A stretch of 64,000 nucleotides of DNA from a virus (lineage: Duplodnaviria; Caudoviricetes). The notes below the pieces were generated by a model, which was not told the origin of the DNA, did not search any database, and saw only the letters and a program-made list of their open reading frames with translations. Below, piece by piece: positions 1 through 64,000 of the stretch. Numbering within the stretch: the stretch's first letter is position 1; every line of letters starts with the position of its first letter. The translations under genes and the position numbers were made by a program. The DNA is taken from the IMG/VR virus record IMGVR_UViG_3300005582_000006, positions 1 to 64,000 of that record. One strand, 5' to 3'.

Positions 1-435
1 CCAACACCAACGCCAACACCTACACCAACACCGACTCCAACACCAACGCCTACACCAACACCGACTCCAACACCAACGCCAACACCTACACCGACTCCAA
101 CACCAACGCCTACACCAACACCGACTCCAACACCAACGCCTACACCAACACCGACTCCAACACCGACTCCAACACCTACACCAACGCCAACACCTACACC
201 GACTCCAACACCAACGCCAACACCTACACCAACGCCAACACCTACACCAACGCCAACACCTACACCAACGCCAACACCAACGCCTACACCAACACCGACT
301 CCAACACCTACACCGACTCCAACACCAACGCCAACACCTACACCAACGCCAACACCTACACCGAATCCAACACCAACGCCTACACCTACACCGACTCCAA
401 CACCAACACCTACACCTACCCCAACGCCTACTCCA
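1..435 (+). repeat. Coding (Pro-Thr)n repeat, about 145 codons, synonymous codons shuffled
   Basis: CCN-ACN hexamers throughout. The 30-nt unit ccgactccaacaccaacgcctacaccaaca recurs at 31, 91 and 121. Confidence 0.95.
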
Positions 436-1140
436 GAAGAATATCTTGGTTATGAAATAGCTGTATTTACATCTAACTTAAATCCTAATCCATCAGAAGG
501 ATTTACTTTAGGGGTTAGTCTTTCTTTGGGAAAAAGATATGAAAATTGTCAAAACATATATGCACAATTAATAAATGGTGATGGAACAAATTATGGCGTT
601 TCACATTCAACAGGATTTGTAAATCTTACAAACGGAAATTATCTATTTACTGGAATAATACCAACATCATTTAGAGGGGCTATTAAGTTTTATTGTGGGT
701 CTGAACTTTTAGGTGCTACTGCAATTAATCCAGAAGAATATGAAAATGTAGATGTTAAAGTAAGTACAAGGTGTGCTACTTCTGGAGTAGGAGTTCCAGC
801 ATTAACAAATCCAATACCAATTAATCCAGAAGATCCTATAGAACTAAGACTTACAGATGACTATTTAACAGAAGAATCAAGATCCATAGACATAACTTCT
901 GTTAATTGGCCAGACCTAACTAATTCTACTACAGACTTTATGATTGATTCTAGACCAACATTCATTAAACGAGCACAGCTACTTAACGGAACATCTTTAA
1001 GAATTGAACTTAGCAATGAAGAATTAGCACAAATTGGGGCAGGAAGGTGGTCATATGAATTTAGATCTACCTTATCTAATACCCATATAATTACGCTGTC
1101 TGTTGGCAATATAGTTATAGTGCCACCATTTACCGATTAA
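1..1140 (+). CDS. 5'-truncated virion-associated protein with long Pro-Thr repeat and C-terminal globular domain
   Basis: Frame 1 is open from base 1 (cca aca cca acg...) through PTPT..., EEYLGYEIAVF and into the listed ORF at 526 (same frame), stopping at 1140. The TTG at 526 is therefore internal. Confidence 0.8.
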   Translation, partial: PTPTPTPTPTPTPTPTPTPTPTPTPTPTPTPTPTPTPTPTPTPTPTPTPTPTPTPTPTPTPTPTPTPTPTPTPTPTPTPTPTPTPTPTPTPTPTPTPTPTPTPTPTPTPTPTPTPTPTPTPNPTPTPTPTPTPTPTPTPTPTPTPEEYLGYEIAVFTSNLNPNPSEGFTLGVSLSLGKRYENCQNIYAQLINGDGTNYGVSHSTGFVNLTNGNYLFTGIIPTSFRGAIKFYCGSELLGATAINPEEYENVDVKVSTRCATSGVGVPALTNPIPINPEDPIELRLTDDYLTEESRSIDITSVNWPDLTNSTTDFMIDSRPTFIKRAQLLNGTSLRIELSNEELAQIGAGRWSYEFRSTLSNTHIITLSVGNIVIVPPFTD

Positions 1141-1144
1141 AATA

Positions 1145-1160
1145 TGGTGTATTATTAATT
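1145..1160 (+). promoter_or_regulatory. Putative late promoter, GGTGTATW motif
   Basis: TGGTGTATTATTAATT in an intergenic gap; the same core occurs in the gaps at 4036, 6182 and 34820. Confidence 0.55.
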
Positions 1161-1189
1161 GAAACAATACTCTAACCATAGAGGTTATT

Positions 1190-1720
1190 ATGTACTGGCA
1201 AGCAGAATTTATAACATTATTGAGAGTTTTACTAGACGATTTAGTTTCTCCACAACTCTATACAGACAAACGACTTACGCAAGTAATTGCTGTTGCTGCT
1301 CAACTAGTTACTTCAGAATTAAAATTTGCAAATAATTTTCAAGTCGATATTCAAGCACTCACAATTAATCCTAGTCCAGTAGATAGGGCGACTACTAGAG
1401 ATGACAACTTTATAAATTTAGTGACTATAAAATCAGCATGTTTAATAGAGCGTGGCGAGACAAGAAGGGCTGTTGGTCAAGGAATTGCTATTAGAGATGG
1501 TAGTTCTTCTATTGACTTGCGTGGAACTATGGATGGTAGAATGAAATTACTAGAAAAGGGTTGGTGTTCTGTTTACGAAGAAGTTAAACTAGAATATCAA
1601 ACGGCAAGAGTTGGATTAGTAGCTGGTGCTGCTATAATGAGTCCGTTTAGAATATTTGCTGGTTCTAGAGATCAAGTTTATTATACTAGCAATGAAGGCA
1701 GAACATTTTTCCCAAGATAA
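1190..1720 (+). CDS. Putative head-tail adaptor (neck) protein
   Basis: SD GAGG upstream. Helical N-terminus LRVLLDD...YTDKRL resembles connector proteins, and the gene lies upstream of the tail genes. Confidence 0.5.
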   Translation: MYWQAEFITLLRVLLDDLVSPQLYTDKRLTQVIAVAAQLVTSELKFANNFQVDIQALTINPSPVDRATTRDDNFINLVTIKSACLIERGETRRAVGQGIAIRDGSSSIDLRGTMDGRMKLLEKGWCSVYEEVKLEYQTARVGLVAGAAIMSPFRIFAGSRDQVYYTSNEGRTFFPR

Positions 1721-1731
1721 GGAGTAGGTAG

Positions 1732-2190
1732 ATGGCAACTCATCATATAATTAATAGCGGTGTGATTAAAATTGGATCTTCAACTATTCAACCAACTGAA
1801 GGGCATCCTTCTGGAGAAGTAACTACTTACAATAGGGTTGATGTTAGAACATTTTCTGATATTGAACCAGTAAATTTAAGTAGAAATTTTGGCTATTACA
1901 ATGTAGATACTAGCATGAGCGATAGTCTTGAAGATGGCTCTAGTGCTATTGCTGCAACAGGAATTAGCCAACAAGTTTTCCCTGCAAAATCAGGAAGAAA
2001 TTATTTTTACTTTAAAAACAATTCTACTGGAATTATGTACTTGAATTTTGGCGAAGATGCTGATACAACTACATCATATAATTTATCAGCAAATCAAGAA
2101 CTAGTATTTGAGAATGGGTTTGTTCCATTAGATGCGGTCAATGTTTATTCGGTTGAGCTATCTGGTTTGTTTGTTGCAAAACAGGCTTAA
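1732..2190 (+). CDS. Hypothetical virion protein (beta-rich C-terminal domain)
   Basis: SD AAGGAG; 152 aa; inside the structural operon. Confidence 0.6.
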   Translation: MATHHIINSGVIKIGSSTIQPTEGHPSGEVTTYNRVDVRTFSDIEPVNLSRNFGYYNVDTSMSDSLEDGSSAIAATGISQQVFPAKSGRNYFYFKNNSTGIMYLNFGEDADTTTSYNLSANQELVFENGFVPLDAVNVYSVELSGLFVAKQA

Positions 2191-2220
2191 TTTAAGTTTT
2201 AGGAAGCTAAAGGAGGATTT

Positions 2221-4020
2221 ATGTTATTAACCATTGGTATGGCTACATATGATGATTTTGATGGTGTTTATTTTACACTTCAAGCACTAAAAGCTTTTCA
2301 CAATCTAGAAGATGTAGAACTTTTAGTAATAGATACAAAGCCTAAATCTTGTGAAGACACTAAGTCAGCATGTGGAAGTGCTGGTGCTAAGTACATACAC
2401 GCTCCAGAAAAAACTGGAACATCTCAATCTAGAAATCATGTTTTTGAAATGGCAACTGGCAAATTTGTAATGTGTATTGATTGTCACATTATTTTTGCAA
2501 AAGACTCTATTGAGAAGCTTAAAGAATACTTAAAGAAAAACGAAAATACAAAAAATTTAATTCAAGGTCCACTTCTTTACGATGACCAAAAAAGCACATC
2601 TACGCATTTTGATCCAGGCTGGAGAGGTCATATGTATGGAACTTGGGGTAATGATCCTAGAATTATTTCAGAAGAAGAATTTGAAATTCCAATGCAAGGT
2701 CTAGGCGTTTTTTGCATGAGGAAAGATGCTTGGCCAGCATTCAATAAGAATTTTCGTGGATTCGGTGGTGAAGAAGGTTACATACAAGAAAAGGTTAGAC
2801 AGAATGGTGGAAAAACAGTTTGTCTTACATTTTTAAAATGGATACATAGATTTGGCAGACCAAAAGGTGTTCCATACCCACTATCTGTTGTAGATAGAAT
2901 TTTTAATTATATTATTGGTTGGACAGAAATTGGTTGGAATCATAGAGAAGTAATTAATTATTTTAGTGGCAAAGTAACGCAGGAAGAGCTATTTAAAGCC
3001 ATTAGTGATTCGTCTAAATTTATTGGTAATCCTGTTCCAATAAACTCTTCAGAAAAAAATGCAATTAAAGTTAAAGCTTATGTTATTGGAAGAGAAAGTG
3101 TAACTACTGAAGAATCATTCAAAAAGATTAAATGGACTAAAGAAAAAGAATATATGTTGGGTGCAAATTTAAAATCTGTACTAGAAAAATTTATTGCAGA
3201 AGGAAATGACTATGCTTTAATATGTAAGGGCAATTTAAGACTAGAAAAAAATATAAACATAATGATTGATTTTTGGCCACTAATTAAAACAGGTCAAGCA
3301 AAGATAACTATATTTGATCAGATAAATAAGTCATCTCTAAAGACAAAGCATTCTCAACTTTCTTATAAAATTGCAGACATTGACGAACTAGACGATGCAC
3401 CTTTATATTTTGTAAGTAAAGATTTTGCACAAAAAGTTCTAGATGATTACAAAGAAGGTGCAGAGTTCTCTTATATTTGTGAAAAAGAAAATATTATTCC
3501 TTTTCTTTACACATTTGAAGAAAACATTCTTAGACTTAGAATGCAATATGTTCCTCTACCTAATGTTGATGGTGGACTTTCAGTTGAAGCAGTAAGAGAA
3601 ATTGTTTGGGCAGCAAACAACTCGTATTGTTTAGATATAAGCTCAGAAGGTCTACAAACCACCCTTGCTCTTTGCCAAAGAGGGCTTGGGGTAGTTAGAG
3701 TAGATGAATATAAAAATCAATCTAAAGAACAATTACAAACGACTATAAAGAATTTTAGCTACGAAAACTTTATTCTTACAGACAAAACAGATGATTTTCA
3801 AGCACCAGAAGACAATCCTAGAACTCTATTAATCAACTACAAGGGGTTGTCTCAAGAACTTATTGATTTCTCATTAATAAAACAAGAAACATTCTTAAGG
3901 CCCAAAGATTGTTTGATTATAGTTAATGCAGATCAAGAAGTTGCAGATATTTATAAAAAATCTGAAAAACTTAGTGTAATTAATTCATCAGACGATTATT
4001 TAATTTTAAAGAAGCTTTAA
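2221..4020 (+). CDS. Glycosyltransferase family 2 (GT-A) with degenerate C-terminal domains
   Basis: LTIGMATYDD start, SRNHVF, CIDCH (DxD-like), and FRGFGGEEG typical of GT2/GT7-type C-terminal motifs; SD AAGGAGG. Confidence 0.8.
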   Translation: MLLTIGMATYDDFDGVYFTLQALKAFHNLEDVELLVIDTKPKSCEDTKSACGSAGAKYIHAPEKTGTSQSRNHVFEMATGKFVMCIDCHIIFAKDSIEKLKEYLKKNENTKNLIQGPLLYDDQKSTSTHFDPGWRGHMYGTWGNDPRIISEEEFEIPMQGLGVFCMRKDAWPAFNKNFRGFGGEEGYIQEKVRQNGGKTVCLTFLKWIHRFGRPKGVPYPLSVVDRIFNYIIGWTEIGWNHREVINYFSGKVTQEELFKAISDSSKFIGNPVPINSSEKNAIKVKAYVIGRESVTTEESFKKIKWTKEKEYMLGANLKSVLEKFIAEGNDYALICKGNLRLEKNINIMIDFWPLIKTGQAKITIFDQINKSSLKTKHSQLSYKIADIDELDDAPLYFVSKDFAQKVLDDYKEGAEFSYICEKENIIPFLYTFEENILRLRMQYVPLPNVDGGLSVEAVREIVWAANNSYCLDISSEGLQTTLALCQRGLGVVRVDEYKNQSKEQLQTTIKNFSYENFILTDKTDDFQAPEDNPRTLLINYKGLSQELIDFSLIKQETFLRPKDCLIIVNADQEVADIYKKSEKLSVINSSDDYLILKKL

Positions 4021-4035
4021 TTGTATAATTATCAG

Positions 4036-4051
4036 TGGTGTATTATACATT
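4036..4051 (+). promoter_or_regulatory. Putative late promoter directly abutting a start codon (possible leaderless mRNA)
   Basis: TGGTGTATTATACATT followed immediately by ATG 4052; no SD visible. Confidence 0.5.
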
Positions 4052-4573
4052 ATGGGCAAATTATTTACATTATCTGATGATGTCAAAAAAATAGCTCAAG
4101 ATGCTATAGATGACCTAATAGATCAATTGGGCAAGGATTGCCTATTGGTTTATCCCCCACTTCCAAATGCTTGTGTTAATTGTGTTATAGATCCGATTGG
4201 GAACAAGTCATCAAATCATTGGACTAGTGGTGGTCCTATGCCTTTTCCAAATGGCAGTATTTGCCCTTTGTGTGATGGTAGGGGATATCATTTCTCAGAG
4301 ACAACAACTCCGATAAAGCTTTTAATATCAAATAGCCCTTCTGATTGGTTTGTTAAAGTTCCAGCAAACATACAGCATCCAGCGGGAACAATTCAGACCA
4401 AGGGATATATAAAAGATTTAGCAAATGTTTTGCAGTCAAGAAAAATGATTATGCAAATAAGCTTAGAGCCAATGATTAGATATACATATGAACTTGCTGG
4501 CGAGCCTATTGATCAAGGAAACATAGTGCAAAACAGATATTGGGTTGCTATATGGAATAGAATAGGAGCTTAA
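4052..4573 (+). CDS. Putative head-closure/neck protein with Zn-binding CxxC pairs
   Basis: CVNC and CPLC motifs; position within the neck module. Confidence 0.5.
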   Translation: MGKLFTLSDDVKKIAQDAIDDLIDQLGKDCLLVYPPLPNACVNCVIDPIGNKSSNHWTSGGPMPFPNGSICPLCDGRGYHFSETTTPIKLLISNSPSDWFVKVPANIQHPAGTIQTKGYIKDLANVLQSRKMIMQISLEPMIRYTYELAGEPIDQGNIVQNRYWVAIWNRIGA

Positions 4574-4575
4574 AT

Positions 4576-5226
4576 ATGGCTTCTTTTAAATATAATGTTA
4601 ACCTTGACGAACAACAATTTGCATTAGCTGTAGTAAAAGAACTAAAAGCAACTCTTCGCAGAACAATAAATCAATTAATTGTACAAATAAGGCCAAGTGT
4701 TGTTGAATATATTGAAGATAAATTAAGAAAAGGTCCAAATGATACATATAATTCTTTAAGTATTGGAAAATTGAGAGATGATTTTGGTTTTAGACCAGGT
4801 GAAAATGTTGGAGAAAGAGTTGTTAAGGCAATATCGTCATCAATTCAAATAAATGCACTTGGACCAACTTCAGCAAGTTTGGGCGGTATTAGATTATCGT
4901 TATTTAAGGGTGGTGGCATAGAATCTTTATTAGATAAAGATTTTGGTGCTTATGACTCAAATGGCAATATTGTTGATTGGCTAAGATGGCTGTTAACTGC
5001 TGGTGATACTATAGTTATTGCTGATTATGAAGTAATATATAAAGATACGCCTCGTTCAAGAAGTCGCCACGCACTAATGATTTCTCCAAAAATGTCAAAA
5101 GGATTTAGGGTAGACCCAAATCATTCCGGAACAATAGATGATAACTGGATAACTAGAGCATTAGCTGCTACAGAAGCAGACATGCTCAAGAAGTTAAAAG
5201 AAGGCTTAGAGGGATTATTAAAATGA
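4576..5226 (+). CDS. Putative neck/tail-completion protein
   Basis: Position between the head-closure-like and terminator-like genes; the C-terminal DNWITRAL helix is reminiscent of HK97 gp10-like proteins. Confidence 0.45.
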   Translation: MASFKYNVNLDEQQFALAVVKELKATLRRTINQLIVQIRPSVVEYIEDKLRKGPNDTYNSLSIGKLRDDFGFRPGENVGERVVKAISSSIQINALGPTSASLGGIRLSLFKGGGIESLLDKDFGAYDSNGNIVDWLRWLLTAGDTIVIADYEVIYKDTPRSRSRHALMISPKMSKGFRVDPNHSGTIDDNWITRALAATEADMLKKLKEGLEGLLK

Positions 5227-6179
5227 GCATAAAATTTCATGGCGTAACAAATTATGGAGATTCCTTAACTTCAGACTTACTAGAAACATCTGTTCATATG
5301 TTCATGCAAAATGGATTTTTATGTGCTGGTGCTTTTACAAATATTTATGTTCCAACAGGAGTTTACCCCACAGGAGTTGGTTCACATTCTTTACCATCTT
5401 ATAAGATGAGACTTTCTAGAGATCCTAGATATGCAAATGGTTCTGTTTGGGAAGGTGCTAGATCAGATTGGGTGTGGGAGTCTGGAGTTGAATATACTCA
5501 TCAACCTATAAGTATTAGTGGTATATATGTAAACACATCTTTTATACCTAAAAATACATCTGGACCTTCTGGATATAAGATAAATTATCCCGAAGGTAAA
5601 ATTATTTTTAATTCCCCAATAGCTACAACTAGTACAGTTAAATGTGAACATTCTTATAGAAATGTAAGGATTGTATCTGCTGATATACCTTGGTTTCAAA
5701 CCATACAATATGACAGCTTTAGAGTTGATGATGTTCAATTTTCGTCTAAAGGGTCTGGTGCTTGGGATGTTCTTTCCCTAAATAGAATACAGCTTCCTGC
5801 TATAGTTTTAGAAACATTGCCATCTGTGAGCATGACACCTTATGAGCTAGGAGCTATTAATAGGGTTCATAAACAAGATATATTGATGCATGTTTTTGCA
5901 GAAACACCTTGGGATAGAAGGCAAGTTCATGATGTTATTATTAATCAATGGGAAAAAAGATTTTGGGGTATAGATAAGACAAAACTTTTAGCTGATCAAA
6001 AATACCCTCTTACATATGATGGGCAAATAGCTCCATCTGGATTAAATTATGGGGATATAACAACTGACTACCAATGGAAGCTGATATCTTTTGATAAAAT
6101 TAGATCTCAAGAGCAGTTTGCTGCTCCACCTATGTATAGATCTAGTATAAGAGTTACTTTCTCAATAGATTCTCTTTAA
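5223..6179 (+). CDS. Putative tail terminator/completion protein
   Basis: ATGA overlap with the upstream gene. QLPAIVLE...DILMHVFAE...R pattern of tail terminator folds; immediately precedes the major tail gene. Confidence 0.5.
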   Translation: MSIKFHGVTNYGDSLTSDLLETSVHMFMQNGFLCAGAFTNIYVPTGVYPTGVGSHSLPSYKMRLSRDPRYANGSVWEGARSDWVWESGVEYTHQPISISGIYVNTSFIPKNTSGPSGYKINYPEGKIIFNSPIATTSTVKCEHSYRNVRIVSADIPWFQTIQYDSFRVDDVQFSSKGSGAWDVLSLNRIQLPAIVLETLPSVSMTPYELGAINRVHKQDILMHVFAETPWDRRQVHDVIINQWEKRFWGIDKTKLLADQKYPLTYDGQIAPSGLNYGDITTDYQWKLISFDKIRSQEQFAAPPMYRSSIRVTFSIDSL

Positions 6180-6181
6180 AT

Positions 6182-6197
6182 TGGTGTATTAATTAAG
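6182..6197 (+). promoter_or_regulatory. Putative late promoter for the major tail protein
   Basis: TGGTGTATTAATTAAG in the intergenic gap. Confidence 0.55.
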
Positions 6198-6242
6198 TGA
6201 GGGTTGATTTTTGGACAGAATTTTATATGGGAGATTCATAAA

Positions 6243-7337
6243 ATGGCAAATCGAAGAATATTTTACGCTTGTCAAGCAGTAGGCATTGCAGCAGATGGCA
6301 CTACTTCTTATCAAGAAGTTCGTGGTCTTCAATCTGTTGGTATTAATACTACTTTTAATCTTCAACAAGTTTTTGAAATCGGTATGATTTCAATCTATGA
6401 AAACATCGAAGGTGTTGCAGATGTAGAAGTTACACTTGAAAAAGTACTTGATGGTTTTCCGTTGTTGTACCATCTCGGAACTCAAGGTGCTTCTAGTGCA
6501 ACTTTGGTTGGTCGATCTAACAGGAAAGCAATTCTTGCTCTTTCTATTACTGATGATACTCAAGAAGCTGCTTCTGGAGTTCCAAGTTCTACTTGTGTTG
6601 TTTCTGGATGCTTTGTAAGTCAAGTTTCTTACAAAATTGGCATTGATGGAAATGCTACTGAATCAGTAACTATGGTTGCAAACAATAAGGTTTGGAATAC
6701 TGGTTCTACTGGTAAGTGGACACCACTCTTTCGACCAGCAGACAATGCTGATCCTGCTTGGGATGCTGATCCATATGATGAAGCGACTAATTTTAGTGCT
6801 CAACGATCTGCCTCTGGTATTGCTCAAAGACAGCACCTTAATATGGACAAGTCTGTTTTCCCAACTCAGATTCCTGGTATTGATGCTTCTGGCAAGAATA
6901 CTATTAATAGTACCTTAAAATGCTTTAATACATCTTTCCAATCCGCTTCTGCTTCTGCGACTCTTGGTCGTGAACAGATTCTTGAATTGGGTCGAAAAGC
7001 ACCTTACTTCCGATATACCAAATTCCCAGTAGAAGTTAGTGCTGAATTTGAAGTATTGGCAAAAGGTGGCGATGATATTGAAGTAACCGAAAGTGGTTCT
7101 GCTTTCAATAGTTACAATGGTAACAACTTGAAAGATCAGACAATTAAGTTAGTTCTTACTGAAGGTACTGTTATTGATCTTGGTACAAAAAACAAGATGC
7201 AATCTTGTAATTACCAAGGTGGTGGTGTTGACGGCAACAATGCAACTGTCACCTACTCATTCAGAACCTTTAACGACTTTACTATTAAGCATCCAGTAGA
7301 TCCTACATCTGCTTTACGAAGCACTGCTGATCTATAA
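6243..7337 (+). CDS. Major tail (tube) protein
   Basis: Start re-called at ATG 6243 (SD GGAG). The GLQSVG...VFEIG and REQILELGRK halves resemble a duplicated tube fold. Biased codon usage, own promoter and terminator, upstream of chaperones and TMP. Confidence 0.7.
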   Translation: MANRRIFYACQAVGIAADGTTSYQEVRGLQSVGINTTFNLQQVFEIGMISIYENIEGVADVEVTLEKVLDGFPLLYHLGTQGASSATLVGRSNRKAILALSITDDTQEAASGVPSSTCVVSGCFVSQVSYKIGIDGNATESVTMVANNKVWNTGSTGKWTPLFRPADNADPAWDADPYDEATNFSAQRSASGIAQRQHLNMDKSVFPTQIPGIDASGKNTINSTLKCFNTSFQSASASATLGREQILELGRKAPYFRYTKFPVEVSAEFEVLAKGGDDIEVTESGSAFNSYNGNNLKDQTIKLVLTEGTVIDLGTKNKMQSCNYQGGGVDGNNATVTYSFRTFNDFTIKHPVDPTSALRSTADL

Positions 7338-7357
7338 TAGTTTGCAAACAAATATGT

Positions 7358-7390
7358 GGGCAGCAGGGAAACCTGTTGCCCCTTATTTTT
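7358..7390 (+). terminator. Rho-independent terminator
   Basis: Stem-loop GGGCAGCAGG-GAAA-CCTGTTGCCC followed by CTTATTTTT. Confidence 0.85.
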
Positions 7391-7401
7391 AGGAATATAG
7401 G

Positions 7402-8448
7402 ATGGATCAGTTTAAGAAGGAATTATATATTAGTAGAATTATTACTGGATTTTTTCGTTGTAAAATCAACGGAAAAGTCTATTTGCTTAAACAGCCAGAT
7501 CGCCACACTCGCCACATCGCTCAAGAAATATTCATAGAATCATTTGAAGAAGCAGAATTAGAAGGTCTGTACAATCAAGAAGAATTAGAATTCTTCATGT
7601 ATAGCAACAATGTATGGGATGATGAGAAAGAAAAACAAATCGTTCAAATGCCAAAAGACATTGAGGAATTAAAAGTAAGGCTATTTGAAGCCACATTTAA
7701 AACAGAAGAAAGAAAAACAATTAGGAAAATGCTTAAAATAGCAAAGGAAACATTTTCTAATCTATACAGAGAAAAAAGTGCATATAATCATTTATCTTGT
7801 GAAGGCATTGCCTCTATGGATAAGATGAGATACTTAGTTGGAAAAGGACTTTTATTTGAGGATGGAACTAGAGTTTGGGAAAATGATGACTTTTGGAAAC
7901 AAACTGAGCCACTTCTAGAAGATGCCACTTCAGCATTTATTGAAAATAAAATATCTGATTCTGAATTTAGAGAGATAGCAAGAACAGATCCTTGGCGATC
8001 TACATGGTCATGTAGAAAGTCTGAGAATAATTTATTTGGCGTTCCTGCTGTAGATTTAACAGAAGAACAAAAAAGCGTTATCATTTGGTCATCACTCTAT
8101 GATAATATATATGAGCATCCAGAATCTCCATCAGAAGAAGTTTTAGAAGATGATGATATGCTCGATGGATGGCTGATTTTGCAAAGAAGGAAAAGGGTTA
8201 AAAAAGGAATAGAAACAGGCGTAGATGGATTGCTGTCAAATGACAAAATAAGAAACAGTAAAGAAATATTTATAATTGCAGAAAACAAGGAAGATGCTAA
8301 GAAGATAGAATCTTTAAATGATATGAATGCAAGGATGATTAAGAAAGAAAGATCACAAGCTCTAAAAAAACATGGCACTCTTGCAGAAGAAAATATGCCC
8401 GACTCTATAAGGGATATTCAAATGCAAATGAATGCTGGAGGTAAGTAA
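7402..8448 (+). CDS. Putative tail assembly chaperone-like protein
   Basis: Acidic, helical 348-aa protein between the major tail gene and the TMP. Confidence 0.45.
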   Translation: MDQFKKELYISRIITGFFRCKINGKVYLLKQPDRHTRHIAQEIFIESFEEAELEGLYNQEELEFFMYSNNVWDDEKEKQIVQMPKDIEELKVRLFEATFKTEERKTIRKMLKIAKETFSNLYREKSAYNHLSCEGIASMDKMRYLVGKGLLFEDGTRVWENDDFWKQTEPLLEDATSAFIENKISDSEFREIARTDPWRSTWSCRKSENNLFGVPAVDLTEEQKSVIIWSSLYDNIYEHPESPSEEVLEDDDMLDGWLILQRRKRVKKGIETGVDGLLSNDKIRNSKEIFIIAENKEDAKKIESLNDMNARMIKKERSQALKKHGTLAEENMPDSIRDIQMQMNAGGK

Positions 8449-8449
8449 A

Positions 8450-8815
8450 ATGGACATATATTCACAAATGGAAGATGCTTCTAACTTTTCTAAAAAGGAT
8501 GAAGAAAGAAATAGAAAAAAGTACGAAACTGAATCAAAAACAAGATTGCAAAAAATTATAACTACTAAGCTAAGAACATCATTTATTGGTGCTCTTTCTT
8601 CTTTTGAACAAAACTTCGGAGAGATTTGGGGATATGGAATAAGTGAAGCTGATTTAACTGACAAACAAAGAAAGTGGAGGGAACTATGGGATCTGTGTAG
8701 AACAAATGTTTTGAATAATGGCAATCATCAAATTAGATCTTGCGAAAATGAGATAATGCAGTATATTGTTTATTGGAACAGACACCAGAATATTCTTAAG
8801 CAAAAGGAGGATTAG
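8450..8815 (+). CDS. Hypothetical protein
   Basis: Start re-called at ATG 8450 after SD GGAGGT. Confidence 0.65.
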   Translation: MDIYSQMEDASNFSKKDEERNRKKYETESKTRLQKIITTKLRTSFIGALSSFEQNFGEIWGYGISEADLTDKQRKWRELWDLCRTNVLNNGNHQIRSCENEIMQYIVYWNRHQNILKQKED

Positions 8816-8817
8816 TT

Positions 8818-9690
8818 ATGAGTGTCACAAATAAGAAACAGTTTAAGGTGACTTTGGATAGTAAAGAAGTCGAACTTTGTGTTGTTCGACCTAATGTTAA
8901 GCAAAGGCAAGAAGGGCAAAAGATTTACAATAAGGCATTTAGAGATGCCGTTGAATCTGGTGCAATTCTTCGTGGTAAAGTCAATAATGTTATGCGAGAG
9001 CAGAATCTTTGGGATGATAACAAAGAAGCTGAATATCGTAAATTATTGGAAAAAATTAATGGGGCAGAAAGGAAGATTAAGTCTGGCGGTATTAAACTCA
9101 ATCAGGCTAAGGACTTAGCTCTTGAAATGAGGAAAGATCGTGCGGAACTTAGAGCTTTAACCTCTGAGCGATCATCCCTAGATAATAATACTGCTGAAGG
9201 TCAAGCAGATAATGCCCAATTCAATTACTGGGTTAGTTCATGTACGGTGTATTCAGAGACAGGGAAAACATATTTTAGTAATTATGAAGATTACTTAAAT
9301 AGAGATGACGATCCAGCAACTGGACAGGCAGCAGGAAGCCTTGCTATGTTGCTTTATAATCTTGATCCAGATTATGAAAAGAAACTACCTGAGAACCAGT
9401 TTTTAGCTAAATACAACTTTGTGGATGAAGAGTTGCATTTAGTTGATAAGACAGGGCGAAGGGTTGATTCTGAGGGTAGGCTAGTCAATAAGGATGGTAG
9501 GTATATTAGTGAGGCTGGTGAACTCATTGATATTCATGGTAATCGAGTTAACGAGGAAGGAGATTATGTTGTTGAATTCTCTCCGTTCCTTGATGACGAA
9601 GGTAAGCCAATCGAAGAAAAGATTGAGACTGTCAAAACAACGGCAGCACCAGAAATTGTTGTTGAAGCAGCTAAAGTTCCTGCTGAATAA
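8818..9690 (+). CDS. Putative tail assembly chaperone
   Basis: SD AGGAGG; acidic, coiled-coil; directly upstream of the TMP. Confidence 0.5.
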   Translation: MSVTNKKQFKVTLDSKEVELCVVRPNVKQRQEGQKIYNKAFRDAVESGAILRGKVNNVMREQNLWDDNKEAEYRKLLEKINGAERKIKSGGIKLNQAKDLALEMRKDRAELRALTSERSSLDNNTAEGQADNAQFNYWVSSCTVYSETGKTYFSNYEDYLNRDDDPATGQAAGSLAMLLYNLDPDYEKKLPENQFLAKYNFVDEELHLVDKTGRRVDSEGRLVNKDGRYISEAGELIDIHGNRVNEEGDYVVEFSPFLDDEGKPIEEKIETVKTTAAPEIVVEAAKVPAE

Positions 9691-9722
9691 GTCAAGAACT
9701 AAACGGACAGTATCGCATAGAT

Positions 9723-9782
9723 GGGCAGGGTTTAATCGTAGAAGTAACTACGCTTATGCTCTGCCCTTTTTTATTGAGGTAT
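9723..9782 (+). terminator. Long imperfect hairpin plus U-tract (terminator/attenuator) upstream of the TMP
   Basis: GGGCAGGGT..CGTAG-AAGTAA-CTACG..GCTCTGCCC followed by TTTTTT. Confidence 0.65.
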
Positions 9783-9786
9783 AAAA

Positions 9787-12700
9787 ATGGCTTTTAATCT
9801 GACTGCCAATTTAAATGTTGCTGTAAATAGTGGTGCTTTAAAAGCAGCAGCCAATCAAATAAATAGCACATTAGGAAGTGTGAACAGTTTAAAAATAGGA
9901 ACAAATTCTGCAACATTTGCTTCTCTTACTCCATTAAAAACTCAGCTTTCTGAGGTTACTAATTCCATAGAAAATTTTGGTAGGCAAGCTGGCTTTGCTG
10001 CTAAAAGATTTGCTGCATTTGCTGTGACTGCTGGTTCAATTATTACTTTCACTAACAACATTAGAGAAGCACTTTCTGCTGCTGTAGATTTTGATAGAGA
10101 GATGATTAGGCTAAGACAAGTCTCTGGAGATACGGCACAAGATGTTGCTGCTGTAGGTGAACAAATAACAGGTTTGTCTAAGGGTTTGGGTGTTTCAAGT
10201 AAAGATTTAGTTGGTGTAGCAGTAGTTTTAAAACAAGCTAACTTAACTCTTTCCGAAACTAAAGATGCTCTAGAGGCAATGGCACAAGCTGCTTTAGCAC
10301 CAAACTTTGATAACCTCAAAGATACGACTGAAGGTGCTATTGCTATCATGAAGCAGTTTAAGGTCGAGGCAAAGGATCTTGGTTCAGCTTTAGGTTCTGT
10401 TAATGCTGTAGCTGGCGAGTTTGCTGTTGAAGCATCAGATATTATTGAGGCGATTAGAAAGACAGGGGGTGCTTTTAAAGCTGCTGGTGGTAATTTAAAT
10501 GAGCTTATAGCCTTATTTACATCAGTACGACAAACGACAAGAGAAAGTGCCGAAAGTATTGGTACTGGCTTAAGAACTATATTTACACGAATACAAAGAA
10601 ATGATACGGCTAATGCCTTAAAAGAAATTGGTATAAATCTTAGGTATACCGCAGATGAAGCTAAAGCTTTAGGAGATGTTGGTTTAGAACAGCAATTTGT
10701 TGGTCCATACGAAGCTATTAAAAGGTTGTCCTCTGGACTTTCTGAACTAAGGTCAACAGATCCCCGATTTAGTGCCATTGTTGAGCAATTAGGTGGTTAT
10801 AGGCAGATCAGTAAGGTTATCCCACTTATTCAAGAATTTGCTACTGCACAGAAGGCATTAGGGGTAGCTCAAGCTGGTAGTGTGTCTTTGGCTGTTAATG
10901 CTGGTCAAGCACAGGATGCTCTTGCTGTAAAACTACAGAAGTTGAAGGAAAGCTTTTTTGAGGTTGGTAGAAGTATTGTTAATAGCCCTGGCTTTAGAAG
11001 TTTGGCTGATACATTCATTGGTGCTGCCACTTCGGTCTTGTCATTAATCAATTCACTTAAAGGTTTACTCCCATTATTTACTGCTCTCGCTGCTGTAAAA
11101 ATTGGTCAAAGTATTGGTTCTTTTGCCACAGGTTTTGTAAAAGGTGCTGGTGCAGATAATTCTTCTGCAAGAACAAATAAAAAAGCAGATGGCGGTTTTC
11201 TTAGGATGAGAACAGGGGGCATAGTGCCAGGGAGTGGAACTGGGGATAAAGTGCCAGCTTTGCTTGAGCCAGGTGAGTTGGTTGTGCCAAGGAGTCAAGT
11301 AAGAAGAACTAAATACTATAAAGCTGGTCCTGTAAAATTAGAAAAAGTAGGAGGTAAAAAAGATACATCGTCAATAAATACTCTGATTAATAATGATCTA
11401 GACAAAATGTTAAATAAAGAAGACACAATTTATATGGAAGTTGTAGAAAAAAAACAAAAATTATTAAGCGATGAACATAAAAAAGATATTTATTCTTCAT
11501 ATCGTTTGGAAGATTCAGATGCTGAATTGTATTCTGATCCAAATTTTCGACCAATAATGTACGCTTCTGACAACACAAAACCAAAAACAGTAATATCAAC
11601 AGCAGAAGCATTAGAGAAATATAAAACACAAAATCCAAAATTTAAAGAATTATCGATAGATTACTTAAAAAATTTAAAGAGAAAGATTGCTCCAGCAGAA
11701 GCTGCATGGGGGAAAAAATTTGAAAATATTACTCTTGAAAAATACAGTAGTACTATTCAAGCAGCTACAAGACCGACAATAAATGGCAAAATGGTTGCCG
11801 AAAGCACTTATCCAGTAGACACTGAAACAATAAGTCCTAGAAAAAGGAAATATGGAGACATTAAATTTAAAACTAGCAAAGAAGAAAATAATCATTTGTT
11901 AAGTAAACAATTAAGAGCAAAATTGTATTATAAAAAACCTGAAAAATTAGGCTTTAGTAAAAAACTAGGAGATAATGTTGATTTAGGATTATTTGAATAC
12001 TATGGTTCATATGATACAAAACAAAAAGGCAAAACCATACTAGGAGCAAAAGGAGATTTTTTACAATCATTACAAGATTTGCACAATCAAACAAAACCAA
12101 AACTTGCTCTAGGTGGACCAATCCCTCGCCAAAGATTCATGAATGGCAATAGTGTAGGACCAAAACCATTTCCACCAAATTTTTCCCCCGAAGAAATTTT
12201 AAATTTGGTCAAGGGCGTTATTCATACAGATGAAGTGATAAAGGGTGCATTTAGAGTTGCTGCAAAAATAAATCATCCAGACAAGAATCCTACTGCTAAA
12301 CCTAATGGCAACATGGAAAGAGTAAATGCTGCTCTTAGGACTTTATTAGATAGAAACATTCTTATAAGAGCAAGGGCTGAAGCTGGTCCAAAGACCACAG
12401 ATAATACTAGACGAAATACCTCACCACCACCGCCACCAAAAAGAAATGCTCAATCAGAAGATCAAATTTTTAGGGCTGTTTTTGGCGATGCTCCAACTAA
12501 AGACGAAGCAAGAAGTCAATGGAAAGGCACAAATCCAGAGACATTTACCAAACCAAATAGATTTGATAGTTTTGAAGCAGTTAGAAATGCTAGTCAATTT
12601 AGAGAAAAAGAAGAAGCAGCTAAAACAATGAACGCTTCTTCTGCATATAGTGACAGGCTAAGAAAAGCAAAAAGAGGATATGCTAATGGTGGAGATGTAG

Positions 12701-15700
12701 TTAGACAGAAATTTGCTAGTGGTAAGTTTGTTGCTAAAGATACAAAAGGAAATATTGTTCGTGATAGTGTTGATGGTGCAGACGAAGTTGAAATGGCTGC
12801 AAAGATTAGGCAGATGGGATACTTTGTTATATCTCTTGAGCTTGTTGCTGCCAAAAAAGCCTCACAACAAAAACTACAAGAAAGACAAGACAGAAGAGAT
12901 CAAGCAAAAGAAAGAGCGAAAGAACTTAGAAGATATTGGAATATGAATGAGACAGACACAGGTGACATTAATACATCTAGACCTCCAAAAAGAGGTAACA
13001 GTCTTGCAATAGAAGAATCAGAAAGACGAGAAGAAAATGCTAAAGGAATTGTTTTGTCTGGACCAAGTGGTGCTATTGCTGGAGGTATTACTGGTGCTGT
13101 TAGTGGTGCTCTTCTTGGTAATATTCCGGGGGCATTTATTGGTGGCACTTTAGGATTTGGTGCTGGAGCAGTTGGCGGTATGATGTATGACAAATCAAGA
13201 AAATCAGAAGATGAAAAAAATAAAGGTTTGGCTAGATTTTCTTATCAAGACGAACAGGGCAAAAAAGGAATTATTCCTGCTAGAGATAAAGAAGAAGCAA
13301 TAAGAAGATTGTCTTTTGATCGTATTACACCAACAAATATGCGGAGAGTTGCACCAGAAAGATCTTGGGGTGAATATCTCGAACAAAAAAGAAATGATAT
13401 TTTTGGTATAAAAAAAGCATCAATAGAAGAGACAAATAGGGAATCTCGTAGCCGTGAAAGAAAATTTAGTAAAAGCATAGGCAAAGGAGATGCCCCACCA
13501 ATAATGGTAAGGAAACCATCTAAAAAGACCAAAGAATCTAAAAAATATAGTGAAGATATATACAAGCCACTTCCTGCATTAGCATTAGATCCAACTTTAG
13601 GAAAATCAGTAGCAATCACAAAAGAAATGATGGAAGAAAGAAAAAAGGCTAGGGGTTTTGCTTCTGGTGGATTAGTACCAGGAACTGGCAATTCTGACAC
13701 AGTTCCAATGGACTTAGACGAAGGTTCGTTTGTAATTAAAAAGTCTTCAGTTAATAGCATAGGCATTGATAATTTAGCTAATGCTCACAAATTTGCATCT
13801 GGTGGTAAAGTTCCTGCATTACTCACGCCAGGTGAATATGTATATAGCCCTAGCGAAGCAAAGAAAATTGGTGCTAATAAACTTCATCAAATGAATAGTT
13901 TTGCAAAATTTAAAAAAGGTGGTGAAGTTGGTAATAGTATAGTTAGTGATACATTTTTAAATAGCCCAAACAACTTAAAGAAAATACTTTTAACATTAGT
14001 TGATCAAATAATGGAGTCAGATCCAGAAATATCAAAAAAAGATGCAAAAGCAGAAGCCACAAGAATTGTAAGTGAAATAAAAGTTCAAAATCAAACATCA
14101 AATCAAGCAATTGGAAATGTTGCTAGAGCAGATCAAGATATATCGGCAGAAAAATCAAATATTGGTGTTTTTAATAAAGAACTAAAGGGTTTTGGTAAAA
14201 CACTATCTACTTTAGGTAAAGAAGCAACTAGTTTAGCGGAAGCACTTCAGAAGAATACAGATGCAGCAGATGCTTCATATACTGCTGAATTAGAATTAAG
14301 GGCAAAGGGTACAGCAATAGTAGCTGCTAGAGATGCAAAAGTAGCAGCAGGACAAGATTTAACTAAAGAAAATACAAGGGTTGGATCTGCACAAACAAAA
14401 GTAAATGAATTAAAAGATAAAAAGAAAGACATGGAAGAGGCTAGACAAGCAAAAATAGATGCAGCAGATCAAAGAATTGCAGCAGCAGAACAAGCAAAAA
14501 TCACAAAAGAAGCTCAACCAGTAGATTTAACTCAAGAAAATAAAAGAGTTGTTTCAGCAAAACAAAAAGTCGATGATTTAAAGCAAAAAAAGAAGGACAT
14601 GCAAGAAGCGAAGCAAGCAAAAATTGATGCAGCGAGTCAAAGACTTGCAGAAGCAGAAGAAGCAAAAAGATTAAAATCTCAACAGCCAGTAAACTTAAAA
14701 AGTGAAACTGCAAAAGTTGGAAATATTACCGGAAGAATTTCTGTTCTAGAAGCAAGAAAAAAATCTAAATTAGATGCTGGTGAATCAGTTAGAGTTGTGA
14801 ATGCACAAATAGCAGAAGCAAAAAGACAAAGAGATGTATTGACAAAACAGATGGCAGATAAAACTGCTGCTGGACCTAACACAAAAAAAGAACAAGAAGA
14901 AATTGATAAAGCAAAAGAGGAATTAGCAAAAGCTAGTAAGCCATTAAAAACAAAAAACATAGACACAAAAATAATGAGAGCAGAAGATGCTCTTACGCAA
15001 GCTACTACTGCAAGAGACAACAAAGTTCCTAACACAAAAAAAGAACAGGAAGAAATCGATAAGGCGAAAGCAGAAAAATTGGAAGCTGAAAAACCATTAA
15101 AATCAAAAGCAATAGATGCAAAAATAACAAAAGCTGAAAGTGCTTTGACTACAGCAACAAACGCAAGAGATACCAAGGCAAGAACGGCAGTAGACACATC
15201 AAAAGAAGATGCACAAATTTTAAAGTTAAATCAAGATTATCAAAAACTTCTTGATGATAGAAATACAAATGCTCAAAATAGAGTGGCAATAGAAAATAGC
15301 ATTACTGCTGTTGGAACTAAACAATTAAATGTTCAAAATGAAATTTTAAAGACAGAACAAAACATAAAAGATGCAGAATCAAACATACAAAAAGCCGAAA
15401 CAGCAAAAGCAGCAGCAAAAGCATCAGGGGAAAAGGCCACTAGATCATTTCAAGTAAATGCAAAGGGTGAGATTGTAAATGAAAAAGGAAGGCCAATTGG
15501 ACAAACAAAGCCAATAACTACACCTGATTCAATAAAGCAAATTTCAAAACAAAGAGAAAAAGAATACGCTAAACAAAATGATGGTAAAGCCCCTAGAAAA
15601 AGCGAAAGAGAAGATATAAGAAGTGGAATAGTTAATGAATATAGAGTAGCAACAGAAAAACAACTTAGAGCAAAAGCACAAAAAGAAGGAAAACCTGTTA

Positions 15701-18700
15701 GCGAATTGCAAATCCAGTCTATGACTGATCAATACACTAAGCAGTTTGCTCAAGGAAAAAGAGGGGCAGTTTTTAATAAACAAGGTGAAGTAACAGGAGA
15801 TAAGTCTTTAGGATCAAAATTAATTAAAGGTGGAGATTATAAAGAAAGTGGCGATTTAACATTCCAAGGTAAGGTAAAAGATTTTGGAAGTAGAGCACTT
15901 TTTGGTTCAAAACGGACTGATTTTGAAGCTGGTTCAGAAGGAGAGAGACAGTTTAAACAAGATAGAGCATCTGGTTACGCCAATAGAATAACAACTGCTG
16001 CTGTTGGTGGATCTTTACTTGCTTCTGGAATGAGAGCAGAAGCACCAGAAGTTTCTTCTCTTGCAAAAGCAAATGAACAAGGAGTAGTTGTTGAAGATAA
16101 AGCACAGCAAGAAGCTTATAGGTCCACACTTCAATTTGCTGGTGCTATTGAAAAAGCTGGAACATATGCTGCTACTACTGCTACCGCTTTTTCGGCACTT
16201 GGGCCAGTAGGTACTCTTGTAGGCGGTGCTTTAGGTGCATTTGTTGGATTAATAAAAGGTTATGCTGATGGCACTAAAGAAGCAGAGGCACAAATAAGAG
16301 AAGTAAAGTTAGGTGCTGCACTAACAGGATTGCAAGGAACATTTGATAAATTAAATACTGGTTTAAGAACTTTTGATGATACTATTGCCGAATCAATTGC
16401 AGCAAATCAAAAAATTATTACTGAAGCAAACGCTGGAAAAGCATTCGTTGAAGCTGGTGGAGAGAAAAGTGGTTTTGATAGATTAATATCTGGAATTACT
16501 GGTGGCGGTTTTGGTGGATTTGATGTTAAAAAATTCAACGAATTAAATTCAAAAAGTCAAAAAGAAGCTGGTGCTGCACAAATAGTTCCACTTACGAACA
16601 TTTTAAATAAACAAGCCGAACAACTTGGTTCTAGTGCAGTAAGACAGGCTGGTGGAAATGCTGGAACATTAGACTATAAAGATTTTGCAGCATCATTAGA
16701 TACCAAATTAACTAGTGGCGGTGGTGGATTTAATAATGCACAAATACAAAAAATTGCTAATGCAAGAAATGTAAGCTTTGATGATGTTAAAAAAGAAATT
16801 GTAAAAGTAATGAAAGATTCTTTTAAAGCTGCACAATTAGAAAAAACTCAAAAAGAAGCAGTAACTGTAAATCAAAGATCTATAAATTCTATGGCATTAT
16901 TATCAGAAGCAGTTGTTGCTGCTGCTAATTCGGTAGAAAGTTTCTCTAATAGGTTAAGCACAAATGAGTCATTTTTTAGTGGCGGTATTGGATCAACAAA
17001 AGTAACTGGAATTTCTAATCAGTTTGATCAAAAATCAACTCCAGACTTTAATTCTTTTAATTCTGCCGTTTCTAAACTTTCTGATTCACTTGGAACTTAT
17101 GGCAATGAATTTAAGACTCAAGGAAATGCGATTAATGCAGCTTCACAAGCATTGCCTTCATTACTTGCTGGTGCAATAGAAGATCCTGTTGGTGGTCAAG
17201 ATATAGCCGTACAAATAGCTGCTGGTTTAAGAGAAGCTTTAAGTGCTCAAGGTATTAGTGGGGCTGGAGCAGATAGAGTCGTAAGTTCTGTTGCTGGAAA
17301 TGTATCTGGACAAGAATACACAAAGCTACTTGCTGAAGCTGGTGGCGATGTATCTAAAGTTGCAGAAAAACTACTTGGCAATATAAAAGACCCATTTTTA
17401 AATGCAGCTAAAGATATAAGTCAAAGATTAGAAAATGCAAGTAATCAATACATTAGTGGTTTAGAAAATTTAGCTCAAAGACAAAAACAAATTGGCGAAT
17501 CGTTTAAAAACTTAGAAAGTGCAAAACTACAGAGAGATAAGTTTACAGCAGAGACTGTTGCTACAAATGCTGGTTTGCCATCACAAGCAGGGAATTTGAT
17601 TTCAGTAGATAGACAAATGCAAGGCTTTAGAACAAATCAAGAAAGACTTACTGGAACCAAAGGAGCAGAAGCACAGGACTCCAGAGTAATTGGAGATAAC
17701 TTAAAAAGAACGCAAGAAAGAATTAGGGAATTAGAACCCAAAGTACAGAATGCTTCTGGTGCAGAAGGTGGTGGGGCTGCATTTAGAGGTGCAGCATCTG
17801 AGTTAGTTAAATTAAAATCAGAAGCTTCAAATTTGCAAGAGTCATTAAAGAATTTGGCAGATCAATCAAACAATCTTGCTATTTTGGAAGGCAAACTTGG
17901 TCAAGTAAGACAAGAAAGAGATAATGAAACTCAAAGAGGAAAAGAGTTTTTAACGGCAGATCCAAAAGAAAGACAAAAAATATTAAGAGATAGAGTTCAA
18001 GGACAAGGACTACTTAAACAAGCACAAGCTCAAGGTGGAAATGTAAGTAATTTTAGTTCTGGACAAAACAAAGCACTTTTTGCATTCTTAGATAGTTTTG
18101 GTCCAGTTGGAAAAGATATTGCAGACAACATTGTGCGTAATACTACTGGTTTAGGGAAAAAGAAACCAGAAGAAGATATGTTAGTTGGAAAATTAGCCAA
18201 AGTATATGACGAGCAAGTAAAAGCAAATCAAGAGTTAATTGGTAATCAAAGAAGTTTACAGACTGATTATTTTTCTCAGTTGACAAAACAAAATACTACA
18301 TTTTATTCAAACCTAGATAAATTTATTGCTGGCATGGAAAAAAGTCAAGTTCAAGATGAAAAAAATAGAGAAGTTGCAAAGTCTGCAAAAATAAAAGATG
18401 TTCAAGAAAAAAGTGGTTTTCTTAGAGAAGCTGGAGTAACTGATGAAAATCTAAAAGATGTTAATGCAAATAAAGGAAAAATATCAGAAGTAATAAAAGC
18501 AAGAGAAGCAGCAAAAGAAGAGGAAAAAAGATCTGTAAATATTAATGAGTCAATGAGAGAAGGTGATTTCGCACAATCTCTAGGAAGATCATTCACTAAA
18601 GATGCAAGAGAAGCAGATGCAGCAAAAGAAATTGGATCAAAAGGAGAAACATTAAATGACATACTTTCAAAAATAGGATTGACAGGAAAACAAAGCTCTC

Positions 18701-21700
18701 TAGTTCGTGAGCAAGCAACAATTGCTGTAACTCAAAATAAAGATTTAAACATAGAAGAAGCAATAAAAATAGCTATAAGACAAGTATCGGGTCAAACAGT
18801 TAATGATGCAGAAAAAAGAGTGAGTACAGCAGAAAAAGGTGCTGGAGCACTTGGCGTTAATATTGCCAATAAAGCACAAGAACAAGGAATAAGTGCAGAA
18901 AAGTTTGAATCTAGTCTTGCAGCAGTTACCGAATTAAATCAAGGTATTGGGGTAAAACTTACAACGGCAGCAAGTACTGCTACAGCAAATATTGATAGAT
19001 TATCTGCATCCATTAATAGTTTAGGGGCACAACAACAAGGTATTGCTCCAGTTAATGTAAATGCTAATCCTGCACAAGCAATTGGATTTGCAGTTGGTGG
19101 TCCAGCATTTTCCCCAAGAGGAACTGATACTGTTCCAGCAATGTTGACACCAGGAGAATTTGTAGTAAATAGAAGTGCAACACAACGAAATCTCCCACTG
19201 CTTCAATCTATAAATAGTGGAAAAACATCGTATTTAGCAGATGGTGGAGAGGTATTGGGAAAAAGAATAAAAGCATCAGAAGATGTAATGAAAATATGGG
19301 ATACCCCAGGATTAAAACAAGAAGAAAAAATAGCTTCAATTAGAAACATCATAAGCAATAAATATAATTCTCTTAAAGAGTCTTCTTTAACTAATGTTCC
19401 TAATGGAATAGAAGGCGAATCAAGAAAGTCTGCTGCTTCTGCAATATTGCAAGAGGTTATTTCATCTTTATCAATAGGTCAAATTCCAAAAAATGAAAGT
19501 GCTAAAAGGGTAATCGATAGCAATGGTGGAATTGAATCACTTCAAGATTTTGGAAATATTTTTGGTGATTTTAAAAGAAAAGGAGATACAGAAAATTCAC
19601 TAGGTTATAGAACAAAAGAAATAAATGATAATTATGAAAAAATTAAAAAAGAAATGTTAGATGAAAAGTTATTAGATCCAACAGAATCATATGAAAACTT
19701 TAAAAAAGATAATAAATATAATTATGAGTTATTATATAGCAAATATGATCCTGCAAACATAAGGACTGCCCTTAATAGTGTGATGATAGAAGCTGGTAGA
19801 GATGCAACAGTAAAAGAAAAAGTTGTTGCTGGATTACTTGGTGCTGGTTCTGCAATTATTGCTGCTCCTATCGCTATTGGTGGCGTAGCTCTTTCTGGTG
19901 CTGGAGCTTTAGGAGCGAGTATTAGTGGGGCTTCTGTTACTGCTGCTGGAGCTACAACTTATGGACTTGGAAAACTTATAATGTCAGAGTCCGCAGAAGA
20001 AAAAAAGAGAATGGATTTATTTAAATTGGATGCAGCAATAGCAGATCCAATAAACCAAGATAATACACATGGGTATTCTGCTGCTGTTTCAACAGGAGCA
20101 AATATTAAAAAGTTTGCAGATTTAGAAACATTGAATTCAAAAAAAGAATTTGCAGAAGGAATGAAAAGGATAAAAGAAGACTTTAATCATGTTTACAAAT
20201 ATGGAGTTTCTGGAAATGTTAAAACGCCAGGCTGGTGGGGAAAAACAAATGAAGAAAAAATGAATACTGATTTATTAAAAGAAACATGGTATTACAAAGG
20301 AACTAATGGTGGTGCTATAGATGTAGCAAAAGATGGCTATACATGGCCAGGTATTCAAAATTATAGTGGTGAAAAGGTTAATACTTTTATTCAGCCCCTT
20401 ATTGATAAGGCAAATGCTCCAGATCCATCAAACGCACAAAAAATAAAAAATTACTTAAAAAGAAAAAATATATCTGATAAAACATATTTAATTCCAGATG
20501 ATTTAAATGATTTAAATCAATTTATTGTAAATCCAGAATATTTAAAAAGTTTAAATGCTGCTGGCACTAAAGATATAGATGCTAATATAGATGCTAAAAT
20601 ACCACAATATATTGCAACAATAGCAAATTTAAAAGCACAAAAGAAAGACATTGTTTCAGAAAAGAAACAAGAAAATATAGTTGCCAACATTGCAAACGAA
20701 GAAGGCACAACGCCCATAGATACGCAGATAAGAATGGCAGAGAATGAGGTTCTTGCAGCAAGAGGGAATAAAGAATTAGAATCTAAGAAAAAAGCAGAAT
20801 TAGAAATATTAAAACTAAGAAGAACAAGCTATAACCAAACTGGATTAACATCTAATGAAAAGTTAAGAAATGCTTATGGTCAAAATAGACCAGAAATAGA
20901 TAAGAGCTATGTTGAATCTAAAGCTTATCTTACTCAAATAAAAGAAGGAACTGGAGAGAAGTTTGTCGCTACAGATATGGGCAAAGAAGACGAGCTTTTC
21001 TTAAAGAGACAGGGCGATGCAGGAAGATTAGCACAAATAGGTTTAAGAAGAGAAGTGCAAGCTAGTGCTATACTTGGCAAAATGGTAAAGCTAAAAGGTA
21101 TTTTTGCTAAAAATCAAGGCGAAGAATTAAACAAAAAAGAATTTGCTGAAATTGGTAAAGATCCAAATCAATTAATACCTTTAGGCTTAAAAGAATACAA
21201 TAATTTATACAGTGGACAAAAAGGAAGTTTAGCAAAAGAAGACTTTGATAATCCTAAACTTATACTTCCATTCCAAAAAGAAATTGTTGGATCTTTCTTT
21301 AAACAACAAGCAAGCACAAGATCTTTAGCAATAAGTGGTAAGGGTCTTCTTGACTTTATTGATCAATATTCAAACATAAAAGACACTAAGGGTTTTGTTG
21401 AAGCAAAGGTAAAACAAGCTGGACCAGATGCTATACCTTTAGTTGTAAGGGCGATAGAAGAAGGAAAAATAAATGCGTTGAGCGTTCTTAATGCAGCAGC
21501 AGCAAATGTTGGTGGTATAAGCAGAAAGAGCTTAGAAGGTGCTATTGGAAGAAATAAAGACTTTAATCTATTAGATAAGCTCTCCGAAAAACAAGAAGGA
21601 AAAGCACAAAAAATTGTTAAACCATTCTCTGGAATTGATTTTATAGAAGGTGAAGATGGTGCTTATGCAACTATAAAGGCAGTAAGTGGAAAAGGTCAAG

Positions 21701-24700
21701 TTTCGATGTCTGCCAATAATACCGCATTAAGAATAGCTGCTCCTTACTTGCCAAAATCAATTTATAAACAAGATATTCTTGCTGGAGAAGCATATAACAA
21801 TGATGGATTAAAAAAATTGGCTGGTGATAGACCAACATTGGGAAGTCCTAATAGCTCTTTCACATTTCCAGCAGATGGGCCAAGTCTTTTTACTACAGAA
21901 GATTTTTTAAATGCTGTAAGTAATTCACAGGGGTACGCAACTATTTCATCAAAAGCAGTAGTTGTAGAAGAAGATGTTGAAGGTAAGAAACAAAGAAAGA
22001 TTGATTATAAAAGAAATTTAGATGTTGCAAATATTGAAAATTCTAAAACTAGAGAGGCGATGAAAAATCGTTTAAAGCGTATAAATGACATAGAGGGAAT
22101 TAATAAACCGAATCAACCAGAAGAAAATAAAAATGTAGTTAAAGGAGAACCCAATGAATTTCAAGCTGCAATTATAAAAGAAAAAAATGAACAGAGTGCT
22201 CTTGCAGCTAGACTACCTAGAGCAACCAAAGAGCAACAATTATTTGAAGGCCAATACGGAGAACTAAGTGTTGAAAGTCGATTAAATAGGGGTGAAATAA
22301 CTAGAGAAGAAGCAGCAGCACAAATAGAACGACAAAGACAAGCTAGAAAAATGTCATCTGGTGGAATAGTAAACTATCTTTCATCTGGTGGTGTTCCTAG
22401 TCATAGTCCTAATCCTGATCCTTCGTTCTTTAAGCCTAAAGGTACAGATACAGTACCAGCTATGCTTACGCCAGGTGAGTTTGTAATAAATGCCTCTGCT
22501 ACTGCTAAACATGGCGATTTATTAAGTGCTATAAATAGTGGTAAAGATGTTGGATATTCTGCTACTGGTGGAATAATTTATTTAGAAGATGGTGGAGAAG
22601 CAAGAAAAAAAGCATTTTATGAAAAAATGAATAAGCGAAAAAATGACGAAGAAAAATTAAGATATTTAGTTGATGATAAAGATAAAGATAAAAATACCTA
22701 CATGCAAGACAGAAAAGATGATTTAGAATCTACTGCTAATAGGGCAACTCAAACTTTTTCTCGTAGGCAGAACCAATTTATACAAGATGAAGACAAGAGC
22801 AATAATGCTGGAACAGAAATGGTTTTTAATGCTATGGGGATGACTGGACTTGCAAAAGCAGGAATATCTGCAATTTCAAAATTTGCAATGAGTCCATCAC
22901 TTAACGCTGCTGGTCAGGGAGCAAAAAATATTGGGAAAAACTATTTTAAATACGAAGCACAAAATCAAGTGCAAAACACAGGTATAGATATTTTTAAGTC
23001 AAATGCGGAAAAATTACTTAGATATGCAAGCGGTGGATTAGTAAGTTATTTATATGATGGTGGATACTTAAAAAGAAGAGCAAACTTAGCTTCTTATAGT
23101 GGCAGTGAAAATGAATATGTTACAGATCAAGAAGAAGTTGGTAAACAAAATACGGCAAATATAACCAATAGAATAGCAGCAAAGAATCAAGCTGAAAACA
23201 ATGCATTTCAAATGTTTTCTAACATTAGATTTAATGACGGAACTGGTAGTCTTTTTGACAATACACAATCTGGATTTTCTACTGGATCTGGTGGTGTTTC
23301 TGCTCAACAAGCACTATCTTTTCAAGATCCAACTAAGCCTGGTGGAGAAGGCATAACATCAGCAGCAATGGGTATGATTGGAGATGTTCAATCCAGAATG
23401 AAGGGTAATAAAAATCCATATGGAAATATTTCTGTTACTGGTGCAGAATTAAACGAATTAAAATCTGCAAAAGCAAATGAACCAGAAATACAGAAGAGGT
23501 ATGATGAATATAAAAAGTTTATAGAAGAACAAAAAAAACAACAAGAAGAAGAATCTGGTAGTACATATGCAAGTTTGGGGGGATTGATTTATGCTCAAGG
23601 TGGACTTTATCTTCCTCGTAATAATTATAGACCATATGTTTCAATTCCAGATAGCAGTTACACAGGTAGCGGAGGTTACTTTGGTGATAATGAATCTATT
23701 AATAATGGTGGGGGTTATTTTGGTGAAAGTGGAGATAAAATAGAAAGACAACAAAAACTTTACGAAATTCAAAAGAAAAAACAAAAAAGTCCTCGTTACC
23801 TACAAGCAGAACAATATCAACAACAACAATTTCAACTTAGAAATCAAGCATATCAATCACAACAACGAAAATCGCAAAATCCTAAACGACAACAACAGCC
23901 AGAACAATGGCAAATAAATTGGCAACAACAGCAACAAGCAAGTGGATATAAAAATCCATATGCAGCATTGCAATCAAAACCAATGTTTCCAGAACAGAGA
24001 CAACAACAATCAGAAAATTTTCAAAATCAAAGGGCATATCAAGCAAAGCAAGAAATGTATGGCGGTCCTAGTGCCCAACCAGTATTTCAAGCAAGTAACT
24101 ATGCAGGAAGTTTCTTTAATCAAGTTCCACAGCAACAACAAGTAGCACAAGACCCAAAACGAAAACAATTAAGTTTGTTTAGAATGAATCTAGGGTCATA
24201 TAGTTCTGGTGGTAATGTAGATACTATTCCAGCTATGTTAACTCCTGGTGAGTTTGTAGTAAATAAACAAGCATCATCTAAAAATTATTCTTTATTACAT
24301 GCAATCAATAGTGGCAAAGAAGTTGCTAGATTTAAAGATGGTGGTAGCGTTGGAAATATTCGTGGAAGAAAAGTAGACCCAATAGAATCTGGAATAAGTC
24401 TATTAGCTGGTAAGCTATCTGGAGTTGGAAATAAATTTATTGAGAGTGGAGATTCATTCAAGACTGGAGCAAATGCTAATAGGGAAGGATCACAAAACAT
24501 ATTGGCTTCTTCATCAAAGTTTAATTCTGGAGTTGGAAGTTTTGCTGATTCTGCTACTAAAATATCAAAAAGAAAGGGCTATAATTCTGGTGGTCTGGTA
24601 AACTATTTTGCAGATGGTGGATTCACACCAAGAGGCACAGACACTGTTCCCGCTATGCTGACACCAGGAGAGTTTGTGGTAAATAGACAATCAACATCTA

Positions 24701-25119
24701 AAAATTTAAATTTATTAAAAAATATAAATGGAAATGCTAGTTATATGTCTAATGGTGGAGTTATGTATGCTAGAAGGGGTGCTTTTGTTGGAAATTCATC
24801 GCAAGACTCATCTCCAGCAATAGATATGACTTCAGTTACAGAATTAGCTAATGCAATAAGTACATTAGGAACTACATTTCTCAAACCTTTTGGTGAACAA
24901 GTAGATGCATTTAAAAATTATGCTGAAGCTTTACAAACACAAATCAATAAAATACCAACAGTAGTAAGAATAGAAGTCATGGGTAGTTTAAATGCTGCTT
25001 TAAATATTGACTTTAATCCAGATGGCGTATATACAGCGGTAACACAAGCAACGCAAGAATTACAAGGGTTTATAATTGCAGAAATAAATAAACAACTTGG
25101 AAATGATATGAGAGCATAA
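9787..25119 (+). CDS. Giant tail tape measure protein (5110 aa) with embedded cargo domains
   Basis: The N-terminal ~460 aa match the TP901-family TMP core (AVDFDREM, NAVAGEFAVEASDI, ESAESIGTGLRTIFTRI). Long Ala/Lys/Gln coiled coils; canonical position after the tube and chaperone genes. Confidence 0.9.
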   Translation: MAFNLTANLNVAVNSGALKAAANQINSTLGSVNSLKIGTNSATFASLTPLKTQLSEVTNSIENFGRQAGFAAKRFAAFAVTAGSIITFTNNIREALSAAVDFDREMIRLRQVSGDTAQDVAAVGEQITGLSKGLGVSSKDLVGVAVVLKQANLTLSETKDALEAMAQAALAPNFDNLKDTTEGAIAIMKQFKVEAKDLGSALGSVNAVAGEFAVEASDIIEAIRKTGGAFKAAGGNLNELIALFTSVRQTTRESAESIGTGLRTIFTRIQRNDTANALKEIGINLRYTADEAKALGDVGLEQQFVGPYEAIKRLSSGLSELRSTDPRFSAIVEQLGGYRQISKVIPLIQEFATAQKALGVAQAGSVSLAVNAGQAQDALAVKLQKLKESFFEVGRSIVNSPGFRSLADTFIGAATSVLSLINSLKGLLPLFTALAAVKIGQSIGSFATGFVKGAGADNSSARTNKKADGGFLRMRTGGIVPGSGTGDKVPALLEPGELVVPRSQVRRTKYYKAGPVKLEKVGGKKDTSSINTLINNDLDKMLNKEDTIYMEVVEKKQKLLSDEHKKDIYSSYRLEDSDAELYSDPNFRPIMYASDNTKPKTVISTAEALEKYKTQNPKFKELSIDYLKNLKRKIAPAEAAWGKKFENITLEKYSSTIQAATRPTINGKMVAESTYPVDTETISPRKRKYGDIKFKTSKEENNHLLSKQLRAKLYYKKPEKLGFSKKLGDNVDLGLFEYYGSYDTKQKGKTILGAKGDFLQSLQDLHNQTKPKLALGGPIPRQRFMNGNSVGPKPFPPNFSPEEILNLVKGVIHTDEVIKGAFRVAAKINHPDKNPTAKPNGNMERVNAALRTLLDRNILIRARAEAGPKTTDNTRRNTSPPPPPKRNAQSEDQIFRAVFGDAPTKDEARSQWKGTNPETFTKPNRFDSFEAVRNASQFREKEEAAKTMNASSAYSDRLRKAKRGYANGGDVVRQKFASGKFVAKDTKGNIVRDSVDGADEVEMAAKIRQMGYFVISLELVAAKKASQQKLQERQDRRDQAKERAKELRRYWNMNETDTGDINTSRPPKRGNSLAIEESERREENAKGIVLSGPSGAIAGGITGAVSGALLGNIPGAFIGGTLGFGAGAVGGMMYDKSRKSEDEKNKGLARFSYQDEQGKKGIIPARDKEEAIRRLSFDRITPTNMRRVAPERSWGEYLEQKRNDIFGIKKASIEETNRESRSRERKFSKSIGKGDAPPIMVRKPSKKTKESKKYSEDIYKPLPALALDPTLGKSVAITKEMMEERKKARGFASGGLVPGTGNSDTVPMDLDEGSFVIKKSSVNSIGIDNLANAHKFASGGKVPALLTPGEYVYSPSEAKKIGANKLHQMNSFAKFKKGGEVGNSIVSDTFLNSPNNLKKILLTLVDQIMESDPEISKKDAKAEATRIVSEIKVQNQTSNQAIGNVARADQDISAEKSNIGVFNKELKGFGKTLSTLGKEATSLAEALQKNTDAADASYTAELELRAKGTAIVAARDAKVAAGQDLTKENTRVGSAQTKVNELKDKKKDMEEARQAKIDAADQRIAAAEQAKITKEAQPVDLTQENKRVVSAKQKVDDLKQKKKDMQEAKQAKIDAASQRLAEAEEAKRLKSQQPVNLKSETAKVGNITGRISVLEARKKSKLDAGESVRVVNAQIAEAKRQRDVLTKQMADKTAAGPNTKKEQEEIDKAKEELAKASKPLKTKNIDTKIMRAEDALTQATTARDNKVPNTKKEQEEIDKAKAEKLEAEKPLKSKAIDAKITKAESALTTATNARDTKARTAVDTSKEDAQILKLNQDYQKLLDDRNTNAQNRVAIENSITAVGTKQLNVQNEILKTEQNIKDAESNIQKAETAKAAAKASGEKATRSFQVNAKGEIVNEKGRPIGQTKPITTPDSIKQISKQREKEYAKQNDGKAPRKSEREDIRSGIVNEYRVATEKQLRAKAQKEGKPVSELQIQSMTDQYTKQFAQGKRGAVFNKQGEVTGDKSLGSKLIKGGDYKESGDLTFQGKVKDFGSRALFGSKRTDFEAGSEGERQFKQDRASGYANRITTAAVGGSLLASGMRAEAPEVSSLAKANEQGVVVEDKAQQEAYRSTLQFAGAIEKAGTYAATTATAFSALGPVGTLVGGALGAFVGLIKGYADGTKEAEAQIREVKLGAALTGLQGTFDKLNTGLRTFDDTIAESIAANQKIITEANAGKAFVEAGGEKSGFDRLISGITGGGFGGFDVKKFNELNSKSQKEAGAAQIVPLTNILNKQAEQLGSSAVRQAGGNAGTLDYKDFAASLDTKLTSGGGGFNNAQIQKIANARNVSFDDVKKEIVKVMKDSFKAAQLEKTQKEAVTVNQRSINSMALLSEAVVAAANSVESFSNRLSTNESFFSGGIGSTKVTGISNQFDQKSTPDFNSFNSAVSKLSDSLGTYGNEFKTQGNAINAASQALPSLLAGAIEDPVGGQDIAVQIAAGLREALSAQGISGAGADRVVSSVAGNVSGQEYTKLLAEAGGDVSKVAEKLLGNIKDPFLNAAKDISQRLENASNQYISGLENLAQRQKQIGESFKNLESAKLQRDKFTAETVATNAGLPSQAGNLISVDRQMQGFRTNQERLTGTKGAEAQDSRVIGDNLKRTQERIRELEPKVQNASGAEGGGAAFRGAASELVKLKSEASNLQESLKNLADQSNNLAILEGKLGQVRQERDNETQRGKEFLTADPKERQKILRDRVQGQGLLKQAQAQGGNVSNFSSGQNKALFAFLDSFGPVGKDIADNIVRNTTGLGKKKPEEDMLVGKLAKVYDEQVKANQELIGNQRSLQTDYFSQLTKQNTTFYSNLDKFIAGMEKSQVQDEKNREVAKSAKIKDVQEKSGFLREAGVTDENLKDVNANKGKISEVIKAREAAKEEEKRSVNINESMREGDFAQSLGRSFTKDAREADAAKEIGSKGETLNDILSKIGLTGKQSSLVREQATIAVTQNKDLNIEEAIKIAIRQVSGQTVNDAEKRVSTAEKGAGALGVNIANKAQEQGISAEKFESSLAAVTELNQGIGVKLTTAASTATANIDRLSASINSLGAQQQGIAPVNVNANPAQAIGFAVGGPAFSPRGTDTVPAMLTPGEFVVNRSATQRNLPLLQSINSGKTSYLADGGEVLGKRIKASEDVMKIWDTPGLKQEEKIASIRNIISNKYNSLKESSLTNVPNGIEGESRKSAASAILQEVISSLSIGQIPKNESAKRVIDSNGGIESLQDFGNIFGDFKRKGDTENSLGYRTKEINDNYEKIKKEMLDEKLLDPTESYENFKKDNKYNYELLYSKYDPANIRTALNSVMIEAGRDATVKEKVVAGLLGAGSAIIAAPIAIGGVALSGAGALGASISGASVTAAGATTYGLGKLIMSESAEEKKRMDLFKLDAAIADPINQDNTHGYSAAVSTGANIKKFADLETLNSKKEFAEGMKRIKEDFNHVYKYGVSGNVKTPGWWGKTNEEKMNTDLLKETWYYKGTNGGAIDVAKDGYTWPGIQNYSGEKVNTFIQPLIDKANAPDPSNAQKIKNYLKRKNISDKTYLIPDDLNDLNQFIVNPEYLKSLNAAGTKDIDANIDAKIPQYIATIANLKAQKKDIVSEKKQENIVANIANEEGTTPIDTQIRMAENEVLAARGNKELESKKKAELEILKLRRTSYNQTGLTSNEKLRNAYGQNRPEIDKSYVESKAYLTQIKEGTGEKFVATDMGKEDELFLKRQGDAGRLAQIGLRREVQASAILGKMVKLKGIFAKNQGEELNKKEFAEIGKDPNQLIPLGLKEYNNLYSGQKGSLAKEDFDNPKLILPFQKEIVGSFFKQQASTRSLAISGKGLLDFIDQYSNIKDTKGFVEAKVKQAGPDAIPLVVRAIEEGKINALSVLNAAAANVGGISRKSLEGAIGRNKDFNLLDKLSEKQEGKAQKIVKPFSGIDFIEGEDGAYATIKAVSGKGQVSMSANNTALRIAAPYLPKSIYKQDILAGEAYNNDGLKKLAGDRPTLGSPNSSFTFPADGPSLFTTEDFLNAVSNSQGYATISSKAVVVEEDVEGKKQRKIDYKRNLDVANIENSKTREAMKNRLKRINDIEGINKPNQPEENKNVVKGEPNEFQAAIIKEKNEQSALAARLPRATKEQQLFEGQYGELSVESRLNRGEITREEAAAQIERQRQARKMSSGGIVNYLSSGGVPSHSPNPDPSFFKPKGTDTVPAMLTPGEFVINASATAKHGDLLSAINSGKDVGYSATGGIIYLEDGGEARKKAFYEKMNKRKNDEEKLRYLVDDKDKDKNTYMQDRKDDLESTANRATQTFSRRQNQFIQDEDKSNNAGTEMVFNAMGMTGLAKAGISAISKFAMSPSLNAAGQGAKNIGKNYFKYEAQNQVQNTGIDIFKSNAEKLLRYASGGLVSYLYDGGYLKRRANLASYSGSENEYVTDQEEVGKQNTANITNRIAAKNQAENNAFQMFSNIRFNDGTGSLFDNTQSGFSTGSGGVSAQQALSFQDPTKPGGEGITSAAMGMIGDVQSRMKGNKNPYGNISVTGAELNELKSAKANEPEIQKRYDEYKKFIEEQKKQQEEESGSTYASLGGLIYAQGGLYLPRNNYRPYVSIPDSSYTGSGGYFGDNESINNGGGYFGESGDKIERQQKLYEIQKKKQKSPRYLQAEQYQQQQFQLRNQAYQSQQRKSQNPKRQQQPEQWQINWQQQQQASGYKNPYAALQSKPMFPEQRQQQSENFQNQRAYQAKQEMYGGPSAQPVFQASNYAGSFFNQVPQQQQVAQDPKRKQLSLFRMNLGSYSSGGNVDTIPAMLTPGEFVVNKQASSKNYSLLHAINSGKEVARFKDGGSVGNIRGRKVDPIESGISLLAGKLSGVGNKFIESGDSFKTGANANREGSQNILASSSKFNSGVGSFADSATKISKRKGYNSGGLVNYFADGGFTPRGTDTVPAMLTPGEFVVNRQSTSKNLNLLKNINGNASYMSNGGVMYARRGAFVGNSSQDSSPAIDMTSVTELANAISTLGTTFLKPFGEQVDAFKNYAEALQTQINKIPTVVRIEVMGSLNAALNIDFNPDGVYTAVTQATQELQGFIIAEINKQLGNDMRA
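14356..15170 (+). repeat. Tandem coding duplications in the TMP coiled coil (168-nt and 153-nt periods)
   Basis: DLTKENTRV, DLTQENKRV and NLKSETAKV start at 14356, 14524 and 14692; PNTKKEQEEIDKAK starts at 14875 and 15028. Confidence 0.8.
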
Positions 25120-25131
25120 CAAGGTAAAATT

Positions 25132-26187
25132 ATGGCAAATTATATTGTATCTGGTGCTGGCAGTGGAGGGAACTTTAATGGCACATTTGTGTTTGCCAGC
25201 GGTTCTTTATATGAAAACAGCGTAGATTCAAATTATGTGCTGGTTTATGACTCAGGATTATCTCAGTGGACTATTCGTCATTTTTCAAGCGTTTATTACT
25301 ATAATACTGCAAGTGCAGGAAGTCCACCGCTAACAGGATGGCTAACATCATTAGGTTCAGCACCAGCACCAACAATAGCAATTGTTCCACCGCCAAAACT
25401 ATTTGGCATAAGAAATTTATTTTTAAAATCTGCTTTTGAAAACACTGTTTCTTTATATATAAAGTCTTCTGTATTTGATGCCAATATATTGCCATTACAT
25501 TTAAAGGTAAATACTCAAGAGCAAACAGACTTATATTTAAAAGCTTCTCCACAAAGTTCAATTAATTTATTCATAAAATATTGGTATGAACATCAAGACA
25601 ACCAAGAACTTTACTTAAAAGCATTTTTAGAAGCATCAACTAATTTATTTATAAAAAACATAAATTTATATACTGAATTAAATAATTCTATTGATTTGAA
25701 TATTCGATCATCAACAATAGATCAAAAAGCAGACAGCGTAGAATTTTATATAAAAGCACTTTTTAAAAATAGCCTAGAATTATTTTTGATGGTAAATGAT
25801 AGAGCATCAACAACAAACTTTATTCATGTATATATATCTGGACAAGTAATAAATTTAGCTTATTTTGAAAGTTTAAACCTTTATTTGAGCAATGACTACA
25901 CATTTATTAATAACTCGTTAAATATTACTATAATTGGTCTTGGAACTACATTTAATGGAATACCAAGCAATTCATCTATGAACATGTTTATACAAAGAGA
26001 TGTTGAAGCAACTTGGAATTCTGTACCATTAATAGCTTATGGTGCTTCTCCTGCAATAACTAGCAGTATTGACTTTAATATATATCCAAGTGACATTTAT
26101 TTTTATTCAGTTAGGTTAATAATTCCAAAAGTAAATCAACCATTCAATGAAAATATGCAATTATACACTCATGGTTTTGAGGATTAA
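25132..26187 (+). CDS. Tail-associated protein with about 18 short L-(Y/F)-(I/L)-K-type repeats
   Basis: Repeats NLFLKS, SLYIKS, DLYLKA, NLFIKY, ELYLKA, EFYIKA and others; follows the TMP. Confidence 0.6.
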   Translation: MANYIVSGAGSGGNFNGTFVFASGSLYENSVDSNYVLVYDSGLSQWTIRHFSSVYYYNTASAGSPPLTGWLTSLGSAPAPTIAIVPPPKLFGIRNLFLKSAFENTVSLYIKSSVFDANILPLHLKVNTQEQTDLYLKASPQSSINLFIKYWYEHQDNQELYLKAFLEASTNLFIKNINLYTELNNSIDLNIRSSTIDQKADSVEFYIKALFKNSLELFLMVNDRASTTNFIHVYISGQVINLAYFESLNLYLSNDYTFINNSLNITIIGLGTTFNGIPSNSSMNMFIQRDVEATWNSVPLIAYGASPAITSSIDFNIYPSDIYFYSVRLIIPKVNQPFNENMQLYTHGFED

Positions 26188-26189
26188 AC

Positions 26190-27545
26190 ATGGCTGGAAC
26201 ATTATCAGATCCAATTCAAACATTTTCATTGCAAGAAAGTGTGCAGTTTTACGATAATGGAAAAGCAAAAACATATCTTTTCAATATATCTGTATCTGCA
26301 AAATTTGTTCCAAATCAATCTTTATCTATAAATGCAAAGCATTCTGCTATTATTGCAAGACAGGCAGCTATAATAACACAAATCAATGCATTTAAAGGTC
26401 AAACATATTTTGAAGTTCAATCAAGAGATGGTAATACTCCACCAATCAAGTTTATACCTAGAATTAAAAGTCTAAATTTTAAAGAAGATTTGTGGGTTGA
26501 TTTTTGTGATTATACAATTGAAATGGAAGCAGATTCTGTAACTATTGGATCGATAACAGTACCAGACAAAATTAATTCTTCAGAAATAGATGAGTCATGG
26601 TCAGTTGATTATAACGATGAGGATTTGAGATTTACAAAAGTAAATCATAAAATTTCTTGTAAGTCTAAAGATGTTGATGGAAAAAATGGTTGGGAAACAT
26701 CAAAAACAGAAGTTTTAAAAAAAATAAACGATCTTATTCCAACAGACATAAAAGACGAAGCTGGAAATACTTATTTAAAAGCTTCACCTTCAAATAAATT
26801 AATTAATTATAGTGTAAATGTACTTGGCGGTGAATTTTCTGCCGAAATAAATTTAACTTATCATAACAATCTATTAAAGAATTCAATTCTTCCTCAATTA
26901 CCACAAGCACATCATGAACAAACAGTTACAGACAAACAATCCAATGAAACATTAAGAGATACGCTTTCTATAGAAGGAACTATAACTGGCCTATCTTCAT
27001 CTTCTACATCAACTCCAAGCAATAGATATACAGAAGCATTGGCATTATGGACAACGGTAAGGACTGCTTTAAACCTTAAATATCTTACATTAACAATAAC
27101 TTCATTTTCAGAAACACATGATAAAGTAAAAGGAATAATTAATTATAGTTATGAAATTGAAAATATAAAAAGACCAACAACAACTGGCATAAAAAACGAA
27201 ACAATAACTGTAAGTTATTTTGGGCCTTTAGCTGATCCTCTTAATACTTATGTTATACACAATACTATCTATGGAGATAAGGGGCCAGTTTTTCAAAACA
27301 TTAACATGAATAAAGCAAAAACAATGTCTATTACAATAGAAAGAGTTGGAACAGAAACAAAACCAGATACATTGCAATATCAACCAACAGGAAGTATGAT
27401 TGAATCTGATACTATTAATTTTACTGCACAAAATAAAAAAATATCAAGAACTACAGTATTTATATGGGCAGATGGATCAACGCCAGTTTTGCCAACCATT
27501 ACTAATTTTGATTTGATAAACACAGAAATACCTAGACCATATTAG
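26190..27545 (+). CDS. Putative tail-tip (distal tail-like) protein, paralog 1
   Basis: Beta-rich and Thr/Ser-rich; post-TMP position; shares motifs with 27555-28814. Confidence 0.55.
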   Translation: MAGTLSDPIQTFSLQESVQFYDNGKAKTYLFNISVSAKFVPNQSLSINAKHSAIIARQAAIITQINAFKGQTYFEVQSRDGNTPPIKFIPRIKSLNFKEDLWVDFCDYTIEMEADSVTIGSITVPDKINSSEIDESWSVDYNDEDLRFTKVNHKISCKSKDVDGKNGWETSKTEVLKKINDLIPTDIKDEAGNTYLKASPSNKLINYSVNVLGGEFSAEINLTYHNNLLKNSILPQLPQAHHEQTVTDKQSNETLRDTLSIEGTITGLSSSSTSTPSNRYTEALALWTTVRTALNLKYLTLTITSFSETHDKVKGIINYSYEIENIKRPTTTGIKNETITVSYFGPLADPLNTYVIHNTIYGDKGPVFQNINMNKAKTMSITIERVGTETKPDTLQYQPTGSMIESDTINFTAQNKKISRTTVFIWADGSTPVLPTITNFDLINTEIPRPY

Positions 27546-27554
27546 GAATAATTT

Positions 27555-28814
27555 ATGTCTATTACATTAAATGGAACTGCAATAAGACCAATACCATTGA
27601 TAAGTATTAGTCAACAATCAGAATTTAGGGATAGCGGTAAATTAAAAACGACCACAATAACAGTAGATTTAAAAGGAAAAATTTTAGCTGTTGATCCAAT
27701 AGCGGGTGAGTCAGAACCAACTGGAACTGCTGAACAAATAGATAAAGCTAAATTAGGTTTAATTATAAAGAAAATGGAAACCTTAGAAGGTTTAGTAATC
27801 CACAAGATAGATGATATTAATATAAGCACATCAATAGGTGGTCCAAATTTATCTGGAAAATTTAAATTAAAATCTAAAAGCTTCCAGCTTGAACAATCAA
27901 GTTTAATATGTGATTACACAATATCTTTAGAACAAATAGTATTGGACAATGAAGATCCAGATGAAACTTGGTCATTAGATCCAGCAGATGAATATGGGAG
28001 ATTTGTAAAGATAAATAGGTCTAGAAGCATACAAGTAAAAAGCACTGAAATTCCAGCTAAAGATTATGAACTGGCAATGGAGAAAGTAGTTCTAACCACA
28101 TCTATAGCTGATTCTGATGCTTCTACATACTTAACTTTGCCAACAGAAGATTCTTATAATAAAACAACTAGTTATTCAGTTAACACATATAAGAATACTG
28201 TTGATTGCAATGAGTCTTGGATATTATCAAAAGACCCATTTGTAATCGAAGAAACATATACGGAAAAAGAAAGTTTTGATTCTGTATACAAATCCGCAAG
28301 CTTGCAAGGAACTATAACTGGATATGAAGGAAATGGGAAAACAAAGTATGATAATGCATCAGACAAATTAAAGGCAGTTAAAGAAGCAAGCCCTTGGGAA
28401 ATAGGCAAATCATACACTATTGGAACAATAACTGGTAAAGTAAGATCTGTTTCTGAAGGAACTAATAAAATATCTGGAACAATAAATTATTCTGTAGAAA
28501 TTTCTGAGGGTATAGAAGAAACTACTGAAAGATTTAAGTCTGTAAGTTGGACAGATACGCCACCTACAGATGTAATTGTTGTAATACCAGCAGTTGGTAA
28601 AGAATCAGGTCCAATTATACAAAAACTTCCAGCCAAAAAAAATGGTGTTAAAACAGTCAATATTGAAGTATTATATAATGATGGATCTAAAGGTCCACCA
28701 GATGTTTCTTCTTATGCACCAACAGCCACTGAAATATTTGTAGAAAAAGACGATATGACATTTGATTATAGAACTAAAAAAGTTACAAGATCAGTAGTTT
28801 GGAATTATAATTAG
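27555..28814 (+). CDS. Putative tail-tip (distal tail-like) protein, paralog 2
   Basis: DETWSLD versus DESWSVD, and SLQGTITG versus SIEGTITG, shared with the preceding gene. Confidence 0.55.
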   Translation: MSITLNGTAIRPIPLISISQQSEFRDSGKLKTTTITVDLKGKILAVDPIAGESEPTGTAEQIDKAKLGLIIKKMETLEGLVIHKIDDINISTSIGGPNLSGKFKLKSKSFQLEQSSLICDYTISLEQIVLDNEDPDETWSLDPADEYGRFVKINRSRSIQVKSTEIPAKDYELAMEKVVLTTSIADSDASTYLTLPTEDSYNKTTSYSVNTYKNTVDCNESWILSKDPFVIEETYTEKESFDSVYKSASLQGTITGYEGNGKTKYDNASDKLKAVKEASPWEIGKSYTIGTITGKVRSVSEGTNKISGTINYSVEISEGIEETTERFKSVSWTDTPPTDVIVVIPAVGKESGPIIQKLPAKKNGVKTVNIEVLYNDGSKGPPDVSSYAPTATEIFVEKDDMTFDYRTKKVTRSVVWNYN

Positions 28815-28822
28815 GTGAAAAA

Positions 28823-31800
28823 ATGAGCTTTGAAAGATTAAAATTTTTAGATTTAACAATAGTAGATTTTAATTCATCTATTGGATGGAATGACACAGAA
28901 TCATCTGTAAACATAAAACTTGCTCCAGAAGATGGAGAAAGCATAGCACCGTATGAGTTAGGAAAAAATTATGAGTTTTCTTTAACTGAAGATTCTGTTT
29001 TTAAATTTAATGGTTTTCTAGATAGAGTTATTGAAAAACATGATACTGGTGGAACTTTTTATGAAGTTAAATTAAATGATGGAAAAGAATTAATCAAAAA
29101 TGTTGAAGTTATAACTAGTAGCTTGTATGGAACTAGCGATACAAAAGAAGACTCTCCAATAATAAATATGTTTAATGTTTTTAGGTGGTGGGAGAGTAAG
29201 GGATTTGGCAAAAGTCAAGCTAATGAAGGGGGGATGCCATACTCAAAACTTGAAGAAGGAATAAATGAACTTTCTAAAAAATATGGAATTATATCTGCTG
29301 GAGTACCATATTCAATAAAGTTAAATTTTGCAACCAGCGTACCAAAATTTTATAGAATAGAAGGTCCGTATATAAACTTAATGGATTTAATATCTAAAAT
29401 TTGTGATGATTTAGGTTTATTGTTTAAGATTACTCTAACAGGCACAGAATTTACAGTTCAAACAACAAGTTTAGGCGTAGATCCAGCCAATCAAAAAGTT
29501 CAAAATGTTATAAAAGATTTAGCAAAAGACAGGAATGTTATTTCTTGGGATGCTGGAATTGAATCTTCCAATAATATTGAATCAAATTTTATGCTTTGGG
29601 GTGGATTAAAAGAGCACAGCATAGTTTTTAACAACGATGTAGATTTAACTCAAATGAATGTTATTGTTGGAACACCAGTAAATTACCCCCAATATTTTTA
29701 TAGTAATGCTGTTGGTCCAAATTCAAGAATAAAGCAATTTTGGGGATATGATATTAATGGAACAGCATACTGGTCATCTGCTCAATACGATGTTGTAAAG
29801 TGTGCATGTCCATATTATAACTATAGATTTAATAGTTTAAGACCATCCGTAGCGAGTCATTCTACTGTAAAGGCAAACGCTTGGGGCATACCTTTAGTTG
29901 GAATGGAATCAATATTTCCGGGTGCTACATATTATGAAATGACAATGGATGAGTTGTTGTTGATAACTGGTGGAAATCAAGACAATTGGTCGTTGTATTT
30001 AGAAATATGGGATGATGCATTTAATAATGATAATATATATACGAGGGTTTTTCTTAGAGCACCGAGAAGAAATATCTCTATGGTTGCTAATTTTATGGCT
30101 GGTGGTGGATCTACAGAATTTACACTAAACAGAGAGTTTTCAGAAAAAGATAACGATATAGGAGTTATTCGTGGGGCACAACTTTTTACTTATTTAAAAT
30201 CAGTAATAGATTCATATTACGGCAAACAATTTTTAGTAGAAGTTAATTATAAGGGCGACCTTAATTATAATACTGTTGATGTTGGACAAAATAAACCAAA
30301 ATCTAAAAGCGATGGTCTTGTAATAAAACAAGTATTGGAAAATTATACAAGTTCAGATAATTTAGATTTAAACATTACACAAAATCAACCTAAAAAAATA
30401 TACAATATTTTACCAACTGATTCTGGATGGATAGATCCAGCAATTCTTGAAGCAAAGACAAATCCCTCTTTGCCTAGAGAAATGTTAAATGCTATGGCAT
30501 TAAATCAAGATGGGAAAATGCAAAATTGGTTGGTTTTTAATTTGCCAAATTCATGGGCAACTCAATTTACATATGATAGTAGTTCTTCAGACACAATTTC
30601 TTATTCAGATAGTGGATCTCAATATTTATGGGTTAAAGCTTCAGTAAACGAACAATATATAACTATTCCAGTAGCAACAACTGGAATAATAAAAACAACA
30701 ATACATTCTGAAGTAGTTGGTTTAGGAACTGTTGGAACATGGGTAAGCAATCAATATATTGGTGTAGACAAAAAAGACTCAGAACATGTATTAGTTTCAA
30801 TAGGCCAATCTGTTGCTGCGTTTAATCAATTAATACACAATCAATTTGGTGTTGATGCACTCATAACATGTTACTTTGGATTGCAATATAGAAATCAAGT
30901 CCTTGGTCAATCTGAAAATTTTAAAACAGGACTTCCTGCACTATACCCATTTCAAGCAATAATTAATTTTAAATCAACAAGAAATGATTTTTATGGTCCT
31001 TGGTATTTTGGAAATACTAATGGTGGAAAAACAAAAATAGAACAAAACAATGATTTAGTTCCTTGGCAGTTTAACGCTTCTGGAACATTAGAGGAAGCTG
31101 CTAAAAATAGATTAAAAGATATAAATCCAGTTCCTTATTTTGAAACTGGATCTTTAAATAAAATTGGTTTACCAGAACATAATCTTGGTGATGAAATAGT
31201 AAAAAATGGTCCAATAGTAACATCAATAAATGCATCATACGGACCATCTGGTGTAACCACACAATATTCATTCAGAACATTTACTCCAAAATTTGGAATG
31301 GCATCAAGATATAACACAGAAAGACTTAAAAAATCTGCTATAAAAGCATATTCTGACAGAAAAAATATATTGTTTGTTTACATGGAATCAATTAAAAAAT
31401 CTCAATCTTTACAGAGATCTTTTGCTGGAGCAAAAATACAAAACTTTATACTAAATTATCTTGGAAGAAGATACGATAGAAATACTCCACATCAAAATTT
31501 AATCATGGCACAAACAATTGATATTATGGCAGACAAGGGTGAAACAATAAGAAGAAAAACTATTGGTGGATCTCATAGTAATATAGAAAGTGGCGGGGCT
31601 ATTGCAATTCAGTCTGGATTATATAATAAAGGTGCTGTTTCTTATGATGGTTTATTTTCACCCTTTAATAATTTTGGCAGTAGATCTCAGTTAAATACAA
31701 ATACATCAATTCCATTCAGTGCTTTTATAAATGCTCCAGAAGGTCTTCCAACAGCATACACATATAATCCGTACAGATATACAGATCCAATAGATGATGA

Positions 31801-32911
31801 TTTAAAATTTCCTGCGGGTAGACCTCCAGCAATACATAGTTTTCAAGGCGATGGTGGCGATGTTTATGATAATTATCATGCTGCCGATATGCTTGAATCA
31901 GCAGGGAATGTGCTTAATGGAAACAAACAAGCATTATATGCATATTCAAGATTTGGACCAAAAAATGTAATTAAATGCCAACCAGTAGGTCTTCGTGGAC
32001 CAATTATGGTTGTTGGATATGGCAATTCATATATGGATTTTGATTTATTAACTGATAGTAATGGAAATTTAATAACAACAAAAAATAGATACAATGAAAA
32101 TGTTTATGTTCCAATACCAAATGTAGTGCCAAGTAAAATTGCTTATGCAACAGGAGAAGGTTTGGCTGGCCCAGTCGATTTAATGTGGGATAAATATAGA
32201 GGTGTTTGGACTTCTCATGATATAGTAACTGGTTTTGCTGCATCAAACATGCGACCATTTGATGATGGTTACATATATATAAACATGTCTGGAGTTAAAA
32301 CAAATAGAACATTATTTATTAAAAACTTTTCAACAAAAAAGATATATGCTGGTCAATCTGTAGTGGCTTGTTATTCAGTTAATGATGCAAGATGGATAGT
32401 TAGAGGGGAACAAATAAAAATAAAATTTGATGGTCAAGCATCAGATTGCCCTTCTCCAAATACTCCAACACAACAATATTCTGATTTTATAGTACCACTT
32501 ATGCAAGATGAGTGTGAACCAACAGAAGGAATGTTTTATGTTAACACAAATGGGGCTACTGGTACATATGCAGGACTTTCATTTAGAAATGGTTTACTTA
32601 AAGGAGCAAGTCCAACACCACCATCACCACCATCACCGCCATGCACAGAATCCGTAGAAGTTGTTTCTGGTGTAACTTGTGGTTCAGATGGATCTATAAC
32701 TGTTAGTAAAACCACTATTAGTTTGCCATGTGGTAGTACAACAGCAACAACAACAACACCAAGTCCTTACTACTTAAATGAAATTTCTGATCCAATAGCT
32801 TTTACTAAATGCTATGGATGTAGTCAAACTATGGGTCGTGTTTATTCAACCCATGTTAACCAAGCGAATTGTCTTTTTGCATTATCACTTATTCAAAACC
32901 CTAACTGTTAA
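28823..32911 (+). CDS. Putative baseplate hub/central tail-tip protein with Cys/Pro/Thr-rich C-terminus
   Basis: 1362 aa; hub-like N-terminus (FNGFLDRV...YEVKLND); position in the tail-tip module. Confidence 0.55.
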   Translation: MSFERLKFLDLTIVDFNSSIGWNDTESSVNIKLAPEDGESIAPYELGKNYEFSLTEDSVFKFNGFLDRVIEKHDTGGTFYEVKLNDGKELIKNVEVITSSLYGTSDTKEDSPIINMFNVFRWWESKGFGKSQANEGGMPYSKLEEGINELSKKYGIISAGVPYSIKLNFATSVPKFYRIEGPYINLMDLISKICDDLGLLFKITLTGTEFTVQTTSLGVDPANQKVQNVIKDLAKDRNVISWDAGIESSNNIESNFMLWGGLKEHSIVFNNDVDLTQMNVIVGTPVNYPQYFYSNAVGPNSRIKQFWGYDINGTAYWSSAQYDVVKCACPYYNYRFNSLRPSVASHSTVKANAWGIPLVGMESIFPGATYYEMTMDELLLITGGNQDNWSLYLEIWDDAFNNDNIYTRVFLRAPRRNISMVANFMAGGGSTEFTLNREFSEKDNDIGVIRGAQLFTYLKSVIDSYYGKQFLVEVNYKGDLNYNTVDVGQNKPKSKSDGLVIKQVLENYTSSDNLDLNITQNQPKKIYNILPTDSGWIDPAILEAKTNPSLPREMLNAMALNQDGKMQNWLVFNLPNSWATQFTYDSSSSDTISYSDSGSQYLWVKASVNEQYITIPVATTGIIKTTIHSEVVGLGTVGTWVSNQYIGVDKKDSEHVLVSIGQSVAAFNQLIHNQFGVDALITCYFGLQYRNQVLGQSENFKTGLPALYPFQAIINFKSTRNDFYGPWYFGNTNGGKTKIEQNNDLVPWQFNASGTLEEAAKNRLKDINPVPYFETGSLNKIGLPEHNLGDEIVKNGPIVTSINASYGPSGVTTQYSFRTFTPKFGMASRYNTERLKKSAIKAYSDRKNILFVYMESIKKSQSLQRSFAGAKIQNFILNYLGRRYDRNTPHQNLIMAQTIDIMADKGETIRRKTIGGSHSNIESGGAIAIQSGLYNKGAVSYDGLFSPFNNFGSRSQLNTNTSIPFSAFINAPEGLPTAYTYNPYRYTDPIDDDLKFPAGRPPAIHSFQGDGGDVYDNYHAADMLESAGNVLNGNKQALYAYSRFGPKNVIKCQPVGLRGPIMVVGYGNSYMDFDLLTDSNGNLITTKNRYNENVYVPIPNVVPSKIAYATGEGLAGPVDLMWDKYRGVWTSHDIVTGFAASNMRPFDDGYIYINMSGVKTNRTLFIKNFSTKKIYAGQSVVACYSVNDARWIVRGEQIKIKFDGQASDCPSPNTPTQQYSDFIVPLMQDECEPTEGMFYVNTNGATGTYAGLSFRNGLLKGASPTPPSPPSPPCTESVEVVSGVTCGSDGSITVSKTTISLPCGSTTATTTTPSPYYLNEISDPIAFTKCYGCSQTMGRVYSTHVNQANCLFALSLIQNPNC

Positions 32912-32931
32912 TGATTATTTTAGGATAAAAA

Positions 32932-34812
32932 ATGGATAGTAAAAAAGAAGTTTATTTTGATTCAAATGTTATTAATCCATACACATTTCATACTCCATGC
33001 ACAACATCATATAGTCCTAGTATTGGAAATATTTTTGGTTGTTGTTCTAATAATTTTACTTTAAATGGTCGATTATATGAGTTTGAAAGTTGCAATATTG
33101 GAAATCAAAACAGCACATACATAACAGCACCAGATTGTATTGATGATCTAGTTCAAGATAATTGTGGGGGCACTATTTTTGATGGTTGTTTTTCTATGAG
33201 GGGCATTGGCCCATTTTGTAATACTGGAGAGATAGTATATGGCACAGATTGTTGTAGATTAGTTAACGGAACAACTACAACTGCAAGTCCAACAACTACA
33301 ACTGCAAGTCCAACAACTACAACTGGAAGCCCGACAACTACAACTGGAACCCCATGTGATTGCTGTAGTGACTACTGTTATTTAATTAAATATTGTGGAA
33401 CGCCAACAAGTACGACCACTAGTGGTTGCTGCAATCAATATGTTTGTTCTGGTGGCATTAGAATGTTTTTATCTCAGAGTAGTAGCAACGATAGTATTAT
33501 TTGTGTACAACCTCAGATACAAATGGGATGCATTTCTGATTGTGGCCACACAAATGTAAGTGGCATAACAGATCCAGCTTATGTTGCTATTATTCTTGCT
33601 ATGTGTGAAGGAGCAATAATCTATGAGTATCAAGATGCTCCATGCTTAACATCTCCAAGTCCTACGCCCACTCCTAGCTCTACCACCACATGTCCAGAAT
33701 GCTATAAGTGCAGTAAAAATGCTGCACAGGGAGAAGAAATAGTAGAGACATTTAGGGGTATAGGTCCATGTGAATCATGTTCTGGTGTTTTAGAATCTTA
33801 TAATGAAAATTGTTCAACTACAACTTCTACGAGTACCAGTACATCGACATCGACATCTACAAGTATGCCACCAAGTTGTCCTCCTGGATATGTATCTTGT
33901 GGACAAGCTGGAGGTCTTTTTAGAGTAAGTTCAGACTGTGAATGGTCATTCGTTAACAGTGATGGTTGTCCAACAGATTGCACAGCATTTTTAGGTATCC
34001 CCGAACAAGTTGATGACTGTGAAGGTTTTCCACCAGGAACAGATAGAGCAGGAATATGCTGCCAAGCTATTACACCTACAACTACTACTTCTTGTCCATG
34101 TCATTTAGGTCTACCTAGAGCAGCAAATAATCTAGTATGCAGAGATGGAATACTACAATATCTTAGTTACGCTTGTTCTTATCCTTGTGTACCATCACCT
34201 AGAGATGGCTGGTCTGGTCCTGGCGGTGCATGTACAGACCCATTATATACTGAATTTACAGTTCATGATTGTAATTGTCCACCTACGAGTACCACTACAT
34301 CGACTTCGACATCTACCTCTACGAGTACCAGTACATCAACAAGCACTTCGACTTCGACAAGTACCTCTACTTCTACTAGTATGTCGCCAAGTTGTCCTTC
34401 GGGATATGTGTCTTGCGGACAAGCTGGAGGTCTTTTTAGAGTAAGTTCAGACTGTGAATGGTCGCTTATTAACAGCGATGGCTGTTTAGAAGGTTGTACA
34501 GCATTTTTAGGTATTCCCGAACAAATAGATGACTGTGTGTATGGAACAGAGAGAGCAGGAATATGCTGTCAAATTGGTACATCGACCTCTACCTCTACGA
34601 GTACATCAGAAACCCCAACCAGCACAACCCCAAATTGTTCGTCACAAGAATGCGGTTACTACAAAGATGTTTATAGTGTTGGTGCTCAAGGCGAGATTGT
34701 TTATAAATATTTACAAGATTTATTCTGTAATTCGACTTCATGTATTTGTCCAGATGCACCAGATAATCCTGGCGAATCTGCACCTATTCACATAACATTT
34801 ACTTGTGTATAA
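32932..34812 (+). CDS. Cys-rich modular protein with Thr/Ser linkers (putative fibre/adhesin)
   Basis: 59 Cys in 626 aa by manual count, arranged in modules separated by TTTTASP and (TS)n tracts. Confidence 0.75.
   Translation: MDSKKEVYFDSNVINPYTFHTPCTTSYSPSIGNIFGCCSNNFTLNGRLYEFESCNIGNQNSTYITAPDCIDDLVQDNCGGTIFDGCFSMRGIGPFCNTGEIVYGTDCCRLVNGTTTTASPTTTTASPTTTTGSPTTTTGTPCDCCSDYCYLIKYCGTPTSTTTSGCCNQYVCSGGIRMFLSQSSSNDSIICVQPQIQMGCISDCGHTNVSGITDPAYVAIILAMCEGAIIYEYQDAPCLTSPSPTPTPSSTTTCPECYKCSKNAAQGEEIVETFRGIGPCESCSGVLESYNENCSTTTSTSTSTSTSTSTSMPPSCPPGYVSCGQAGGLFRVSSDCEWSFVNSDGCPTDCTAFLGIPEQVDDCEGFPPGTDRAGICCQAITPTTTTSCPCHLGLPRAANNLVCRDGILQYLSYACSYPCVPSPRDGWSGPGGACTDPLYTEFTVHDCNCPPTSTTTSTSTSTSTSTSTSTSTSTSTSTSTSTSMSPSCPSGYVSCGQAGGLFRVSSDCEWSLINSDGCLEGCTAFLGIPEQIDDCVYGTERAGICCQIGTSTSTSTSTSETPTSTTPNCSSQECGYYKDVYSVGAQGEIVYKYLQDLFCNSTSCICPDAPDNPGESAPIHITFTCV
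33271..33354 (+). repeat. 21-nt tandem coding repeat (TTTT[A/G][S/T]P x4)
   Basis: acaactacaactgcaagtcca and variants. Confidence 0.85.
33862..34572 (+). repeat. Internal ~200-nt direct repeat (33862-34065 and 34378-34572) encoding a duplicated 8-Cys module
   Basis: GYVSCGQAGGLFRVSSDCEWS...CTAFLGIPEQ...RAGICCQ occurs twice. Confidence 0.9.
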
Positions 34813-34819
34813 TGTTTAG

Positions 34820-34835
34820 CGGTGTATATAACTAT
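34820..34835 (+). promoter_or_regulatory. Putative late promoter
   Basis: CGGTGTATATAACTAT in the intergenic gap before SD AGGAG; TTGTGTATAAT also lies at 34803. Confidence 0.5.
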
Positions 34836-34852
34836 ATATTAGGAGAAAAATC

Positions 34853-35467
34853 ATGGCTATATTTGCTTTTTATTCAGCAGGAAACGACATAGGTTCAAGT
34901 GGCGTGGGCTTTTTTGGAAGCTCTGGATTTGGTTCTTCCGTTTCCGTAGGAAACTATCAAGATTCTAGCTATATAACTAACAGTAATGGCACAATTGCTG
35001 GTGCTGCAATAAACAACATTAAATATTCTCATCCAAATTCTGGAATAGTTAATAGTATTGGATCTCCAAGCGGTCTAAATCTTCGAGCAATAACCAATGC
35101 TCAAGCTAGTTTAAATGTGCGTTTTACCCATACTAGCCCAGTGTCTACACAAAATGTAAAACTAAGAATCTATGATAGATCAAACATTAATAATGCAGCT
35201 AGTGGTGTTACTACTAAAGTTGCAGAAATTATTCATCCTAGCTTAACTAATGTTTTAGATGGTTCTGGATCTGCTTCTTGGCAAACGCCAGCAGGATCTG
35301 GAACAATTGTATCATTAGCTAATTCGCCTGGAATATCAGGCTTAAGTCCAAGCGGAAGCGGAACAGTAGCAGATAGGCATGATTGGTTTCTTGCTTTATC
35401 TGCATCTCCAGACTCAATTGGTTCAAAGACCCAATATGCTATGTGGGTCGAACTTGAATATCTCTAA
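34853..35467 (+). CDS. Gly/Ser-rich virion structural protein
   Basis: SD AGGAG; beta-rich; last gene of the + block. Confidence 0.65.
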   Translation: MAIFAFYSAGNDIGSSGVGFFGSSGFGSSVSVGNYQDSSYITNSNGTIAGAAINNIKYSHPNSGIVNSIGSPSGLNLRAITNAQASLNVRFTHTSPVSTQNVKLRIYDRSNINNAASGVTTKVAEIIHPSLTNVLDGSGSASWQTPAGSGTIVSLANSPGISGLSPSGSGTVADRHDWFLALSASPDSIGSKTQYAMWVELEYL

Positions 35468-35597
35468 GCTTAAGTTCTTCTTTAATTAATTTAGAAATCT
35501 CCTTTGACCATTCGGTATCATATCCGTCTAGCCAAAGGAGTTCTTTTTTAAGCTCTTCAGTTTTTAAAGAACTAACATCAATACCAACATCACTCAT
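35439..35597 (-). CDS. Small hypothetical protein (52 aa, MSDVGIDV...)
   Basis: ATG at 35597 overlaps the end of the upstream gene; the longer 35771 start lies inside another CDS. Confidence 0.45.
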   Translation of the reverse strand: MSDVGIDVSSLKTEELKKELLWLDGYDTEWSKEISKLIKEELKLRDIQVRPT

Positions 35598-35958
35598 CTT
35601 TGTTTTCGCCTCGATATTTGCTCCAACCATTATGTGGACCATAAGAACCAGCTTCACGATCAGGCTTGCCATTAGCATCAAGCTTGCGTACTGGGAAAAT
35701 CCCACCGCCATCTTGTCGCTGCCCATAAGACAACCTTGCCCTACATTTTGAGTTAGTGCAACCCATTTCAAAATATTCGTAGACTTTCTTGTTCTTTTCT
35801 ACGGATCGTGTTTTTGGCATAATTGCGGTATTGCCACACAATCCACACTTTTCTTCATTAAAGATTTCGGAGATGCCTCCTACTTCTCTAAACACATCTT
35901 TAACAGAGTCACAATCAATTTCAATTGTGCAGAACTTTGTTGGGATAATAGCTTTCAT
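35590..35958 (-). CDS. Zn-binding hypothetical protein
   Basis: CGLC and CTNSKC motifs; SD GGAGG. Confidence 0.7.
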   Translation of the reverse strand: MKAIIPTKFCTIEIDCDSVKDVFREVGGISEIFNEEKCGLCGNTAIMPKTRSVEKNKKVYEYFEMGCTNSKCRARLSYGQRQDGGGIFPVRKLDANGKPDREAGSYGPHNGWSKYRGENKDE

Positions 35959-35960
35959 AA

Positions 35961-36626
35961 TTACTTCCTCCAGTTAGAGTTATAGCCCTTGAACTTAACA
36001 TTAATAGACGCTTGATTTCTTTGCATTTCAGACAAATGTGATATTACAGCAACTGCTGACTTGTATGGAATTTCTTCAAGCTTTCCATTAAAGTTAAAAT
36101 CCTTTGCTGCACCCAAATAAGCTGCTACATTGATATCATTTCTTTGGCAGAGAGTTTCTATGAAATTCATCTGCGTAGGAGTTATCTTACCATTAACCCC
36201 AGTTTCTTCAAGAGGAACTAGCCCCGCTTCTTCAGCAGCGATTACTTTGCGTAATTTGAGCAGTTTCCTTAATGCTCGACCTTCAGCCCTAGTTTCAGCT
36301 ATTGCAGAAGAATATACGGCAAATCGGTGGTCACAATTGCCAGGATAGCAATCAGCTACACTTTGTTGCGATACCACCTCTTCTCCAATACGAACTGTAA
36401 CTTCATATTCAACAACACATCTATTGTCATTCTGAGGCGTTGGTGATTGTACAACTTTGGCATTTCCATCAATAATTGGCCCAAGAAGTAGTTCGGTAAC
36501 TCTCCTTAAACCATCTACTGTTGGATTTCCATCAGCTAGTTCATCTGGACCAAAATGAGATAGGACATACTCATTCCAATCTCTACTAGTCCTAAGAGGA
36601 ATTTCATTCTCTTCTTCATCTAACAT
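35961..36626 (-). CDS. Rad52/Sak-like single-strand annealing protein
   Basis: Beta-beta-beta-alpha pattern VVEYEVTV...SVADC...AIAETRAEGRALRKLL. Confidence 0.6.
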   Translation of the reverse strand: MLDEEENEIPLRTSRDWNEYVLSHFGPDELADGNPTVDGLRRVTELLLGPIIDGNAKVVQSPTPQNDNRCVVEYEVTVRIGEEVVSQQSVADCYPGNCDHRFAVYSSAIAETRAEGRALRKLLKLRKVIAAEEAGLVPLEETGVNGKITPTQMNFIETLCQRNDINVAAYLGAAKDFNFNGKLEEIPYKSAVAVISHLSEMQRNQASINVKFKGYNSNWRK

Positions 36627-36629
36627 TAA

Positions 36630-37394
36630 TTACTCCAGTTCAAAAAAACATTCCTTCGTACCATTCTTAACTAAGTCTATTGTATGCAAAAGTTTTTTCA
36701 AGATCGTTCTCATATAAAATCCAGAACTATTTCCATCTATGTTTTTTACACGAATCATTTTCATTCCAGCATTTATTATAAATCCAGTTTTTTTATTATC
36801 ACTAGCCACTTGTTTTTTATGTATATCCTCACCCCAAATAGACCTAAAATGACTTGGTCCATCTATTTCTATTGCCAAATTAAGATCAGAAATAAATATA
36901 TCTATATGTTGTTTTCTGTCAATAGCCCAAAACTCTTTATGAAAGTCTGCTTTAAAACCTTCTTTTTTCAGTCCAGTAATCAAGAACTTTTCTAGTTTAG
37001 ATCCATATACTGCTGCTGCCCTAACTGATATTGCTGCTGCCTTTTGCATTTCTTCTACTTTTTGCACAGACTTAGCTTCCCACTGCTGTCTAGACATTTC
37101 AGCCCTTCTCTTCTTTTCATCCTCACCCATTTCTTGCCATACATTAGCAATAGAGTCACTTATCTTATTCTTTGTAGCTTCTGATGTTTTCTTGCCTTTT
37201 GTGGGGTGTTTACACCTACCAGTTTCTATAGCTTTTTCTTGTGCTTGAGATTTATCCCTGAGTGGTATGCCAAATTCTACTAAAGCCCTTCTAACCTTAT
37301 TAGGATATGTACCAAATTCTTCTGCTATTTGATATGTAGATTTAACTTGTTGTACATAATGCTCAATTAAGTATTCATGCGTTAACTGGTTCAT
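36630..37394 (-). CDS. Putative free-standing homing endonuclease (HTH + NUMOD3-like + Vsr/DUF559-like nuclease)
   Basis: STYQIAEEFG (HTH); KGKKTSEATKNKIS (NUMOD3-like); IDIFISDLNLAIEIDGPSH. Confidence 0.65.
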   Translation of the reverse strand: MNQLTHEYLIEHYVQQVKSTYQIAEEFGTYPNKVRRALVEFGIPLRDKSQAQEKAIETGRCKHPTKGKKTSEATKNKISDSIANVWQEMGEDEKKRRAEMSRQQWEAKSVQKVEEMQKAAAISVRAAAVYGSKLEKFLITGLKKEGFKADFHKEFWAIDRKQHIDIFISDLNLAIEIDGPSHFRSIWGEDIHKKQVASDNKKTGFIINAGMKMIRVKNIDGNSSGFYMRTILKKLLHTIDLVKNGTKECFFELE

Positions 37395-37848
37395 TCTTAT
37401 CGCTCCTAAATATTTCGCTTAATTTAAAGTCTTCAACCACTAAACATTTTTTATTCCACGCCTGTTCAATAGCTAATGCATGTCTATCGCTTCTAGCAAC
37501 TAATTTAATTTTACTATTACTATATATTTGCTGAATGTCTTCATAATCAAAAGATTGCAATCTCATCCACTCTAAATCCCAAACATAAAAATAAAAACTT
37601 TTTACAGATGGGTTTTTTAAGATAAGCTTGCATGAGTCTATATCTGTAGCAACAATGTTCTTACCTTTATAATTCCAAAAATCATACATCATAAAAATAG
37701 AAAATCCATTGTTTGCATTAATAGTGTAGTCATTTTGAGAAAATACAACTAAATCATTATCGTGTGACTGTTTAGTCAAAAGATATGAAAGCTGACTAAA
37801 CCTTATTTTATTTACAACAATTGCTATTTCCACTGAATAGTTCCTCAT
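37375..37848 (-). CDS. Hypothetical protein, possible glycosyltransferase N-terminal fragment
   Basis: IVATD...YFYVWDLEW...LVARS resembles GT-B (WsaF-like) N-lobes; lies within the glyco cluster. Confidence 0.45.
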   Translation of the reverse strand: MRNYSVEIAIVVNKIRFSQLSYLLTKQSHDNDLVVFSQNDYTINANNGFSIFMMYDFWNYKGKNIVATDIDSCKLILKNPSVKSFYFYVWDLEWMRLQSFDYEDIQQIYSNSKIKLVARSDRHALAIEQAWNKKCLVVEDFKLSEIFRSDKNEPVNA

Positions 37849-38554
37849 GAATTATGCCAGTTAAATCTAAACTACTATTTATTTGAACATGGTCTTTCAT
37901 TATTGACTTTATTGAATCTTGATTTTCTGGTTTTACAAATAGCAACATTAAAGAACCATCCATTTTGCCACCTATTGCACCATTTAACCTACAGTCAGAA
38001 TAAAGTTTTTCTATGTATGCATTTTTAGATGCTGGATCAACATCTCTTTTTATTTTCCAGTAAGCGTTTATTAATTGGCCTAAAAATATCCAGTTTTTTT
38101 CTTGGTATGCATCATAAAAATCAGCAACCATCTTTTCAAGATTGTCCATTTTATGAAATGATTTTGCTATAGACTTATCGTATTCAAAAAAATCTTTGTT
38201 TATTTCGTAAAGCATAATGTGATCAAAAAATTCTTTTTCATAATTAAGCTTTATTGAAAACCAAAGATGATCTGAAATTGTTAAATAGTTCAACCCACCA
38301 AATACAGCAGATTGAATTTTAGCAAAGTCATCATTGGGGTAAAGATCTTTTATAATTATGTTTTTTTCAAAATGATTATTCATGTATATATAATTTAATA
38401 CTTTTAATGTTGAATCACATAGAGCTTGTGTTTCAATTATTGTACTAAAATTAATAGATGTCCAAAAATTACATGATGCAAAACTAATTACTTTATTAGT
38501 ATGATCACCAATTATAGTTATTGGTTTTGGGATTCTAAATGCTAGCATAACCAC
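37808..38554 (-). CDS. Degenerate GHMP-family sugar kinase (HddA-like)
   Basis: C-terminal LGQLINAYWKIKR...IEKLYSDCRLNGAIGGKM matches the GHMP C-domain; the Gly-rich motifs are eroded. Confidence 0.55.
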   Translation of the reverse strand: MVMLAFRIPKPITIIGDHTNKVISFASCNFWTSINFSTIIETQALCDSTLKVLNYIYMNNHFEKNIIIKDLYPNDDFAKIQSAVFGGLNYLTISDHLWFSIKLNYEKEFFDHIMLYEINKDFFEYDKSIAKSFHKMDNLEKMVADFYDAYQEKNWIFLGQLINAYWKIKRDVDPASKNAYIEKLYSDCRLNGAIGGKMDGSLMLLFVKPENQDSIKSIMKDHVQINSSLDLTGIIHEELFSGNSNCCK

Positions 38555-39246
38555 TCCATAATATCGCTTTGATCTATTGTAGATTGATTAAACTCGACAT
38601 CTATTTGTGGGCATGAATCATTTGTTTCTAAAAAGAAACAATTCAAATTTAAAAATTTAACTTCTTTGTTGTCTTCAGTATCATAAAACGACTTAACTGT
38701 ATAGTCAGCTATTTTGGCTGGATATTCAAAGTTATATATTGGAAATTTAAAACACTCTTTCATTAAAAAATTTGAAAGATTAGAAGATGCATCCGTAAGT
38801 CCAACTTGAACATATGGTGGCATTGAATAGCAATTCATTGTATTTACAAAGTCATCGTTTATTTGATCTGCAAATTCCTTAAAACAGTTATTCCCATAAA
38901 TAATCTGAGGGCTTACAACCACCTTTCTTTTTGTGCAAAATTTATCGCAAACTTTATGGGCTAGACTTTTTGATTCTTGATATGTTTTTAAATTATATGT
39001 TTCCATCAAATGTTCTGGTTTTGTTTTAATAACAGTCCAAGAACACCTTGCTGCGTAAGTTTTTAAAACATCAATTATACCATTAGATGTTTCGTTATCT
39101 TCTATAGCTATAATTACTTTTAAAGTAGAGTTAGTGAAGTCTCTAGTTATCCACCACAAACACTTTCTGAGATGATCTGAAGATTTGACAAAACCTAAAT
39201 TTACACTCAATATTTCTCTAGAATTTTCTTTAGTTCCAATAGACAT
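38542..39246 (-). CDS. Hypothetical protein, degenerate GT-A-like
   Basis: HLRKCLWWI...KVIIAIED resembles a GT2 N-terminus; no intact DxD. Confidence 0.4.
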   Translation of the reverse strand: MSIGTKENSREILSVNLGFVKSSDHLRKCLWWITRDFTNSTLKVIIAIEDNETSNGIIDVLKTYAARCSWTVIKTKPEHLMETYNLKTYQESKSLAHKVCDKFCTKRKVVVSPQIIYGNNCFKEFADQINDDFVNTMNCYSMPPYVQVGLTDASSNLSNFLMKECFKFPIYNFEYPAKIADYTVKSFYDTEDNKEVKFLNLNCFFLETNDSCPQIDVEFNQSTIDQSDIMEWLC

Positions 39247-40073
39247 TTATCTGACTCCTGTTCCATACCCAATAGATTAAAAAGTTTTGCTACTCTATTA
39301 TGTGATGTATGATTATTCCTTACATCTTTATTTATTCTTTCTACTTCGTCATTTAAAGAATCTGGATTTTGAAGCAAGTCTATAATAGCTTTAAAAAACG
39401 ATTCTTCATCTTCATAATTAAAATTATCTGCACTTATCAAATCTTTCGTCTTAGCCGATCTATACAGTATACATGGTTTTCCAGATGCGAACACCTTTAA
39501 AGGCCAAATTTCACCAGAAAATAAATCAGAAGAAACAGACAAAGAGCAAGACATTATAATATCTTTAACCAGATTTTCCTTTGCTCTTCCTAAATATTGT
39601 CTATATGGCCACTTCTTATCTCCCCACACCTTAACAATAAAACCATTTTCAGATAAAGTGTTTAAAATAACATTGTCATTATCATCTATGTATTCACCAA
39701 CATAATTAATGTCAGAAATTAAGTTTGGCTTTAATTTTCCTTTGAGCAAAGGATAGATATCTATAGATGGATCAAAATTATTAAAACAATAAACATTATC
39801 ATGAAAGTTTTTGTTTTCTAAAAAAGAAGAGTTTTTATAAAAAATAACAACTTTGCATTTTGGATAAAGATTTATTGCTTTTTTTGTAGCTCTATCAAAC
39901 GCTGATTCACATGTAATAAATAGATCTGGTTTTTTTTCATAAAACGCATCTAGAATTGATTTTTCTTTTTGTTTAAAAAATAGAAATTCATGTCCACAAG
40001 ATATAAATGCTTTGCCCCAACCTGAGAATTCTTCTATGTTTAATTGTTCTCCATGAACACAAAGAATATTCAT
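39207..40073 (-). CDS. CgeB-like glycosyltransferase (GT-B)
   Basis: DINYVG, VKVWG..WP, VFASG..., VRNNHTSHNRVAKL pattern. Confidence 0.65.
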   Translation of the reverse strand: MNILCVHGEQLNIEEFSGWGKAFISCGHEFLFFKQKEKSILDAFYEKKPDLFITCESAFDRATKKAINLYPKCKVVIFYKNSSFLENKNFHDNVYCFNNFDPSIDIYPLLKGKLKPNLISDINYVGEYIDDNDNVILNTLSENGFIVKVWGDKKWPYRQYLGRAKENLVKDIIMSCSLSVSSDLFSGEIWPLKVFASGKPCILYRSAKTKDLISADNFNYEDEESFFKAIIDLLQNPDSLNDEVERINKDVRNNHTSHNRVAKLFNLLGMEQESDKCLLELKKILEKY

Positions 40074-40074
40074 C

Positions 40075-40761
40075 TTAGCCTCTTTTCACTAGTTTCTTTG
40101 CTCTATCTATATCTTTGGAAGTATCTATCTCAACCATTTTCCAGTTGTTGTTCCTATGAGCTTTAAATATACCAGACTGATCTATTATTTCATTAAAAAT
40201 TTCAAAGCAAAATTTCTTATGTGATCTTTCATTGTTTGTTATTTTTTTATAGAGAAGCAATTCATTTCCAGTGAGCATAGCTATATGCCCCCACTTTGGA
40301 CTTACGCCATAGGAAAAATGAACCACATTGTTATCAACTACATTAACTCCAACTTCCATAGATCTTTGATTTTTTTCATTATCTATAGCAACCCAAGAAT
40401 TATTTTTTGGAGTTTCCTTAAATATTTCATCTGTAAAAACAAGATCGCCATAAATTATTAAAAGTTTTGAGTAGTTATTTCTACTTAAAGCTAAATTAAC
40501 AGACATTGATGTATTCGTAGATTCATAGCTTTTGTTTTCTATATATGAAATTAAAGATGGTATTTTTTCTAATACTTTATCTTTTTGAAATCCTACTATT
40601 ACAGTTATTTCATACTTTGGAAAACATGATTGAATTATGCTTATTTGTCTACCTATAACTGTTTGATCTGACGATATGCCAATAGCCGATTTAGGACCAT
40701 ATGCCTTCATTCTTTTGCCAAGGCCAGCAGCTAATATAACAACGCCAAGTTTATGAGCCAT
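40075..40761 (-). CDS. Nucleotidyltransferase (NTP_transferase, LicC/GlmU-like)
   Basis: VILAAGLGKRM...PK, VIVGF, IYGDLVF and EIDT..D motifs. Confidence 0.85.
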   Translation of the reverse strand: MAHKLGVVILAAGLGKRMKAYGPKSAIGISSDQTVIGRQISIIQSCFPKYEITVIVGFQKDKVLEKIPSLISYIENKSYESTNTSMSVNLALSRNNYSKLLIIYGDLVFTDEIFKETPKNNSWVAIDNEKNQRSMEVGVNVVDNNVVHFSYGVSPKWGHIAMLTGNELLLYKKITNNERSHKKFCFEIFNEIIDQSGIFKAHRNNNWKMVEIDTSKDIDRAKKLVKRG

Positions 40762-41524
40762 TACTTATTTTGTCTCTTATTCTTGCCCAATTTTTAGTCC
40801 ATATATTTTTATCTACTGTGTTAGAAGAATTATATTTTCCTGTTCTCATGATTACATACTTTTCTGGTATGTGATAACAAACAAATTTTTTAGATATTCT
40901 TATCCACCAATCGTAATCTTCTGCTACACGCATTTCTTCGTCAAAAAGACCAGATTCTTCAATTGCATATTTGGCAACTAAACTATGTGGTGGAATTATA
41001 CACTCTGACAACAATCTTTCTGAGCAGAATGGTTCTTTATATTGTTGATGAACTCTATTCTTATCTACATATAAATTTTCATAGTCACAATATACAACGC
41101 CAACATAGCCTTGATGTTCAATCATCTTCTTAACTGTTTTCTTTATTTTTCCAGAAATGTGCATATCATCTGAATCAATAAATGAAAAAAAGTCTGTTTC
41201 ATCAAAACAAGACTTTATTCCAATGTTTCTAGCTGCTGATGGGCCTCTAGATGTATTTGCAGCAATTAATTTTATTTGAAAATTGTAATTTTTATATGTT
41301 CCAATTATTCCATCAATTCCATTTTCTGAAAATGGTTTTGGATTAGTTATTAAATTATATACATTTTGTGCTGAACTATCTGTAGATCCATCATCAATAA
41401 CAACAATGCTTTTACTATCATACGGATCATTAGCAACACTGTCTAAACAGCTTTCTATCCAATGACCATAATTGTAATTTGGTACAACTACAGTTACTCT
41501 TGGCTGTTTACTATGCATGGACAT
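40751..41524 (-). CDS. Glycosyltransferase family 2
   Basis: VVVPNYNYG, VIDDGSTD, GPSAARN, FIDSDD and AEDYDWW motifs. Confidence 0.92.
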   Translation of the reverse strand: MSMHSKQPRVTVVVPNYNYGHWIESCLDSVANDPYDSKSIVVIDDGSTDSSAQNVYNLITNPKPFSENGIDGIIGTYKNYNFQIKLIAANTSRGPSAARNIGIKSCFDETDFFSFIDSDDMHISGKIKKTVKKMIEHQGYVGVVYCDYENLYVDKNRVHQQYKEPFCSERLLSECIIPPHSLVAKYAIEESGLFDEEMRVAEDYDWWIRISKKFVCYHIPEKYVIMRTGKYNSSNTVDKNIWTKNWARIRDKISNGS

Positions 41525-42342
41525 ATGTCTTCACACTTTTTAATCATGGAAGTAAGGTTCTGTGTTGTTGCCACATACTTTATTTTTTCAATAATACTAT
41601 TTGCTGGTTTTTCAGAATTGTCATCAACAACTGCTTGTTCATTTCCACGCAATGCGTTAAATATAAATGATTGAAAAGTAAGCCCATTATTTTCAGAATC
41701 AATCGGTTCTAACAACAAAAATCTTTGCATGTTATCATTTAGGGCAATGTCAATTTGCTCTACAAATTTATTTGGCACAATAAAATCGGAGGTAAAAACA
41801 GACATGTATATGCAATTTGTTTTTTGCATTGCTACATTCATAGAAACATCTCCGACATATTCACCATCAACTATATGTCTAATAGACCATTTAAATGTTA
41901 CTTTTTTATCATTAAGAAGTTTCATTATTTTTGATGGTTGAACTTCTGGATTAGCACAGAAAATTACTTCGCTAAATTGTTTAGTCTGATTGCAAATACT
42001 ATCTATAATTCTAATTAAATTGCCTTGATCTTCTTTTATCATAACTAAACAGCCAACTCTAACTGAAGATCTTTCTCTAGCACTTTCCTTTGCTTCTTCA
42101 AATGTTTTTCCTTCTAAAAAAGATGCTGGTCTATATGTCATGCAAGCATGATTATTGATTACAAAAAATTCCTTTTCATCATCGAATGATTCGTCTACTG
42201 CAACGCCATTCTCTTTAAGCTTTTTTATTTTATCAAAAGAACAATCTGTTTGAGTTTTATCAGAATAAATAGCAAATATACAGTCTTTACATGATGTATG
42301 AACAGTTCCTAGCATTATTTTCTCCTTGATTCTATATAGCAA
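41494..42342 (-). CDS. Hypothetical protein (N-terminal Cys motif, degenerate GT-A-like C-terminus)
   Basis: CKDC...C...C at the N-terminus; IDSICNQT..FSEVI. Real start is probably the second Met (MLGTVH). Confidence 0.55.
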   Translation of the reverse strand: MLYRIKEKIMLGTVHTSCKDCIFAIYSDKTQTDCSFDKIKKLKENGVAVDESFDDEKEFFVINNHACMTYRPASFLEGKTFEEAKESARERSSVRVGCLVMIKEDQGNLIRIIDSICNQTKQFSEVIFCANPEVQPSKIMKLLNDKKVTFKWSIRHIVDGEYVGDVSMNVAMQKTNCIYMSVFTSDFIVPNKFVEQIDIALNDNMQRFLLLEPIDSENNGLTFQSFIFNALRGNEQAVVDDNSEKPANSIIEKIKYVATTQNLTSMIKKCEDICPCIVNSQE

Positions 42343-42794
42343 TAAAACGAGTCAAGTTTGACATTCTCTATTATCATATCATTTTCTACAAGTATATTTT
42401 TTATAAAAGGTATTGTAATACCAGATTTTTTAAAGTTCCAACTTTCTTCTTGACCACCATAAATATATTGCGATATATCTTCTTCCTTAATGCTTCCAAT
42501 TGTTGTCAATCTACATAATTCAATAATATCTTCAAAAAATAAAAATAGTTTTCCTTCATGCTTTAATTTTTTGCACCAATGTTTAATAGTGTCTTTTATT
42601 TCTAAATGACTTATAAAATTTAAAACTCTTTTGCAGGAAATAGCATCTAATTCACCATCATCTGCAATTTTACTTAAATCTTGATAATGACAATATAAAA
42701 TACTATCAGACGATGTTGGAAATGGGCTTATATATGTAAACTCACTGTCCTCAACATCTTCTTTAAAGAATGGTATTCCTATATTTATTTTCAT
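42315..42794 (-). CDS. Class I SAM-dependent methyltransferase-like protein
   Basis: MKINIG, DAISCKRVLNFI and WCKKLKHEGKL resemble Methyltransf_11 motifs. Confidence 0.6.
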   Translation of the reverse strand: MKINIGIPFFKEDVEDSEFTYISPFPTSSDSILYCHYQDLSKIADDGELDAISCKRVLNFISHLEIKDTIKHWCKKLKHEGKLFLFFEDIIELCRLTTIGSIKEEDISQYIYGGQEESWNFKKSGITIPFIKNILVENDMIIENVKLDSFYCYIESRRK

Positions 42795-43786
42795 AGTTCC
42801 CACCAGTTTTTGGTTACTGCCTTCTGTAAAACTTCATTCCATCTATTTGTAAAAGATTCTAGAGAAAAATTTTGAAGTATTGTTTTTCTTGCTTCTTCAC
42901 CCATTTTTCTGCACAAAGAAGGATCTTCCAAACAATTATTTAAGAATAATTTAAGTTCGTTTTCATCGTTTGAAATAAATCCATTTACTCCATTTTTAAT
43001 TATTTCTGGACACATTCCATTTGCGGTAGTAATAACACAACAACCACATGCCATAGCCTCTATTAAAGTAGTTGGCAATGGACTAAATATTGATGTATTC
43101 AAAAATATACTAGATCTATTATAACTATTAACTAAATCATCAACATCTTTAGCTGGTTCAGAAAGTTCTGGATTGCTGCCGATTACAACTACTGGCATAT
43201 CTTTTGTTATGTTTTGCCATAATGTAAATCCACATTCATAATCTCTATTTTTCCAATCATTAACAACACTTAGAATGTTGTTTTCTCTTTTTATTTTCTT
43301 ATTGTTAAAAACCTTAGTGTCAACCCCATGATTAATAACTTCATGATCCTTATTGAAATCCCAAGATTTTACAGAATATTCAGAAATAAATATGTTTGTA
43401 TTACCAAATTTTTTCTTCAATGCAGTTCTTGTTTCTGTCATGCATACATGTTCTAGACATATTAATGGTATGTGTAAATGTTTAGATATAGTCAAAGCTA
43501 TATCAAATTGCATAAATTTTTCATGGCTTAGAATGGCATCAAAAACAAGATAATTTGGAATATCGGATATTTTTTTTATATTATTTAATAACTTATGGTT
43601 TTTTGGTACTTCTGCATATTGAGAATTCCAAGCTTTAATTTTTGGATTGTTTATAACCCAAAAATCAGCATTGATATCAGCCATATTAGACTGATATCTT
43701 TCATGCGTTGAAAATGTAAGTATCTTAAGTCTATCTCCACTTTTTCTAGTGGATGACCTTACTATATTACTTAATGCGGGATGCAT
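42791..43786 (-). CDS. Glycosyltransferase family 4
   Basis: INHGVD, FLNTS, PTTLIEAMACG and IKNGVNGF motifs. Confidence 0.9.
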   Translation of the reverse strand: MHPALSNIVRSSTRKSGDRLKILTFSTHERYQSNMADINADFWVINNPKIKAWNSQYAEVPKNHKLLNNIKKISDIPNYLVFDAILSHEKFMQFDIALTISKHLHIPLICLEHVCMTETRTALKKKFGNTNIFISEYSVKSWDFNKDHEVINHGVDTKVFNNKKIKRENNILSVVNDWKNRDYECGFTLWQNITKDMPVVVIGSNPELSEPAKDVDDLVNSYNRSSIFLNTSIFSPLPTTLIEAMACGCCVITTANGMCPEIIKNGVNGFISNDENELKLFLNNCLEDPSLCRKMGEEARKTILQNFSLESFTNRWNEVLQKAVTKNWWEL

Positions 43787-44521
43787 CTATTCCCCTAACT
43801 GCTCAACGATATATTTAATAAGCCCATGCCTTTGTATATCATCGCCAGTAAGGAACACTTTAGCAATATCTTTATGATTAAGTTTTTCTAAAATCCACCC
43901 CATAGTGTTTCCTTCGTAATGAGGCAAGTCTGTTTGTGTATGATCACCACAAACGATAACTTTTGCATTTTGACCAAATCTAGTTAAAAACATTTTTAAT
44001 TGCCTTCTTGTGGCATTTTGTGCTTCATCTAAAATAATCATAGAATCATGAAATGTTCTGCCTCTCATTAATTCAAGAGGGCATATTTCTAATATCTGAT
44101 CATTTCTAATTGCCTTCATTTTTGTTTTTGTGACAAAATTACCAATTGCTTCAAGCATGGCAACCATAAAAGGCTCAGTCTTTTCCTTAAGATCGCCTGG
44201 AAAAGCACCAATCTTTTGTCCACATTCAATTAATGGTCTAGCTATAATAATTTTTTCTATTTTTTTTTGCATCAATAATCCAGCAGCAACACCACAAGCT
44301 ATAAATGTTTTCCCTGCACCAGCAGGACCAGAACATATTGTAAGCGTGTGTTTTTCAATTGCTTCTATATAGATATCTTGATTTTTTGTTTTACCTTTTA
44401 TTTGATTCGTCTTTTCTTCTTCAACTGATTTATCCCTTTCTTCCTTCCAAGAAACCTCTGTAGGTTCTTCTTTATAGTTTGCAATGTCTACCCAAGTTTG
44501 TTTTTTCTTTTTTGGAGGCAT
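43787..44521 (-). CDS. phoH: PhoH family ATPase
   Basis: GPAGAGKT, RGRTF, ILDEAQN, LTRFG and GDHTQTDL motifs. Confidence 0.95.
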   Translation of the reverse strand: MPPKKKKQTWVDIANYKEEPTEVSWKEERDKSVEEEKTNQIKGKTKNQDIYIEAIEKHTLTICSGPAGAGKTFIACGVAAGLLMQKKIEKIIIARPLIECGQKIGAFPGDLKEKTEPFMVAMLEAIGNFVTKTKMKAIRNDQILEICPLELMRGRTFHDSMIILDEAQNATRRQLKMFLTRFGQNAKVIVCGDHTQTDLPHYEGNTMGWILEKLNHKDIAKVFLTGDDIQRHGLIKYIVEQLGE

Positions 44522-45611
44522 GTTTAATCACCTTTAAAAATTTTAAACCCACTTTTTCGTGGGAGAATTCGTAGGCACGATCTAAAGCAAAAGTAGCCTT
44601 AGACTTTCTAATGTCCTCCATCGAATAACAATCTCTCATCTTCCTTCTTAGGTCATGAATATCAATTGACCACCAATATTCAGATCCATCGTAAATGCCA
44701 TTAACAATCCTCTCTTGACCAAAAATAAATTCCTTATGGCAATCAACCAACCAACCAACATTGTCATTCAAATAGTCTTTGTAGCCAGAGCAATTAGTTA
44801 CAATAGGTGTCTTTCCAAAACCCATTGCATCGAATGCTGGTATGCTCCAAGCTTCACCATAAGATGCTTGCACAAAAGCATCACATGAATTGTGTAGTTT
44901 GTATATTGCGTTATTTGACAGTCTTTCTTTTATGCAAAATACTCTAGGGGGTCTTCTTACATTAAGTCCAGATGAAATAGAATTACAATATTTAGCAAAA
45001 TCTTCTTTGTCCTCATGATTTGTTTTTACTATTAAGCAAACATTTTCATCTCTTGAAAACTCTAAAAAATAAGCTTTTAATAATGCTGATAAGTTTTTCC
45101 TTCTTTTTTGTTCTCCGATAGTATAAAAAATAAAATCATTTTTAAATGTATTATCTTCAACTTGTTTTAGCTTTTCAAATTTTTCAGTATAAATAGAAAA
45201 ATCTCTAGCATGAGGAACAACATATATCGGAACTTTTACACCACTATCTCTGCACGATTCAATCATTTGATTATTTATGACAATACAACAATCCATGTTG
45301 TTTAAATGATTTTGCCATCCAGCCATTCTAAATGAAGATGTTTCATGAGCAAAAAGTGATATGTTTAAATCAAAACTTGAATCATATTGAACATGCGTTG
45401 GAAGAGTATGTTGAATAACAACATTGCAATTATCTGCTGATCTTTTTTCTAACTCTTCGACTCTTTTATGTGGAGTGTGATTTAAATCATTAAACTTTAG
45501 TGGCCTACAAACAACATTTACGCCAACTGAATCTAAAGATAATATATAATCTTCAGCAGCTTGACCATATCCAGTTCCATCTCTGTAATTTCCTATGTAA
45601 AGAACTTTCAT
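44472..45611 (-). CDS. Glycosyltransferase family 4
   Basis: GTGYGQAA, RRKNL and SYGEAWSIPAFDAMGFG motifs. Confidence 0.88.
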   Translation of the reverse strand: MKVLYIGNYRDGTGYGQAAEDYILSLDSVGVNVVCRPLKFNDLNHTPHKRVEELEKRSADNCNVVIQHTLPTHVQYDSSFDLNISLFAHETSSFRMAGWQNHLNNMDCCIVINNQMIESCRDSGVKVPIYVVPHARDFSIYTEKFEKLKQVEDNTFKNDFIFYTIGEQKRRKNLSALLKAYFLEFSRDENVCLIVKTNHEDKEDFAKYCNSISSGLNVRRPPRVFCIKERLSNNAIYKLHNSCDAFVQASYGEAWSIPAFDAMGFGKTPIVTNCSGYKDYLNDNVGWLVDCHKEFIFGQERIVNGIYDGSEYWWSIDIHDLRRKMRDCYSMEDIRKSKATFALDRAYEFSHEKVGLKFLKVIKHASKKEKTNLGRHCKL

Positions 45612-45612
45612 T

Positions 45613-47112
45613 TTAGTTCCTTATAGATTCATAGTGATTGTATTTAGATATTATTTTTTCTACTTCTTTATATATATCTTCTTTAGAAGACATATTGTAA
45701 TTTATTTTTTTCAATAACCTTGAAAACAAAAGAGAAAAATCATCATTAAAACACTTCAATAATTCTTTTAAAAATTCTACATTGTTATCAAAAGATATTT
45801 CTGAAGGTATGCTCATGTACTTTTTTGGTTCATTCCATGTATTAGAGCTTGGTATAGATAAAAAGTGATTTTTTAACTTTTCTGAAACAGCATCATAACT
45901 ATACTTTTCTTTTGCCAAATTTAATGTTTTATTAGACTTAAACTTTCTTACTGACTCTGGCTGTTTAAAATATTTAATACAAATATCTACAAAATTTTGA
46001 TTGTCTGGAAGTGCAAATTTTCTATGTGTTTCAACTTCATAATGCATTCTTTGTACTTTTATTGGAAAACCATCTAGTTTTCTAACTATATCGTACATAG
46101 CACTATAGTCTGTGGCACAAATAGGAACCCCACAAGAAGCTGCTTCTACTAATGGCATCCCAAATCCTTCTGCACAAGAGTATTGAACATATAGATCCAT
46201 TAGATTATACACCATTGCCATAGAGTCTCTTTTTGCACCAGAACTTGTGTTTGGAAACAAAGAAGATATTTTTTTACAATAATTGCATTCTATAATTGCA
46301 CCATTAAAATTTGATATAGATATGTTAAAACAACCTCTACAACTGTAGGTAAAAAACAGTTTTTTTGATATTTTTGGTCTTTCAGCTATTAACTTTGGTA
46401 TATCCCAACCAACATCTGGATAAGTAGTGTGCATATATAGAATTAATTTTGAAGATATTTCTTTTGGTGCTTGATCCAACAGCATTTCAAATGCATCAAA
46501 AAGATCTGGAATCAACTTTCTTTTTTGATTTCTCATGACAGAACCTATTATTAAGCAATCTGGATCTAAACCATGAGACTTTTTAAATTCTTTTTTGTCT
46601 TTAATCATGGTAAATACTTCATCTGCTGCTGGAGAAGCAGAAGAGATTAAATTTAGATTTGGATAATTTTCCTTAAGTATGTCTAAAGCCCAATCTGAAT
46701 ATGTAAATATAGAGTTCGCTTTAGTTAAAGTGTATATCCACTCTGGATCTAATGGAATAGAATCAATGGTTGGCATATAAGCCCAATGGAAATGTCTCTT
46801 GTAGGGTGAATCGCCAATAAAGTCATCAACCCAAGGATCTCTAAAAGACCACACTACATCTGGTTTGAATTCTAAAAGAACATCTTCAAAAATTGAAGAA
46901 CCAAATCTTCCATTGTTTTTATTTTCATCTGGATAGTATATTTTCCAAGGTGGTTTTGAAACTGATGAATGATCTTTGCCAAAGCATCCTATTTCTGCCA
47001 ATTCAAATTCTCCTGTTTGATAAAGCCTGTTCATAATCTGACAACCATAGTTGGCATATCCAGAGTTTATAAAAGTTGCTTCACCGCACAGGAGTATTCG
47101 TTTTTTTGACAT
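45613..47112 (-). CDS. Glycosyltransferase family 4 with inserted Zn ribbon
   Basis: SGYA, RNQKRK and EGFGMPLVEAASCG motifs; CRGC...CNYC insert. Confidence 0.88.
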   Translation of the reverse strand: MSKKRILLCGEATFINSGYANYGCQIMNRLYQTGEFELAEIGCFGKDHSSVSKPPWKIYYPDENKNNGRFGSSIFEDVLLEFKPDVVWSFRDPWVDDFIGDSPYKRHFHWAYMPTIDSIPLDPEWIYTLTKANSIFTYSDWALDILKENYPNLNLISSASPAADEVFTMIKDKKEFKKSHGLDPDCLIIGSVMRNQKRKLIPDLFDAFEMLLDQAPKEISSKLILYMHTTYPDVGWDIPKLIAERPKISKKLFFTYSCRGCFNISISNFNGAIIECNYCKKISSLFPNTSSGAKRDSMAMVYNLMDLYVQYSCAEGFGMPLVEAASCGVPICATDYSAMYDIVRKLDGFPIKVQRMHYEVETHRKFALPDNQNFVDICIKYFKQPESVRKFKSNKTLNLAKEKYSYDAVSEKLKNHFLSIPSSNTWNEPKKYMSIPSEISFDNNVEFLKELLKCFNDDFSLLFSRLLKKINYNMSSKEDIYKEVEKIISKYNHYESIRN

Positions 47113-47120
47113 TTTAATTC

Positions 47121-47507
47121 CTATAGTATTTGATTGCCAAAATCTTCTTCTTCTGCAAATACTTCTGAATGTTGTTCTTCTTCATCGTTTGCTTTCTGAT
47201 CTACATACCAAAATTTTTGGACTATAAATTTAATTTTATGTCTGTTTTTACCATTTTCTTTATCTACCCAACTTTCTGTTTTAGCAGAAGTATGCACTAA
47301 AATTCTAGAACCTTTTTTAAAATACTTCCCAATCAAATCAGCAGTTTTTTCCCAAGCAACACAATCAATAAAAGTCATTTCTGGTTTTTCTTGATTCTTA
47401 GATGGATTTCTAACCGAAATACAAAAGTTAACAACGGATTTACCATTGTTTAATTTTATAAGTTCTGGTTCTCTAGTCAGCTTACCAAGAAAGGAACAAA
47501 TATTCAT
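47121..47507 (-). CDS. ssb: Single-stranded DNA-binding protein
   Basis: GKLTREPEL, FIDCVAWEKTA, KKGSRI; acidic tail. Confidence 0.93.
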   Translation of the reverse strand: MNICSFLGKLTREPELIKLNNGKSVVNFCISVRNPSKNQEKPEMTFIDCVAWEKTADLIGKYFKKGSRILVHTSAKTESWVDKENGKNRHKIKFIVQKFWYVDQKANDEEEQHSEVFAEEEDFGNQIL

Positions 47508-47515
47508 TCTATCTC

Positions 47516-49141
47516 CTAAATTTGAACAACAGTTTTAACTAAAAGAGAGTCACTTTTTTTGTCTCGTTCACCTTGAATCAAGACTGTATTACCCTCTTTT
47601 AACAAAGAAGCAAAATCTTTGTACGAGTTTGGAAAACAAATGACATCATCTATTTTTCCAGTAGCATCAGATATTGATAAAAATGCCATTCTAGATCCTG
47701 GTGTTTTTCCAGCCTTTGTAAGCACTTCTTTAGACCTTCTTACTTCAACACCAAAGACCATATAGCCATTCTTTCCATCTAAGTATTCTTTGCATGTAGT
47801 GTTAGAACTACTTGTATCGCAAGAGTCTGTAGCATTATATGTTAAAGAAATTCCCAAAGAATCCTTTTCAATCCAACACACCCAACTTGGAATATCTATC
47901 AAAGGAGAAGGGGGATTTTTAATCATAGAGGCTATACTTTTTAAAACCTCAACTCTTTTGACTGAGGAACAACAACCGCCTTCTTTTTTTGTCTTTGCTG
48001 AGTTTAAAATCATATCTGGTATATTGGTGATTTCAACATTAGCTTTTATCCATTCCTTTTCTTTGTCTGTTAATTCAGACCAAGCATTAAATTCAGCAAG
48101 CAGAACCTTTCTTTTGCTGCCAAATTTTCTTAGGGCGTTAACAGCAATTAGTTTTTCAATACTTGATTTTGGCATTTCATCAGAACATTTAACCACAAAT
48201 TCTTCCCAAGAATCTATACTTTTGCCGTAATTATTTATGGCTAATTTAATTTTTTCAAATTGTGATTGTCCAATTCCTTTTACATCAGTAATACCAAACC
48301 AAATTGATATTCCATCAGTATAAAAATTACTGTTTAACATCATTAAATCTGGAGATTGAACAGTTATATTAAATTTTTTTGCATCTTCAATTAAGTCAGA
48401 TATTTCAAGCTGACTATCTGCTTTGTCTTTTGCAAAATAAAGCCAGCTAGTAAAGAATTGAACTGGAAAATGGCTCTTTAAATATGCCGTATCATATCCA
48501 ATTAGACCATAACAACAACTGTGACTGCGATTAAACGAGTATTTTTGACTCTGTTCAATCCATCCAAATATTTCTTCAGCTTGATCTTCTGAGACTACTT
48601 CTATCTTTTTAGCACCCTCAATAAACATCGTCTTACATTTTGCCATTTCGCTAGATGATTTCTTTCCCATTGCCTTACGAAGCATGTCTGCTTCTTGCAA
48701 AGTAAATCCAGCGATAACTCTAGAAAGTTCCATTGCCTGTTCTTGAAAAACAAGTGATCCATAAGTTGATTTGAGTGCTTCATCAACAATAGGATGATAG
48801 GATGAAACCTGTTCTTCTCCATTTACAATACGGCAATAATGTGCAGTCATACTAACGCCCTTATCATCCACAGAACGCAAAGCTCCTGGCCTAATAAGAG
48901 CACCTAAAGCAGTTAAATGATCAACAGTTTTTGGCCTTAGTTTCTTAGACCATTGTTTTCCAAGATCTGATTCTAACTGAAAAATTCCTTTTGTATCGCC
49001 CCTAGAGAATATATCCCAAGCAATATCGCAAGAAGGAAGATTGGTTGGATCTACTTCCATTAGAGGCAAAGAATCTTTGGTTAAAGGATCTCCAATTATT
49101 GGAAAACTACAACCACATGAAAATTTGTATGTTTTTGTCAT
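47516..49141 (-). CDS. dnaE: DNA polymerase III alpha, C-terminal half (fingers, HhH, OB)
   Basis: TKGIFQLES, ALIRPG, LVFQEQ, ADMLRKAMGKK, YSFNRSH, VKGIG and MAFLSISD motifs. Confidence 0.92.
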   Translation of the reverse strand: MTKTYKFSCGCSFPIIGDPLTKDSLPLMEVDPTNLPSCDIAWDIFSRGDTKGIFQLESDLGKQWSKKLRPKTVDHLTALGALIRPGALRSVDDKGVSMTAHYCRIVNGEEQVSSYHPIVDEALKSTYGSLVFQEQAMELSRVIAGFTLQEADMLRKAMGKKSSSEMAKCKTMFIEGAKKIEVVSEDQAEEIFGWIEQSQKYSFNRSHSCCYGLIGYDTAYLKSHFPVQFFTSWLYFAKDKADSQLEISDLIEDAKKFNITVQSPDLMMLNSNFYTDGISIWFGITDVKGIGQSQFEKIKLAINNYGKSIDSWEEFVVKCSDEMPKSSIEKLIAVNALRKFGSKRKVLLAEFNAWSELTDKEKEWIKANVEITNIPDMILNSAKTKKEGGCCSSVKRVEVLKSIASMIKNPPSPLIDIPSWVCWIEKDSLGISLTYNATDSCDTSSSNTTCKEYLDGKNGYMVFGVEVRRSKEVLTKAGKTPGSRMAFLSISDATGKIDDVICFPNSYKDFASLLKEGNTVLIQGERDKKSDSLLVKTVVQI

Positions 49142-49145
49142 ATTA

Positions 49146-49784
49146 TTATTTCTTAAATGAGTCTTTAAATTTAACTTTTGGGTATATTGATCTATGCAAT
49201 TTTAAGAAGTATGTGATCAAGTCTGCTGTTTGCTCAACATCAACTAGTGCATCATGAGCATTAGCCTTTGACATTCCAAAATGATCTCTAATAGTATCCA
49301 TTTTCATATTAGGCATATCATCTGAATTTTCAAACCAAAGCAACATCATTTCATCTAGATCAAACATGCTTCTTTTATTAAAGAAAGATTGCGTGGCATT
49401 TGGCTGAACATATCCTAATTCAACACAAACCCTTTGAAAAATTGGCATATCAAAAAATCTAATGTTTTTTCCTGCTGGAACAGGGGCTAATATATTGCTT
49501 TTGCCAACTGCAAAAGTAGATATAAAATCAATAAATCTACTCCAAACAACATCAAGATTAGGTGCAAGCTGAAGCTCTTCTCTTGTCTTTTTGTTTACTG
49601 CTAGTGCTGCTTCTTGTAAATTTCCAAAGTCTCTAGGCTTTACAAGACTGTTAAAAACTGCACCTTCTATTGGTTGAAGAGTTTTTCTATTTATTGCCTT
49701 TGCAGCAATTTGAATAACTTCACAAGTATTTGTATCTAAAGATCCTGTTTCAAAATCAAAAACAATAATCGTATTACTCTTCAT
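49146..49784 (-). CDS. DEDDh 3'-5' exonuclease (DnaQ/epsilon-like)
   Basis: FDFETG, NIRFFD and AHDALVDV motifs. Confidence 0.9.
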   Translation of the reverse strand: MKSNTIIVFDFETGSLDTNTCEVIQIAAKAINRKTLQPIEGAVFNSLVKPRDFGNLQEAALAVNKKTREELQLAPNLDVVWSRFIDFISTFAVGKSNILAPVPAGKNIRFFDMPIFQRVCVELGYVQPNATQSFFNKRSMFDLDEMMLLWFENSDDMPNMKMDTIRDHFGMSKANAHDALVDVEQTADLITYFLKLHRSIYPKVKFKDSFKK

Positions 49785-50055
49785 CGTCTTCTTCTCCTTT
49801 AATAGTTAGTTCTATTGATCCATCATCATTTTGCTGTATTTTAAGTTCGACTTCCGCATCTTCTGCTGAATCTAAAAAATCCTTATCTATAAGTAACATA
49901 CCTCCATTTTGAATTGTTATTGCCTTTAATAGTTTATTAGCCTGTTTAACAAGATCTTTCTTTAACGAAGAGCAATCAGACAAGGCATCTAGCAACGCTG
50001 TTTGCTGCACTACCAGTTTGCTTATTATAGATATTTCAAGAGAATTATCATTCAT
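49774..50055 (-). CDS. Hypothetical protein
   Basis: 93 aa, overlapping both neighbours as in an operon. Confidence 0.6.
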   Translation of the reverse strand: MNDNSLEISIISKLVVQQTALLDALSDCSSLKKDLVKQANKLLKAITIQNGGMLLIDKDFLDSAEDAEVELKIQQNDDGSIELTIKGEEDDEE

Positions 50056-51970
50056 TTGCTTTCCCCTTTAAAATATTTATACAACCCATTATTTTGTCTA
50101 AAACTGCAACTCCAAGTATATCAAACTTAACCATTCCGATTGATTCTAAGTCTGACATTTCCATGCCAGCTATCATTTGTTTTGTCTTTTTGTCAAATGT
50201 CATTGGACAAACTTCTGATAATGGAATGTTGCTAATAACTATACCAGCAGCATGTTTACCCTGACTTCTTTTTGTTCCTTCTAATCTGATTGCTTGTGCA
50301 AATTCCTTCGCTAATCTTCCAGAGTAAGTACCATCCTTTTCAATCTTACAATACTCAGATAATCTATCAGGAATATTCTCTAACGCCCACCTTATTATTG
50401 AAGAATCTCCATCTTCATCTTTCATGTCTTGTAACTGTTCAGATATCTCTGATTCGTCTGGAATGTACTTTGTTACATTGTTGCTTTCTTCAAAGGAAAA
50501 CCCATGAACCCTAAGAACATCTTTTAATGATCCACGCCCCTGCATACGACTAAATGTTATCATTTGACAAACATTGCTGCTACCATACTTTTGCTTTATA
50601 TATTCTATTACCTTATCACGCTTTGTAATTGGAAAGTCACAGTCAATATCTGGTAAACTTATACGACCAGCAGAGTTTCTTCCTGCATTATAAAATCTTT
50701 CAAATATAAGAGAATGTTTGATAGGGTCTACTTCTGTTATACCCAAGAGGTAAGATATCATGCAACCAGCACCAGAACCTCTACCTCTACCCATAATCCA
50801 ACCCTTAGACTTTGCCCAATTGCAATAGTCTTGCACAATTAAAAAATATCCAGCCAAACCAGAAGTATCTATAACTTCAAGTTCGTGTTTTATTCTCTCT
50901 GTATATACCTTATATTCATCTGTTTTTGGCTTTATCGCAGAGAAACGCCTATTCCATCCATCTCTGCATAACTTCCTCAAATAAAGGATCTGAGAAAGCC
51001 CATCTGGACAAGCAAAGTTTGGTATGGATGGTTGGTTTATAAGCGAATAGTTTTCACATAAACTGTCAATTAAGCAACAATTGTCTATTTCATCTTGTTC
51101 ATGAAAGCTAGATATTTCTTCAATTGTTGGAAGATAGTATTTGTTTGACTTAAAAAATACAGAAAGACCAAATTCTTCGTTATTTTCTAATTTGCTATTT
51201 ACATTCTTTAGAGTTGTTTCCATTGAAGAACATAGTAAAACCCTTTGGTCAGGAGCATCTTCTGGCATAACATAATGAACATCTGGAGTTGCTATTTTTT
51301 TAATGCCAGTTTTTGCACAAAGTTCTCTCAGGCATTCAGCAATAACCTTTGATGCAACTAAGTTAGAGCTATCAAACAATTGTATTTCTACAAAAAAATT
51401 ATCTGCCCCAAATATATCAATGTATTTTGCACAAATATTTTCAGCTTCATCTAGCCAGTTGGGTTTAAGCATTTCCTTTATTTCATCATAATCAGTTCTT
51501 TTGTAAGCCTCTTTATAATCTGCAAATAAAGAATTAGCCAAATCTGTTCCTGGATGACCAGAAAATGCAATTAAATCGCTGCACAGTCCTTTAAAGTCAT
51601 TTAAGTTTAATCTTGGTTTGTAATAAAAATAATCTAACGAGTTGGCTAAAGAAGATAAATTAATTAAGTTTTTCCAGCCATTTAAATTTTTAGCAATGAC
51701 ACACAGGTGAGTTAAGCTTGAGTTTTCTTTATTGTGTTCTGTTGCTGAATTTGTACAAATATAAAACTCACAACCAATAATTGGTTTTATACCTTGTGAA
51801 ATACAAGCTTTAGAAAAAGAAATAGCACCAGATATAGTTCCATGATCAGTTATAGCACATGAAGTATATCCAAGTTCTTTGCATCTTTTTGCTAAAAGAT
51901 CTGGCTTACTTAATCCATCTAATAGGCTATAATGGGTATGACAATGCAATGGTATCCAATTCATATTCAA
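50048..51970 (-). CDS. dnaE: DNA polymerase III alpha, N-terminal half (PHP + palm/thumb)
   Basis: HCHTHYSLLDG, TDHG, GRGSGAG, FERF, PDIDCD, HAAGIVI and KFDILG motifs. Confidence 0.94.
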   Translation of the reverse strand: MNMNWIPLHCHTHYSLLDGLSKPDLLAKRCKELGYTSCAITDHGTISGAISFSKACISQGIKPIIGCEFYICTNSATEHNKENSSLTHLCVIAKNLNGWKNLINLSSLANSLDYFYYKPRLNLNDFKGLCSDLIAFSGHPGTDLANSLFADYKEAYKRTDYDEIKEMLKPNWLDEAENICAKYIDIFGADNFFVEIQLFDSSNLVASKVIAECLRELCAKTGIKKIATPDVHYVMPEDAPDQRVLLCSSMETTLKNVNSKLENNEEFGLSVFFKSNKYYLPTIEEISSFHEQDEIDNCCLIDSLCENYSLINQPSIPNFACPDGLSQILYLRKLCRDGWNRRFSAIKPKTDEYKVYTERIKHELEVIDTSGLAGYFLIVQDYCNWAKSKGWIMGRGRGSGAGCMISYLLGITEVDPIKHSLIFERFYNAGRNSAGRISLPDIDCDFPITKRDKVIEYIKQKYGSSNVCQMITFSRMQGRGSLKDVLRVHGFSFEESNNVTKYIPDESEISEQLQDMKDEDGDSSIIRWALENIPDRLSEYCKIEKDGTYSGRLAKEFAQAIRLEGTKRSQGKHAAGIVISNIPLSEVCPMTFDKKTKQMIAGMEMSDLESIGMVKFDILGVAVLDKIMGCINILKGKANE

Positions 51971-51992
51971 TCCTTAAATTTTTTTCAGTTAA

Positions 51993-52757
51993 TTAATTTC
52001 TTAAGTAGTTCCTAATTACATGTACTGACCAATCTTCCCAGTTTATGTCTGATATTACTGTTGTTTTTGTATGTTTAAATTCACCATTTGCAAGAGCTTT
52101 ATCTATTGGCTTAAGAAAAGTTCCATCTTTTAAATGCACATGAAAAACAACGCCAAAATGAACGGCATTTACTGTAGATGAATCATCATTTATAACGCCA
52201 ACCAATCTTACAGAATGAGGGTCTGAAAATTGAACTTCTTCTTCTATCTCTCTTTTGCAAGCATTTCCTATTGTTTCAATGTCATTTCCATCACAAGGAT
52301 TAACATGACCACCAACACCAACAGACCATAGATCATGAAGTCTATTTTCAGATCCGTGTTTTGATCTTTGATAAATAAACAATTGATCATTCTTTGTAAA
52401 AATACAATAAGGGATTACTTGTTTGTAATTCAAGTCATTTTCTGCAATATCTCTGTCTATATAAAATAAATTTTGTGGAACAAGAATTTTGTTTTTAATG
52501 CTAGAAGATTTTTCTCCAGTTAACATTCCTTGAAACGATAAGTCTTCAGTTAATAGTTCTTTTTTAAAGACTAAAACTTTCTCGCCATTGTACTTTGAAA
52601 TATACTCTGGTTCTTTTGAAACAATTAGTTTTACTTCTTCATCATAATTTGGATAGTCTTGATCTGTAGGAGATTCTTCTGGACTAAATGTTGTAGAAGT
52701 TGATGTTTGCATTGATTTTTCAAAAATAGTTTCTATCCACTTTTTACTTTTTGACAT
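51993..52757 (-). CDS. NUDIX-family phosphoesterase
   Basis: YKQVIPY, ENRLH, GVGGHVN, REIEEE and VHFG motifs; start re-called after SD GGGAG. Confidence 0.8.
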   Translation of the reverse strand: MSKSKKWIETIFEKSMQTSTSTTFSPEESPTDQDYPNYDEEVKLIVSKEPEYISKYNGEKVLVFKKELLTEDLSFQGMLTGEKSSSIKNKILVPQNLFYIDRDIAENDLNYKQVIPYCIFTKNDQLFIYQRSKHGSENRLHDLWSVGVGGHVNPCDGNDIETIGNACKREIEEEVQFSDPHSVRLVGVINDDSSTVNAVHFGVVFHVHLKDGTFLKPIDKALANGEFKHTKTTVISDINWEDWSVHVIRNYLRN

Positions 52758-53775
52758 CATTATTCTCCCTATTAGATTGACCACCACCATCGCCATACGA
52801 AACGACTGTTTTTTTATTGGCATATTTAGTATACGCAACATTCATGCCCAATTGTATAAGTTCTTTGTTCATAAAGTCACATATTGATTTTTCTGTGTCT
52901 TCATATTTTTCTTTATGAAACTTACAAAGCTTCTCACATTTCCATCTATCTTTACCATAATCTATAATTCTTGAAGGAAAATGACAAGACTTTATTTTTT
53001 CATATTCATATCTAATCATTTCAATTGTTGTTTTTATATCTTCTTTATGAAAACATAATGTAAAAGGACCACCAGCTTTATTAAAAAAAATAGTAATAAT
53101 TATATTTTCTTCATCTGGATAAAGTTTGTTTAATGCATAATGATAAAGTCTTAATTGAAAGTCTTTATAAAAATCATCGTAGTTTTTTTCCTTTCCAGTT
53201 GCCCAGTTTTTTCTTTCTCCTGTTTTCCAATCTATGTACTCTATTGTTTTTTTGTCTACTCTAGTTATTAAGTCCATTGTTCCTTTAATTCTAAGATTTC
53301 CAGACATAACAGTACCATCATCTAAATAGTATTCGTATTTAGCCCAAGGTTCTTCAATCTCTATATCAAAATACTGCTCTGGTTGCTCAATCTTTCTAGA
53401 TAAAGGTGAAAACATACCATTGTTAAACAATAAGGTATCCCAAGTCCACTTAGAACATTCTTTTAAATCCTTGTCATCCCATTCATGAATGCTTTTATTT
53501 TTGTAATGATTAAAGGCAGACAGTATGGCACTTTCTGGAGAAATATCTATTGTGGAAAAAGTCTCTTTTAATTCACTATCTGTAAATGTAGATGTTTCAT
53601 TTTGTAGGCAAAGCTTTTTATTTGCCAACAATTCTAATGCTTTATGAACAACATTGCCTTTTTCCGCTTTTTTATTGGAATCATCTTGAAAGCCTAAGTT
53701 GTAAGTTAGCCAGTACTTATGTTGACACCATGCGTAAGAACTTACAGAACTAGACCTTAGATAAGTTATGATCAT
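52744..53775 (-). CDS. Cas4/RecB-like PD-(D/E)xK exonuclease
   Basis: N-terminal Cys, G..VH, GTMD, IDWKTG, QLRLY and a C-terminal Cys cluster. Confidence 0.85.
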   Translation of the reverse strand: MIITYLRSSSVSSYAWCQHKYWLTYNLGFQDDSNKKAEKGNVVHKALELLANKKLCLQNETSTFTDSELKETFSTIDISPESAILSAFNHYKNKSIHEWDDKDLKECSKWTWDTLLFNNGMFSPLSRKIEQPEQYFDIEIEEPWAKYEYYLDDGTVMSGNLRIKGTMDLITRVDKKTIEYIDWKTGERKNWATGKEKNYDDFYKDFQLRLYHYALNKLYPDEENIIITIFFNKAGGPFTLCFHKEDIKTTIEMIRYEYEKIKSCHFPSRIIDYGKDRWKCEKLCKFHKEKYEDTEKSICDFMNKELIQLGMNVAYTKYANKKTVVSYGDGGGQSNRENNDVKK

Positions 53776-54403
53776 TTTTAATCCAATTTATTTGTTTTAG
53801 TTTTCTAATCAATTCAAATTGTTGTTGTTCTTTAGACATATTTTCGTTGTTTAAAATAATGTCAAATTTACTTGTACATTTATCTATTTCATTTTCACTT
53901 ATATGGCTATCATTATCTGTGCTTCTTGTTAACCTAATAACTATTCCACCAGCATCTTTAATGCTATCAATTTCATTTTCAAATCTTGCATCAGTAATAA
54001 AATTTAATGGACAATTTTGTTTGCTTATTGCATTAAAACAAGCGTTGATGTGTATTGATTTATTCATTTTTCTGGCTATTCCAGTTCCAAATTCTTGTAA
54101 GAATTCTCTAGCTGTCATTTGTCCTATAGGTGGATTTAAATGATTATATTTTATTTCACTATAATGAGGTAAGTCTTCCCATAAATAACTTGTAAGTGAG
54201 TTTTTATCTTCTAAAGATCCAAAAACCTGTTTGTGTTTTAATCCAAAAAAGTTAATTGCTACTGACTTCATTGTTTGAGCAAAAGAAAACATGCATGAAT
54301 CACAACCAAAAAGTCTTAAAGAATTAAGAGAAAGAAATCCAGCTAAAGTATCTTTGCCAGAACCTTTTCTTCCAGAAAAACCTATCAATCTTTGAATTGT
54401 CAT
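53750..54403 (-). CDS. Deoxynucleoside monophosphate kinase (T4 gp1-like)
   Basis: GFSGRKGSGKDT, REFLQEFGT and ITDARFENE motifs. Confidence 0.88.
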   Translation of the reverse strand: MTIQRLIGFSGRKGSGKDTLAGFLSLNSLRLFGCDSCMFSFAQTMKSVAINFFGLKHKQVFGSLEDKNSLTSYLWEDLPHYSEIKYNHLNPPIGQMTAREFLQEFGTGIARKMNKSIHINACFNAISKQNCPLNFITDARFENEIDSIKDAGGIVIRLTRSTDNDSHISENEIDKCTSKFDIILNNENMSKEQQQFELIRKLKQINWIKNDHNLSKV

Positions 54404-55530
54404 TAATACGAGTTCCTTTCAATCAAAGGCTTAATCATGCTGTTTATCTGCTCATTGCTAAGATCACCTGGATCTTTAATGCCATCTGGCAGAGATGGAC
54501 ATACTATTTTAAACATTCTAGAAAGAGATGAATTTAATTTATTTGAAGCATTATTACCAGCTTTATCTGAGTCAAAAAGCAATATTAATGTAGTAGCACC
54601 AGAAGATTCAAGCAAAACCTGTTGTGTGTCTGTAAGAGAAGAGCCAAAAACAGCAACAACATTATGTATTCCATTCTCAACAAATTTCCATACATCTGCT
54701 GGACCTTCAACTAATATAACTATTCCAGTTTTTTTAATTTCATCTTTAGCATTGCCAAAATTATAAAGATAGTTCTTTTTTGAAAATCCTTTATTGTGAA
54801 TCCATTTGCTAATAATATTTTGCGGGTCACAGCTTTCATTTTCATGATAATTACTGCATTTATTGCATTTATCAAGTATTGTTCTTCCAGTAAAACCTAC
54901 AATTGTTTTATTGTCTGAATCGTATACTGGAACTACTGCTCTTTTCCTAAAGAACCTATTGTCTGATTTTGATTCCCCAATGTCATACATATCTAATATA
55001 TGTGCAGAATAGCCTCTAGATACAAAATATTTTGATGGTATATCAAGTCTTTCTCTTACAACTTTTTTAGTGTATAAGAATTCTTTTCCTTTTTTAGAAG
55101 GAGTAAATAAATGTGCGTGTTTATCAAAAGCATGAGAACTAACAGTATCTTTTATGTCAGAAAGATCTAATTTTAATAATCCGCAAAGAGAAGCAACTGT
55201 ATCTGAAAAACTAACTGTTTTATCTCCAATTTTTGACCAACCATATTTTTTATTACTCATTACTCCACGAAAAAATCCTATAGATGTATTTATAAATGTG
55301 TTTTCGCAATGATGTGTATAACAAACCCAATTACCAACTCTTGTATGTCCAGACATAAAAAGATTTACTGCTGTTCTATTATCTCCACCATGAACTGGAC
55401 AAGCACAAATTATTGAATCGGAAACTGTTTTATATTGAATATTAAAATAATCCATAAGGAATTCTATTTTTTCGCATATTACAGCATTTAAATATTCATT
55501 CTTAGTTATTTCAGTTGACTTCGATTTCAT
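54403..55530 (-). CDS. dnaG: DNA primase (DnaG-like)
   Basis: CPVH...C..HC Zn finger; GFTGR; TOPRIM motifs VEGPAD and FDSDKAG; KDPGD. Confidence 0.9.
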   Translation of the reverse strand: MKSKSTEITKNEYLNAVICEKIEFLMDYFNIQYKTVSDSIICACPVHGGDNRTAVNLFMSGHTRVGNWVCYTHHCENTFINTSIGFFRGVMSNKKYGWSKIGDKTVSFSDTVASLCGLLKLDLSDIKDTVSSHAFDKHAHLFTPSKKGKEFLYTKKVVRERLDIPSKYFVSRGYSAHILDMYDIGESKSDNRFFRKRAVVPVYDSDNKTIVGFTGRTILDKCNKCSNYHENESCDPQNIISKWIHNKGFSKKNYLYNFGNAKDEIKKTGIVILVEGPADVWKFVENGIHNVVAVFGSSLTDTQQVLLESSGATTLILLFDSDKAGNNASNKLNSSLSRMFKIVCPSLPDGIKDPGDLSNEQINSMIKPLIERNSY

Positions 55531-56971
55531 CTGGTAATCCTTCCACTACAAAACCATTGTTCTGTCTTGTAGACTGAGATTTAAAAATTTGACTTCTAGT
55601 TGGACCTTCTTCTATTTTTCCAAATTCATAATTGGCAAATATATTTATATAATCGCCTTGGTCCATGCCTTTGCCGTGTCTTGCAACAACAGGAACTAAT
55701 TTCAAATTGTATCTAATCTTATCCTGAGAGAATCCTTCATCTGCCATTTCCTCTTCACTTTTCCTTTTATAGATTGAAAAGTTGGAACATAGCCAAAGTA
55801 TTCTGTCAGAACCAGATGCTACATCAGTATCTTCACGATTAATACCATCTCTGTTTAACTGAGTAAACGCTAAACATGAAGCATTATATTGAACCATAAA
55901 GTTATGCAGATTTGTCATTAAAAAGCCAAGAGCTTGATATTCTGCCATATTTTTACCAATGCCAGAATCATCCATTAGCTTTATATAGTCATATATGATT
56001 AAACATGGGTTTGCTTTTCCAGAATCATCAAGACCAACATCTTTAATTACCCATCTTCTAGCCATACTTATAACTTCATCAAAGCTTTTTCCTGCAATAG
56101 ACTTGTATTGAAATGGCATTTCTTTAATTTTTTCAATAGCCTTTTTAATACTATTTCTTTTTGAAACATCTTTTGAAAACAAACCACTTTCAATTTCTTC
56201 TATTTTAACTCCAGACATACAAGCTAATATTCTATGCCAATGATCTTTCTCTGTCATTTCTGTATCAAGCATTAAGACTGGAATCTTGTTTGATGATACG
56301 CTGATGCCAACATTGTCAGCAAAAAAGCTTTTACCAGTTTTCATTCTAGCACCGATAAGATTCACAGTTCCTGGCCTAAAACCACCGCCAATAGCCATAT
56401 CATATGCTTTGAATCCAGAGGAAATGCCCAACTGTGAAATTGGATTTGACTCTAAATACTCAACATATTCTTCTATGCCATCGCTCATTAGTTTTGGATT
56501 AGGGTCTTCAGAATTTGAAATCTTAAATGTTGCATCTAAAACGCATGATTCTGCAATAGAAATGATGTGGCTTATAGGCTCATCGCCAGTCACATTTTCA
56601 AGTGTGTTTGCACCATTGATTAGATTTAAAGACAGGTTTTTGGCAATGCTCAACTTTTTAAGCTTTGCTGCACTTTTTCTAGCATTAACTAATTCAACTG
56701 GAAAACTGGTTAGTGATCTTAAATACTTTGCCTGTTCTGATGTCTTAAAAAACTGTGATAAGTTTAAAGATTCAGCAGTAGAAATAACTGTTGGTATATC
56801 TACCCTTGAACTCTTATCAGTAATTATTTTTGAAAAACATTTGAATATAGCAGCATTGTCATCGCTAGAAAAACAGTTTTCATCAATGATATCTGCAACT
56901 TCAATAAAACAATCGTAGCCTTTCTGAAAAAGTCCAGCTAAGACCACTCTTTCTGCACCTACATCTATCAT
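55511..56971 (-). CDS. dnaB: Replicative DnaB-like helicase
   Basis: AERVVLAG, GARMKTGKS, LDTEM, IYDYIKL and TQLNR motifs; start re-called at ATG 56971 (ATGA overlap). Confidence 0.92.
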   Translation of the reverse strand: MIDVGAERVVLAGLFQKGYDCFIEVADIIDENCFSSDDNAAIFKCFSKIITDKSSRVDIPTVISTAESLNLSQFFKTSEQAKYLRSLTSFPVELVNARKSAAKLKKLSIAKNLSLNLINGANTLENVTGDEPISHIISIAESCVLDATFKISNSEDPNPKLMSDGIEEYVEYLESNPISQLGISSGFKAYDMAIGGGFRPGTVNLIGARMKTGKSFFADNVGISVSSNKIPVLMLDTEMTEKDHWHRILACMSGVKIEEIESGLFSKDVSKRNSIKKAIEKIKEMPFQYKSIAGKSFDEVISMARRWVIKDVGLDDSGKANPCLIIYDYIKLMDDSGIGKNMAEYQALGFLMTNLHNFMVQYNASCLAFTQLNRDGINREDTDVASGSDRILWLCSNFSIYKRKSEEEMADEGFSQDKIRYNLKLVPVVARHGKGMDQGDYINIFANYEFGKIEEGPTRSQIFKSQSTRQNNGFVVEGLPDEIEVN

Positions 56972-57432
56972 CTTCTCACCGCTTTTTTCATGCAAGGAAC
57001 GCATATAAATCCAGAAGATTCATTATCTCTAGACTTAAACGCAAATTCCTCTGAGGTTATTTCCATAGTGTTGGAACATTTTGTACATTTAACGCTTTGA
57101 AATCCAGAAGATTCATCTACTGGCCTTCTGTATTTTTTAGGTTGTAGGTCTTTAGGTTGCTCTTCAATAAAAGAACATTCTAAAGTTTGATCGTCTACAA
57201 ATTTATTTTGAAATACTGGCCTAGCAACTGATTCTTTTGCCTTAACTGCACTATTATTCGTATTTATCATGAATTTATTCAATTGAATTTCTTCATTCTT
57301 AATTGTTTCAACAACAACTTCTTCTTTTCTATTGTTAAGCACTACAACGCCAGCCAAATCTTGCAATACTTCATCTACTAATACCCAATCACTTTTTTGT
57401 ATTGCTTCTTTTAATTTAGATATTACGCTCAT
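56968..57432 (-). CDS. Hypothetical protein with C-terminal Zn ribbon
   Basis: CTKC...CVPC. Confidence 0.65.
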   Translation of the reverse strand: MSVISKLKEAIQKSDWVLVDEVLQDLAGVVVLNNRKEEVVVETIKNEEIQLNKFMINTNNSAVKAKESVARPVFQNKFVDDQTLECSFIEEQPKDLQPKKYRRPVDESSGFQSVKCTKCSNTMEITSEEFAFKSRDNESSGFICVPCMKKAVRR

Positions 57433-57928
57433 TATTTTTCCTTTTGTTGTAAGAAAGATTAGAAAATGTATCAGAAACCTTTTCTACTCTTATAGGCAAA
57501 TATTCTGTCCTGTCTATTCTTGCTTGTATCTTTACTGCAAGCATTTTTACTTTTTGTGCATAATCATCATCTTTAACTGATAATGCCATTCTTTCATCTG
57601 GAGAGAAATATCTATAATCTGTAAGTTTAGACGAAATAGCTTTTAGTATCTTTTCATTGCACCATCTTAATTTTGCTTTTTCTCTATTGAGCATTCTAGA
57701 TAAGTGAAAAGAGAAACTATTTAATAGAACACAAGCTTCTGCACAATCTTCAGAAGACATTTTTTTTAACTCTTCTTGCGAAAGATATAGGTACTTCATA
57801 CAGGTAAATTCTAAATCTTTAGGGATTGAGGATAAACCTATTGAGTTTTCATAGCTATCTAAAAGAGAATCAAATTTTTCTTCTTCACTAACCTTCAATT
57901 CTTTTTCGCCATTGTTGTTCTGATTCAT
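57416..57928 (-). CDS. Hypothetical helical protein (possibly UvsY-like mediator)
   Basis: Coiled-coil character; lies between RecA and DnaB. Function inferred from context only. Confidence 0.5.
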   Translation of the reverse strand: MNQNNNGEKELKVSEEEKFDSLLDSYENSIGLSSIPKDLEFTCMKYLYLSQEELKKMSSEDCAEACVLLNSFSFHLSRMLNREKAKLRWCNEKILKAISSKLTDYRYFSPDERMALSVKDDDYAQKVKMLAVKIQARIDRTEYLPIRVEKVSDTFSNLSYNKRKNNERNI

Positions 57929-58286
57929 TGAATGGTAACTCTATAAGGTAAATGTTATTTTTTTCACACCACTCTATTTTATTCTTATCATTTTTTTTAG
58001 AATGATAAAAGTTTAACATCGTATTATGAAAAAAAGGTATGAATTTGTAGTGTTGTTCTCCATGAACTTCAACTATTGTTTTTCTCAATGGCAACCAAAA
58101 ATCTGCTGCTAAACCTCCAGAACCAGGCAAAGTTGCTTCTTCTAAGATTCTGTCCATTGGATACATTGCTTTAAGTATAGATCTAGCCAACAAATGCAAT
58201 GAAGATCTAGGTTTAGAATCATCATGATCTGGAACATTACCAGAAGTCCAAGAGTAAGTTTTACCATCAAGACCTATTACTTTCAC
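57888..58286 (-). CDS. Vsr/DUF559-like endonuclease
   Basis: ADFWLP...VEVHGEQH...DKNKIEWC pattern. Confidence 0.75.
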   Translation of the reverse strand: MKVIGLDGKTYSWTSGNVPDHDDSKPRSSLHLLARSILKAMYPMDRILEEATLPGSGGLAADFWLPLRKTIVEVHGEQHYKFIPFFHNTMLNFYHSKKNDKNKIEWCEKNNIYLIELPFNESEQQWRKRIEG

Positions 58287-60304
58287 GATATAATAGCCTT
58301 AATTTCTTTTTCTAAAGCAGCAATCCACTTAGGATTTTCTAATAATAATTTATACATTTTTTCTGCACCTTGAGTTTTAACCATTTTTATAGTAGCATCA
58401 TCCCAAGCTTCAGACTTTAATAGCTTTAAATGTCTTTCCATAAAATCTAATGTCATCCAAGCTCCAGCTTTATTTATAAGACCAAGCTGACAACCTAGGT
58501 TGATTGCCTCGTATGTATTATCTATTCCAATACCATATCTTATATAGCTATCTACTTCCATTCCTGGCGATCCCAAAGAACAAGATTCAATTAGCCAATG
58601 TACTTGCTGGCCAATCTGCTTGTCTTTTCCTTCCCCGCCAACAGTCCAAGGTTTATCAGACTTTACTCTCATTTGAACATCTGCTTGATATTGCAATGTT
58701 CTAGAACCTTTTTCTGTATAACCACCATACATACCTTGAGATTGAGTTAAGTGCATAATCGCCCACACCATACAGTTTTGAACAGGTACTATATTTGCTG
58801 CTTGCCTACAAAATCCAGCAAAAAGCTTATTGCCAGCCCCTCTATTCTCATAGCCAATACCTTGATCCATTTCCTTCTCATCACATAGAGCAGAAACGCT
58901 ATCTATGATGATTAAACTGCCTGGATGAGTATTGATGGCTTTAAAAGCTAAATTTAGATAGTCTTTTGCGGTAAGAATCTTTTCTTGAGTAGATCTATAG
59001 ATTGTCATCTTATTCAAATCTAAGCCAGCTATGCCCCTTAGATTCATAGGCTTTAATCGGCCCTCAATGTTTAGATAATACACATGTCTAGAACCATTCT
59101 CTGGTTTTTGACATTGAGCAGCAAAAGATAGTGAGGTAAGCGTGTTATGAGTTACAACAAAATTGTCTGTTAAATACAAACCGCTTTTATCTCTAACTGA
59201 GATACAAACACTTTGTTCTCTTCTTGTTTTCACTACAGATATTATTTTTCTGGATAAATTATTTTTTACATCTTTCTTTTTAAACTTTTCTTTTTTAAAT
59301 TCAAACAACTTCTTTTTATTTTTAATGATAATAGAACAATAATAAATAAAGTTGTCTTCATTGTTTTGATGTCTAGATATTAAACATATTCCACCTAGAG
59401 ACTGAACTAATAGTCTAAAGTCTTCAGCGAATCGCTTTGATGAAACTGTAATAATTGGAGTTTCCGTTTTTGTTATATGTGCAAAGCTGAGTATTCCTTG
59501 CAGTAGAGACATTCTATTTTCTACTGAATTATACAAATAATTTGGTGGTATAAATTTTTGAGATGTTTTTTTACCAAGAAGACCTAGCTCTCTTAACTCA
59601 TCATGTATGTTTATTGTTAATTGATTTTCTTGTTTTGTGTAAGGTGTCTTGGCTTCATTCATTAAATCGCAAATGCGATCACGAAGCTTTTCATCTTCAA
59701 TCAATGCAGTAATTTTTTTATTAAAAAATCCAACAGTAAGCAAAGCACCAAATACAAATGGGTTTATTGGAATCTTAATCGGATTAAATTTTGCTGGTGC
59801 TGTTATTGGTATTGAATACTTAGCTTTAGTGCTTTTACCTATATATATTTTGTTCATAAAATCTTTTAACATTACAGTTTTATAAGATTTTTGTTCTCTA
59901 GTTTTTATATTCCATAGATGATTTTCGCCACACTCTGCTGTTGAACCATCTGAAAATGTTACTGTATAAACATCTTTTACCCCTTGTGGATAAATACCAC
60001 AAACCATAGATGTTGTTCCATTTGGGCAACAAACCATTTCTCCATATGTAATATCGCCAATTCTTTTTGGACCATTAGCTGTATAAACTATGGCAGAGAC
60101 AGGTTGTTCTTTCCCACTTTTTGGGTGTCCAGAGCATGTGATCCAAGAACCTTCTGGTATTCCACCATGCAAACCCAAGTTTAGTGCTGGAGATAAAGGT
60201 ATTACATGTTTTTCTTCATCTAATAAGTCATTAGCATTTATAGCAATTCCTTTGCCATATTGTTTATCTACTTCTTTTAGAATTTTTTCAAGATTGTCAC
60301 TCAT
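58283..60304 (-). CDS. recA: RecA/UvsX-like recombinase containing an intein
   Basis: LGLHGGIPEG; Walker A GHPKSGK|T split by an insertion; YLNIEGRL; Walker B IIIDSVSAL. Confidence 0.9.
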   Translation of the reverse strand: MSDNLEKILKEVDKQYGKGIAINANDLLDEEKHVIPLSPALNLGLHGGIPEGSWITCSGHPKSGKEQPVSAIVYTANGPKRIGDITYGEMVCCPNGTTSMVCGIYPQGVKDVYTVTFSDGSTAECGENHLWNIKTREQKSYKTVMLKDFMNKIYIGKSTKAKYSIPITAPAKFNPIKIPINPFVFGALLTVGFFNKKITALIEDEKLRDRICDLMNEAKTPYTKQENQLTINIHDELRELGLLGKKTSQKFIPPNYLYNSVENRMSLLQGILSFAHITKTETPIITVSSKRFAEDFRLLVQSLGGICLISRHQNNEDNFIYYCSIIIKNKKKLFEFKKEKFKKKDVKNNLSRKIISVVKTRREQSVCISVRDKSGLYLTDNFVVTHNTLTSLSFAAQCQKPENGSRHVYYLNIEGRLKPMNLRGIAGLDLNKMTIYRSTQEKILTAKDYLNLAFKAINTHPGSLIIIDSVSALCDEKEMDQGIGYENRGAGNKLFAGFCRQAANIVPVQNCMVWAIMHLTQSQGMYGGYTEKGSRTLQYQADVQMRVKSDKPWTVGGEGKDKQIGQQVHWLIESCSLGSPGMEVDSYIRYGIGIDNTYEAINLGCQLGLINKAGAWMTLDFMERHLKLLKSEAWDDATIKMVKTQGAEKMYKLLLENPKWIAALEKEIKAIIS
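59144..60109 (-). mobile_element. Class 3-type intein (322 aa) with degenerate LAGLIDADG domain
   Basis: Begins EQPVSAIVYTANG; block B CGENHLW; block F SVCISV; ends FVVTHN before a +1 Thr. Confidence 0.88.
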
Positions 60305-60728
60305 TGTCTAGTTCCTTTATTCTTTTAATTAAAGATTTAGATTGTTGAAAGGTTTTTCTAATTGGAAGTTCTACAGCTTCTTTTGATTCAGTCAAGCTTG
60401 AAATTTCTTTAAAGCTTTTTTCTTCCAAAATAATTAACTTCTTAAGCCAAGGAGCACCTAATGAAAATATCTTTTTGCCTTCTTTAGATCTAAGTGCTTT
60501 AGATACAACTGCTGCATCATGATCTTTTAAGATTATATTAGCCAAATTCAATTGTTTAAAAAATTCCTTTTTCCATCTTGGTTTGTTCCAAAATTTAATA
60601 GGTAATTCTTCTAAATTTTCTTTGGCTGTTCTTTCACACATAACTTCAGCTAAGAATTGTGCTGGAGTAATCCAACCACCACCATGTCTGGATTCGTATT
60701 TGCTATCATCACTTCGTTGTTTTGCCAT
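60297..60728 (-). CDS. Hypothetical protein
   Basis: 143 aa; coupled to recA. Confidence 0.7.
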   Translation of the reverse strand: MAKQRSDDSKYESRHGGGWITPAQFLAEVMCERTAKENLEELPIKFWNKPRWKKEFFKQLNLANIILKDHDAAVVSKALRSKEGKKIFSLGAPWLKKLIILEEKSFKEISSLTESKEAVELPIRKTFQQSKSLIKRIKELDNE

Positions 60729-60730
60729 AA

Positions 60731-61147
60731 TTAATCATTCATTATTACTGGATCTATAGAAAGATTTTCTAAGATCCTATCTTCTTCATTTATTACAATT
60801 AACTCAGGAACTTTTATACTCTTTATTCGTGCAACATTGCCAATTATTTCGCCAGAAACAAAAAGATTTATGGAATAATCAGATGATAACTGTCCAATTA
60901 CCCCATTTGAAAAATAATAACCTTGTGCGTTCTCTGGAAAAGGTTCAAAAAAATTAGACCTAAACTGAAAGTAAAGCTTTGTAATCTTTAATCCAGTAGT
61001 AGTTATGTGTTTTTTTAATCTAATCCAAGCAGAGTTTATTTCTAAATTTGGCCTATCATCATCTTGATAAACTTTTGTACCATCAGATAGTACAGCTATC
61101 CATCTAGGCTTTTCAAAAATAAAATCGTCTTCTTTAGTGCAAATCAT
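60731..61147 (-). CDS. Hypothetical protein
   Basis: 138 aa; operon-style spacing. Confidence 0.65.
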   Translation of the reverse strand: MICTKEDDFIFEKPRWIAVLSDGTKVYQDDDRPNLEINSAWIRLKKHITTTGLKITKLYFQFRSNFFEPFPENAQGYYFSNGVIGQLSSDYSINLFVSGEIIGNVARIKSIKVPELIVINEEDRILENLSIDPVIMND

Positions 61148-61431
61148 ATTTTATGCCTTGTATTCTTATACCTATCTAAGAATTCATGGTTAATATTATC
61201 TTTTTTAGAATTATTGTCATCTGCAACGCCTTGTTTTTCAGTCATAGAAACTGTTCCGCTATAGATTTGAAACGCATTAGATGCTTTAGTTTTTGAAGCA
61301 TTATATAGTTCTTGAATGTCTTCAATCTTAGCACCAACTTTTTCTGCTATAGATTCAATTGTTTGTAAGTGTGAGTTTGACTTTATATAAAACTCTTTAA
61401 CTTCGTCAATAACAAACTTTTTATTTTTCAT
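61144..61431 (-). CDS. Hypothetical protein (possible HTH)
   Basis: TIESIAEKVGAKIEDI; ATGA overlaps with neighbours. Confidence 0.6.
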   Translation of the reverse strand: MKNKKFVIDEVKEFYIKSNSHLQTIESIAEKVGAKIEDIQELYNASKTKASNAFQIYSGTVSMTEKQGVADDNNSKKDNINHEFLDRYKNTRHKI

Positions 61432-61772
61432 GCTATAGCACTCCTATCTGCGTTTCTAATAAAAGATGTTTTTTTTGTGGTAAGATATGAGATATAATGA
61501 TTAAAACATTCTTCACTAACTTTTCTATAGTGGTATTTGTTTTTGCCAGTATAATTATCAAACCTTCTTAGTTCTTCAACAAGATCTGTTTCTGGATCAA
61601 ATAACTTGCTTGAACTAAAAGATGAAAGACACATTTTAACCCAATAAGAATAGGTGTTATTAGTTATATATAATGATTTTTTAGCCAAACAAAAAGGCTC
61701 ATTTGGATCTATATCATTTGCATCTTTGTCATATCCGTATGACTTTATTTCTGGATCGTCATAAATTTCCAT
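61428..61772 (-). CDS. Hypothetical protein
   Basis: 114 aa; coupled stop/start. Confidence 0.65.
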   Translation of the reverse strand: MEIYDDPEIKSYGYDKDANDIDPNEPFCLAKKSLYITNNTYSYWVKMCLSSFSSSKLFDPETDLVEELRRFDNYTGKNKYHYRKVSEECFNHYISYLTTKKTSFIRNADRSAIA

Positions 61773-62122
61773 TATTTTCTCCTAGATGTTTTAAATAAAA
61801 TATTATCTTCATCAATTACAATATCATCTAAATTTGTAATTTCAGTATAATGTTCTGAATTTTCTTTATCTTCAACAATGAATCCAGCAGCACGAAATAT
61901 TCCTTTTATTTCTGTAATAAAACTTTTATCGCTACAGTAACAACATTCTGCTACACACTTCCAAATAAATGGCGTTCCATCACTTTTCTTTTCGTTTGGT
62001 TTTACAATCAGAACATCTACTAATGGCTTATTGCAATTGCTGCACTTTATAATTACATGCCCACCATCTACCAAACCTTCTTTTGGTTTTTCTTTTTCAT
62101 CTTCTTGTTTTAACTTGCTCAT
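61772..62122 (-). CDS. Zn-ribbon hypothetical protein
   Basis: CSNC...CCYC. Confidence 0.65.
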   Translation of the reverse strand: MSKLKQEDEKEKPKEGLVDGGHVIIKCSNCNKPLVDVLIVKPNEKKSDGTPFIWKCVAECCYCSDKSFITEIKGIFRAAGFIVEDKENSEHYTEITNLDDIVIDEDNILFKTSRRK

Positions 62123-62484
62123 TTTTTTTCTCCTTTGTCTATATATTTCCTAATGTTCTTAATCTTATCAACATTTAATATTTTGTCTTGTTTTTCAAGA
62201 CCTTTTACTTTTCCAGACCTCCACCAAGGAAGCTTATTATCTGCTTCTTCTTTTTCTTTTGCAATCTTTTCTTTTATTTTTCCACCTTCTCTTTTAAAAT
62301 TTTGTTCGCTTATCTGGCCTAGTGTTTCTCCACCCTTAACATAACTAATTATGCCACCAGAAAACACTTGAACCAATTTATTTTTTTTACAACTAGGACA
62401 TTTTTCCAAATGACCTTCTGCAAAGGTACGAAATTGTTCTGTTGAAGCGTTGCAATTTTCACATGTGTATTCATAGGTTGGCAT
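62119..62484 (-). CDS. FmdB-family Zn-ribbon protein
   Basis: MPTYEYTCENC...CPSC; start re-called at 62484. Confidence 0.85.
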   Translation of the reverse strand: MPTYEYTCENCNASTEQFRTFAEGHLEKCPSCKKNKLVQVFSGGIISYVKGGETLGQISEQNFKREGGKIKEKIAKEKEEADNKLPWWRSGKVKGLEKQDKILNVDKIKNIRKYIDKGEKK

Positions 62485-62485
62485 A

Positions 62486-62728
62486 TTAAAATCCATTCTC
62501 TTCTTCTTCATCTTCGTCATCATGTAAATCAACACAATATTTCATTTTCCAAGAATCATGAGTAAACTCAAGTGCTTCTGGTGGAAAGCCATCACGCATA
62601 ACATTGGCATCTAAATCAAAATAAGCAACTAAAATTTCATTAGTCTCTTTATTTGTGTTAACAACAGTCATTGGCATACTTCCAGATTTTAAACAAACAA
62701 CATCACCATTTTGAAATGACTCATTCAT
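62486..62728 (-). CDS. YodC/DUF2158-family small protein
   Basis: FQNGDVVCLKSGSMPMTV...FPPEAL; start re-called at 62728 after SD GAGG. Confidence 0.8.
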   Translation of the reverse strand: MNESFQNGDVVCLKSGSMPMTVVNTNKETNEILVAYFDLDANVMRDGFPPEALEFTHDSWKMKYCVDLHDDEDEEEENGF

Positions 62729-62780
62729 AATTACCTCTATATATATTAGTGGATTGTTAATATAGGTAGTCATAAAACAT

Positions 62781-62831
62781 ATTATACAATTCTTCGTTTA
62801 AAGTACCAATATTAAACCCGCATACTTTAAA
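62781..62831 (-). promoter_or_regulatory. Sigma70-like promoter overlapped by a 9-bp inverted repeat
   Basis: On the - strand: TTGGTA (62809-62804), 17-nt spacer, TATAAT (62786-62781). Inverted repeat TTTAAAGTA (62797-62805) / TACTTTAAA (62823-62831). Confidence 0.6.
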
Positions 62832-62921
62832 GGTTTCTCTTTTTAGCACTTTTTATTTTTTTCTTTTTAAGTTTTTTAATCCTACAAGAACATCTTTTTG
62901 ATCTTTTCAAGCTGGTTCTTA

Positions 62922-64000
62922 TCATATTAAACACGCACCGCCAGCACAAGCTAGTTCGCCTTGTATATTTATTGTAGACTTTTCTTCTAATACATTTAAA
63001 TAGTTTACTTCTGAATAACTATCTATTAGCTTATTCCATAAGTCTAAATTGTACGCATCCTTAAGTGCATAAGTGGCATACTTTATATTGGAACTAAAAC
63101 ACTGATCAGAGTATGTTTTGATTAATTTTTTCCACTCTTCTTGTTTTTCATCTTTTGGTTCAAAATAACCAAGAACACAAGAACACGCATCCCACAAAGA
63201 TTTAAAGTTATACTCAGAAAATTTTGGATAAATTTCATAAGCACTAGATGTGGCTTCAAAACCCCAATTTTTTATTTGTTCTTCAATTGAATAAACTGCT
63301 GTAAATGGAGCTTGATTGTAATCTTTATCCCCAGTAGCAGCTATAAGCGATATTCCAGCAAGATCTGCACGATGATCATAGATGTAGTCTTTTACCTTAT
63401 CCCACTCATCATCTTGAACATGTATTGTATTAGATACATTATGATTTAATTCTTTTCTAATGCAAAGCTCTGGATTTTTACCAGACACTACCCAATTCTT
63501 ATAGGTTGACACAACATTGTCTAGCATAGATATGGCATCTATTTCTTCCTTAAGTACTGTTCCCTCTTGGGTTTGCACACAAAACCTTATACAATCATCT
63601 GTCTTGTTAGATGACCATACAGACTCTTCGCAAGCTTGAGGGTTAATGGTTTTAAAATATTGATAAGGAGATTCAAGCTGATTAGCTTGGACAATACGGA
63701 AATACCTCTTGCTATGATCTGGATGAATGCCTGATGTTGAACCTAATAGTGCAGCAGAATTACCTTCTGGTTTGACACAAGTCGTTCTAGCAGCAGGGTT
63801 TATGTTTAAAATAGATGCGTACTTTTTATTTATGTTTTTTACTATTTCAGCACCTTTCTGCTGAATTTCTGGATTTAGTAATATTTTTGGATGATGCTGC
63901 ATACCATTAATTGAAACGCCCAATAATGCCTCTTTACGAGCGATAAGTTCTGTAACATGACCCAAGTATGGAAAATTGGTAAAAGATGCTTGTAATGTAC
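62922..64000 (-). CDS. nrdJ: Class II (adenosylcobalamin-dependent) ribonucleotide reductase, C-terminal part (5'-truncated by the window)
   Basis: Frame is open to the window edge (TLQASFTNFPYL); TTCVKPEG, HNVSNT and a C-terminal ACAGGAC redox pair. Confidence 0.85.
   Translation of the reverse strand, partial: TLQASFTNFPYLGHVTELIARKEALLGVSINGMQHHPKILLNPEIQQKGAEIVKNINKKYASILNINPAARTTCVKPEGNSAALLGSTSGIHPDHSKRYFRIVQANQLESPYQYFKTINPQACEESVWSSNKTDDCIRFCVQTQEGTVLKEEIDAISMLDNVVSTYKNWVVSGKNPELCIRKELNHNVSNTIHVQDDEWDKVKDYIYDHRADLAGISLIAATGDKDYNQAPFTAVYSIEEQIKNWGFEATSSAYEIYPKFSEYNFKSLWDACSCVLGYFEPKDEKQEEWKKLIKTYSDQCFSSNIKYATYALKDAYNLDLWNKLIDSYSEVNYLNVLEEKSTINIQGELACAGGACLI

Follow-up and report, generated by a model that had tools for sequence, protein, structure and literature searches.

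A giant tape measure protein with repeated joints, exchangeable segments and a predicted J-domain in an uncultured long-tailed phage

Overview

One gene in the 64,000-nucleotide stretch of viral DNA analyzed in this study (the window) encodes the tail tape measure protein (TMP) of an uncultured long-tailed phage, represented by a 76-kb contig that is probably incomplete. The conserved backbone of this protein (P0001) starts with a TP901-type N-terminal core, continues through a long central block, helical and containing membrane-type segments, and closes with the C-terminal end. Variable bays interrupt it, every one of them fenced by a joint of approximately 60–70 aa or by a shorter GG motif. 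Since related phages swap the stretches between joints, which here include a J-domain, additional proteins are probably brought into the host by the tail. A preliminary description of the window, in which the protein was read as a cargo-carrying polyprotein, is supported in part.

Organization of the tape measure gene

The following features define the gene and its backbone:

9787..25119, + strand: tape measure protein gene, 5110 aa (ORF list and translation; PHROGs TMP families match the N-terminal part)
9787..11166, + strand: conserved N-terminal core, aa 1–460, with PF10145 at aa 125–337 and a hydrophobic helix at aa 410–438 (Pfam, hydrophobicity)
14336..15176, + strand: two tandem duplications in an Ala/Lys-rich helical region, 2 x 168 nt and 2 x ~150 nt (direct repeats D2 and D4)
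15337..19071, + strand: central conserved block, aa 1851–3095, with a hydrophobic segment at aa 2134–2160 (identity among relatives, hydrophobicity)
23764..24186, + strand: Gln-rich block, aa 4660–4800, 30% Gln (composition)
24802..25119, + strand: C-terminal end, aa 5006–5110, presumed from its position to bind the tail tip

The giant TMP with a TP901-type core that had been proposed for this region is well founded: the ORF exists, Pfam detects the TP901-type tape measure family (PF10145) with an E-value of 1.2e-23 (84.5 bits against a cut-off of 33.2), nine PHROGs TMP families match, and conservation of the core extends to about aa 460 (nt ~11166). We collected 226 giant relatives of P0001; coverage of the core is 3/3 among close relatives, 93% among the 15 mid relatives and 90% among the 98 far ones. 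Forty-one cultured-phage records, of TMP or yomI-type genes, match only this N-terminal core (query aa ~80–456). The central block is retained at ~40% identity in all 15 mid relatives. Membrane-type hydrophobic segments lie at aa 410–438, 2134–2160 and 3344–3381, the last being the hydrophobic stretch previously noted in a block of ~1000 aa, and a weakly matching glycine zipper is found at aa 1095–1136. The Gln-rich block was also recovered as described, as were tandem repeats of 168 nt and 153 nt in the helical region, which appear as protein self-matches of 52% and 72% identity. None of the 14 proteins neighboring the TMP gene has a PHROG match (0/14), and Pfam finds only a glycosyltransferase there. 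Upstream of the gene, no slippery heptamer for a chaperone frameshift was identified, and the overlapping 96-aa frame looks non-coding.

Joints and shorter GG motifs

Joints were first found by self-comparison of P0001 and then placed by profile. Each spans ~60–70 aa with the pattern FAxGG ... DTVPAMLTPGEFVVN ... GGxV, and seven copies are present together with shorter GG motifs:

11176..11373, + strand: joint 1, aa 464–529 (joint profile E 1.3e-18)
12112..12141, + strand: short joint of type B, GGxIxRQRF, aa 776–785 (regex in the query)
12688..12717, + strand: second type-B joint, aa 968–977 (invariant G509 and G510 in alignment A1)
13639..13968, + strand: joints 2 and 3 in tandem, aa 1285–1331 and 1331–1394 (profile E 3e-18 and 2e-21)
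19072..19290, + strand: joint 4, aa 3096–3168 (profile E 1.1e-32)
22336..22632, + strand: joint 5, aa 4184–4282 (profile E 1.8e-28)
23026..23622, + strand: two short YASGGL-type GG motifs, aa 4414–4430 and 4595–4612, bracketing a 164-aa segment
24184..24381, + strand: joint 7, aa 4800–4865 (profile E 1.2e-28)
24574..24801, + strand: joint 8, the last, aa 4930–5005 (profile E 1.2e-31)

When all 358 stop-to-stop ORFs in the 76-kb contig were compared with the joint profile, the TMP ORF alone matched (1/358). Joints occur in 121/121 giant relatives, a set picked by similarity to the query, with three to nine copies each, versus 0/121 shuffled sequences, and in these 121 proteins a median of 155 aa separates the last joint from the C-terminus. 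Coverage of joints 2 and 3 reaches 100% among the 15 mid relatives and 82% among the 98 far ones, and the core of joint 5 is matched by the annotated TMPs of 115 cultured-phage records. Because the copies within P0001 are only 66–84% identical as DNA, the peptide is the conserved level, and the joints are maintained as protein. The type-B motif was recovered by regex in 20/22 relatives, with G317, G318, R322, Q323, R324 and F325 invariant in alignment A1. No sequence match to the joint was found in the PDB, and a monomer model of the isolated joint (mean pLDDT 58.8) contains one short helix and no confident fold.

Phage lambda gpH also contains one joint, at aa 732–786 of 853 (29.1 bits, E 7.8e-9, with the top-scoring of 200 shuffles reaching 4.6 bits), placed near the C-terminus like the last joint of P0001. 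These matches suggest that the joint is an old TMP element, present once in gpH and multiplied in P0001. The two proteins differ in that gpH (853 aa) has a single joint, no bays and no known enzyme, whereas P0001 has seven joints and several variable bays. Lambda gpH is matured to gpH* plus gpHC by a cut at approximately residue 690–710 whose mechanism is unexplained, and residues 818–849 bind gpI at the tail tip (PMC12617516). The gpH joint starts some 20–40 residues past the approximate cut, and this conserved 55-residue element just behind it can be mutated in a laboratory phage, which offers a handle on the unexplained cleavage. While injection proceeds, gpH becomes labeled from ManZ, a protein of the inner membrane (PMC13190303).

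Exchange of segments among relatives

Two regions between joints are central to this comparison:

11320..12111, + strand: slot-1 cassette, aa 512–775, orphan (replaced in P0002, P0003 and P0004)
19291..22335, + strand: bay 2, aa 3169–4183, with a variable first part, a weakly conserved middle (aa 3734–3985) and a variable end

The proposed architecture of linkers and cassettes held up, with seven joints placed by profile and the segments between them replaced in relatives. Aligning the relatives also bore out the expectation that cargo varies while linkers persist: among 98 far giant relatives, joint coverage is 82–93%, a figure inflated by the recruitment of this far set via joints, versus 0–13% for most inter-joint segments. 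A different cassette occupies slot 1 in P0002, P0003 and P0004, with upstream flanks 93–95% and downstream flanks 79–92% identical; two relatives carry an unrelated 115-aa cassette in place of 239 aa in the query, between flanks of 93–95% identity upstream and 83–92% downstream. Across 18 proteins, slot 1 holds six unrelated cassette families, with hhalign probabilities of at most 3.6% between families, so a common fold is not claimed. The slot-1 cassette of P0001 itself is 89% and 87% identical to those of P0010 and P0011, whose cores are 87% and 83% identical, and thus appears as conserved as the core in these two proteins.

In P0002 and P0005, the segment between the YASGGL-type motifs is absent (a 174-aa deletion) and a single hybrid GG motif joins both sides. 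The first part of bay 2, which holds the hydrophobic stretch, its middle and its end are covered in 7%, 61% and 30% of mid relatives, respectively; neither Pfam nor PHROGs (aa 3001–4200) nor the Atlas (aa 3434–4188) yielded a match. These alignments show that inter-joint stretches are swapped or lost from one relative to another, the breaks falling within the joints. Full-length close relatives measure 4941–5273 aa despite the swaps, and mid relatives 4149 to 6532 aa.

Predicted domains in the variable segments

Further features were assigned within the N-proximal bay:

12157..12384, + strand: J-domain, aa 791–866, with HPD at aa 830–832 (Pfam, NCBIfam, model, fold searches)
12724..12861, + strand: small alpha/beta unit 1, aa 980–1025, the first "PilC-N-like" unit (pLDDT 48–71)
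13069..13194, + strand: glycine-zipper hydrophobic segment, aa 1095–1136 (Pfam Gly-zipper_Omp E 0.011, below cut-off)
13204..13359, + strand: small beta-beta-alpha-beta unit 2, aa 1140–1191, the second "PilC-N-like" unit (pLDDT 63–85)

The J-domain with an intact HPD, already recognized in the preliminary description and confirmed at aa 798–866, is the sole supported cargo identity in P0001. Its Pfam match (DnaJ, PF00226) has an E-value of 5.2e-5 and 23.7 bits, below the gathering cut-off of 27.8, and NCBIfam DnaJ models match at E 2e-4 only at their J-domain part. The model of this region reaches pLDDT 70–88 and places the HPD between predicted helices at aa 815–829 and 842–865. J-domains are the top Foldseek matches (probability 0.99, E only 0.01–0.3), and VIA returned J-domains at Z 8.7 (rmsd 3.2, 74 aligned) and Z 8.4, which are middling values for a helical unit, as well as Tim16 at Z 7.3 (rmsd 2.1 over 60 residues). 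HPD is present in 7/16 aligned proteins and HSD in 3/16; the latter are close relatives, so DnaK activation may be dispensable. A word-based search, which is weak, gave no match to the J-cassette outside giant TMPs among proteins of 112–359 aa and 360–2000 aa, and the J-cassette therefore seems tied to giant TMPs. J-domain co-chaperones such as DnaJ and Tim14/Tim16 have the HPD loop between two long helices, as in P0001; differently from them, the J-domain of P0001 is embedded in a virion structural protein and lacks a G/F or substrate-binding region. Phage RB43 Rki and polyomavirus T antigen are reportedly among the J-domain co-chaperones.

Most inter-joint sequence is without a recognizable family. 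The slot-1 cassette, previously called nuclease-like (aa 515–772), is indeed a discrete cassette, and the nuclease label (PD-(D/E)xK or YqaJ-type) was dropped because searches yielded no identity. Its Pfam YqaJ match (E 0.041) is below cut-off, and no family was found in Pfam, NCBIfam (0 families) or PHROGs. A HMMER search against 1.84 billion representatives gave one partial match (E 5e-5), the Atlas had no match above 0.78, and none of 14 pattern matches in IMG/VR contigs was confirmed. The slot-1 alignment is three sequences deep, and both this cassette and joint 1 were modeled with pLDDT ~30. A D-x(8-14)-[DE]-x-K pattern, seen by eye, is common to three of the six slot-1 families.

Of the two segments earlier likened to the PilC N-terminal domain (aa 980–1018 and 1149–1188), the second folds as a small unit in the model, with strands at fragment residues 690–696, 701–706 and 723–729 and a helix at 709–718. 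The likeness to PilC/GspF found no profile support, with 0 NCBIfam families for either unit at E up to 10; in the fold search the J-domain took up the rows listed, leaving little coverage of this small unit. A match to the suggested glycine zipper is present at the expected place and is weak, both in Pfam and to SlyB (E 0.024). In the model of aa 460–1300, only ~130 of 841 residues are confident and the rest have pLDDT ~30, the alignment being shallow there.

Enzyme-type modules were identified in relatives. An ADP-ribosyltransferase, a genuine effector-type enzyme, occurs in the distant relatives P0089 (E 1e-44, three stretches) and P0112. The HExxH motif occurs in 49/121 relatives versus 1/121 shuffles, and HExxH or HExxxH modules are found in many of them, whereas P0001 contains neither peptidase motif; the HExxxH segment of P0003 has no Pfam family match. 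The slot-1 identity to P0010 and P0011, the J-domain, the ADP-ribosyltransferases and the HExxH enrichment make the cassettes look functional.

Comparison with known systems

The precedents for P0001 are the virion RNA polymerase fused to the TMP of Thermus phage P23-45 and the concept of polyvalent proteins. In P23-45, gp96 is a 5,002-aa TMP whose N-terminal part is the virion RNA polymerase, and this TMP is said to define the very long tail (PMC10770324); the earlier assumption that TMPs carry only peptidoglycan hydrolases as extras therefore does not hold. Like P0001, gp96 is a giant TMP; it is one that takes a working enzyme into the cell, in an N-terminal position like that of bay 1 of P0001. 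It differs in being one fixed fusion without a detectable joint, versus exchangeable cassettes in P0001, and gp96 was absent among the matches of our phage searches with the N-terminal core and the joint core. The joint profile also detected no joint in T5 pb2, which is likewise cleaved.

Polyvalent proteins are described as large injected polypeptides that combine ADP-ribosyltransferases, nucleases and zincin-like peptidases, including HEXXXH forms, and that are thought to be processed after delivery by the built-in peptidases (Iyer et al., 2017; PMC5512222). They bring together unrelated activities in one chain, whereas only a J-domain is identified in P0001, its relatives having ADP-ribosyltransferase and HExxH/HExxxH modules. 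Their delivery is from the head or by conjugation, in contrast to P0001, a tail protein without the peptidase motif. "Tape measure" and "DnaJ" each have 0 occurrences in the main text of that paper, whose supplements may list TMP-type architectures. Among the literature records at hand, judged mostly from listings, we found no description of joint-fenced cassettes or of a J-domain in a TMP.

The TMPs of mycobacteriophage TM4 and T5 (pb2) reportedly contain embedded peptidoglycan-hydrolase motifs, and thus also have an extra function within the TMP. These extras are single cell-wall enzymes, unlike the joint-fenced slots of P0001, and we know of no joint-fenced exchangeable slots described for either protein. 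Sle1-type effectors of actinobacterial contractile injection systems are TMP-related, have exchangeable functional domains and are packed into a particle resembling a tail (PMC13277306). Their setting is a bacterial injection system and not a phage, and the likeness to P0001 is one of description alone.

Possible function and alternative explanations

The reading that we favor, with slightly better than even confidence, is that P0001 is a joint-fenced cassette TMP whose bay 1 is carried to the host, where the predicted J-domain would engage DnaK. The TMP would occupy the tail tube, its C-terminus toward the tip, and exit before the DNA. The N-proximal bay (aa 510–1285) would leave last, next to the DNA end, and each virion could therefore bring three to six copies of it to the inner membrane or into the cytoplasm. 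Delivery has precedents in gp96 of P23-45, in the labeling of gpH from ManZ and in the location of the gpH C-terminus at the tail tip. Because folded domains cannot fit the lumen of the tail tube, cargo would have to travel extended. Engagement of host DnaK by the J-domain might then refold or pull in the extended chain with its cassettes, or might retune the chaperone capacity of the host. The cassettes may work without being released from the TMP; cutting at the joints would be possible in this reading and not needed.

Should the bays reach the host, phages with long tails would have a general means of supplying interchangeable, ready-made proteins that act as infection begins, within its first seconds. 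Their cargo would include chaperone recruiters, ADP-ribosyltransferases and peptidases, and the P23-45 virion RNA polymerase, the single known case, would be joined by a large class among uncultured phages. Slots that are fenced by joints and accept unrelated inserts could also be natural insertion sites for engineered tail-delivered cargo.

The inserts might instead act in the producing cell, not as effectors, with the J-domain and other inserts recruiting host DnaK so that the extended 560-kDa chain stays soluble and can be threaded into the tail as it grows. Such an assembly aid is compatible with the J-domain being the only insert confidently identified, with the lack of a recognizable frameshifted chaperone pair upstream of the TMP gene and with the lack of a free-standing J-cassette among proteins of 112–2000 aa, but it leaves the ADP-ribosyltransferase cassettes of relatives and the fast turnover of the neighboring slot 1 unexplained, and the occurrence of HSD in close relatives speaks against the DnaK step being essential; we regard it as unlikely. 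A true polyprotein, the strict form of the preliminary description, in which each joint is a proteolytic site and free cargo is released in the virion or on entry, would fit the cut of gpH at about residue 690–710, ahead of its single joint starting at aa 732 (PMC12617516), and the self-processing by zincin-like peptidases that is proposed for polyvalent proteins (PMC5512222), given the HExxH/HExxxH modules in many relatives. P0001, however, has neither motif, cleaved T5 pb2 shows no joint and P23-45 gp96 has none either, the joint alone gave no confident fold suggesting self-cleavage, and the lambda link, a single case of proximity, is the sole tie between joint and cleavage, so that we consider this explanation rather improbable. 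Less probable still is a stronger version, in which the joint would be a self-contained processing and hinge module, the same element that governs the conversion of gpH to gpH*, and P0001 an injected polyprotein whose J-domain recruits DnaK as an import motor, as Tim14/Tim16 do with mitochondrial Hsp70; this motor would draw the extended chain into the cytoplasm, perhaps together with the front end of the DNA, and refold released cassettes.

The chain could also be purely a ruler that only sets a very long tail (~0.75 micrometre would be expected for P0001 at 0.15 nm per residue), with free filler between joints that serve as structural pegs, for example for the tail tube, an assembly chaperone or the register of the chain. 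Consistent with such a role, neither a family nor a confident fold was recognized for most inter-joint sequence, tandem duplications are typical of length change, full-length close relatives stay within 4941–5273 aa despite swaps, and the P23-45 TMP of 5,002 aa is said to define its very long tail (PMC10770324). We nevertheless find a ruler role alone doubtful: filler would not include an HPD-bearing J-domain, ADP-ribosyltransferases or HExxH modules, conservation of the orphan slot-1 cassette matches that of the core, and the span of mid relatives from 4149 to 6532 aa indicates that total length is not tightly held.

Repeated Joints in the Tape Measure Protein

The giant tape measure protein (TMP) of this uncultured phage is encoded by the following gene:

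9787-25119, + strand, TMP gene, 5,110 residues

A TP901-type tape measure domain (PF10145) was identified by Pfam at aa 125-337 (E 1.2e-23; 84.5 bits versus a cut-off of 33.2), and the first 500 residues match nine TMP families in PHROGs. Resemblance to cultured phages is limited to aa ~80-456, where 41 records match, all of them TMP or SPbeta yomI-type genes with less than 60% identity.

Self-comparison of the TMP revealed repeated stretches, and the profile built from them located seven copies of an element referred to here as a joint, at aa 464-529, 1285-1331, 1331-1394, 3096-3168, 4184-4282, 4800-4865, and 4930-5005 (E 1e-18 to 1e-32). In alignments, its consensus opens with basic-x-[FY]-[AS]-x-GG, continues with a variable loop, (G)TDTVPAMLTPGEFVVN, and a short helix that terminates in LL..IN.GK, and closes with [FY]-x-x-GG-x-V. 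Shorter motifs lie between the joints, namely GGxIxRQRF at aa 776 and 968 and a pair of YASGGL-type motifs at aa 4414 and 4595. The joint is confined to the TMP ORF (one of 358 ORFs of the contig), and its copies share only 66-84% identity at the DNA level, which indicates that the peptide is conserved rather than recently homogenized by gene conversion. An isolated joint was modeled with a mean pLDDT of 58.8 and no confident fold.

Conserved Backbone and Exchangeable Cassettes

A search limited to proteins of 2,810-8,943 aa recovered 226 relatives (E ≤0.001) among 1,303 scored candidates. Three to nine joints are present in all 121 giant proteins examined (including the query), a set chosen by similarity to the query largely via the joints, and in none of 121 shuffled controls. 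The proposal in the preliminary description that cargo varies while linkers persist is borne out both by chained BLAST of the query against 22 relatives and by the coverage of each query part in more distant relatives.

Share of relatives covering each part of the query TMP (98 far and 15 mid relatives)
Part: far; mid
N-core: 90%; 93%
Full joints: 82-93%; 91-100%
Central block (aa 1851-3095): 13%; 100%
J-domain: 0%; 41%
Bay 2a (part of bay 2, aa 3169-4183): 4%; 7%
Slot 1: 11%; 29%
Gln-rich block: 5%; 4%

Slot 1 (aa 512-775) provides the clearest case of exchange. According to BLAST, the relatives P0002 and P0004 share 93-95% identity with the query as far as aa 532 and 83-92% from aa 772 onward, and between these regions an unrelated 115 aa replaces 239 aa of the query; slot 1 of P0003 is 577 aa long. 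When excised from 18 relatives, slot 1 falls into six families that BLAST links only via the tail of the joint, with profile-profile probabilities of at most 3.6% in all 15 pairs. The query, P0003, and P0004 carry two YASGGL-type motifs ~180 residues apart, and in P0002 and P0005 there is one hybrid motif and the intervening segment is missing, indicating that the short GG motifs are actual rearrangement end points.

The slot-1 cassette of the query has no identifying match in Pfam, NCBIfam, Atlas, protein representatives, or IMG/VR contigs and was modeled at a pLDDT of ~30. Its identity to P0010 and P0011 (89% and 87%, almost gapless) is on par with that of the essential core (87% and 83%), so that, judged by its sequence, it behaves as a constrained protein and not as filler.

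J-domain and Other Cassettes

A structure model of aa 460-1300, based on a 16-protein alignment, has a mean pLDDT of 42.8 and is confident in two parts only. The J-domain (aa 791-866; pLDDT 70-88) contains an HPD motif at aa 830-832 flanked by two long helices. The best Foldseek rows are nearly all J-domains with a probability of 0.99, with E of only 0.01-0.3 given the long query, and an independent fold search matched J-domains (Z 8.7 and 8.4) as well as Tim16 of the mitochondrial import motor (Z 7.3, rmsd 2.1, 60 residues). DnaJ models match the query at E 5.2e-5 in Pfam, under its cut-off, and at E 2e-4 in NCBIfam. Ten of the 16 aligned proteins possess the J-domain (HPD in seven, HSD in three close relatives); another module takes its place in the other six, several with HELGxH.

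The model also contains a small beta-beta-alpha-beta unit at aa 1140-1191 (pLDDT 63-85), with a weaker, less confident twin at aa 980-1025. Neither matches a platform-protein family in NCBIfam, so that the label of PilC-N-like segments in the preliminary description stands for a resemblance only.

HExxH and HExxxH are both absent from the query; among relatives they occur in 49 and 15 of 121 proteins, respectively, versus one of 121 shuffled sequences each. An RHELG[GA]H cassette recurs at aa ~450-1330 of P0003, P0010, P0011, P0013, P0015, P0017-P0019, and P0021; it follows the GGxIxRQRF joint, which in the query stands ahead of the J-domain. This HExxxH variant resembles one described for polyvalent-protein metallopeptidases, and the P0003 segment carrying it matches no Pfam family. 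VKHEHxH, which may bind metal, is conserved ~40 aa from the C-terminus in one sub-clade (P0007, P0008, P0012, and P0014) and is absent from the query.

P0089, a TMP of 3,862 aa, contains three ADP-ribosyltransferase-exoenzyme stretches (E 1e-44) and a weak NAD:arginine ART match at aa ~880-1450, which suggests that effector-type enzymes are arrayed in tandem. P0112 contains one such stretch, and in the slot cassette of P0002 a staphylococcal nuclease is only weakly hinted at (E 0.021).

Joints in Lambda and Other Phages

Lambda gpH carries the same joint in a single copy: a profile of 722 joint copies matches its aa 732-786 with 29.1 bits (E 7.8e-9), versus at most 4.6 bits in 200 shuffled versions of gpH. 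According to PMC12617516, cleavage of gpH, at a site and by a mechanism left undetermined there, yields gpH* (approximately residues 1-710) and gpHC; residues ~690-817 are structurally unresolved, and gpI is bound at the tail tip by residues 818-849. On this map, the lambda joint sits in the unresolved start of gpHC, directly behind the cut. The tie between joint and cleavage is one case, since the profile detected no joint in P23-45 gp96 or in T5 pb2, another TMP that undergoes cleavage. Matches to the joint core further occur in annotated TMP genes of 115 cultured-phage records, among them 76 for Gordonia, 9 for Nodularia, and 8 for Burkholderia.

The closest known systems include lambda gpH, which has the joint once, and P23-45 gp96, a giant TMP that bears an enzyme but no joint. 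TMP-related effectors of actinobacterial injection systems (PMC13277306) and the polyvalent proteins (Iyer et al., 2017; PMC5512222), in whose main text tape measures and DnaJ are absent, also belong here. Neither joint-fenced exchangeable cassettes nor a J-domain inside a TMP was found described in the accessible literature searched.

Potential Functions

The joint-and-cassette architecture is real: a conserved backbone, joints conserved at the protein level, exchange at these joints, and a J-domain cassette. It is established for other phages that the TMP occupies the tail tube, its C-terminus located at the tip, and exits ahead of the DNA (PMC12617516, PMC10770324). Lambda gpH becomes labeled from the inner-membrane protein ManZ during injection (PMC13190303), and in the P23-45 TMP the N-terminal 1,200 residues harbor an active RNA polymerase (PMC10770324). 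Bay 1 (aa 510-1285), directly behind the N-core, would thus exit the tube last, adjoining the DNA, and might arrive at the inner membrane or in the cytoplasm in a few copies per virion. Its J-domain could engage DnaK, by which the extended chain would be refolded or pulled in, or the host retuned.

We lean slightly toward the delivery of functional cassettes, a reading that overlaps with three others. A strict polyprotein seems rather unlikely; under delivery, cleavage at joints would be possible and not required. That the TMP is purely a ruler is improbable to a similar degree, and an aid to assembly is equally doubtful.

Genomic Neighborhood

The single contig is 76,246 bp long with ~33% G+C, and the window is its first 64 kb. 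The 14 proteins examined on either side of the TMP gene (window 1-9786 and 25132-35467) have no PHROG match, a glycosyltransferase is the sole Pfam match among these neighbors, and genes for terminase, portal, or capsid are not recognizable anywhere on the contig, from which the structural module is judged very divergent in sequence. As one relative resides on a 148-kb contig, the lack of recognizable terminase, portal, and capsid genes also indicates that the genome is probably incomplete.

Directly upstream of the TMP gene lies a 290-aa ORF (8818-9784), and the 96-aa frame (9494-9784) overlapping it appears non-coding; no slippery heptamer occurs at 8818-9784, and the usual frameshifted tail-chaperone pair is thus not evident there. 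The 599-aa ORF at 2221-4020 lies on the structural-gene strand and has a family-2 glycosyltransferase domain (E 5.7e-13) at its start, which is unusual for a location upstream of the tail genes. A first sequence reading of the minus strand at 37375-64000 noted a glycosylation cluster, a split DnaE, and an intein in RecA.

Follow-up and report, generated by a model that had tools for sequence, protein, structure and literature searches.

A real-looking J-domain within a giant tape measure protein from an uncultured phage

In the 64,000-nt window studied here (i.e. the whole stretch of DNA that was analysed), residues ~798-865 of a 5,110-aa phage protein look like a genuine but divergent minimal J-domain (type III or class C), as judged from profile searches and predicted structure. 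The ORF that encodes it is, by its sequence similarities, the tail tape measure protein (TMP) of an uncultured phage. This suggests that the phage brings its own handle for a host chaperone within a virion protein. The reading that we favour, tentatively and with somewhat less than even confidence, is that the J-domain brings host DnaK to its own TMP, most likely at the membrane after ejection. The features discussed below are collected in Table 1.

Table 1. Features of the TMP gene (nucleotide positions in the window, residues of the TMP)
Feature	Position	Strand	Residues	Basis or remark
Giant TMP gene	9787..25119	+	5,110 aa	One uninterrupted ORF; PF10145; tblastn to annotated TMPs
PhageMin_Tail (PF10145) domain	10159..10797	+	125-337	E 2.3e-23, 83.6 bits (cut-off 33.2)
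Hydrophobic cluster 1, putatively membrane-inserting	10993..11139	+	403-451	Kyte-Doolittle, 19-aa window >=1.2
Orphan module A, hypervariable among relatives	11374..12096	+	~530-770	Upstream of the J cassette; BLASTP comparison
Linker 1, KLALGGPIPRQRF	12103..12138	+	773-784	5' cassette boundary; read from sequence
Predicted J-domain (helix I 801-804, II 815-829, III 842-865)	12178..12381	+	~798-865	PF00226, profile, AF2, Foldseek, ESM Atlas
HPD tripeptide	12274..12282	+	830-832	Frame 1 translation; helix II-III loop of the model
Proline-rich spacer and conserved ~45-aa cassette tail	12382..12672	+	866-962	Kept in relatives; disordered in AF2 up to the model end
Linker 2, RGYANGGDVVRQKF	12673..12714	+	963-976	3' cassette boundary; read from sequence
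Glycine-zipper / hydrophobic cluster 2	13045..13185	+	1087-1133	Hydropathy scan; PF13488 Gly-zipper_Omp E 3e-4, below cut-off

The tape measure protein and its surroundings

The large ORF is TMP-like in that it matched 39 phage records in tblastn searches; among the matches listed, the products were annotated as tape measure protein, YomI/transglycosylase or hypothetical protein, or carried no annotation. The annotated TMPs among them belong to SPbeta-like, Rhodococcus and Geobacillus phages and are 22-30% identical to the window protein, whose N-terminal domain is 27-30% identical to that of the YomI-type TMPs. The initial annotation had placed the J-domain within a tape measure protein, and the PF10145 match together with these alignments bears this out.

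The gene lies within a co-oriented block of large ORFs. The 10 ORFs neighbouring it gave no matches in PHROGs, and no structural Pfam family was matched by its neighbours. Among the upstream ORFs no tail assembly chaperone family was recognisable, and the canonical slippery heptamer of a G/GT-type frameshift signal was not found in the overlap upstream of the gene. No tRNA genes were found in the window.

The TMP contains long helical or hydrophobic segments of the kind that fits a role in the tail lumen and in the membrane. The hydropathy scan showed four hydrophobic or glycine-zipper clusters (aa 403-451, 1087-1133, 2131-2160 and 3342-3385), and aa ~1500-2000 form a charged stretch rich in Ala, Lys and Glu. 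The J-domain is situated in the N-terminal sixth of the protein, and in the phages with siphovirus tails that have been studied the N-terminal end of the TMP is head-proximal, i.e. the last part to leave the tail.

Profile and structural evidence for the J-domain

The proposal of a J-domain in the TMP is backed by HMM, profile, language-model and fold evidence. The peptide on which it was based, with HPD at 12274-12282, is indeed read in frame 1 of the plus strand. The domain had originally been drawn from 12178 to 12362; its start can be kept, but helix III of the predicted structure extends it to about nt 12381. Histidine makes up only 0.23% of the ORF, so that 0.019 HPD tripeptides are expected by chance and one is observed; the J-domain match therefore exceeds chance. 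Helix II reads ..IKGAFRVAAKI.., i.e. it presents a basic face (K, R, K) and an aromatic residue (F), the two elements of J-domain helix II that contact Hsp70.

The initial annotation had suggested a scan with PF00226 as a check, and its outcome is favourable in one respect and short of the mark in another. PF00226 was the only Pfam family matched by a 117-aa piece carrying the module (E 7e-6, 26.5 bits), and it was also found in a six-frame scan of the whole 76-kb record (27.2 bits, E 3.3e-7). The scores of the window module (26.3-27.2 bits) are, however, just below the gathering cut-off of 27.8 bits. The near-identical allele in the sister contigs G002 and L008 scores above it (29.5 and 28.9 bits, respectively), and that in sister contig G001 reaches 27.6 bits, or 28.1 bits with its in-frame neighbours. 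DnaJ is the best Pfam family for all four allele types found among related phages (28.9, 18.0, 14.4 and 16.9 bits), three of which are sub-threshold. The allele with HSD in place of HPD, at only 14.4 bits, was not recovered at E<=0.01 in its own record.

A profile built from 10 related modules matched 35 PDB sequences at E<=0.01 (best E 4e-5). J-domain proteins account for as many as 33 of these, among them E. coli DnaJ, Tim14 (E 1.3e-3) and polyomavirus T antigens (E 1.1e-3 and 2.7e-3), the remaining two being designed repeat proteins. Run against 5.8e9 sequences, the same profile matched a PF00226-annotated protein (E 8e-5). In the ESM Atlas, 22 of the 30 neighbours of the module fall in DnaJ-annotated sets.

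The AF2 model has helices at model residues 37-40, 51-65 and 78-101, with pLDDT values of 86-92 in helices II and III. HPD (model residues 66-68) directly follows helix II and helix III begins 9 residues on; a separate helix IV is not resolved from helix III. In the PDB, each of the 13 top-ranked Foldseek matches is a J-domain structure, with a probability of 0.98-1.00 and a TM on the target of mostly 0.4-0.7, and Tim14 (PDB 2guz) is among the five best. Among the best BFVD matches, those that carry a name are T antigens and viral proteins of the DnaJ or J-domain type; the viral look-alikes listed there are 72-698 aa long and none is named a TMP. The Foldseek E-values are weak in both databases (>=0.02, none <=0.001), as is expected for a domain of only about 65 aa.

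The J module as a cassette in related tape measure proteins

The window protein was compared with 12 related giant TMPs of 4,503-6,532 aa. The J module is present in 11 of them, with HPD in six and HSD in five. It occurs in at least four allele types, and HPD is found in three of the four. Pfam scans of the whole TMPs from four relatives returned nothing beyond PF10145. In this uncultured lineage, with genomes of ~148 kb to judge by the contigs of relatives, the giant TMPs thus look like carriers of cassettes.

Residue conservation was read from an alignment of 10 modules with overall identities down to 33%. The H and D of the tripeptide are invariant in all 10, with P replaced by S in three; equally invariant are the F of helix II, the N, M, N and L positions of helix III, and the GG and RQRFM of linker 1. 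The two bracketing linkers named in the initial annotation both exist, and the limits of homology coincide with them. The BLASTP alignments with eight of the 12 relatives begin at linker 1 (q770-776), and homology to P0009, a relative lacking the module, resumes at q958, near linker 2. In another relative, P0013, identity to the window TMP is 92-95% on both sides and 66% in the module, which is of another allele; near-identical flanks around a divergent module point to exchange. As judged from these alignments, the J module is an exchangeable cassette with a GG..RQ(R/K)F linker at either edge, situated between the first two hydrophobic clusters (aa 403-451 and 1087-1133) in a variable, basic stretch with 17-20% K+R.

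Four metagenome loci with DNA copies of the cassette were recovered, two of them among the contigs already in the comparison. Over 87 codons the near-identical copies show 0-5 synonymous and 5-8 non-synonymous changes, too few for a useful within-allele dN/dS; none of these changes is inside the 47-aa core, which had served as the exact search string. No relatives of the cassette were found in 185,579 species genomes (i.e. no prophage relatives), nor were sequence relatives found among 50,697 phage records. The nearest DnaE of an isolated phage is at most 33% identical.

It is conspicuous that the HSD allele is almost unchanged among TMPs that are otherwise only 43-51% identical. J-like domains with HSD are regarded as unable to stimulate Hsp70 (PMC11349236), and the preservation of this allele therefore indicates that at least some members of the family may employ the module without activating DnaK in the canonical way. 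The module could also be a J-like relic or adaptor, i.e. a kept J fold that would serve as an Hsp70-independent spacer or docking domain in the tail or at the membrane, the HPD of the window being ancestral baggage. HSD in five of 11 otherwise strongly conserved cassettes would agree with this, as would the sub-threshold Pfam scores of most allele types and the HSD J-like Pam18, described as working independently of Hsp70 and tolerating either tripeptide (PMC11349236). Against it speak the invariance of H, D and the helix II and III positions down to 33% identity, the window allele, which is the most canonical (28.9-29.5 bits in sister contigs), and the retention of HPD in three of the four allele types. 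We consider it unlikely that the module is such a relic.

In P0009, whose TMP is 4,822 aa long, the slot is filled by an unrelated module with an HExxH-type motif, seen by eye and without a Pfam match. The J-domain is therefore dispensable for building the tail.

Module A, which precedes the cassette, has no BLASTP segment in common with 11 of the 12 relatives. A broad alignment with P0017 failed when module A was compared alone, and no homologues of 132-422 aa were found. An assignment to YqaJ was discarded, since the Pfam match (E 0.005) is below the cut-off; Pfam likewise did not confirm a PD-(D/E)xK-like pattern seen by eye in module A, nor a staphylococcal-nuclease-like one in the P0007 and L004 relatives. 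The single-sequence AF2 model of module A was unusable (pLDDT 46.7). Polyvalent proteins of phages and conjugative elements are giant proteins that unite several recognisable effector or enzymatic domains and are delivered together with the DNA; in the window TMP no domains other than the J-domain and that of the TMP family could be recognised, and neither module A nor the modules of the relatives gave significant family matches.

A variable region with exchange of alleles is typical of host-interaction modules, and together with the HExxH-type module in the same slot of P0009 it would fit a delivered effector. The virion-borne J-domain would then, like Rki of phage RB43, hijack or disarm host DnaK at the start of infection without chaperoning the TMP; DnaK would be diverted from its clients, e.g. 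from the control of the heat-shock sigma factor, or from chaperone-dependent defence sensing. This appears improbable to us. A phage tail holds only few TMP copies, which would face an abundant chaperone, and no neighbouring module can be assigned to an effector family. The polyvalent-protein paper of Iyer et al. 2017 (PMC5512222), whose main text contains no mention of DnaJ, J domain or tape measure, also counts against an effector. On the other side, the J-domain protein Rki is described as interfering with DnaK and stabilising sigma-32 (PMC3486835), and an antiphage sensor dependent on DnaJ is reported (PMC12169576).

Possible roles of the J-domain and known systems

To our knowledge, J-domains have only one known partner class, cytoplasmic Hsp70, and a J-domain in a TMP is therefore a concrete, testable handle. 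Neither Hsp70 (PF00012) nor a second J-domain was found in four related, incomplete phage records, so any partner must be that of the host. In a complex prediction with J module residues 28-105, E. coli DnaK 1-605 and ATP, the runs gave 0.38, 0.07 and 0.13 against a mark of 0.32; obtained with a stand-in for the DnaK of the real host and without controls, these values speak neither for nor against binding.

In our favoured reading, DnaK recruitment at entry, the TMP would be ejected from the tail upon infection and would insert in the cytoplasmic membrane with its hydrophobic clusters, whereby the small, all-helical J-domain would become exposed on the cytoplasmic face. Its HPD loop would trigger ATP hydrolysis in host DnaK, which would clamp neighbouring unfolded TMP segments, retain the unfolded remainder of the TMP, draw it out of the tail channel and aid the folding of its modules. 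Membrane-tethered J-proteins at translocons, i.e. Pam18/Tim14 with mtHsp70 and Sec63 with BiP, would be the precedent; Pam18 J-proteins are described as stimulating mtHsp70 in translocation (bioRxiv 10.1101/2025.08.25.671915; PMC11349236). We infer the binding of DnaK, its timing after ejection and the topology alike. The initial annotation had supposed that host DnaK is recruited to refold ejected cargo or to ratchet the TMP or the DNA into the cytoplasm. The position of the cassette between hydrophobic clusters, the lack of a phage Hsp70 in the four records and the minimal, type III character of the J-domain would fit such recruitment, whereas HSD in five of 11 modules and the lack of the module in P0009 cut against a role at entry. 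The place of the J-domain in the N-terminal sixth, presumably the part that leaves the tail last, also speaks against our favoured reading.

A bolder version would make the TMP its own import motor: it would form a membrane channel, and the tethered J-domain would turn host DnaK into an ATP-driven ratchet that pulls the thousands of still unfolded TMP residues, and the leading end of the genome behind them, inward. We regard this as a long shot, and any 'DNA ratchet' could only be indirect, because DnaK acts on polypeptides. If true, the virus would deliver a counterpart of the mitochondrial PAM and ER Sec63-BiP motors, and the cassette alleles would be tuned to different host DnaKs.

Sequence cannot separate a role at entry from one in the synthesis or assembly of the TMP; the latter is equally simple and nearly as likely. 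As a built-in co-chaperone, the J-domain would emerge after about 865 of the 5,110 residues, fold, and load host DnaK onto the nascent chain in the producing cell; DnaK would stay until relieved by tail assembly chaperones and tube subunits, and the J-domain would then be passive in the virion. Taken as a whole this scenario is possible but doubtful. It needs no assumption about translocation, DnaK and the nascent TMP both being cytoplasmic, and the J-domain precedes three of the four hydrophobic clusters of an exceptionally long TMP for which no tail assembly chaperone family was recognisable upstream. Furthermore, recruitment of host Hsp70 in folding and assembly is predicted for DnaJ cochaperones of jumbo phages (PMC7824862). 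An assembly function would be expected to reside in the conserved core, yet the cassette is in the most variable part of the TMP, at least four alleles are swapped between otherwise near-identical TMPs, HSD occurs in five of the 11 cassettes, and P0009 does without the cassette though its TMP is just as long.

The finding bears on how ejected TMPs and other virion proteins cross the envelope, on where they end up and on the source of energy and folding help. If the J-domain is active, part of the TMP must meet DnaK, at entry or during its own synthesis, and the natural HPD, HSD and absent variants are ready-made controls. Should the module be inactive, domain shuffling would have produced no more than a modest curiosity.

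Literature text searches found no earlier description of a TMP with an internal J-domain, subscription journals and supplementary files being outside their reach. Several known systems are nevertheless comparable in part. Sec63 and E. coli DjlA are membrane-tethered type III J-proteins. Pam18/Tim14 (PDB 2guz) resembles the TMP module as a minimal J-domain near membrane-type hydrophobic segments, with a proposed placement of Hsp70 at the exit of a channel for an unfolded chain. The translocon J-proteins differ in that there is no homology beyond the J-domain and that the carrier here is a viral tail protein which would build its own channel. The J-domains of T antigens act in cis on what neighbouring domains bind. 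The large and small T antigens of polyomaviruses (PDB 1gh6, 2pf4, 1faf), matched here by both profile and fold, likewise show a viral J-domain in a multidomain protein, but they are non-structural proteins of eukaryotic viruses and their J-domain is N-terminal.

The TMP of mycobacteriophage TM4 reportedly has an embedded peptidoglycan-hydrolase motif. Like SPbeta YomI (annotated as transglycosylase/TMP), it is a TMP with a non-measuring module used at entry; the target of these modules is the cell wall, which they reach from the periplasmic side, whereas the only known partner of a J-domain is cytoplasmic. Pam18 of Trypanosoma brucei is described as having a natural change of HPD to HSD in a conserved J fold (PMC11349236), as in five of the 11 cassettes; it differs in being a mitochondrial protein of a eukaryote that has been put to a new use in mtDNA replication, and the window allele keeps HPD. 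A phage system that comes close is Rki (gene 057w) of the T4-like phage RB43, described as the first functional phage-encoded J-domain protein (PMC3486835). Both are phage J-domains that act, or would act, on host DnaK without a phage Hsp70 and have no G/F or zinc-finger regions; Rki is, however, a small, free-standing, early and cytoplasmic protein, whereas the TMP J-domain sits as a cassette inside a late 5,110-aa virion protein. The TMP module would add a structural form, carried in the virion, to the phage J-domain proteins known so far, which like Rki are small, free-standing and early.

The tape measure gene and its J-domain

The window covers the opening 64 kb of an IMG/VR record that is 76,246 bp long and has a CheckV completeness of about 51%. 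Positions 9787-25119 (+) form a single uninterrupted ORF of 5,110 codons, and PF10145, which covers phage minor tail / tape measure proteins, matches its residues 125-337 with 83.6 bits (E 2.3e-23; cut-off 33.2). Proteins in 39 phage records align to its first 500 residues with 22-30% identity, and SPbeta YomI and the tape measure proteins (TMPs) of Rhodococcus and Geobacillus phages are among the matches listed. The label "tape measure protein" used in the initial annotation is therefore sound. About 17 ORFs surround the gene (window 1-9784 and 25132-35467, +); none has a structural Pfam match, and PHROGs gave no match for the 10 flanking ORFs tried; current profile libraries do not recognise the tail/baseplate genes of this phage lineage.

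The same annotation had placed a J-domain within the TMP, bracketed by linkers. The peptide that it quoted is in frame, with the HPD tripeptide at residues 830-832 (nt 12274-12282), and both linkers are present, at aa 773-784 and 963-976. PF00226 was the sole Pfam family matched by a 117-aa piece (E 7e-6, 26.5 bits), and a six-frame scan of the whole record gave 27.2 bits (E 3.3e-7). Both scores lie slightly below the gathering score of 27.8 bits, which the near-identical allele of a sister contig, a related phage record, exceeds (28.9-29.5 bits).

A profile of 10 related J modules (A1) matched 35 distinct PDB sequences at E<=0.01. J-domain proteins account for 33, including E. coli DnaJ, human DNAJA1/B1, yeast Ydj1, Sis1, Tim14 and the large and small T antigens; the remaining two are designed proteins of 31-residue repeats, with a score that is the sum of twelve insignificant repeats. 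A1 had a single match (E 8e-5) among 5.8 billion proteins between 220 and 2,000 aa long, and this protein, of 851 aa, contains two PF00226 domains. The AlphaFold2 model built on A1 (mean pLDDT 72; helices 86-92) has, in model numbering, a short helix, helix II (51-65), the HPD in the next loop (66-68) and a long helix III (78-101), with the flanking linkers disordered. The best 13 Foldseek matches in the PDB are all J-domain structures (probability 0.98-1.00; TM on target mostly 0.4-0.7), and the best named matches in BFVD comprise viral DnaJ or J-domain proteins as well as T antigens; the E-values are weak (at least 0.02), as is usual for domains of about 65 residues. Among 30 ESM-Atlas neighbours, 22 belong to sets annotated as DnaJ (score 0.93-0.94). 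Since His is so rare in the ORF (0.23% of residues), only 0.019 HPD tripeptides are expected there by chance. The Pfam, profile, structure, language-model and chance tests are independent and agree, and the segment is very probably a J-domain in fold and homology, as had been proposed.

Variation of the cassette among relatives

With TMP residues 701-1000 as query, an exhaustive phmmer search of 1.84 billion cluster representatives yielded only 4 proteins (4,503-4,941 aa) and a word-indexed search 11 relatives (4,822-6,532 aa), which together make 12 distinct proteins. Pairwise BLASTP with the window protein delineates three zones: conservation (72-95%) extends over the first ~520 residues, the stretch ~530-770 is common to essentially none of the 12, and in 8 of them homology restarts precisely where linker 1 lies, at q770-776. 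One relative, P0017, was rejected as a sharer of the middle zone, its single broad alignment collapsing when the module was compared alone.

The J cassette, i.e. the J-domain and its flanks between the two linkers, is present in 11 of the 12 relatives; the tripeptide is HPD in six and HSD in five. In the remaining one, P0009, an unrelated module of ~390 aa lies between the same two linkers (residues ~690-1090), and homology to the window protein restarts at q958. An H-E-x-x-x-H-type motif was read by eye in this module, for which Pfam gave no match at E<=0.1. The allele types are HPDKNP (window, L002, L003), HPDRNP (P0006, P0010, P0011, L009), HHPDRGG (P0015, P0016, P0017, L011) and HHSDRGG (P0007, P0008, P0012, P0013, P0014), where L numbers denote cassette-bearing sequences. 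DnaJ is the best Pfam family for all four (28.9, 18.0, 14.4 and 16.9 bits, the 14.4 being that of the HSD allele), and only the window's type approaches or exceeds the PF00226 cut-off. Several positions do not vary across the alleles in A1, which are down to 33% identical: GG and RQRFM in the linker, an E-I pair in helix I, Phe in helix II, H and D in the tripeptide and N-M..N.....L in helix III.

To judge from the sequences, cassette alleles are swapped through recombination at the linkers, because P0013 and the window protein share 92-95% identity on either side of the cassette, yet the cassette of P0013 is 66% identical and carries the HSD allele. This variability, like the absence of the cassette from P0009, fits poorly with a role in chaperoning the giant TMP, during translation or assembly, inside the producing cell. 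We consider that role somewhat less likely than the reading favoured below; it needs no translocation and suits the N-proximal position of the J-domain. The HSD alleles are a warning that there may be more to it than canonical DnaK activation. Their existence would agree with a J-like module acting without Hsp70, and T. brucei Pam18, described in PMC11349236 as Hsp70-independent with a conserved HSD, offers a precedent; however, the window's allele retains HPD and is the most canonical of the four, and such a module seems improbable here. The HPD, HSD and module-absent variants are natural controls.

The TMP contains at least six copies (see table) of a ~35-45-aa motif, [FY]-x-x-GG ... G-[ST]-D-[TK]-[VI]-P-A-x-L-[TE]-P-G-E-x-V, after which L-L-x-x-I-N-x-G-K often comes; all relatives have the motif too. 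These motifs appear to mark module boundaries and may be processing sites, tube contacts or recombination junctions; the cassette's short GG..RQ(R/K)F linkers look like truncated copies. A pattern of ~40 aa (F-x-[AY]-x-D-x-x-G ... acidic helix ... hydrophobic strand) is found twice downstream of the cassette and may resemble a repeat at the N-terminus of platform proteins from type II secretion / type IV pilus systems. Near the C-terminal part lies a Gln/Asn-rich low-complexity stretch with Q runs (Q+N 23% in block 4501-4750), which is swapped for different sequence in several relatives.

Coordinates of features in the window
Feature	Window position	Strand	TMP residues	Remarks
TMP recurrent motif	11185-11289		~467-501	
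TMP recurrent motif	13660-13851		1292-1355	
TMP recurrent motif	19126-19250		3114-3155	
TMP recurrent motif	22447-22570		4221-4262	
TMP recurrent motif	about 24200-24300		~4805-4840	
TMP recurrent motif	24640-24760		4952-4992	
~40-aa pattern, two copies	12715-12830 and ~13250-13370		~977-1015 and ~1155-1195	flank glycine-zipper cluster
Gln/Asn-rich stretch	~23700-24160		~4640-4790	
DnaE part, PHP and NTPase domains	50048-51970	minus		
DnaQ-like 3'-5' exonuclease ORF	49146-49784			between DnaE halves; PF00929, E 7e-16
DnaE part, finger, HhH, OB domains	47516-49141	minus		
Sugar-handling genes	40075-47112	minus		
Sugar-handling genes	2221-4020	+		
RecA-like protein, 673 aa	58283-60304	minus		RecA match only residues 388-617

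Phage gene content and a possible mechanism

The phage has genes of its own for DnaE, DnaB, a primase and a RecA-like protein, and no close isolated relative of it was found. The gene for DnaE (DNA polymerase III alpha) is split into two ORFs (window 47516-51970, minus strand), and the ~380-aa N-terminal extension of the RecA-like protein has no family match. Sugar-handling genes are unusually many for a phage (at least five glycosyltransferases of the GT1 and GT2 families and an NTP-transferase), a gene set that suggests glycosylation of DNA, virion or host surface.

Neither an Hsp70 (PF00012) nor a second J-domain was found in four related phage records, these being 51-78% complete. What is observed is a J-domain, its TMP context and no phage Hsp70 in the related records; a working TMP J-domain would therefore need host DnaK. 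To our knowledge, docking on Hsp70 and triggering hydrolysis is the only activity of J-domains. They dock ATP-bound Hsp70 via the HPD loop and helix II and trigger hydrolysis, whereupon Hsp70 locks a nearby unfolded segment (PMC3486835 and PMC11349236). The TMP J-domain lacks a G/F region, a zinc finger and a client-binding domain and so would act in cis on its neighbour, i.e. the TMP itself.

TMPs occupy the lumen of the tail and are driven out before the DNA. Published titles tie TMPs to genome injection, a protein of the inner membrane and a chaperone in the periplasm. Hydrophobic or glycine-zipper clusters are found at aa 403-451, 1087-1133, 2131-2160 and 3342-3385, and the cassette sits between the first two, in a stretch with 17-20% Lys+Arg. 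The reading that we favour, tentatively and by analogy, is that these clusters would insert in the membrane, so that a tethered J-domain would be displayed on the cytoplasmic side and could recruit host DnaK, which would hold, pull and fold the chain as it comes out. We infer here the DnaK binding, the topology and the timing. An Rki-like delivered effector, diverting DnaK or a chaperone-guarded defence, is a doubtful alternative, as TMP copy number is low and no effector domain was identified among the neighbouring modules.

Comparison with known systems

The logic of a membrane-tethered J-domain recruiting DnaK to the emerging TMP is the same as that of Pam18/Tim14 with mtHsp70; PAM18 stimulates mtHSP70 in translocation, according to a preprint (bioRxiv 10.1101/2025.08.25.671915). 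TMPs with embedded cell-wall hydrolase motifs are already known from a published title and record annotations. Full-text searches, limited to main texts outside subscription journals, and checks of the likeliest papers gave no report of a J-domain within a TMP, and 'DnaJ', 'J domain' and 'tape measure' are all absent from the main text of a polyvalent-protein survey (PMC5512222). Among the BFVD matches listed, the viral structural look-alikes are 72-698 aa long, without any being named a TMP. The fusion would surprise specialists in phage entry or chaperones.

Other phage J-proteins have been described: Rki of RB43 (PMC3486835), DnaJ cochaperones that occur sporadically in jumbo phages (PMC7824862), J-proteins in 'Moraphages' (PMC12619734) and a DnaJ-like protein in a cluster C mycobacteriophage. 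All of these are free-standing, whereas here the J-domain lies inside a TMP. What is new is thus the carrier of a known domain with a known partner, and possibly the place and time of its action.

Follow-up and report, generated by a model that had tools for sequence, protein, structure and literature searches.

A module of about 55 amino acids (aa) occurs seven times, clearly in six cases and in degenerate form in one, in the giant tape measure protein (TMP) specified by a tailed phage genome (IMG/VR record IMGVR_UViG_3300005582_000006). The module is an old TMP element that has so far gone undescribed. No Pfam family covers it, and text searches for its motif in the main text of openly available papers found none that names or describes it. 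TMPs determine tail length, are the first component to be ejected, and make up the channel for the DNA. To our knowledge, almost none of the length of a TMP is resolved in any structure, and TMPs are among the least understood parts of the tail. We favor a structural junction or docking role for the module over a role as a set of protease sites; that the module is an ancient TMP junction node of this kind is plausible, if short of probable.

The giant TMP and its seven modules

The stretch of DNA that was analyzed (the window) comprises positions 1 to 64,000 of the record, which is 76,246 bp long and about 51% complete (CheckV). The open reading frame (ORF) at positions 9787 to 25119, on the plus strand like all of the features given below, was taken from the ORF list and its translation and encodes a protein of 5,110 aa. 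Judged by its domain matches, this protein is a giant tail TMP of the TP901/PhageMin_Tail type, because it matches PhageMin_Tail (PF10145) in Pfam at aa 125 to 337 (E, 1.2e-23), TIGR01760 tape_meas_TP901 in NCBIfam at aa 87 to 423 (E, 6.2e-27), and TMP PHROGs (E, 1e-25). At 1.5 Å per residue, 5,110 aa would predict a tail of about 770 nm. A megablast search with the TMP gene against 50,697 phage records gave no match. Two overlapping ORFs (8818 to 9690 and 9494 to 9784) precede the gene, and five large ORFs follow it on the same strand. The ORFs flanking the gene had no PHROG match and only subthreshold Pfam matches; PHROG and Pfam scans of 18 neighboring ORFs yielded nothing except a GT2 domain, and no candidate for a protease or a partner.

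The earlier note on this DNA had counted seven modules. The pattern [VI]P[AM].L..GE recovered six of them, at aa 489, 1342, 3116, 4223, 4814, and 4954 (nucleotide positions 11251, 13810, 19132, 22453, 24226, and 24646). The seventh, near position 13696, is degenerate (DTVPMDLDEGSF) and is still recognized as a module by the profile (domain E, 3.5e-20). In a typical copy, [FY]-A-x-G-G and a short linker precede D-T-V-P-A-M-L-T-P-G-E-F-V-V-N, which is followed by a helix and by [FY]-x-x-G-G. Module 1 (aa 469 to 532; positions 11191 to 11382; profile domain E, 1.2e-14) has paired GG motifs followed by GDKVPALLEPGELVV, and its helix part is atypical. Directly upstream of it is a hydrophobic, Gly-rich stretch (aa 417 to 460; positions 11035 to 11166), within which a Kyte-Doolittle scan found a transmembrane-like stretch at aa 417 to 435. 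Modules 2a and 2b form a tandem pair that is kept in relatives. Module 2a (aa 1291 to 1340; positions 13657 to 13806) is the degenerate copy, of an "EGSFVI" subtype. Module 2b (aa 1336 to 1381; positions 13792 to 13929), of a "KVPALLTPGEYVY" subtype, has one FASGG in common with 2a and, at 13807, GK in place of D(T/K). Module 3 (aa 3101 to 3156; positions 19087 to 19254) was found by the pattern and, at a domain E of 9e-28, by the profile. Pattern and profile likewise agreed on module 2b and on the last three copies: module 4 (aa 4189 to 4272; positions 22351 to 22602), which has a doubled GG motif at either side; module 5 (aa 4805 to 4855; positions 24199 to 24351), which reads DTIPA at 24220; and module 6 (aa 4932 to 4993; positions 24580 to 24765), the last node, 117 aa before the C terminus. 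The remaining C-terminal tail (aa 4994 to 5110; positions 24766 to 25116) is presumed to be the end that docks at the tail tip, by analogy with the ordered ends of other TMPs. According to structural reports, only the last 30 to 40 TMP residues are ordered in tail tips (lambda, residues 818 to 849; Douge, 1658 to 1699; T5, 35 residues; T1, 921 to 956).

The TMP has 26 [FYLMIVW]xxGG motifs, among them all 16 of the pentapeptides listed earlier, and 56 GG dipeptides. We compared these numbers with those in 2,000 shuffles of the protein's own sequence. There were 38.2 ± 5.8 GG dipeptides and 9.7 ± 3.1 hydrophobic-x-x-GG motifs (maximum, 21) in the shuffles; the strict form, [FYLM][ASKEN][SDNKVQT]GG, occurred 16 times in the TMP versus 1.0 ± 1.0 times (maximum, 6). 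A hydrophobic residue stood at −3 in 25 of 51 GG runs, against a hydrophobic composition of 25.5%. The pairing of the motifs is real, at spacings of 7 to 9 residues: GG runs are 9 apart at aa 4192/4201, 4416/4425, and 4935/4944, 8 apart at 469/477 and 4261/4269, and 7 apart at 4598/4605. Some motifs stand away from any module. LALGG (aa 773 to 777; positions 12103 to 12117) is at the right-hand edge of a segment that is swapped relative to the homologs P0005 and P0036. The other orphans found by motif match are YANGG (aa 965 to 969; positions 12679 to 12693) and the paired motif YASGGLVSYLYDGG (aa 4413 to 4426; positions 23023 to 23064). A further pair, ASLGGLIYAQGG (aa 4595 to 4606; positions 23569 to 23604), marks where a variable segment rich in Q has its left-hand edge. 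In sequence, the GG motifs are x-[DNS]-G-G-h-V, which resembles a turn.

Scanning the whole record with a profile of the module, as had been proposed, gave matches confined to the TMP ORF among 577 six-frame ORFs, the next ORF having an E value of 0.27. Outside the TMP, the strict GG motif was found once in 71 ORFs (19,685 aa), against an expected 2.0 ± 1.4.

Occurrence in other phages and in lambda gpH

The module profile matched 20,589 protein clusters at E ≤ 1e-3, 5,667 at E ≤ 1e-10, and 1,005 at E ≤ 1e-30; the scores of the approximately 1,000 clusters at the last threshold are high enough to suggest several copies. Among short TMP elements, the module is one of the most conserved; it is present in more than 20,000 clusters and in phages of Proteobacteria, Actinobacteria, and cyanobacteria. 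The best 150 proteins were mostly giant and TMP-like (1,156 to 7,872 aa), and together with the TMP of the window they had 803 modules, 3 to 10 each (mean, 5.3). Over the 704 full-length modules among these 803, the core residues D (95%), P (97%), A (95%), L (97%), G (100%), E (96%), F (89%), and V (95%) were conserved, as were L (96%) and N (94%) in the helix and the two residues of the downstream GG pair (95% and 92%).

The tail that follows the last module had a median length of 146 aa in the 150 giant relatives. Single copies of a related motif had been said to occur near the C termini of many TMPs, and such cases were found: among 77 viral loci there were eight single-module TMPs with 32 to 38 aa between the module and the stop codon, and lambda gpH, described below, is another. 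In 76 of the 77 related loci, all modules were within one ORF, L030 being the exception. Among 264 phage records, the copies in Gordonia phage Sidious (three), Mycobacterium phage Aminay (one), and Douge (two) were all inside annotated TMPs. Unlike the giant TMP, these actinophage TMPs are 1,400 to 2,200 aa long and have from one to three copies each. In the Douge TMP, gp16 (PDB 8ZDO; E, 6.2e-12), the best copy is at residues 963 to 1030 and the second at 1412 to 1459, both outside the modeled residues, 1658 to 1699; in lambda, too, the module is outside the modeled part of the chain (818 to 849). The TMP of Nodularia phage 2AV2 has two modules, both in its N-terminal third, which indicates that a tip-proximal position is not obligatory.

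Profile comparisons show the module to be homologous to residues 732 to 785 of the 853-aa lambda gpH, where it is preceded by the hydrophobic, Gly-rich region of gpH cleavage and followed by the C-terminal helix, the plug of the tail tip. The profile matched gpH with an E value of 4.1e-6 and an hhalign probability of 92.3%, and the domain E was 4.8e-10 in a 4-protein search. FATGG...GEFVF...helix...YATGG is kept in both proteins, as is the order of a hydrophobic stretch (residues 691 to 722 in gpH), GG motifs, module, and C-terminal tail. However, gpH has one copy and the giant TMP seven, and gpH reads KYEPAGIV, without the D-T-V-P-A-M-L consensus, so that Y-E is aligned to the conserved D-T. 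Existing families divide gpH differently: Tape_meas_lam_C of Pfam covers residues 627 to 701 and ends before the module, whereas TIGR01541 tape_meas_lam_C treats residues 472 to 813 as one block and has no match to the giant TMP. The position of the module in gpH offers two or three candidate sites for the cleavage of that protein, which was reportedly first described in 1974.

A proposed junction or docking node and the alternatives

Our preferred reading is that each module is a junction or docking node. Its parts would be [FY]-A-x-G-G, often doubled with 9-aa spacing; a short linker of Pro, Gly, and Ser; D-T-V-P-A-M-L-T-P-G-E-F-V-V-N as a beta-hairpin; a helix of amphipathic character (...L-x-x-I-N); and then [FY]-x-x-G-G. 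The x-(D/N/S)-G-G pieces may be tight turns or hinges, and the hairpin-helix core may be a binding element that folds only within the assembled tail lumen; its putative partners are other TMP chains, the tube or a distal-tail ring, or an assembly chaperone. In an ordinary TMP, a single copy would anchor the end nearest the tip. Copies in series would keep successive sections of 200 to 1,700 aa of an approximately 0.75-μm ruler in register and may also mark points at which sections are exchanged. Cleavage next to a node, of the kind seen in lambda, may go along with this role, which does not depend on it. Their iterated nodes make giant TMPs a natural setting in which to ask how rulers of 0.5 to 1.2 μm stay in register, or how they are processed and delivered.

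Structure predictions are consistent with such a reading. AlphaFold2 (AF2) predicted the helix alone for one module (pLDDT, 64.9), and for the tandem pair 2a-2b it predicted a hairpin and a helix, twice (pLDDT, 56.1). Low confidence for the monomer fits an element that needs partners. The model of the tandem pair had no matches in the PDB at E ≤ 0.001 (Foldseek) and received no fold assignment; this result and the low confidence of both models also count against the docking reading. Prediction of a complex of three copies gave no answer (score, 0.02) and is evidence neither way. A resemblance of the module to a swapped hairpin of AbrB type or to a half barrel of SH3 type was considered, had no support from any tool, and was dropped.

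Against a docking node, the only experimental fact near a module is proteolysis. According to PMC12617516, the cut that divides lambda gpH into gpH* and gpHC is within its Gly-rich C-terminal region, and both the site and the protease are given as unknown. On this precedent, the [FY]xxGG motifs could be where a protease of the phage or the host cuts, or where assembly triggers self-cleavage; the TMP would be cut at its nodes into seven or more pieces after the tail is assembled, and the core would be a recognition or retention element. We regard this protease-site reading, which the earlier note had put forward, as rather unlikely. The lambda module starts at residue 732, and the reported 78 to 79 kDa of gpH* implies a cut at about residues 710 to 731; a cut after FATGG (residue 737) would give 80.1 kDa. 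The mass of gpH* fits the docking and the processing readings equally well. GG motifs flank almost every module, the downstream pair is 92 to 95% conserved, and the nodes are at segment boundaries, all of which would suit processing. So would the T5 TMP, pb2, which, according to PMC10038345, is also cut behind a hydrophobic stretch, at R1127, with the C-terminal piece remaining in the tip. However, that cut follows R1127 and not Gly-Gly, and T5, whose TMP alone has a mapped site, is not among the chains that match the module profile at E ≤ 1.

Other findings weigh against processing. The substrates of Gly-Gly proteases resemble the TMP motif in being short, ending in GG, and having an upstream hydrophobic residue. 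In the consensus for adenain, the ASFV protease (pS273R), and C39 peptidases, h-x-G-G, that residue is at P4, whereas in the h-x-x-G-G of the TMP (e.g., F-A-S-G-G) it is at P5. The PLpro consensus is LXGG, again with the hydrophobic residue at P4. Prok-JAB (PF14464), Peptidase_C39 (PF03412), and Peptidase_S78 (PF04586) had no matches at E ≤ 1 in the 76-kb record, weak evidence from a record of about 51% completeness. Beyond the TMP the motif shows no enrichment, the 15-residue core is conserved far beyond the needs of a cleavage signal, and in none of the 77 related loci except L030 are the segments separate genes. Self-cleavage at the conserved D-T was considered and dropped, because lambda has no D-T at the aligned position and its cut would be left unexplained. 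The giant TMP of Thermus phage P23-45, gp96, is in the same size class and is a precedent for a ruler this long that carries a functional domain: according to PMC10770324, it is 5,002 aa long, includes a virion RNA polymerase by fusion, gives an 800-nm tail, and is uncut in virions. It is of a different lineage, with one strict GG motif and no module (best E, 0.065; no match to P..L..GE); its uncut state is therefore silent on cleavage at nodes.

A fuller version of the processing reading seems to us less likely again. Each node would be a maturation junction of the gpH*/gpHC type, and the TMP would be a polyprotein of the tail lumen; after tube assembly, cleavage behind [FY]xxGG would yield at least seven pieces, to be ejected in order into the host; some of these would be effector-like (e.g., a J-domain-like stretch), and the core would hold the pieces until ejection. 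The same motif would be the cut site in lambda gpH (FATGG, residues 733 to 737, or YATGG, residues 778 to 782). The idea of cargo between the modules found no support from domain matches. In 13 giant relatives there were almost no enzymatic Pfam domains between modules (PhageMin_Tail in 10 of 13; single matches to EF-hand, Peptidase_M78, and C19orf12); enzymatic cargo is not a general feature. A phmmer search of the PDB with the J-domain-like stretch returned only designed-repeat artifacts.

That the nodes are docking sites specifically for a tail assembly chaperone (an analogue of gpG/gpGT) or for the first rings of the tube, of which very long rulers would need several for solubility and for restarting tube polymerization, we consider improbable. 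The canonical single copy is at the tip-proximal end, where tube polymerization starts; the module was not a stable monomer in AF2 models, which suggests folding on binding; and the overlapping ORFs before the TMP gene are a possible chaperone pair. On the other side, these upstream ORFs have no family match, and the usual view is that chaperones cover the length of a TMP and do not bind it at discrete sites.

Segment edges and DNA-level identity of the copies

Returning to the junction reading, alignments of the TMP with its homologs show conserved islands at the modules and variable sequence in between. Of 357 ends of long high-scoring segment pairs (HSPs), 133 had a node or GG mark no more than 20 aa away, against an expected 13.4%; these ends are not independent of one another. 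Comparisons with P0005 and with P0126 gave a block structure in which similarity breaks at module edges, and the homology of P0126 to the TMP starts at aa 4192, inside module 4. At the level of these alignments, then, variable segments start and stop at nodes, and the claim that the motifs are located at segment boundaries holds, module positions coinciding with the boundaries between conserved and variable sequence. Alternatively, the clustering of breakpoints could reflect mere conserved islands within fast-evolving sequence. The node edges are natural seams that would be useful for altering tail length or for grafting domains into the TMP of a laboratory phage.

That the repeats are kept as DNA-level crossover points for the shuffling of segments, as the earlier note had also proposed, is very improbable and, as the reason for the conservation of the module, largely refuted: breakpoints at node edges and a survey of shuffled fragments among the proteins of phages (PMC10684548) speak for it, but the copies within the gene are only 66 to 84% identical as DNA. 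Exact matches between copies do not exceed 13 nucleotides, and 2 to 8 of the 8 to 15 identically translated codons differ; synonymous sites vary freely while the peptide is fixed. Because the exact matches are so short and identical residues are encoded by differing codons, the comparison of copies shows that the modules are held by selection on the protein sequence and not on the DNA. Finally, for every module the score against the best paralog was exceeded by that against modules of other proteins, in 12 to 142 of the 150 proteins, depending on the module. By these scores, the seven nodes have separate sets of orthologs in other giant TMPs, which argues against recent gene conversion between the copies.

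Modules and GG motifs in the tape measure protein

The giant tape measure protein (TMP) gene (9787-25119, + strand; 15,333 nt and 5,110 aa from the ORF list and translation) lies in a virus contig of 76,246 bp with a CheckV completeness of 51%. Residues 1 to 460 are a tape measure N-terminal domain, matched by Pfam PhageMin_Tail (E = 1.2e-23), by NCBIfam TIGR01760 (E = 6.2e-27), and by TMP PHROGs at about 1e-25. Megablast of the gene against 50,697 phage records gave no match.

The TMP contains six instances of the pattern [VI]P[AM].L..GE (aa 489, 1342, 3116, 4223, 4814, and 4954) and a degenerate seventh copy at aa 1306. The repeated modules described in the earlier note are real, and a motif profile of the kind proposed there, made from the seven copies, recognized all seven and nothing else among the 577 six-frame ORFs of the record (E of the next best ORF, 0.27). 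All 16 of the GG pentapeptides read from the sequence are also present. We compared motif counts in the TMP with those in 2,000 shuffles. GG dipeptides numbered 56 (shuffles, 38.2 ± 5.8), [FYLMIVW]xxGG numbered 26 (9.7 ± 3.1), and the strict form, [FYLM][ASKEN][SDNKVQT]GG, numbered 16 (1.0 ± 1.0; maximum, 6), confirming its enrichment. The 19,685 aa encoded outside the TMP gene contain a single strict motif, with 2.0 ± 1.4 expected.

The layout of the module was taken from the aligned TMP copies and 704 full-length modules out of 803 found in relatives. About 70% of instances have an upstream [FY]-A-x-G-G, frequently doubled at 9-residue spacing (e.g., MSSGGIVNYLSSGG) and followed by a Pro/Gly/Ser linker of 4 to 20 aa. 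The core is G-T-D-T-V-P-A-M-L-T-P-G-E-F-V-V-N, in which D (95%), P (97%), A (95%), L (97%), G (100%), E (96%), and V (95%) are conserved among the 704 modules. Ten variable residues follow, then L-x-x-[IM]-N (L, 96%; N, 94%), and, after about five residues more, a closing [YF]-x-x-G-G (GG, 95% and 92%). AF2 predictions were of low confidence: a hairpin and a helix in both halves of the 2a-2b tandem (pLDDT, 56.1) and the helix alone in a single module (pLDDT, 64.9). The tandem-pair model had no match in Foldseek.

Modules and boundaries among relatives

Among 1.84 billion cluster representatives, the seven-copy profile matched 20,589 proteins at E ≤ 1e-3; the number falls to 5,667 when the threshold is 1e-10 and to 1,005 when it is 1e-30. 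The best 150 of the 20,589 are 1,156 to 7,872 aa long and, together with the TMP under study, hold 803 modules, 3 to 10 per protein (mean, 5.3). In these 150 relatives the median position is residue 525 (IQR, 485 to 575) for the start of the first module and 146 aa (IQR, 120 to 171) before the C terminus for the end of the last, and module spacing peaks at 200 to 400 aa and 1,000 to 1,300 aa. A tblastn search of isolated phages with one module matched 264 records, by organism name chiefly Mycobacterium, Gordonia, Nodularia, Brevundimonas, Ralstonia, and Burkholderia phages; among the 40 records listed, all matches were within annotated TMP genes except one in a Synechococcus phage hypothetical protein. 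There are three copies in the TMP of Gordonia phage Sidious, two in that of Nodularia phage 2AV2 (3,404 aa), and one in that of Mycobacterium phage Aminay. Modules were confined to a single ORF in 76 of 77 IMG/VR loci, which include eight single-module TMPs (841 to 1,437 aa) with the module 32 to 38 aa before the stop. The sole exception, L030, has modules in two ORFs (3-7019 and 9377-11104) about 2.3 kb apart; its TMP gene may have been interrupted or split.

For modules 1, 2a, 2b, 3, 4, 5, and 6, the score against modules of other proteins exceeded that against the best paralog in 131, 142, 120, 69, 66, 42, and 12 of the 150 proteins, respectively. Among the matches listed for each module, the best were mostly at corresponding positions (the two nearest relatives, P0005 and P0014, were excluded from this list only). 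A tandem of two module subtypes is kept in 34 of 151 proteins (the TMP under study included), in either order among the pairs listed.

BLAST coverage by the 150 relatives forms conserved islands at residues 1 to 500 and at the modules, with few alignments between. Module positions do correspond to segment boundaries in homologs: 133 of 357 ends of long HSPs (225 HSPs, 141 proteins) fall no more than 20 aa from a GG mark or the edge of a module, versus 13.4% expected, although the ends are not independent. The closest relative, P0005, is 96% identical over TMP residues 2-512, 874-2912, and 3590-3986, and identity falls to 17 to 25% over 513-780, 3262-3589, and 4608-4766; a number of the limits between these regions coincide with module 1, LALGG, the YAQGG pair, and a point just ahead of module 5. 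In P0126 (1,156 aa) the first 428 aa are unrelated to the TMP, after which identity is 70 to 80% with TMP 4192-5110, beginning exactly at the start of module 4 (aa 4192).

Relation to lambda gpH and possible functions

When profile A2, made from 47 module sequences, was searched against the PDB sequence set, three TMP chains matched: mycobacteriophage Douge gp16 (E = 6.2e-12, two copies), lambda gpH residues 732-785 (E = 4.1e-6; hhalign, 92%), and the Chi TMP, which was not significant (E = 0.054). In gpH, Pfam Tape_meas_lam_C spans 627-701 and ends ahead of the module; NCBIfam TIGR01541 treats 472-813 as one block and has no match to the TMP under study. Lambda gpH and module 1 share an order: a hydrophobic stretch (lambda 691-722), GG motifs, hairpin-helix, and YATGG. 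In the structural reports, only gpH 818-849 and gp16 1658-1699 are modeled, leaving the modules outside the modeled parts. TMPs are a known protein class. It appears not to have been described that the module is a distinct unit, that it is homologous to the lambda junction region, or that giants with multiple nodes (modules regarded as TMP junctions) form a large family. No Pfam family covers the module, and searches of published text, exclusive of supplements and subscription journals, found neither its motif nor a description.

Given that the GG motifs, as sequence, resemble tight turns (x-[DNS]-G-G-h-V), and given the points against processing that follow, we tentatively favor the module as a structural junction or docking node. 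Such a node would fold only within the assembled tail lumen; ordinary TMPs would have one, at the tip-proximal end, and very long TMPs would iterate it. The 5,002-aa TMP of phage P23-45, an 800-nm ruler with a functional domain that is uncut in virions (PMC10770324), is a precedent for a giant ruler; it lacks the module.

The suggestion in the earlier note that the GG motifs are protease sites has one real support, and we consider it unlikely. Lambda gpH is cut adjacent to the module, at an estimated position: by mass, a 78- to 79-kDa product would end at about residues 710 to 731, and cleavage following FATGG (737) would yield 80.1 kDa. The other product, gpHC, is described as remaining in the tail tip (PMC12617516). 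However, the hydrophobic residue of the GG motif is at P5, not P4; searches for Prok-JAB, Peptidase_C39, and Peptidase_S78 found no cognate protease in the incomplete (51%) record; other proteins of the record carry no such sites; and the core is conserved much beyond the needs of a cleavage signal. Self-cleavage at D-T is countered by the lambda residues aligned to the core, which lack D-T.

That the nodes are chaperone or tube-nucleation sites seems quite improbable. We give hardly any credence to the modules as DNA-level recombination signals, which the earlier note had also raised: copies within the gene are 66 to 84% identical, and because exact DNA matches are no longer than 13 nt and, pairwise, 2 to 8 of 8 to 15 identically translated core codons differ, the conserved entity is the peptide.

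Other sequence in the TMP and its neighborhood

Enzymes are not a general feature of the cargo between modules. Among 13 giant relatives, Pfam found PhageMin_Tail in 10 and otherwise single matches to EF-hand, Peptidase_M78, and C19orf12. The TMP also has a segment resembling a J domain, HPD tripeptide included (12196-12354, +; aa 804-856), which matches Pfam DnaJ at E = 5.2e-5 (23.7 bits, under the 27.8 cutoff) and NCBIfam DnaJ_bact at E = 0.0026; were it genuine, ejection of the TMP would carry a co-chaperone domain along. Two tandem duplications in the coiled-coil part (14336-14671, 168 nt twice, 77% identity; 14875-15176, about 150 nt twice, 74% identity; both +) suggest growth in length by internal duplication. 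Glycine-zipper, transmembrane-like stretches at 13069-13194 and 19819-19986 (+; Pfam Gly-zipper_Omp E = 0.011, Kyte-Doolittle segments) may be membrane-inserting parts. A Gln-rich low-complexity segment (23764-24156, +; aa 4660-4790) lies between a GG pair outside the modules and module 5; the stretch around it (aa 4608-4766) is 23% identical in P0005.

PHROG searches of 10 neighboring ORFs gave zero matches, and Pfam searches of 18 gave nothing useful except a family-2 glycosyltransferase domain (E = 5.7e-13) in a 599-aa ORF (2221-4020, +) amid presumed structural genes. Immediately upstream of the TMP gene are overlapping ORFs, 8818-9690 and 9494-9784 (+), of which the second is in the +1 frame. 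These two may encode tail assembly chaperones linked by a frameshift; neither matched in a family search. The record itself starts within a Thr/Pro-repeat coding stretch (ACN/CCN repeats; window 1-1140, +), in an ORF open at its 5' end.
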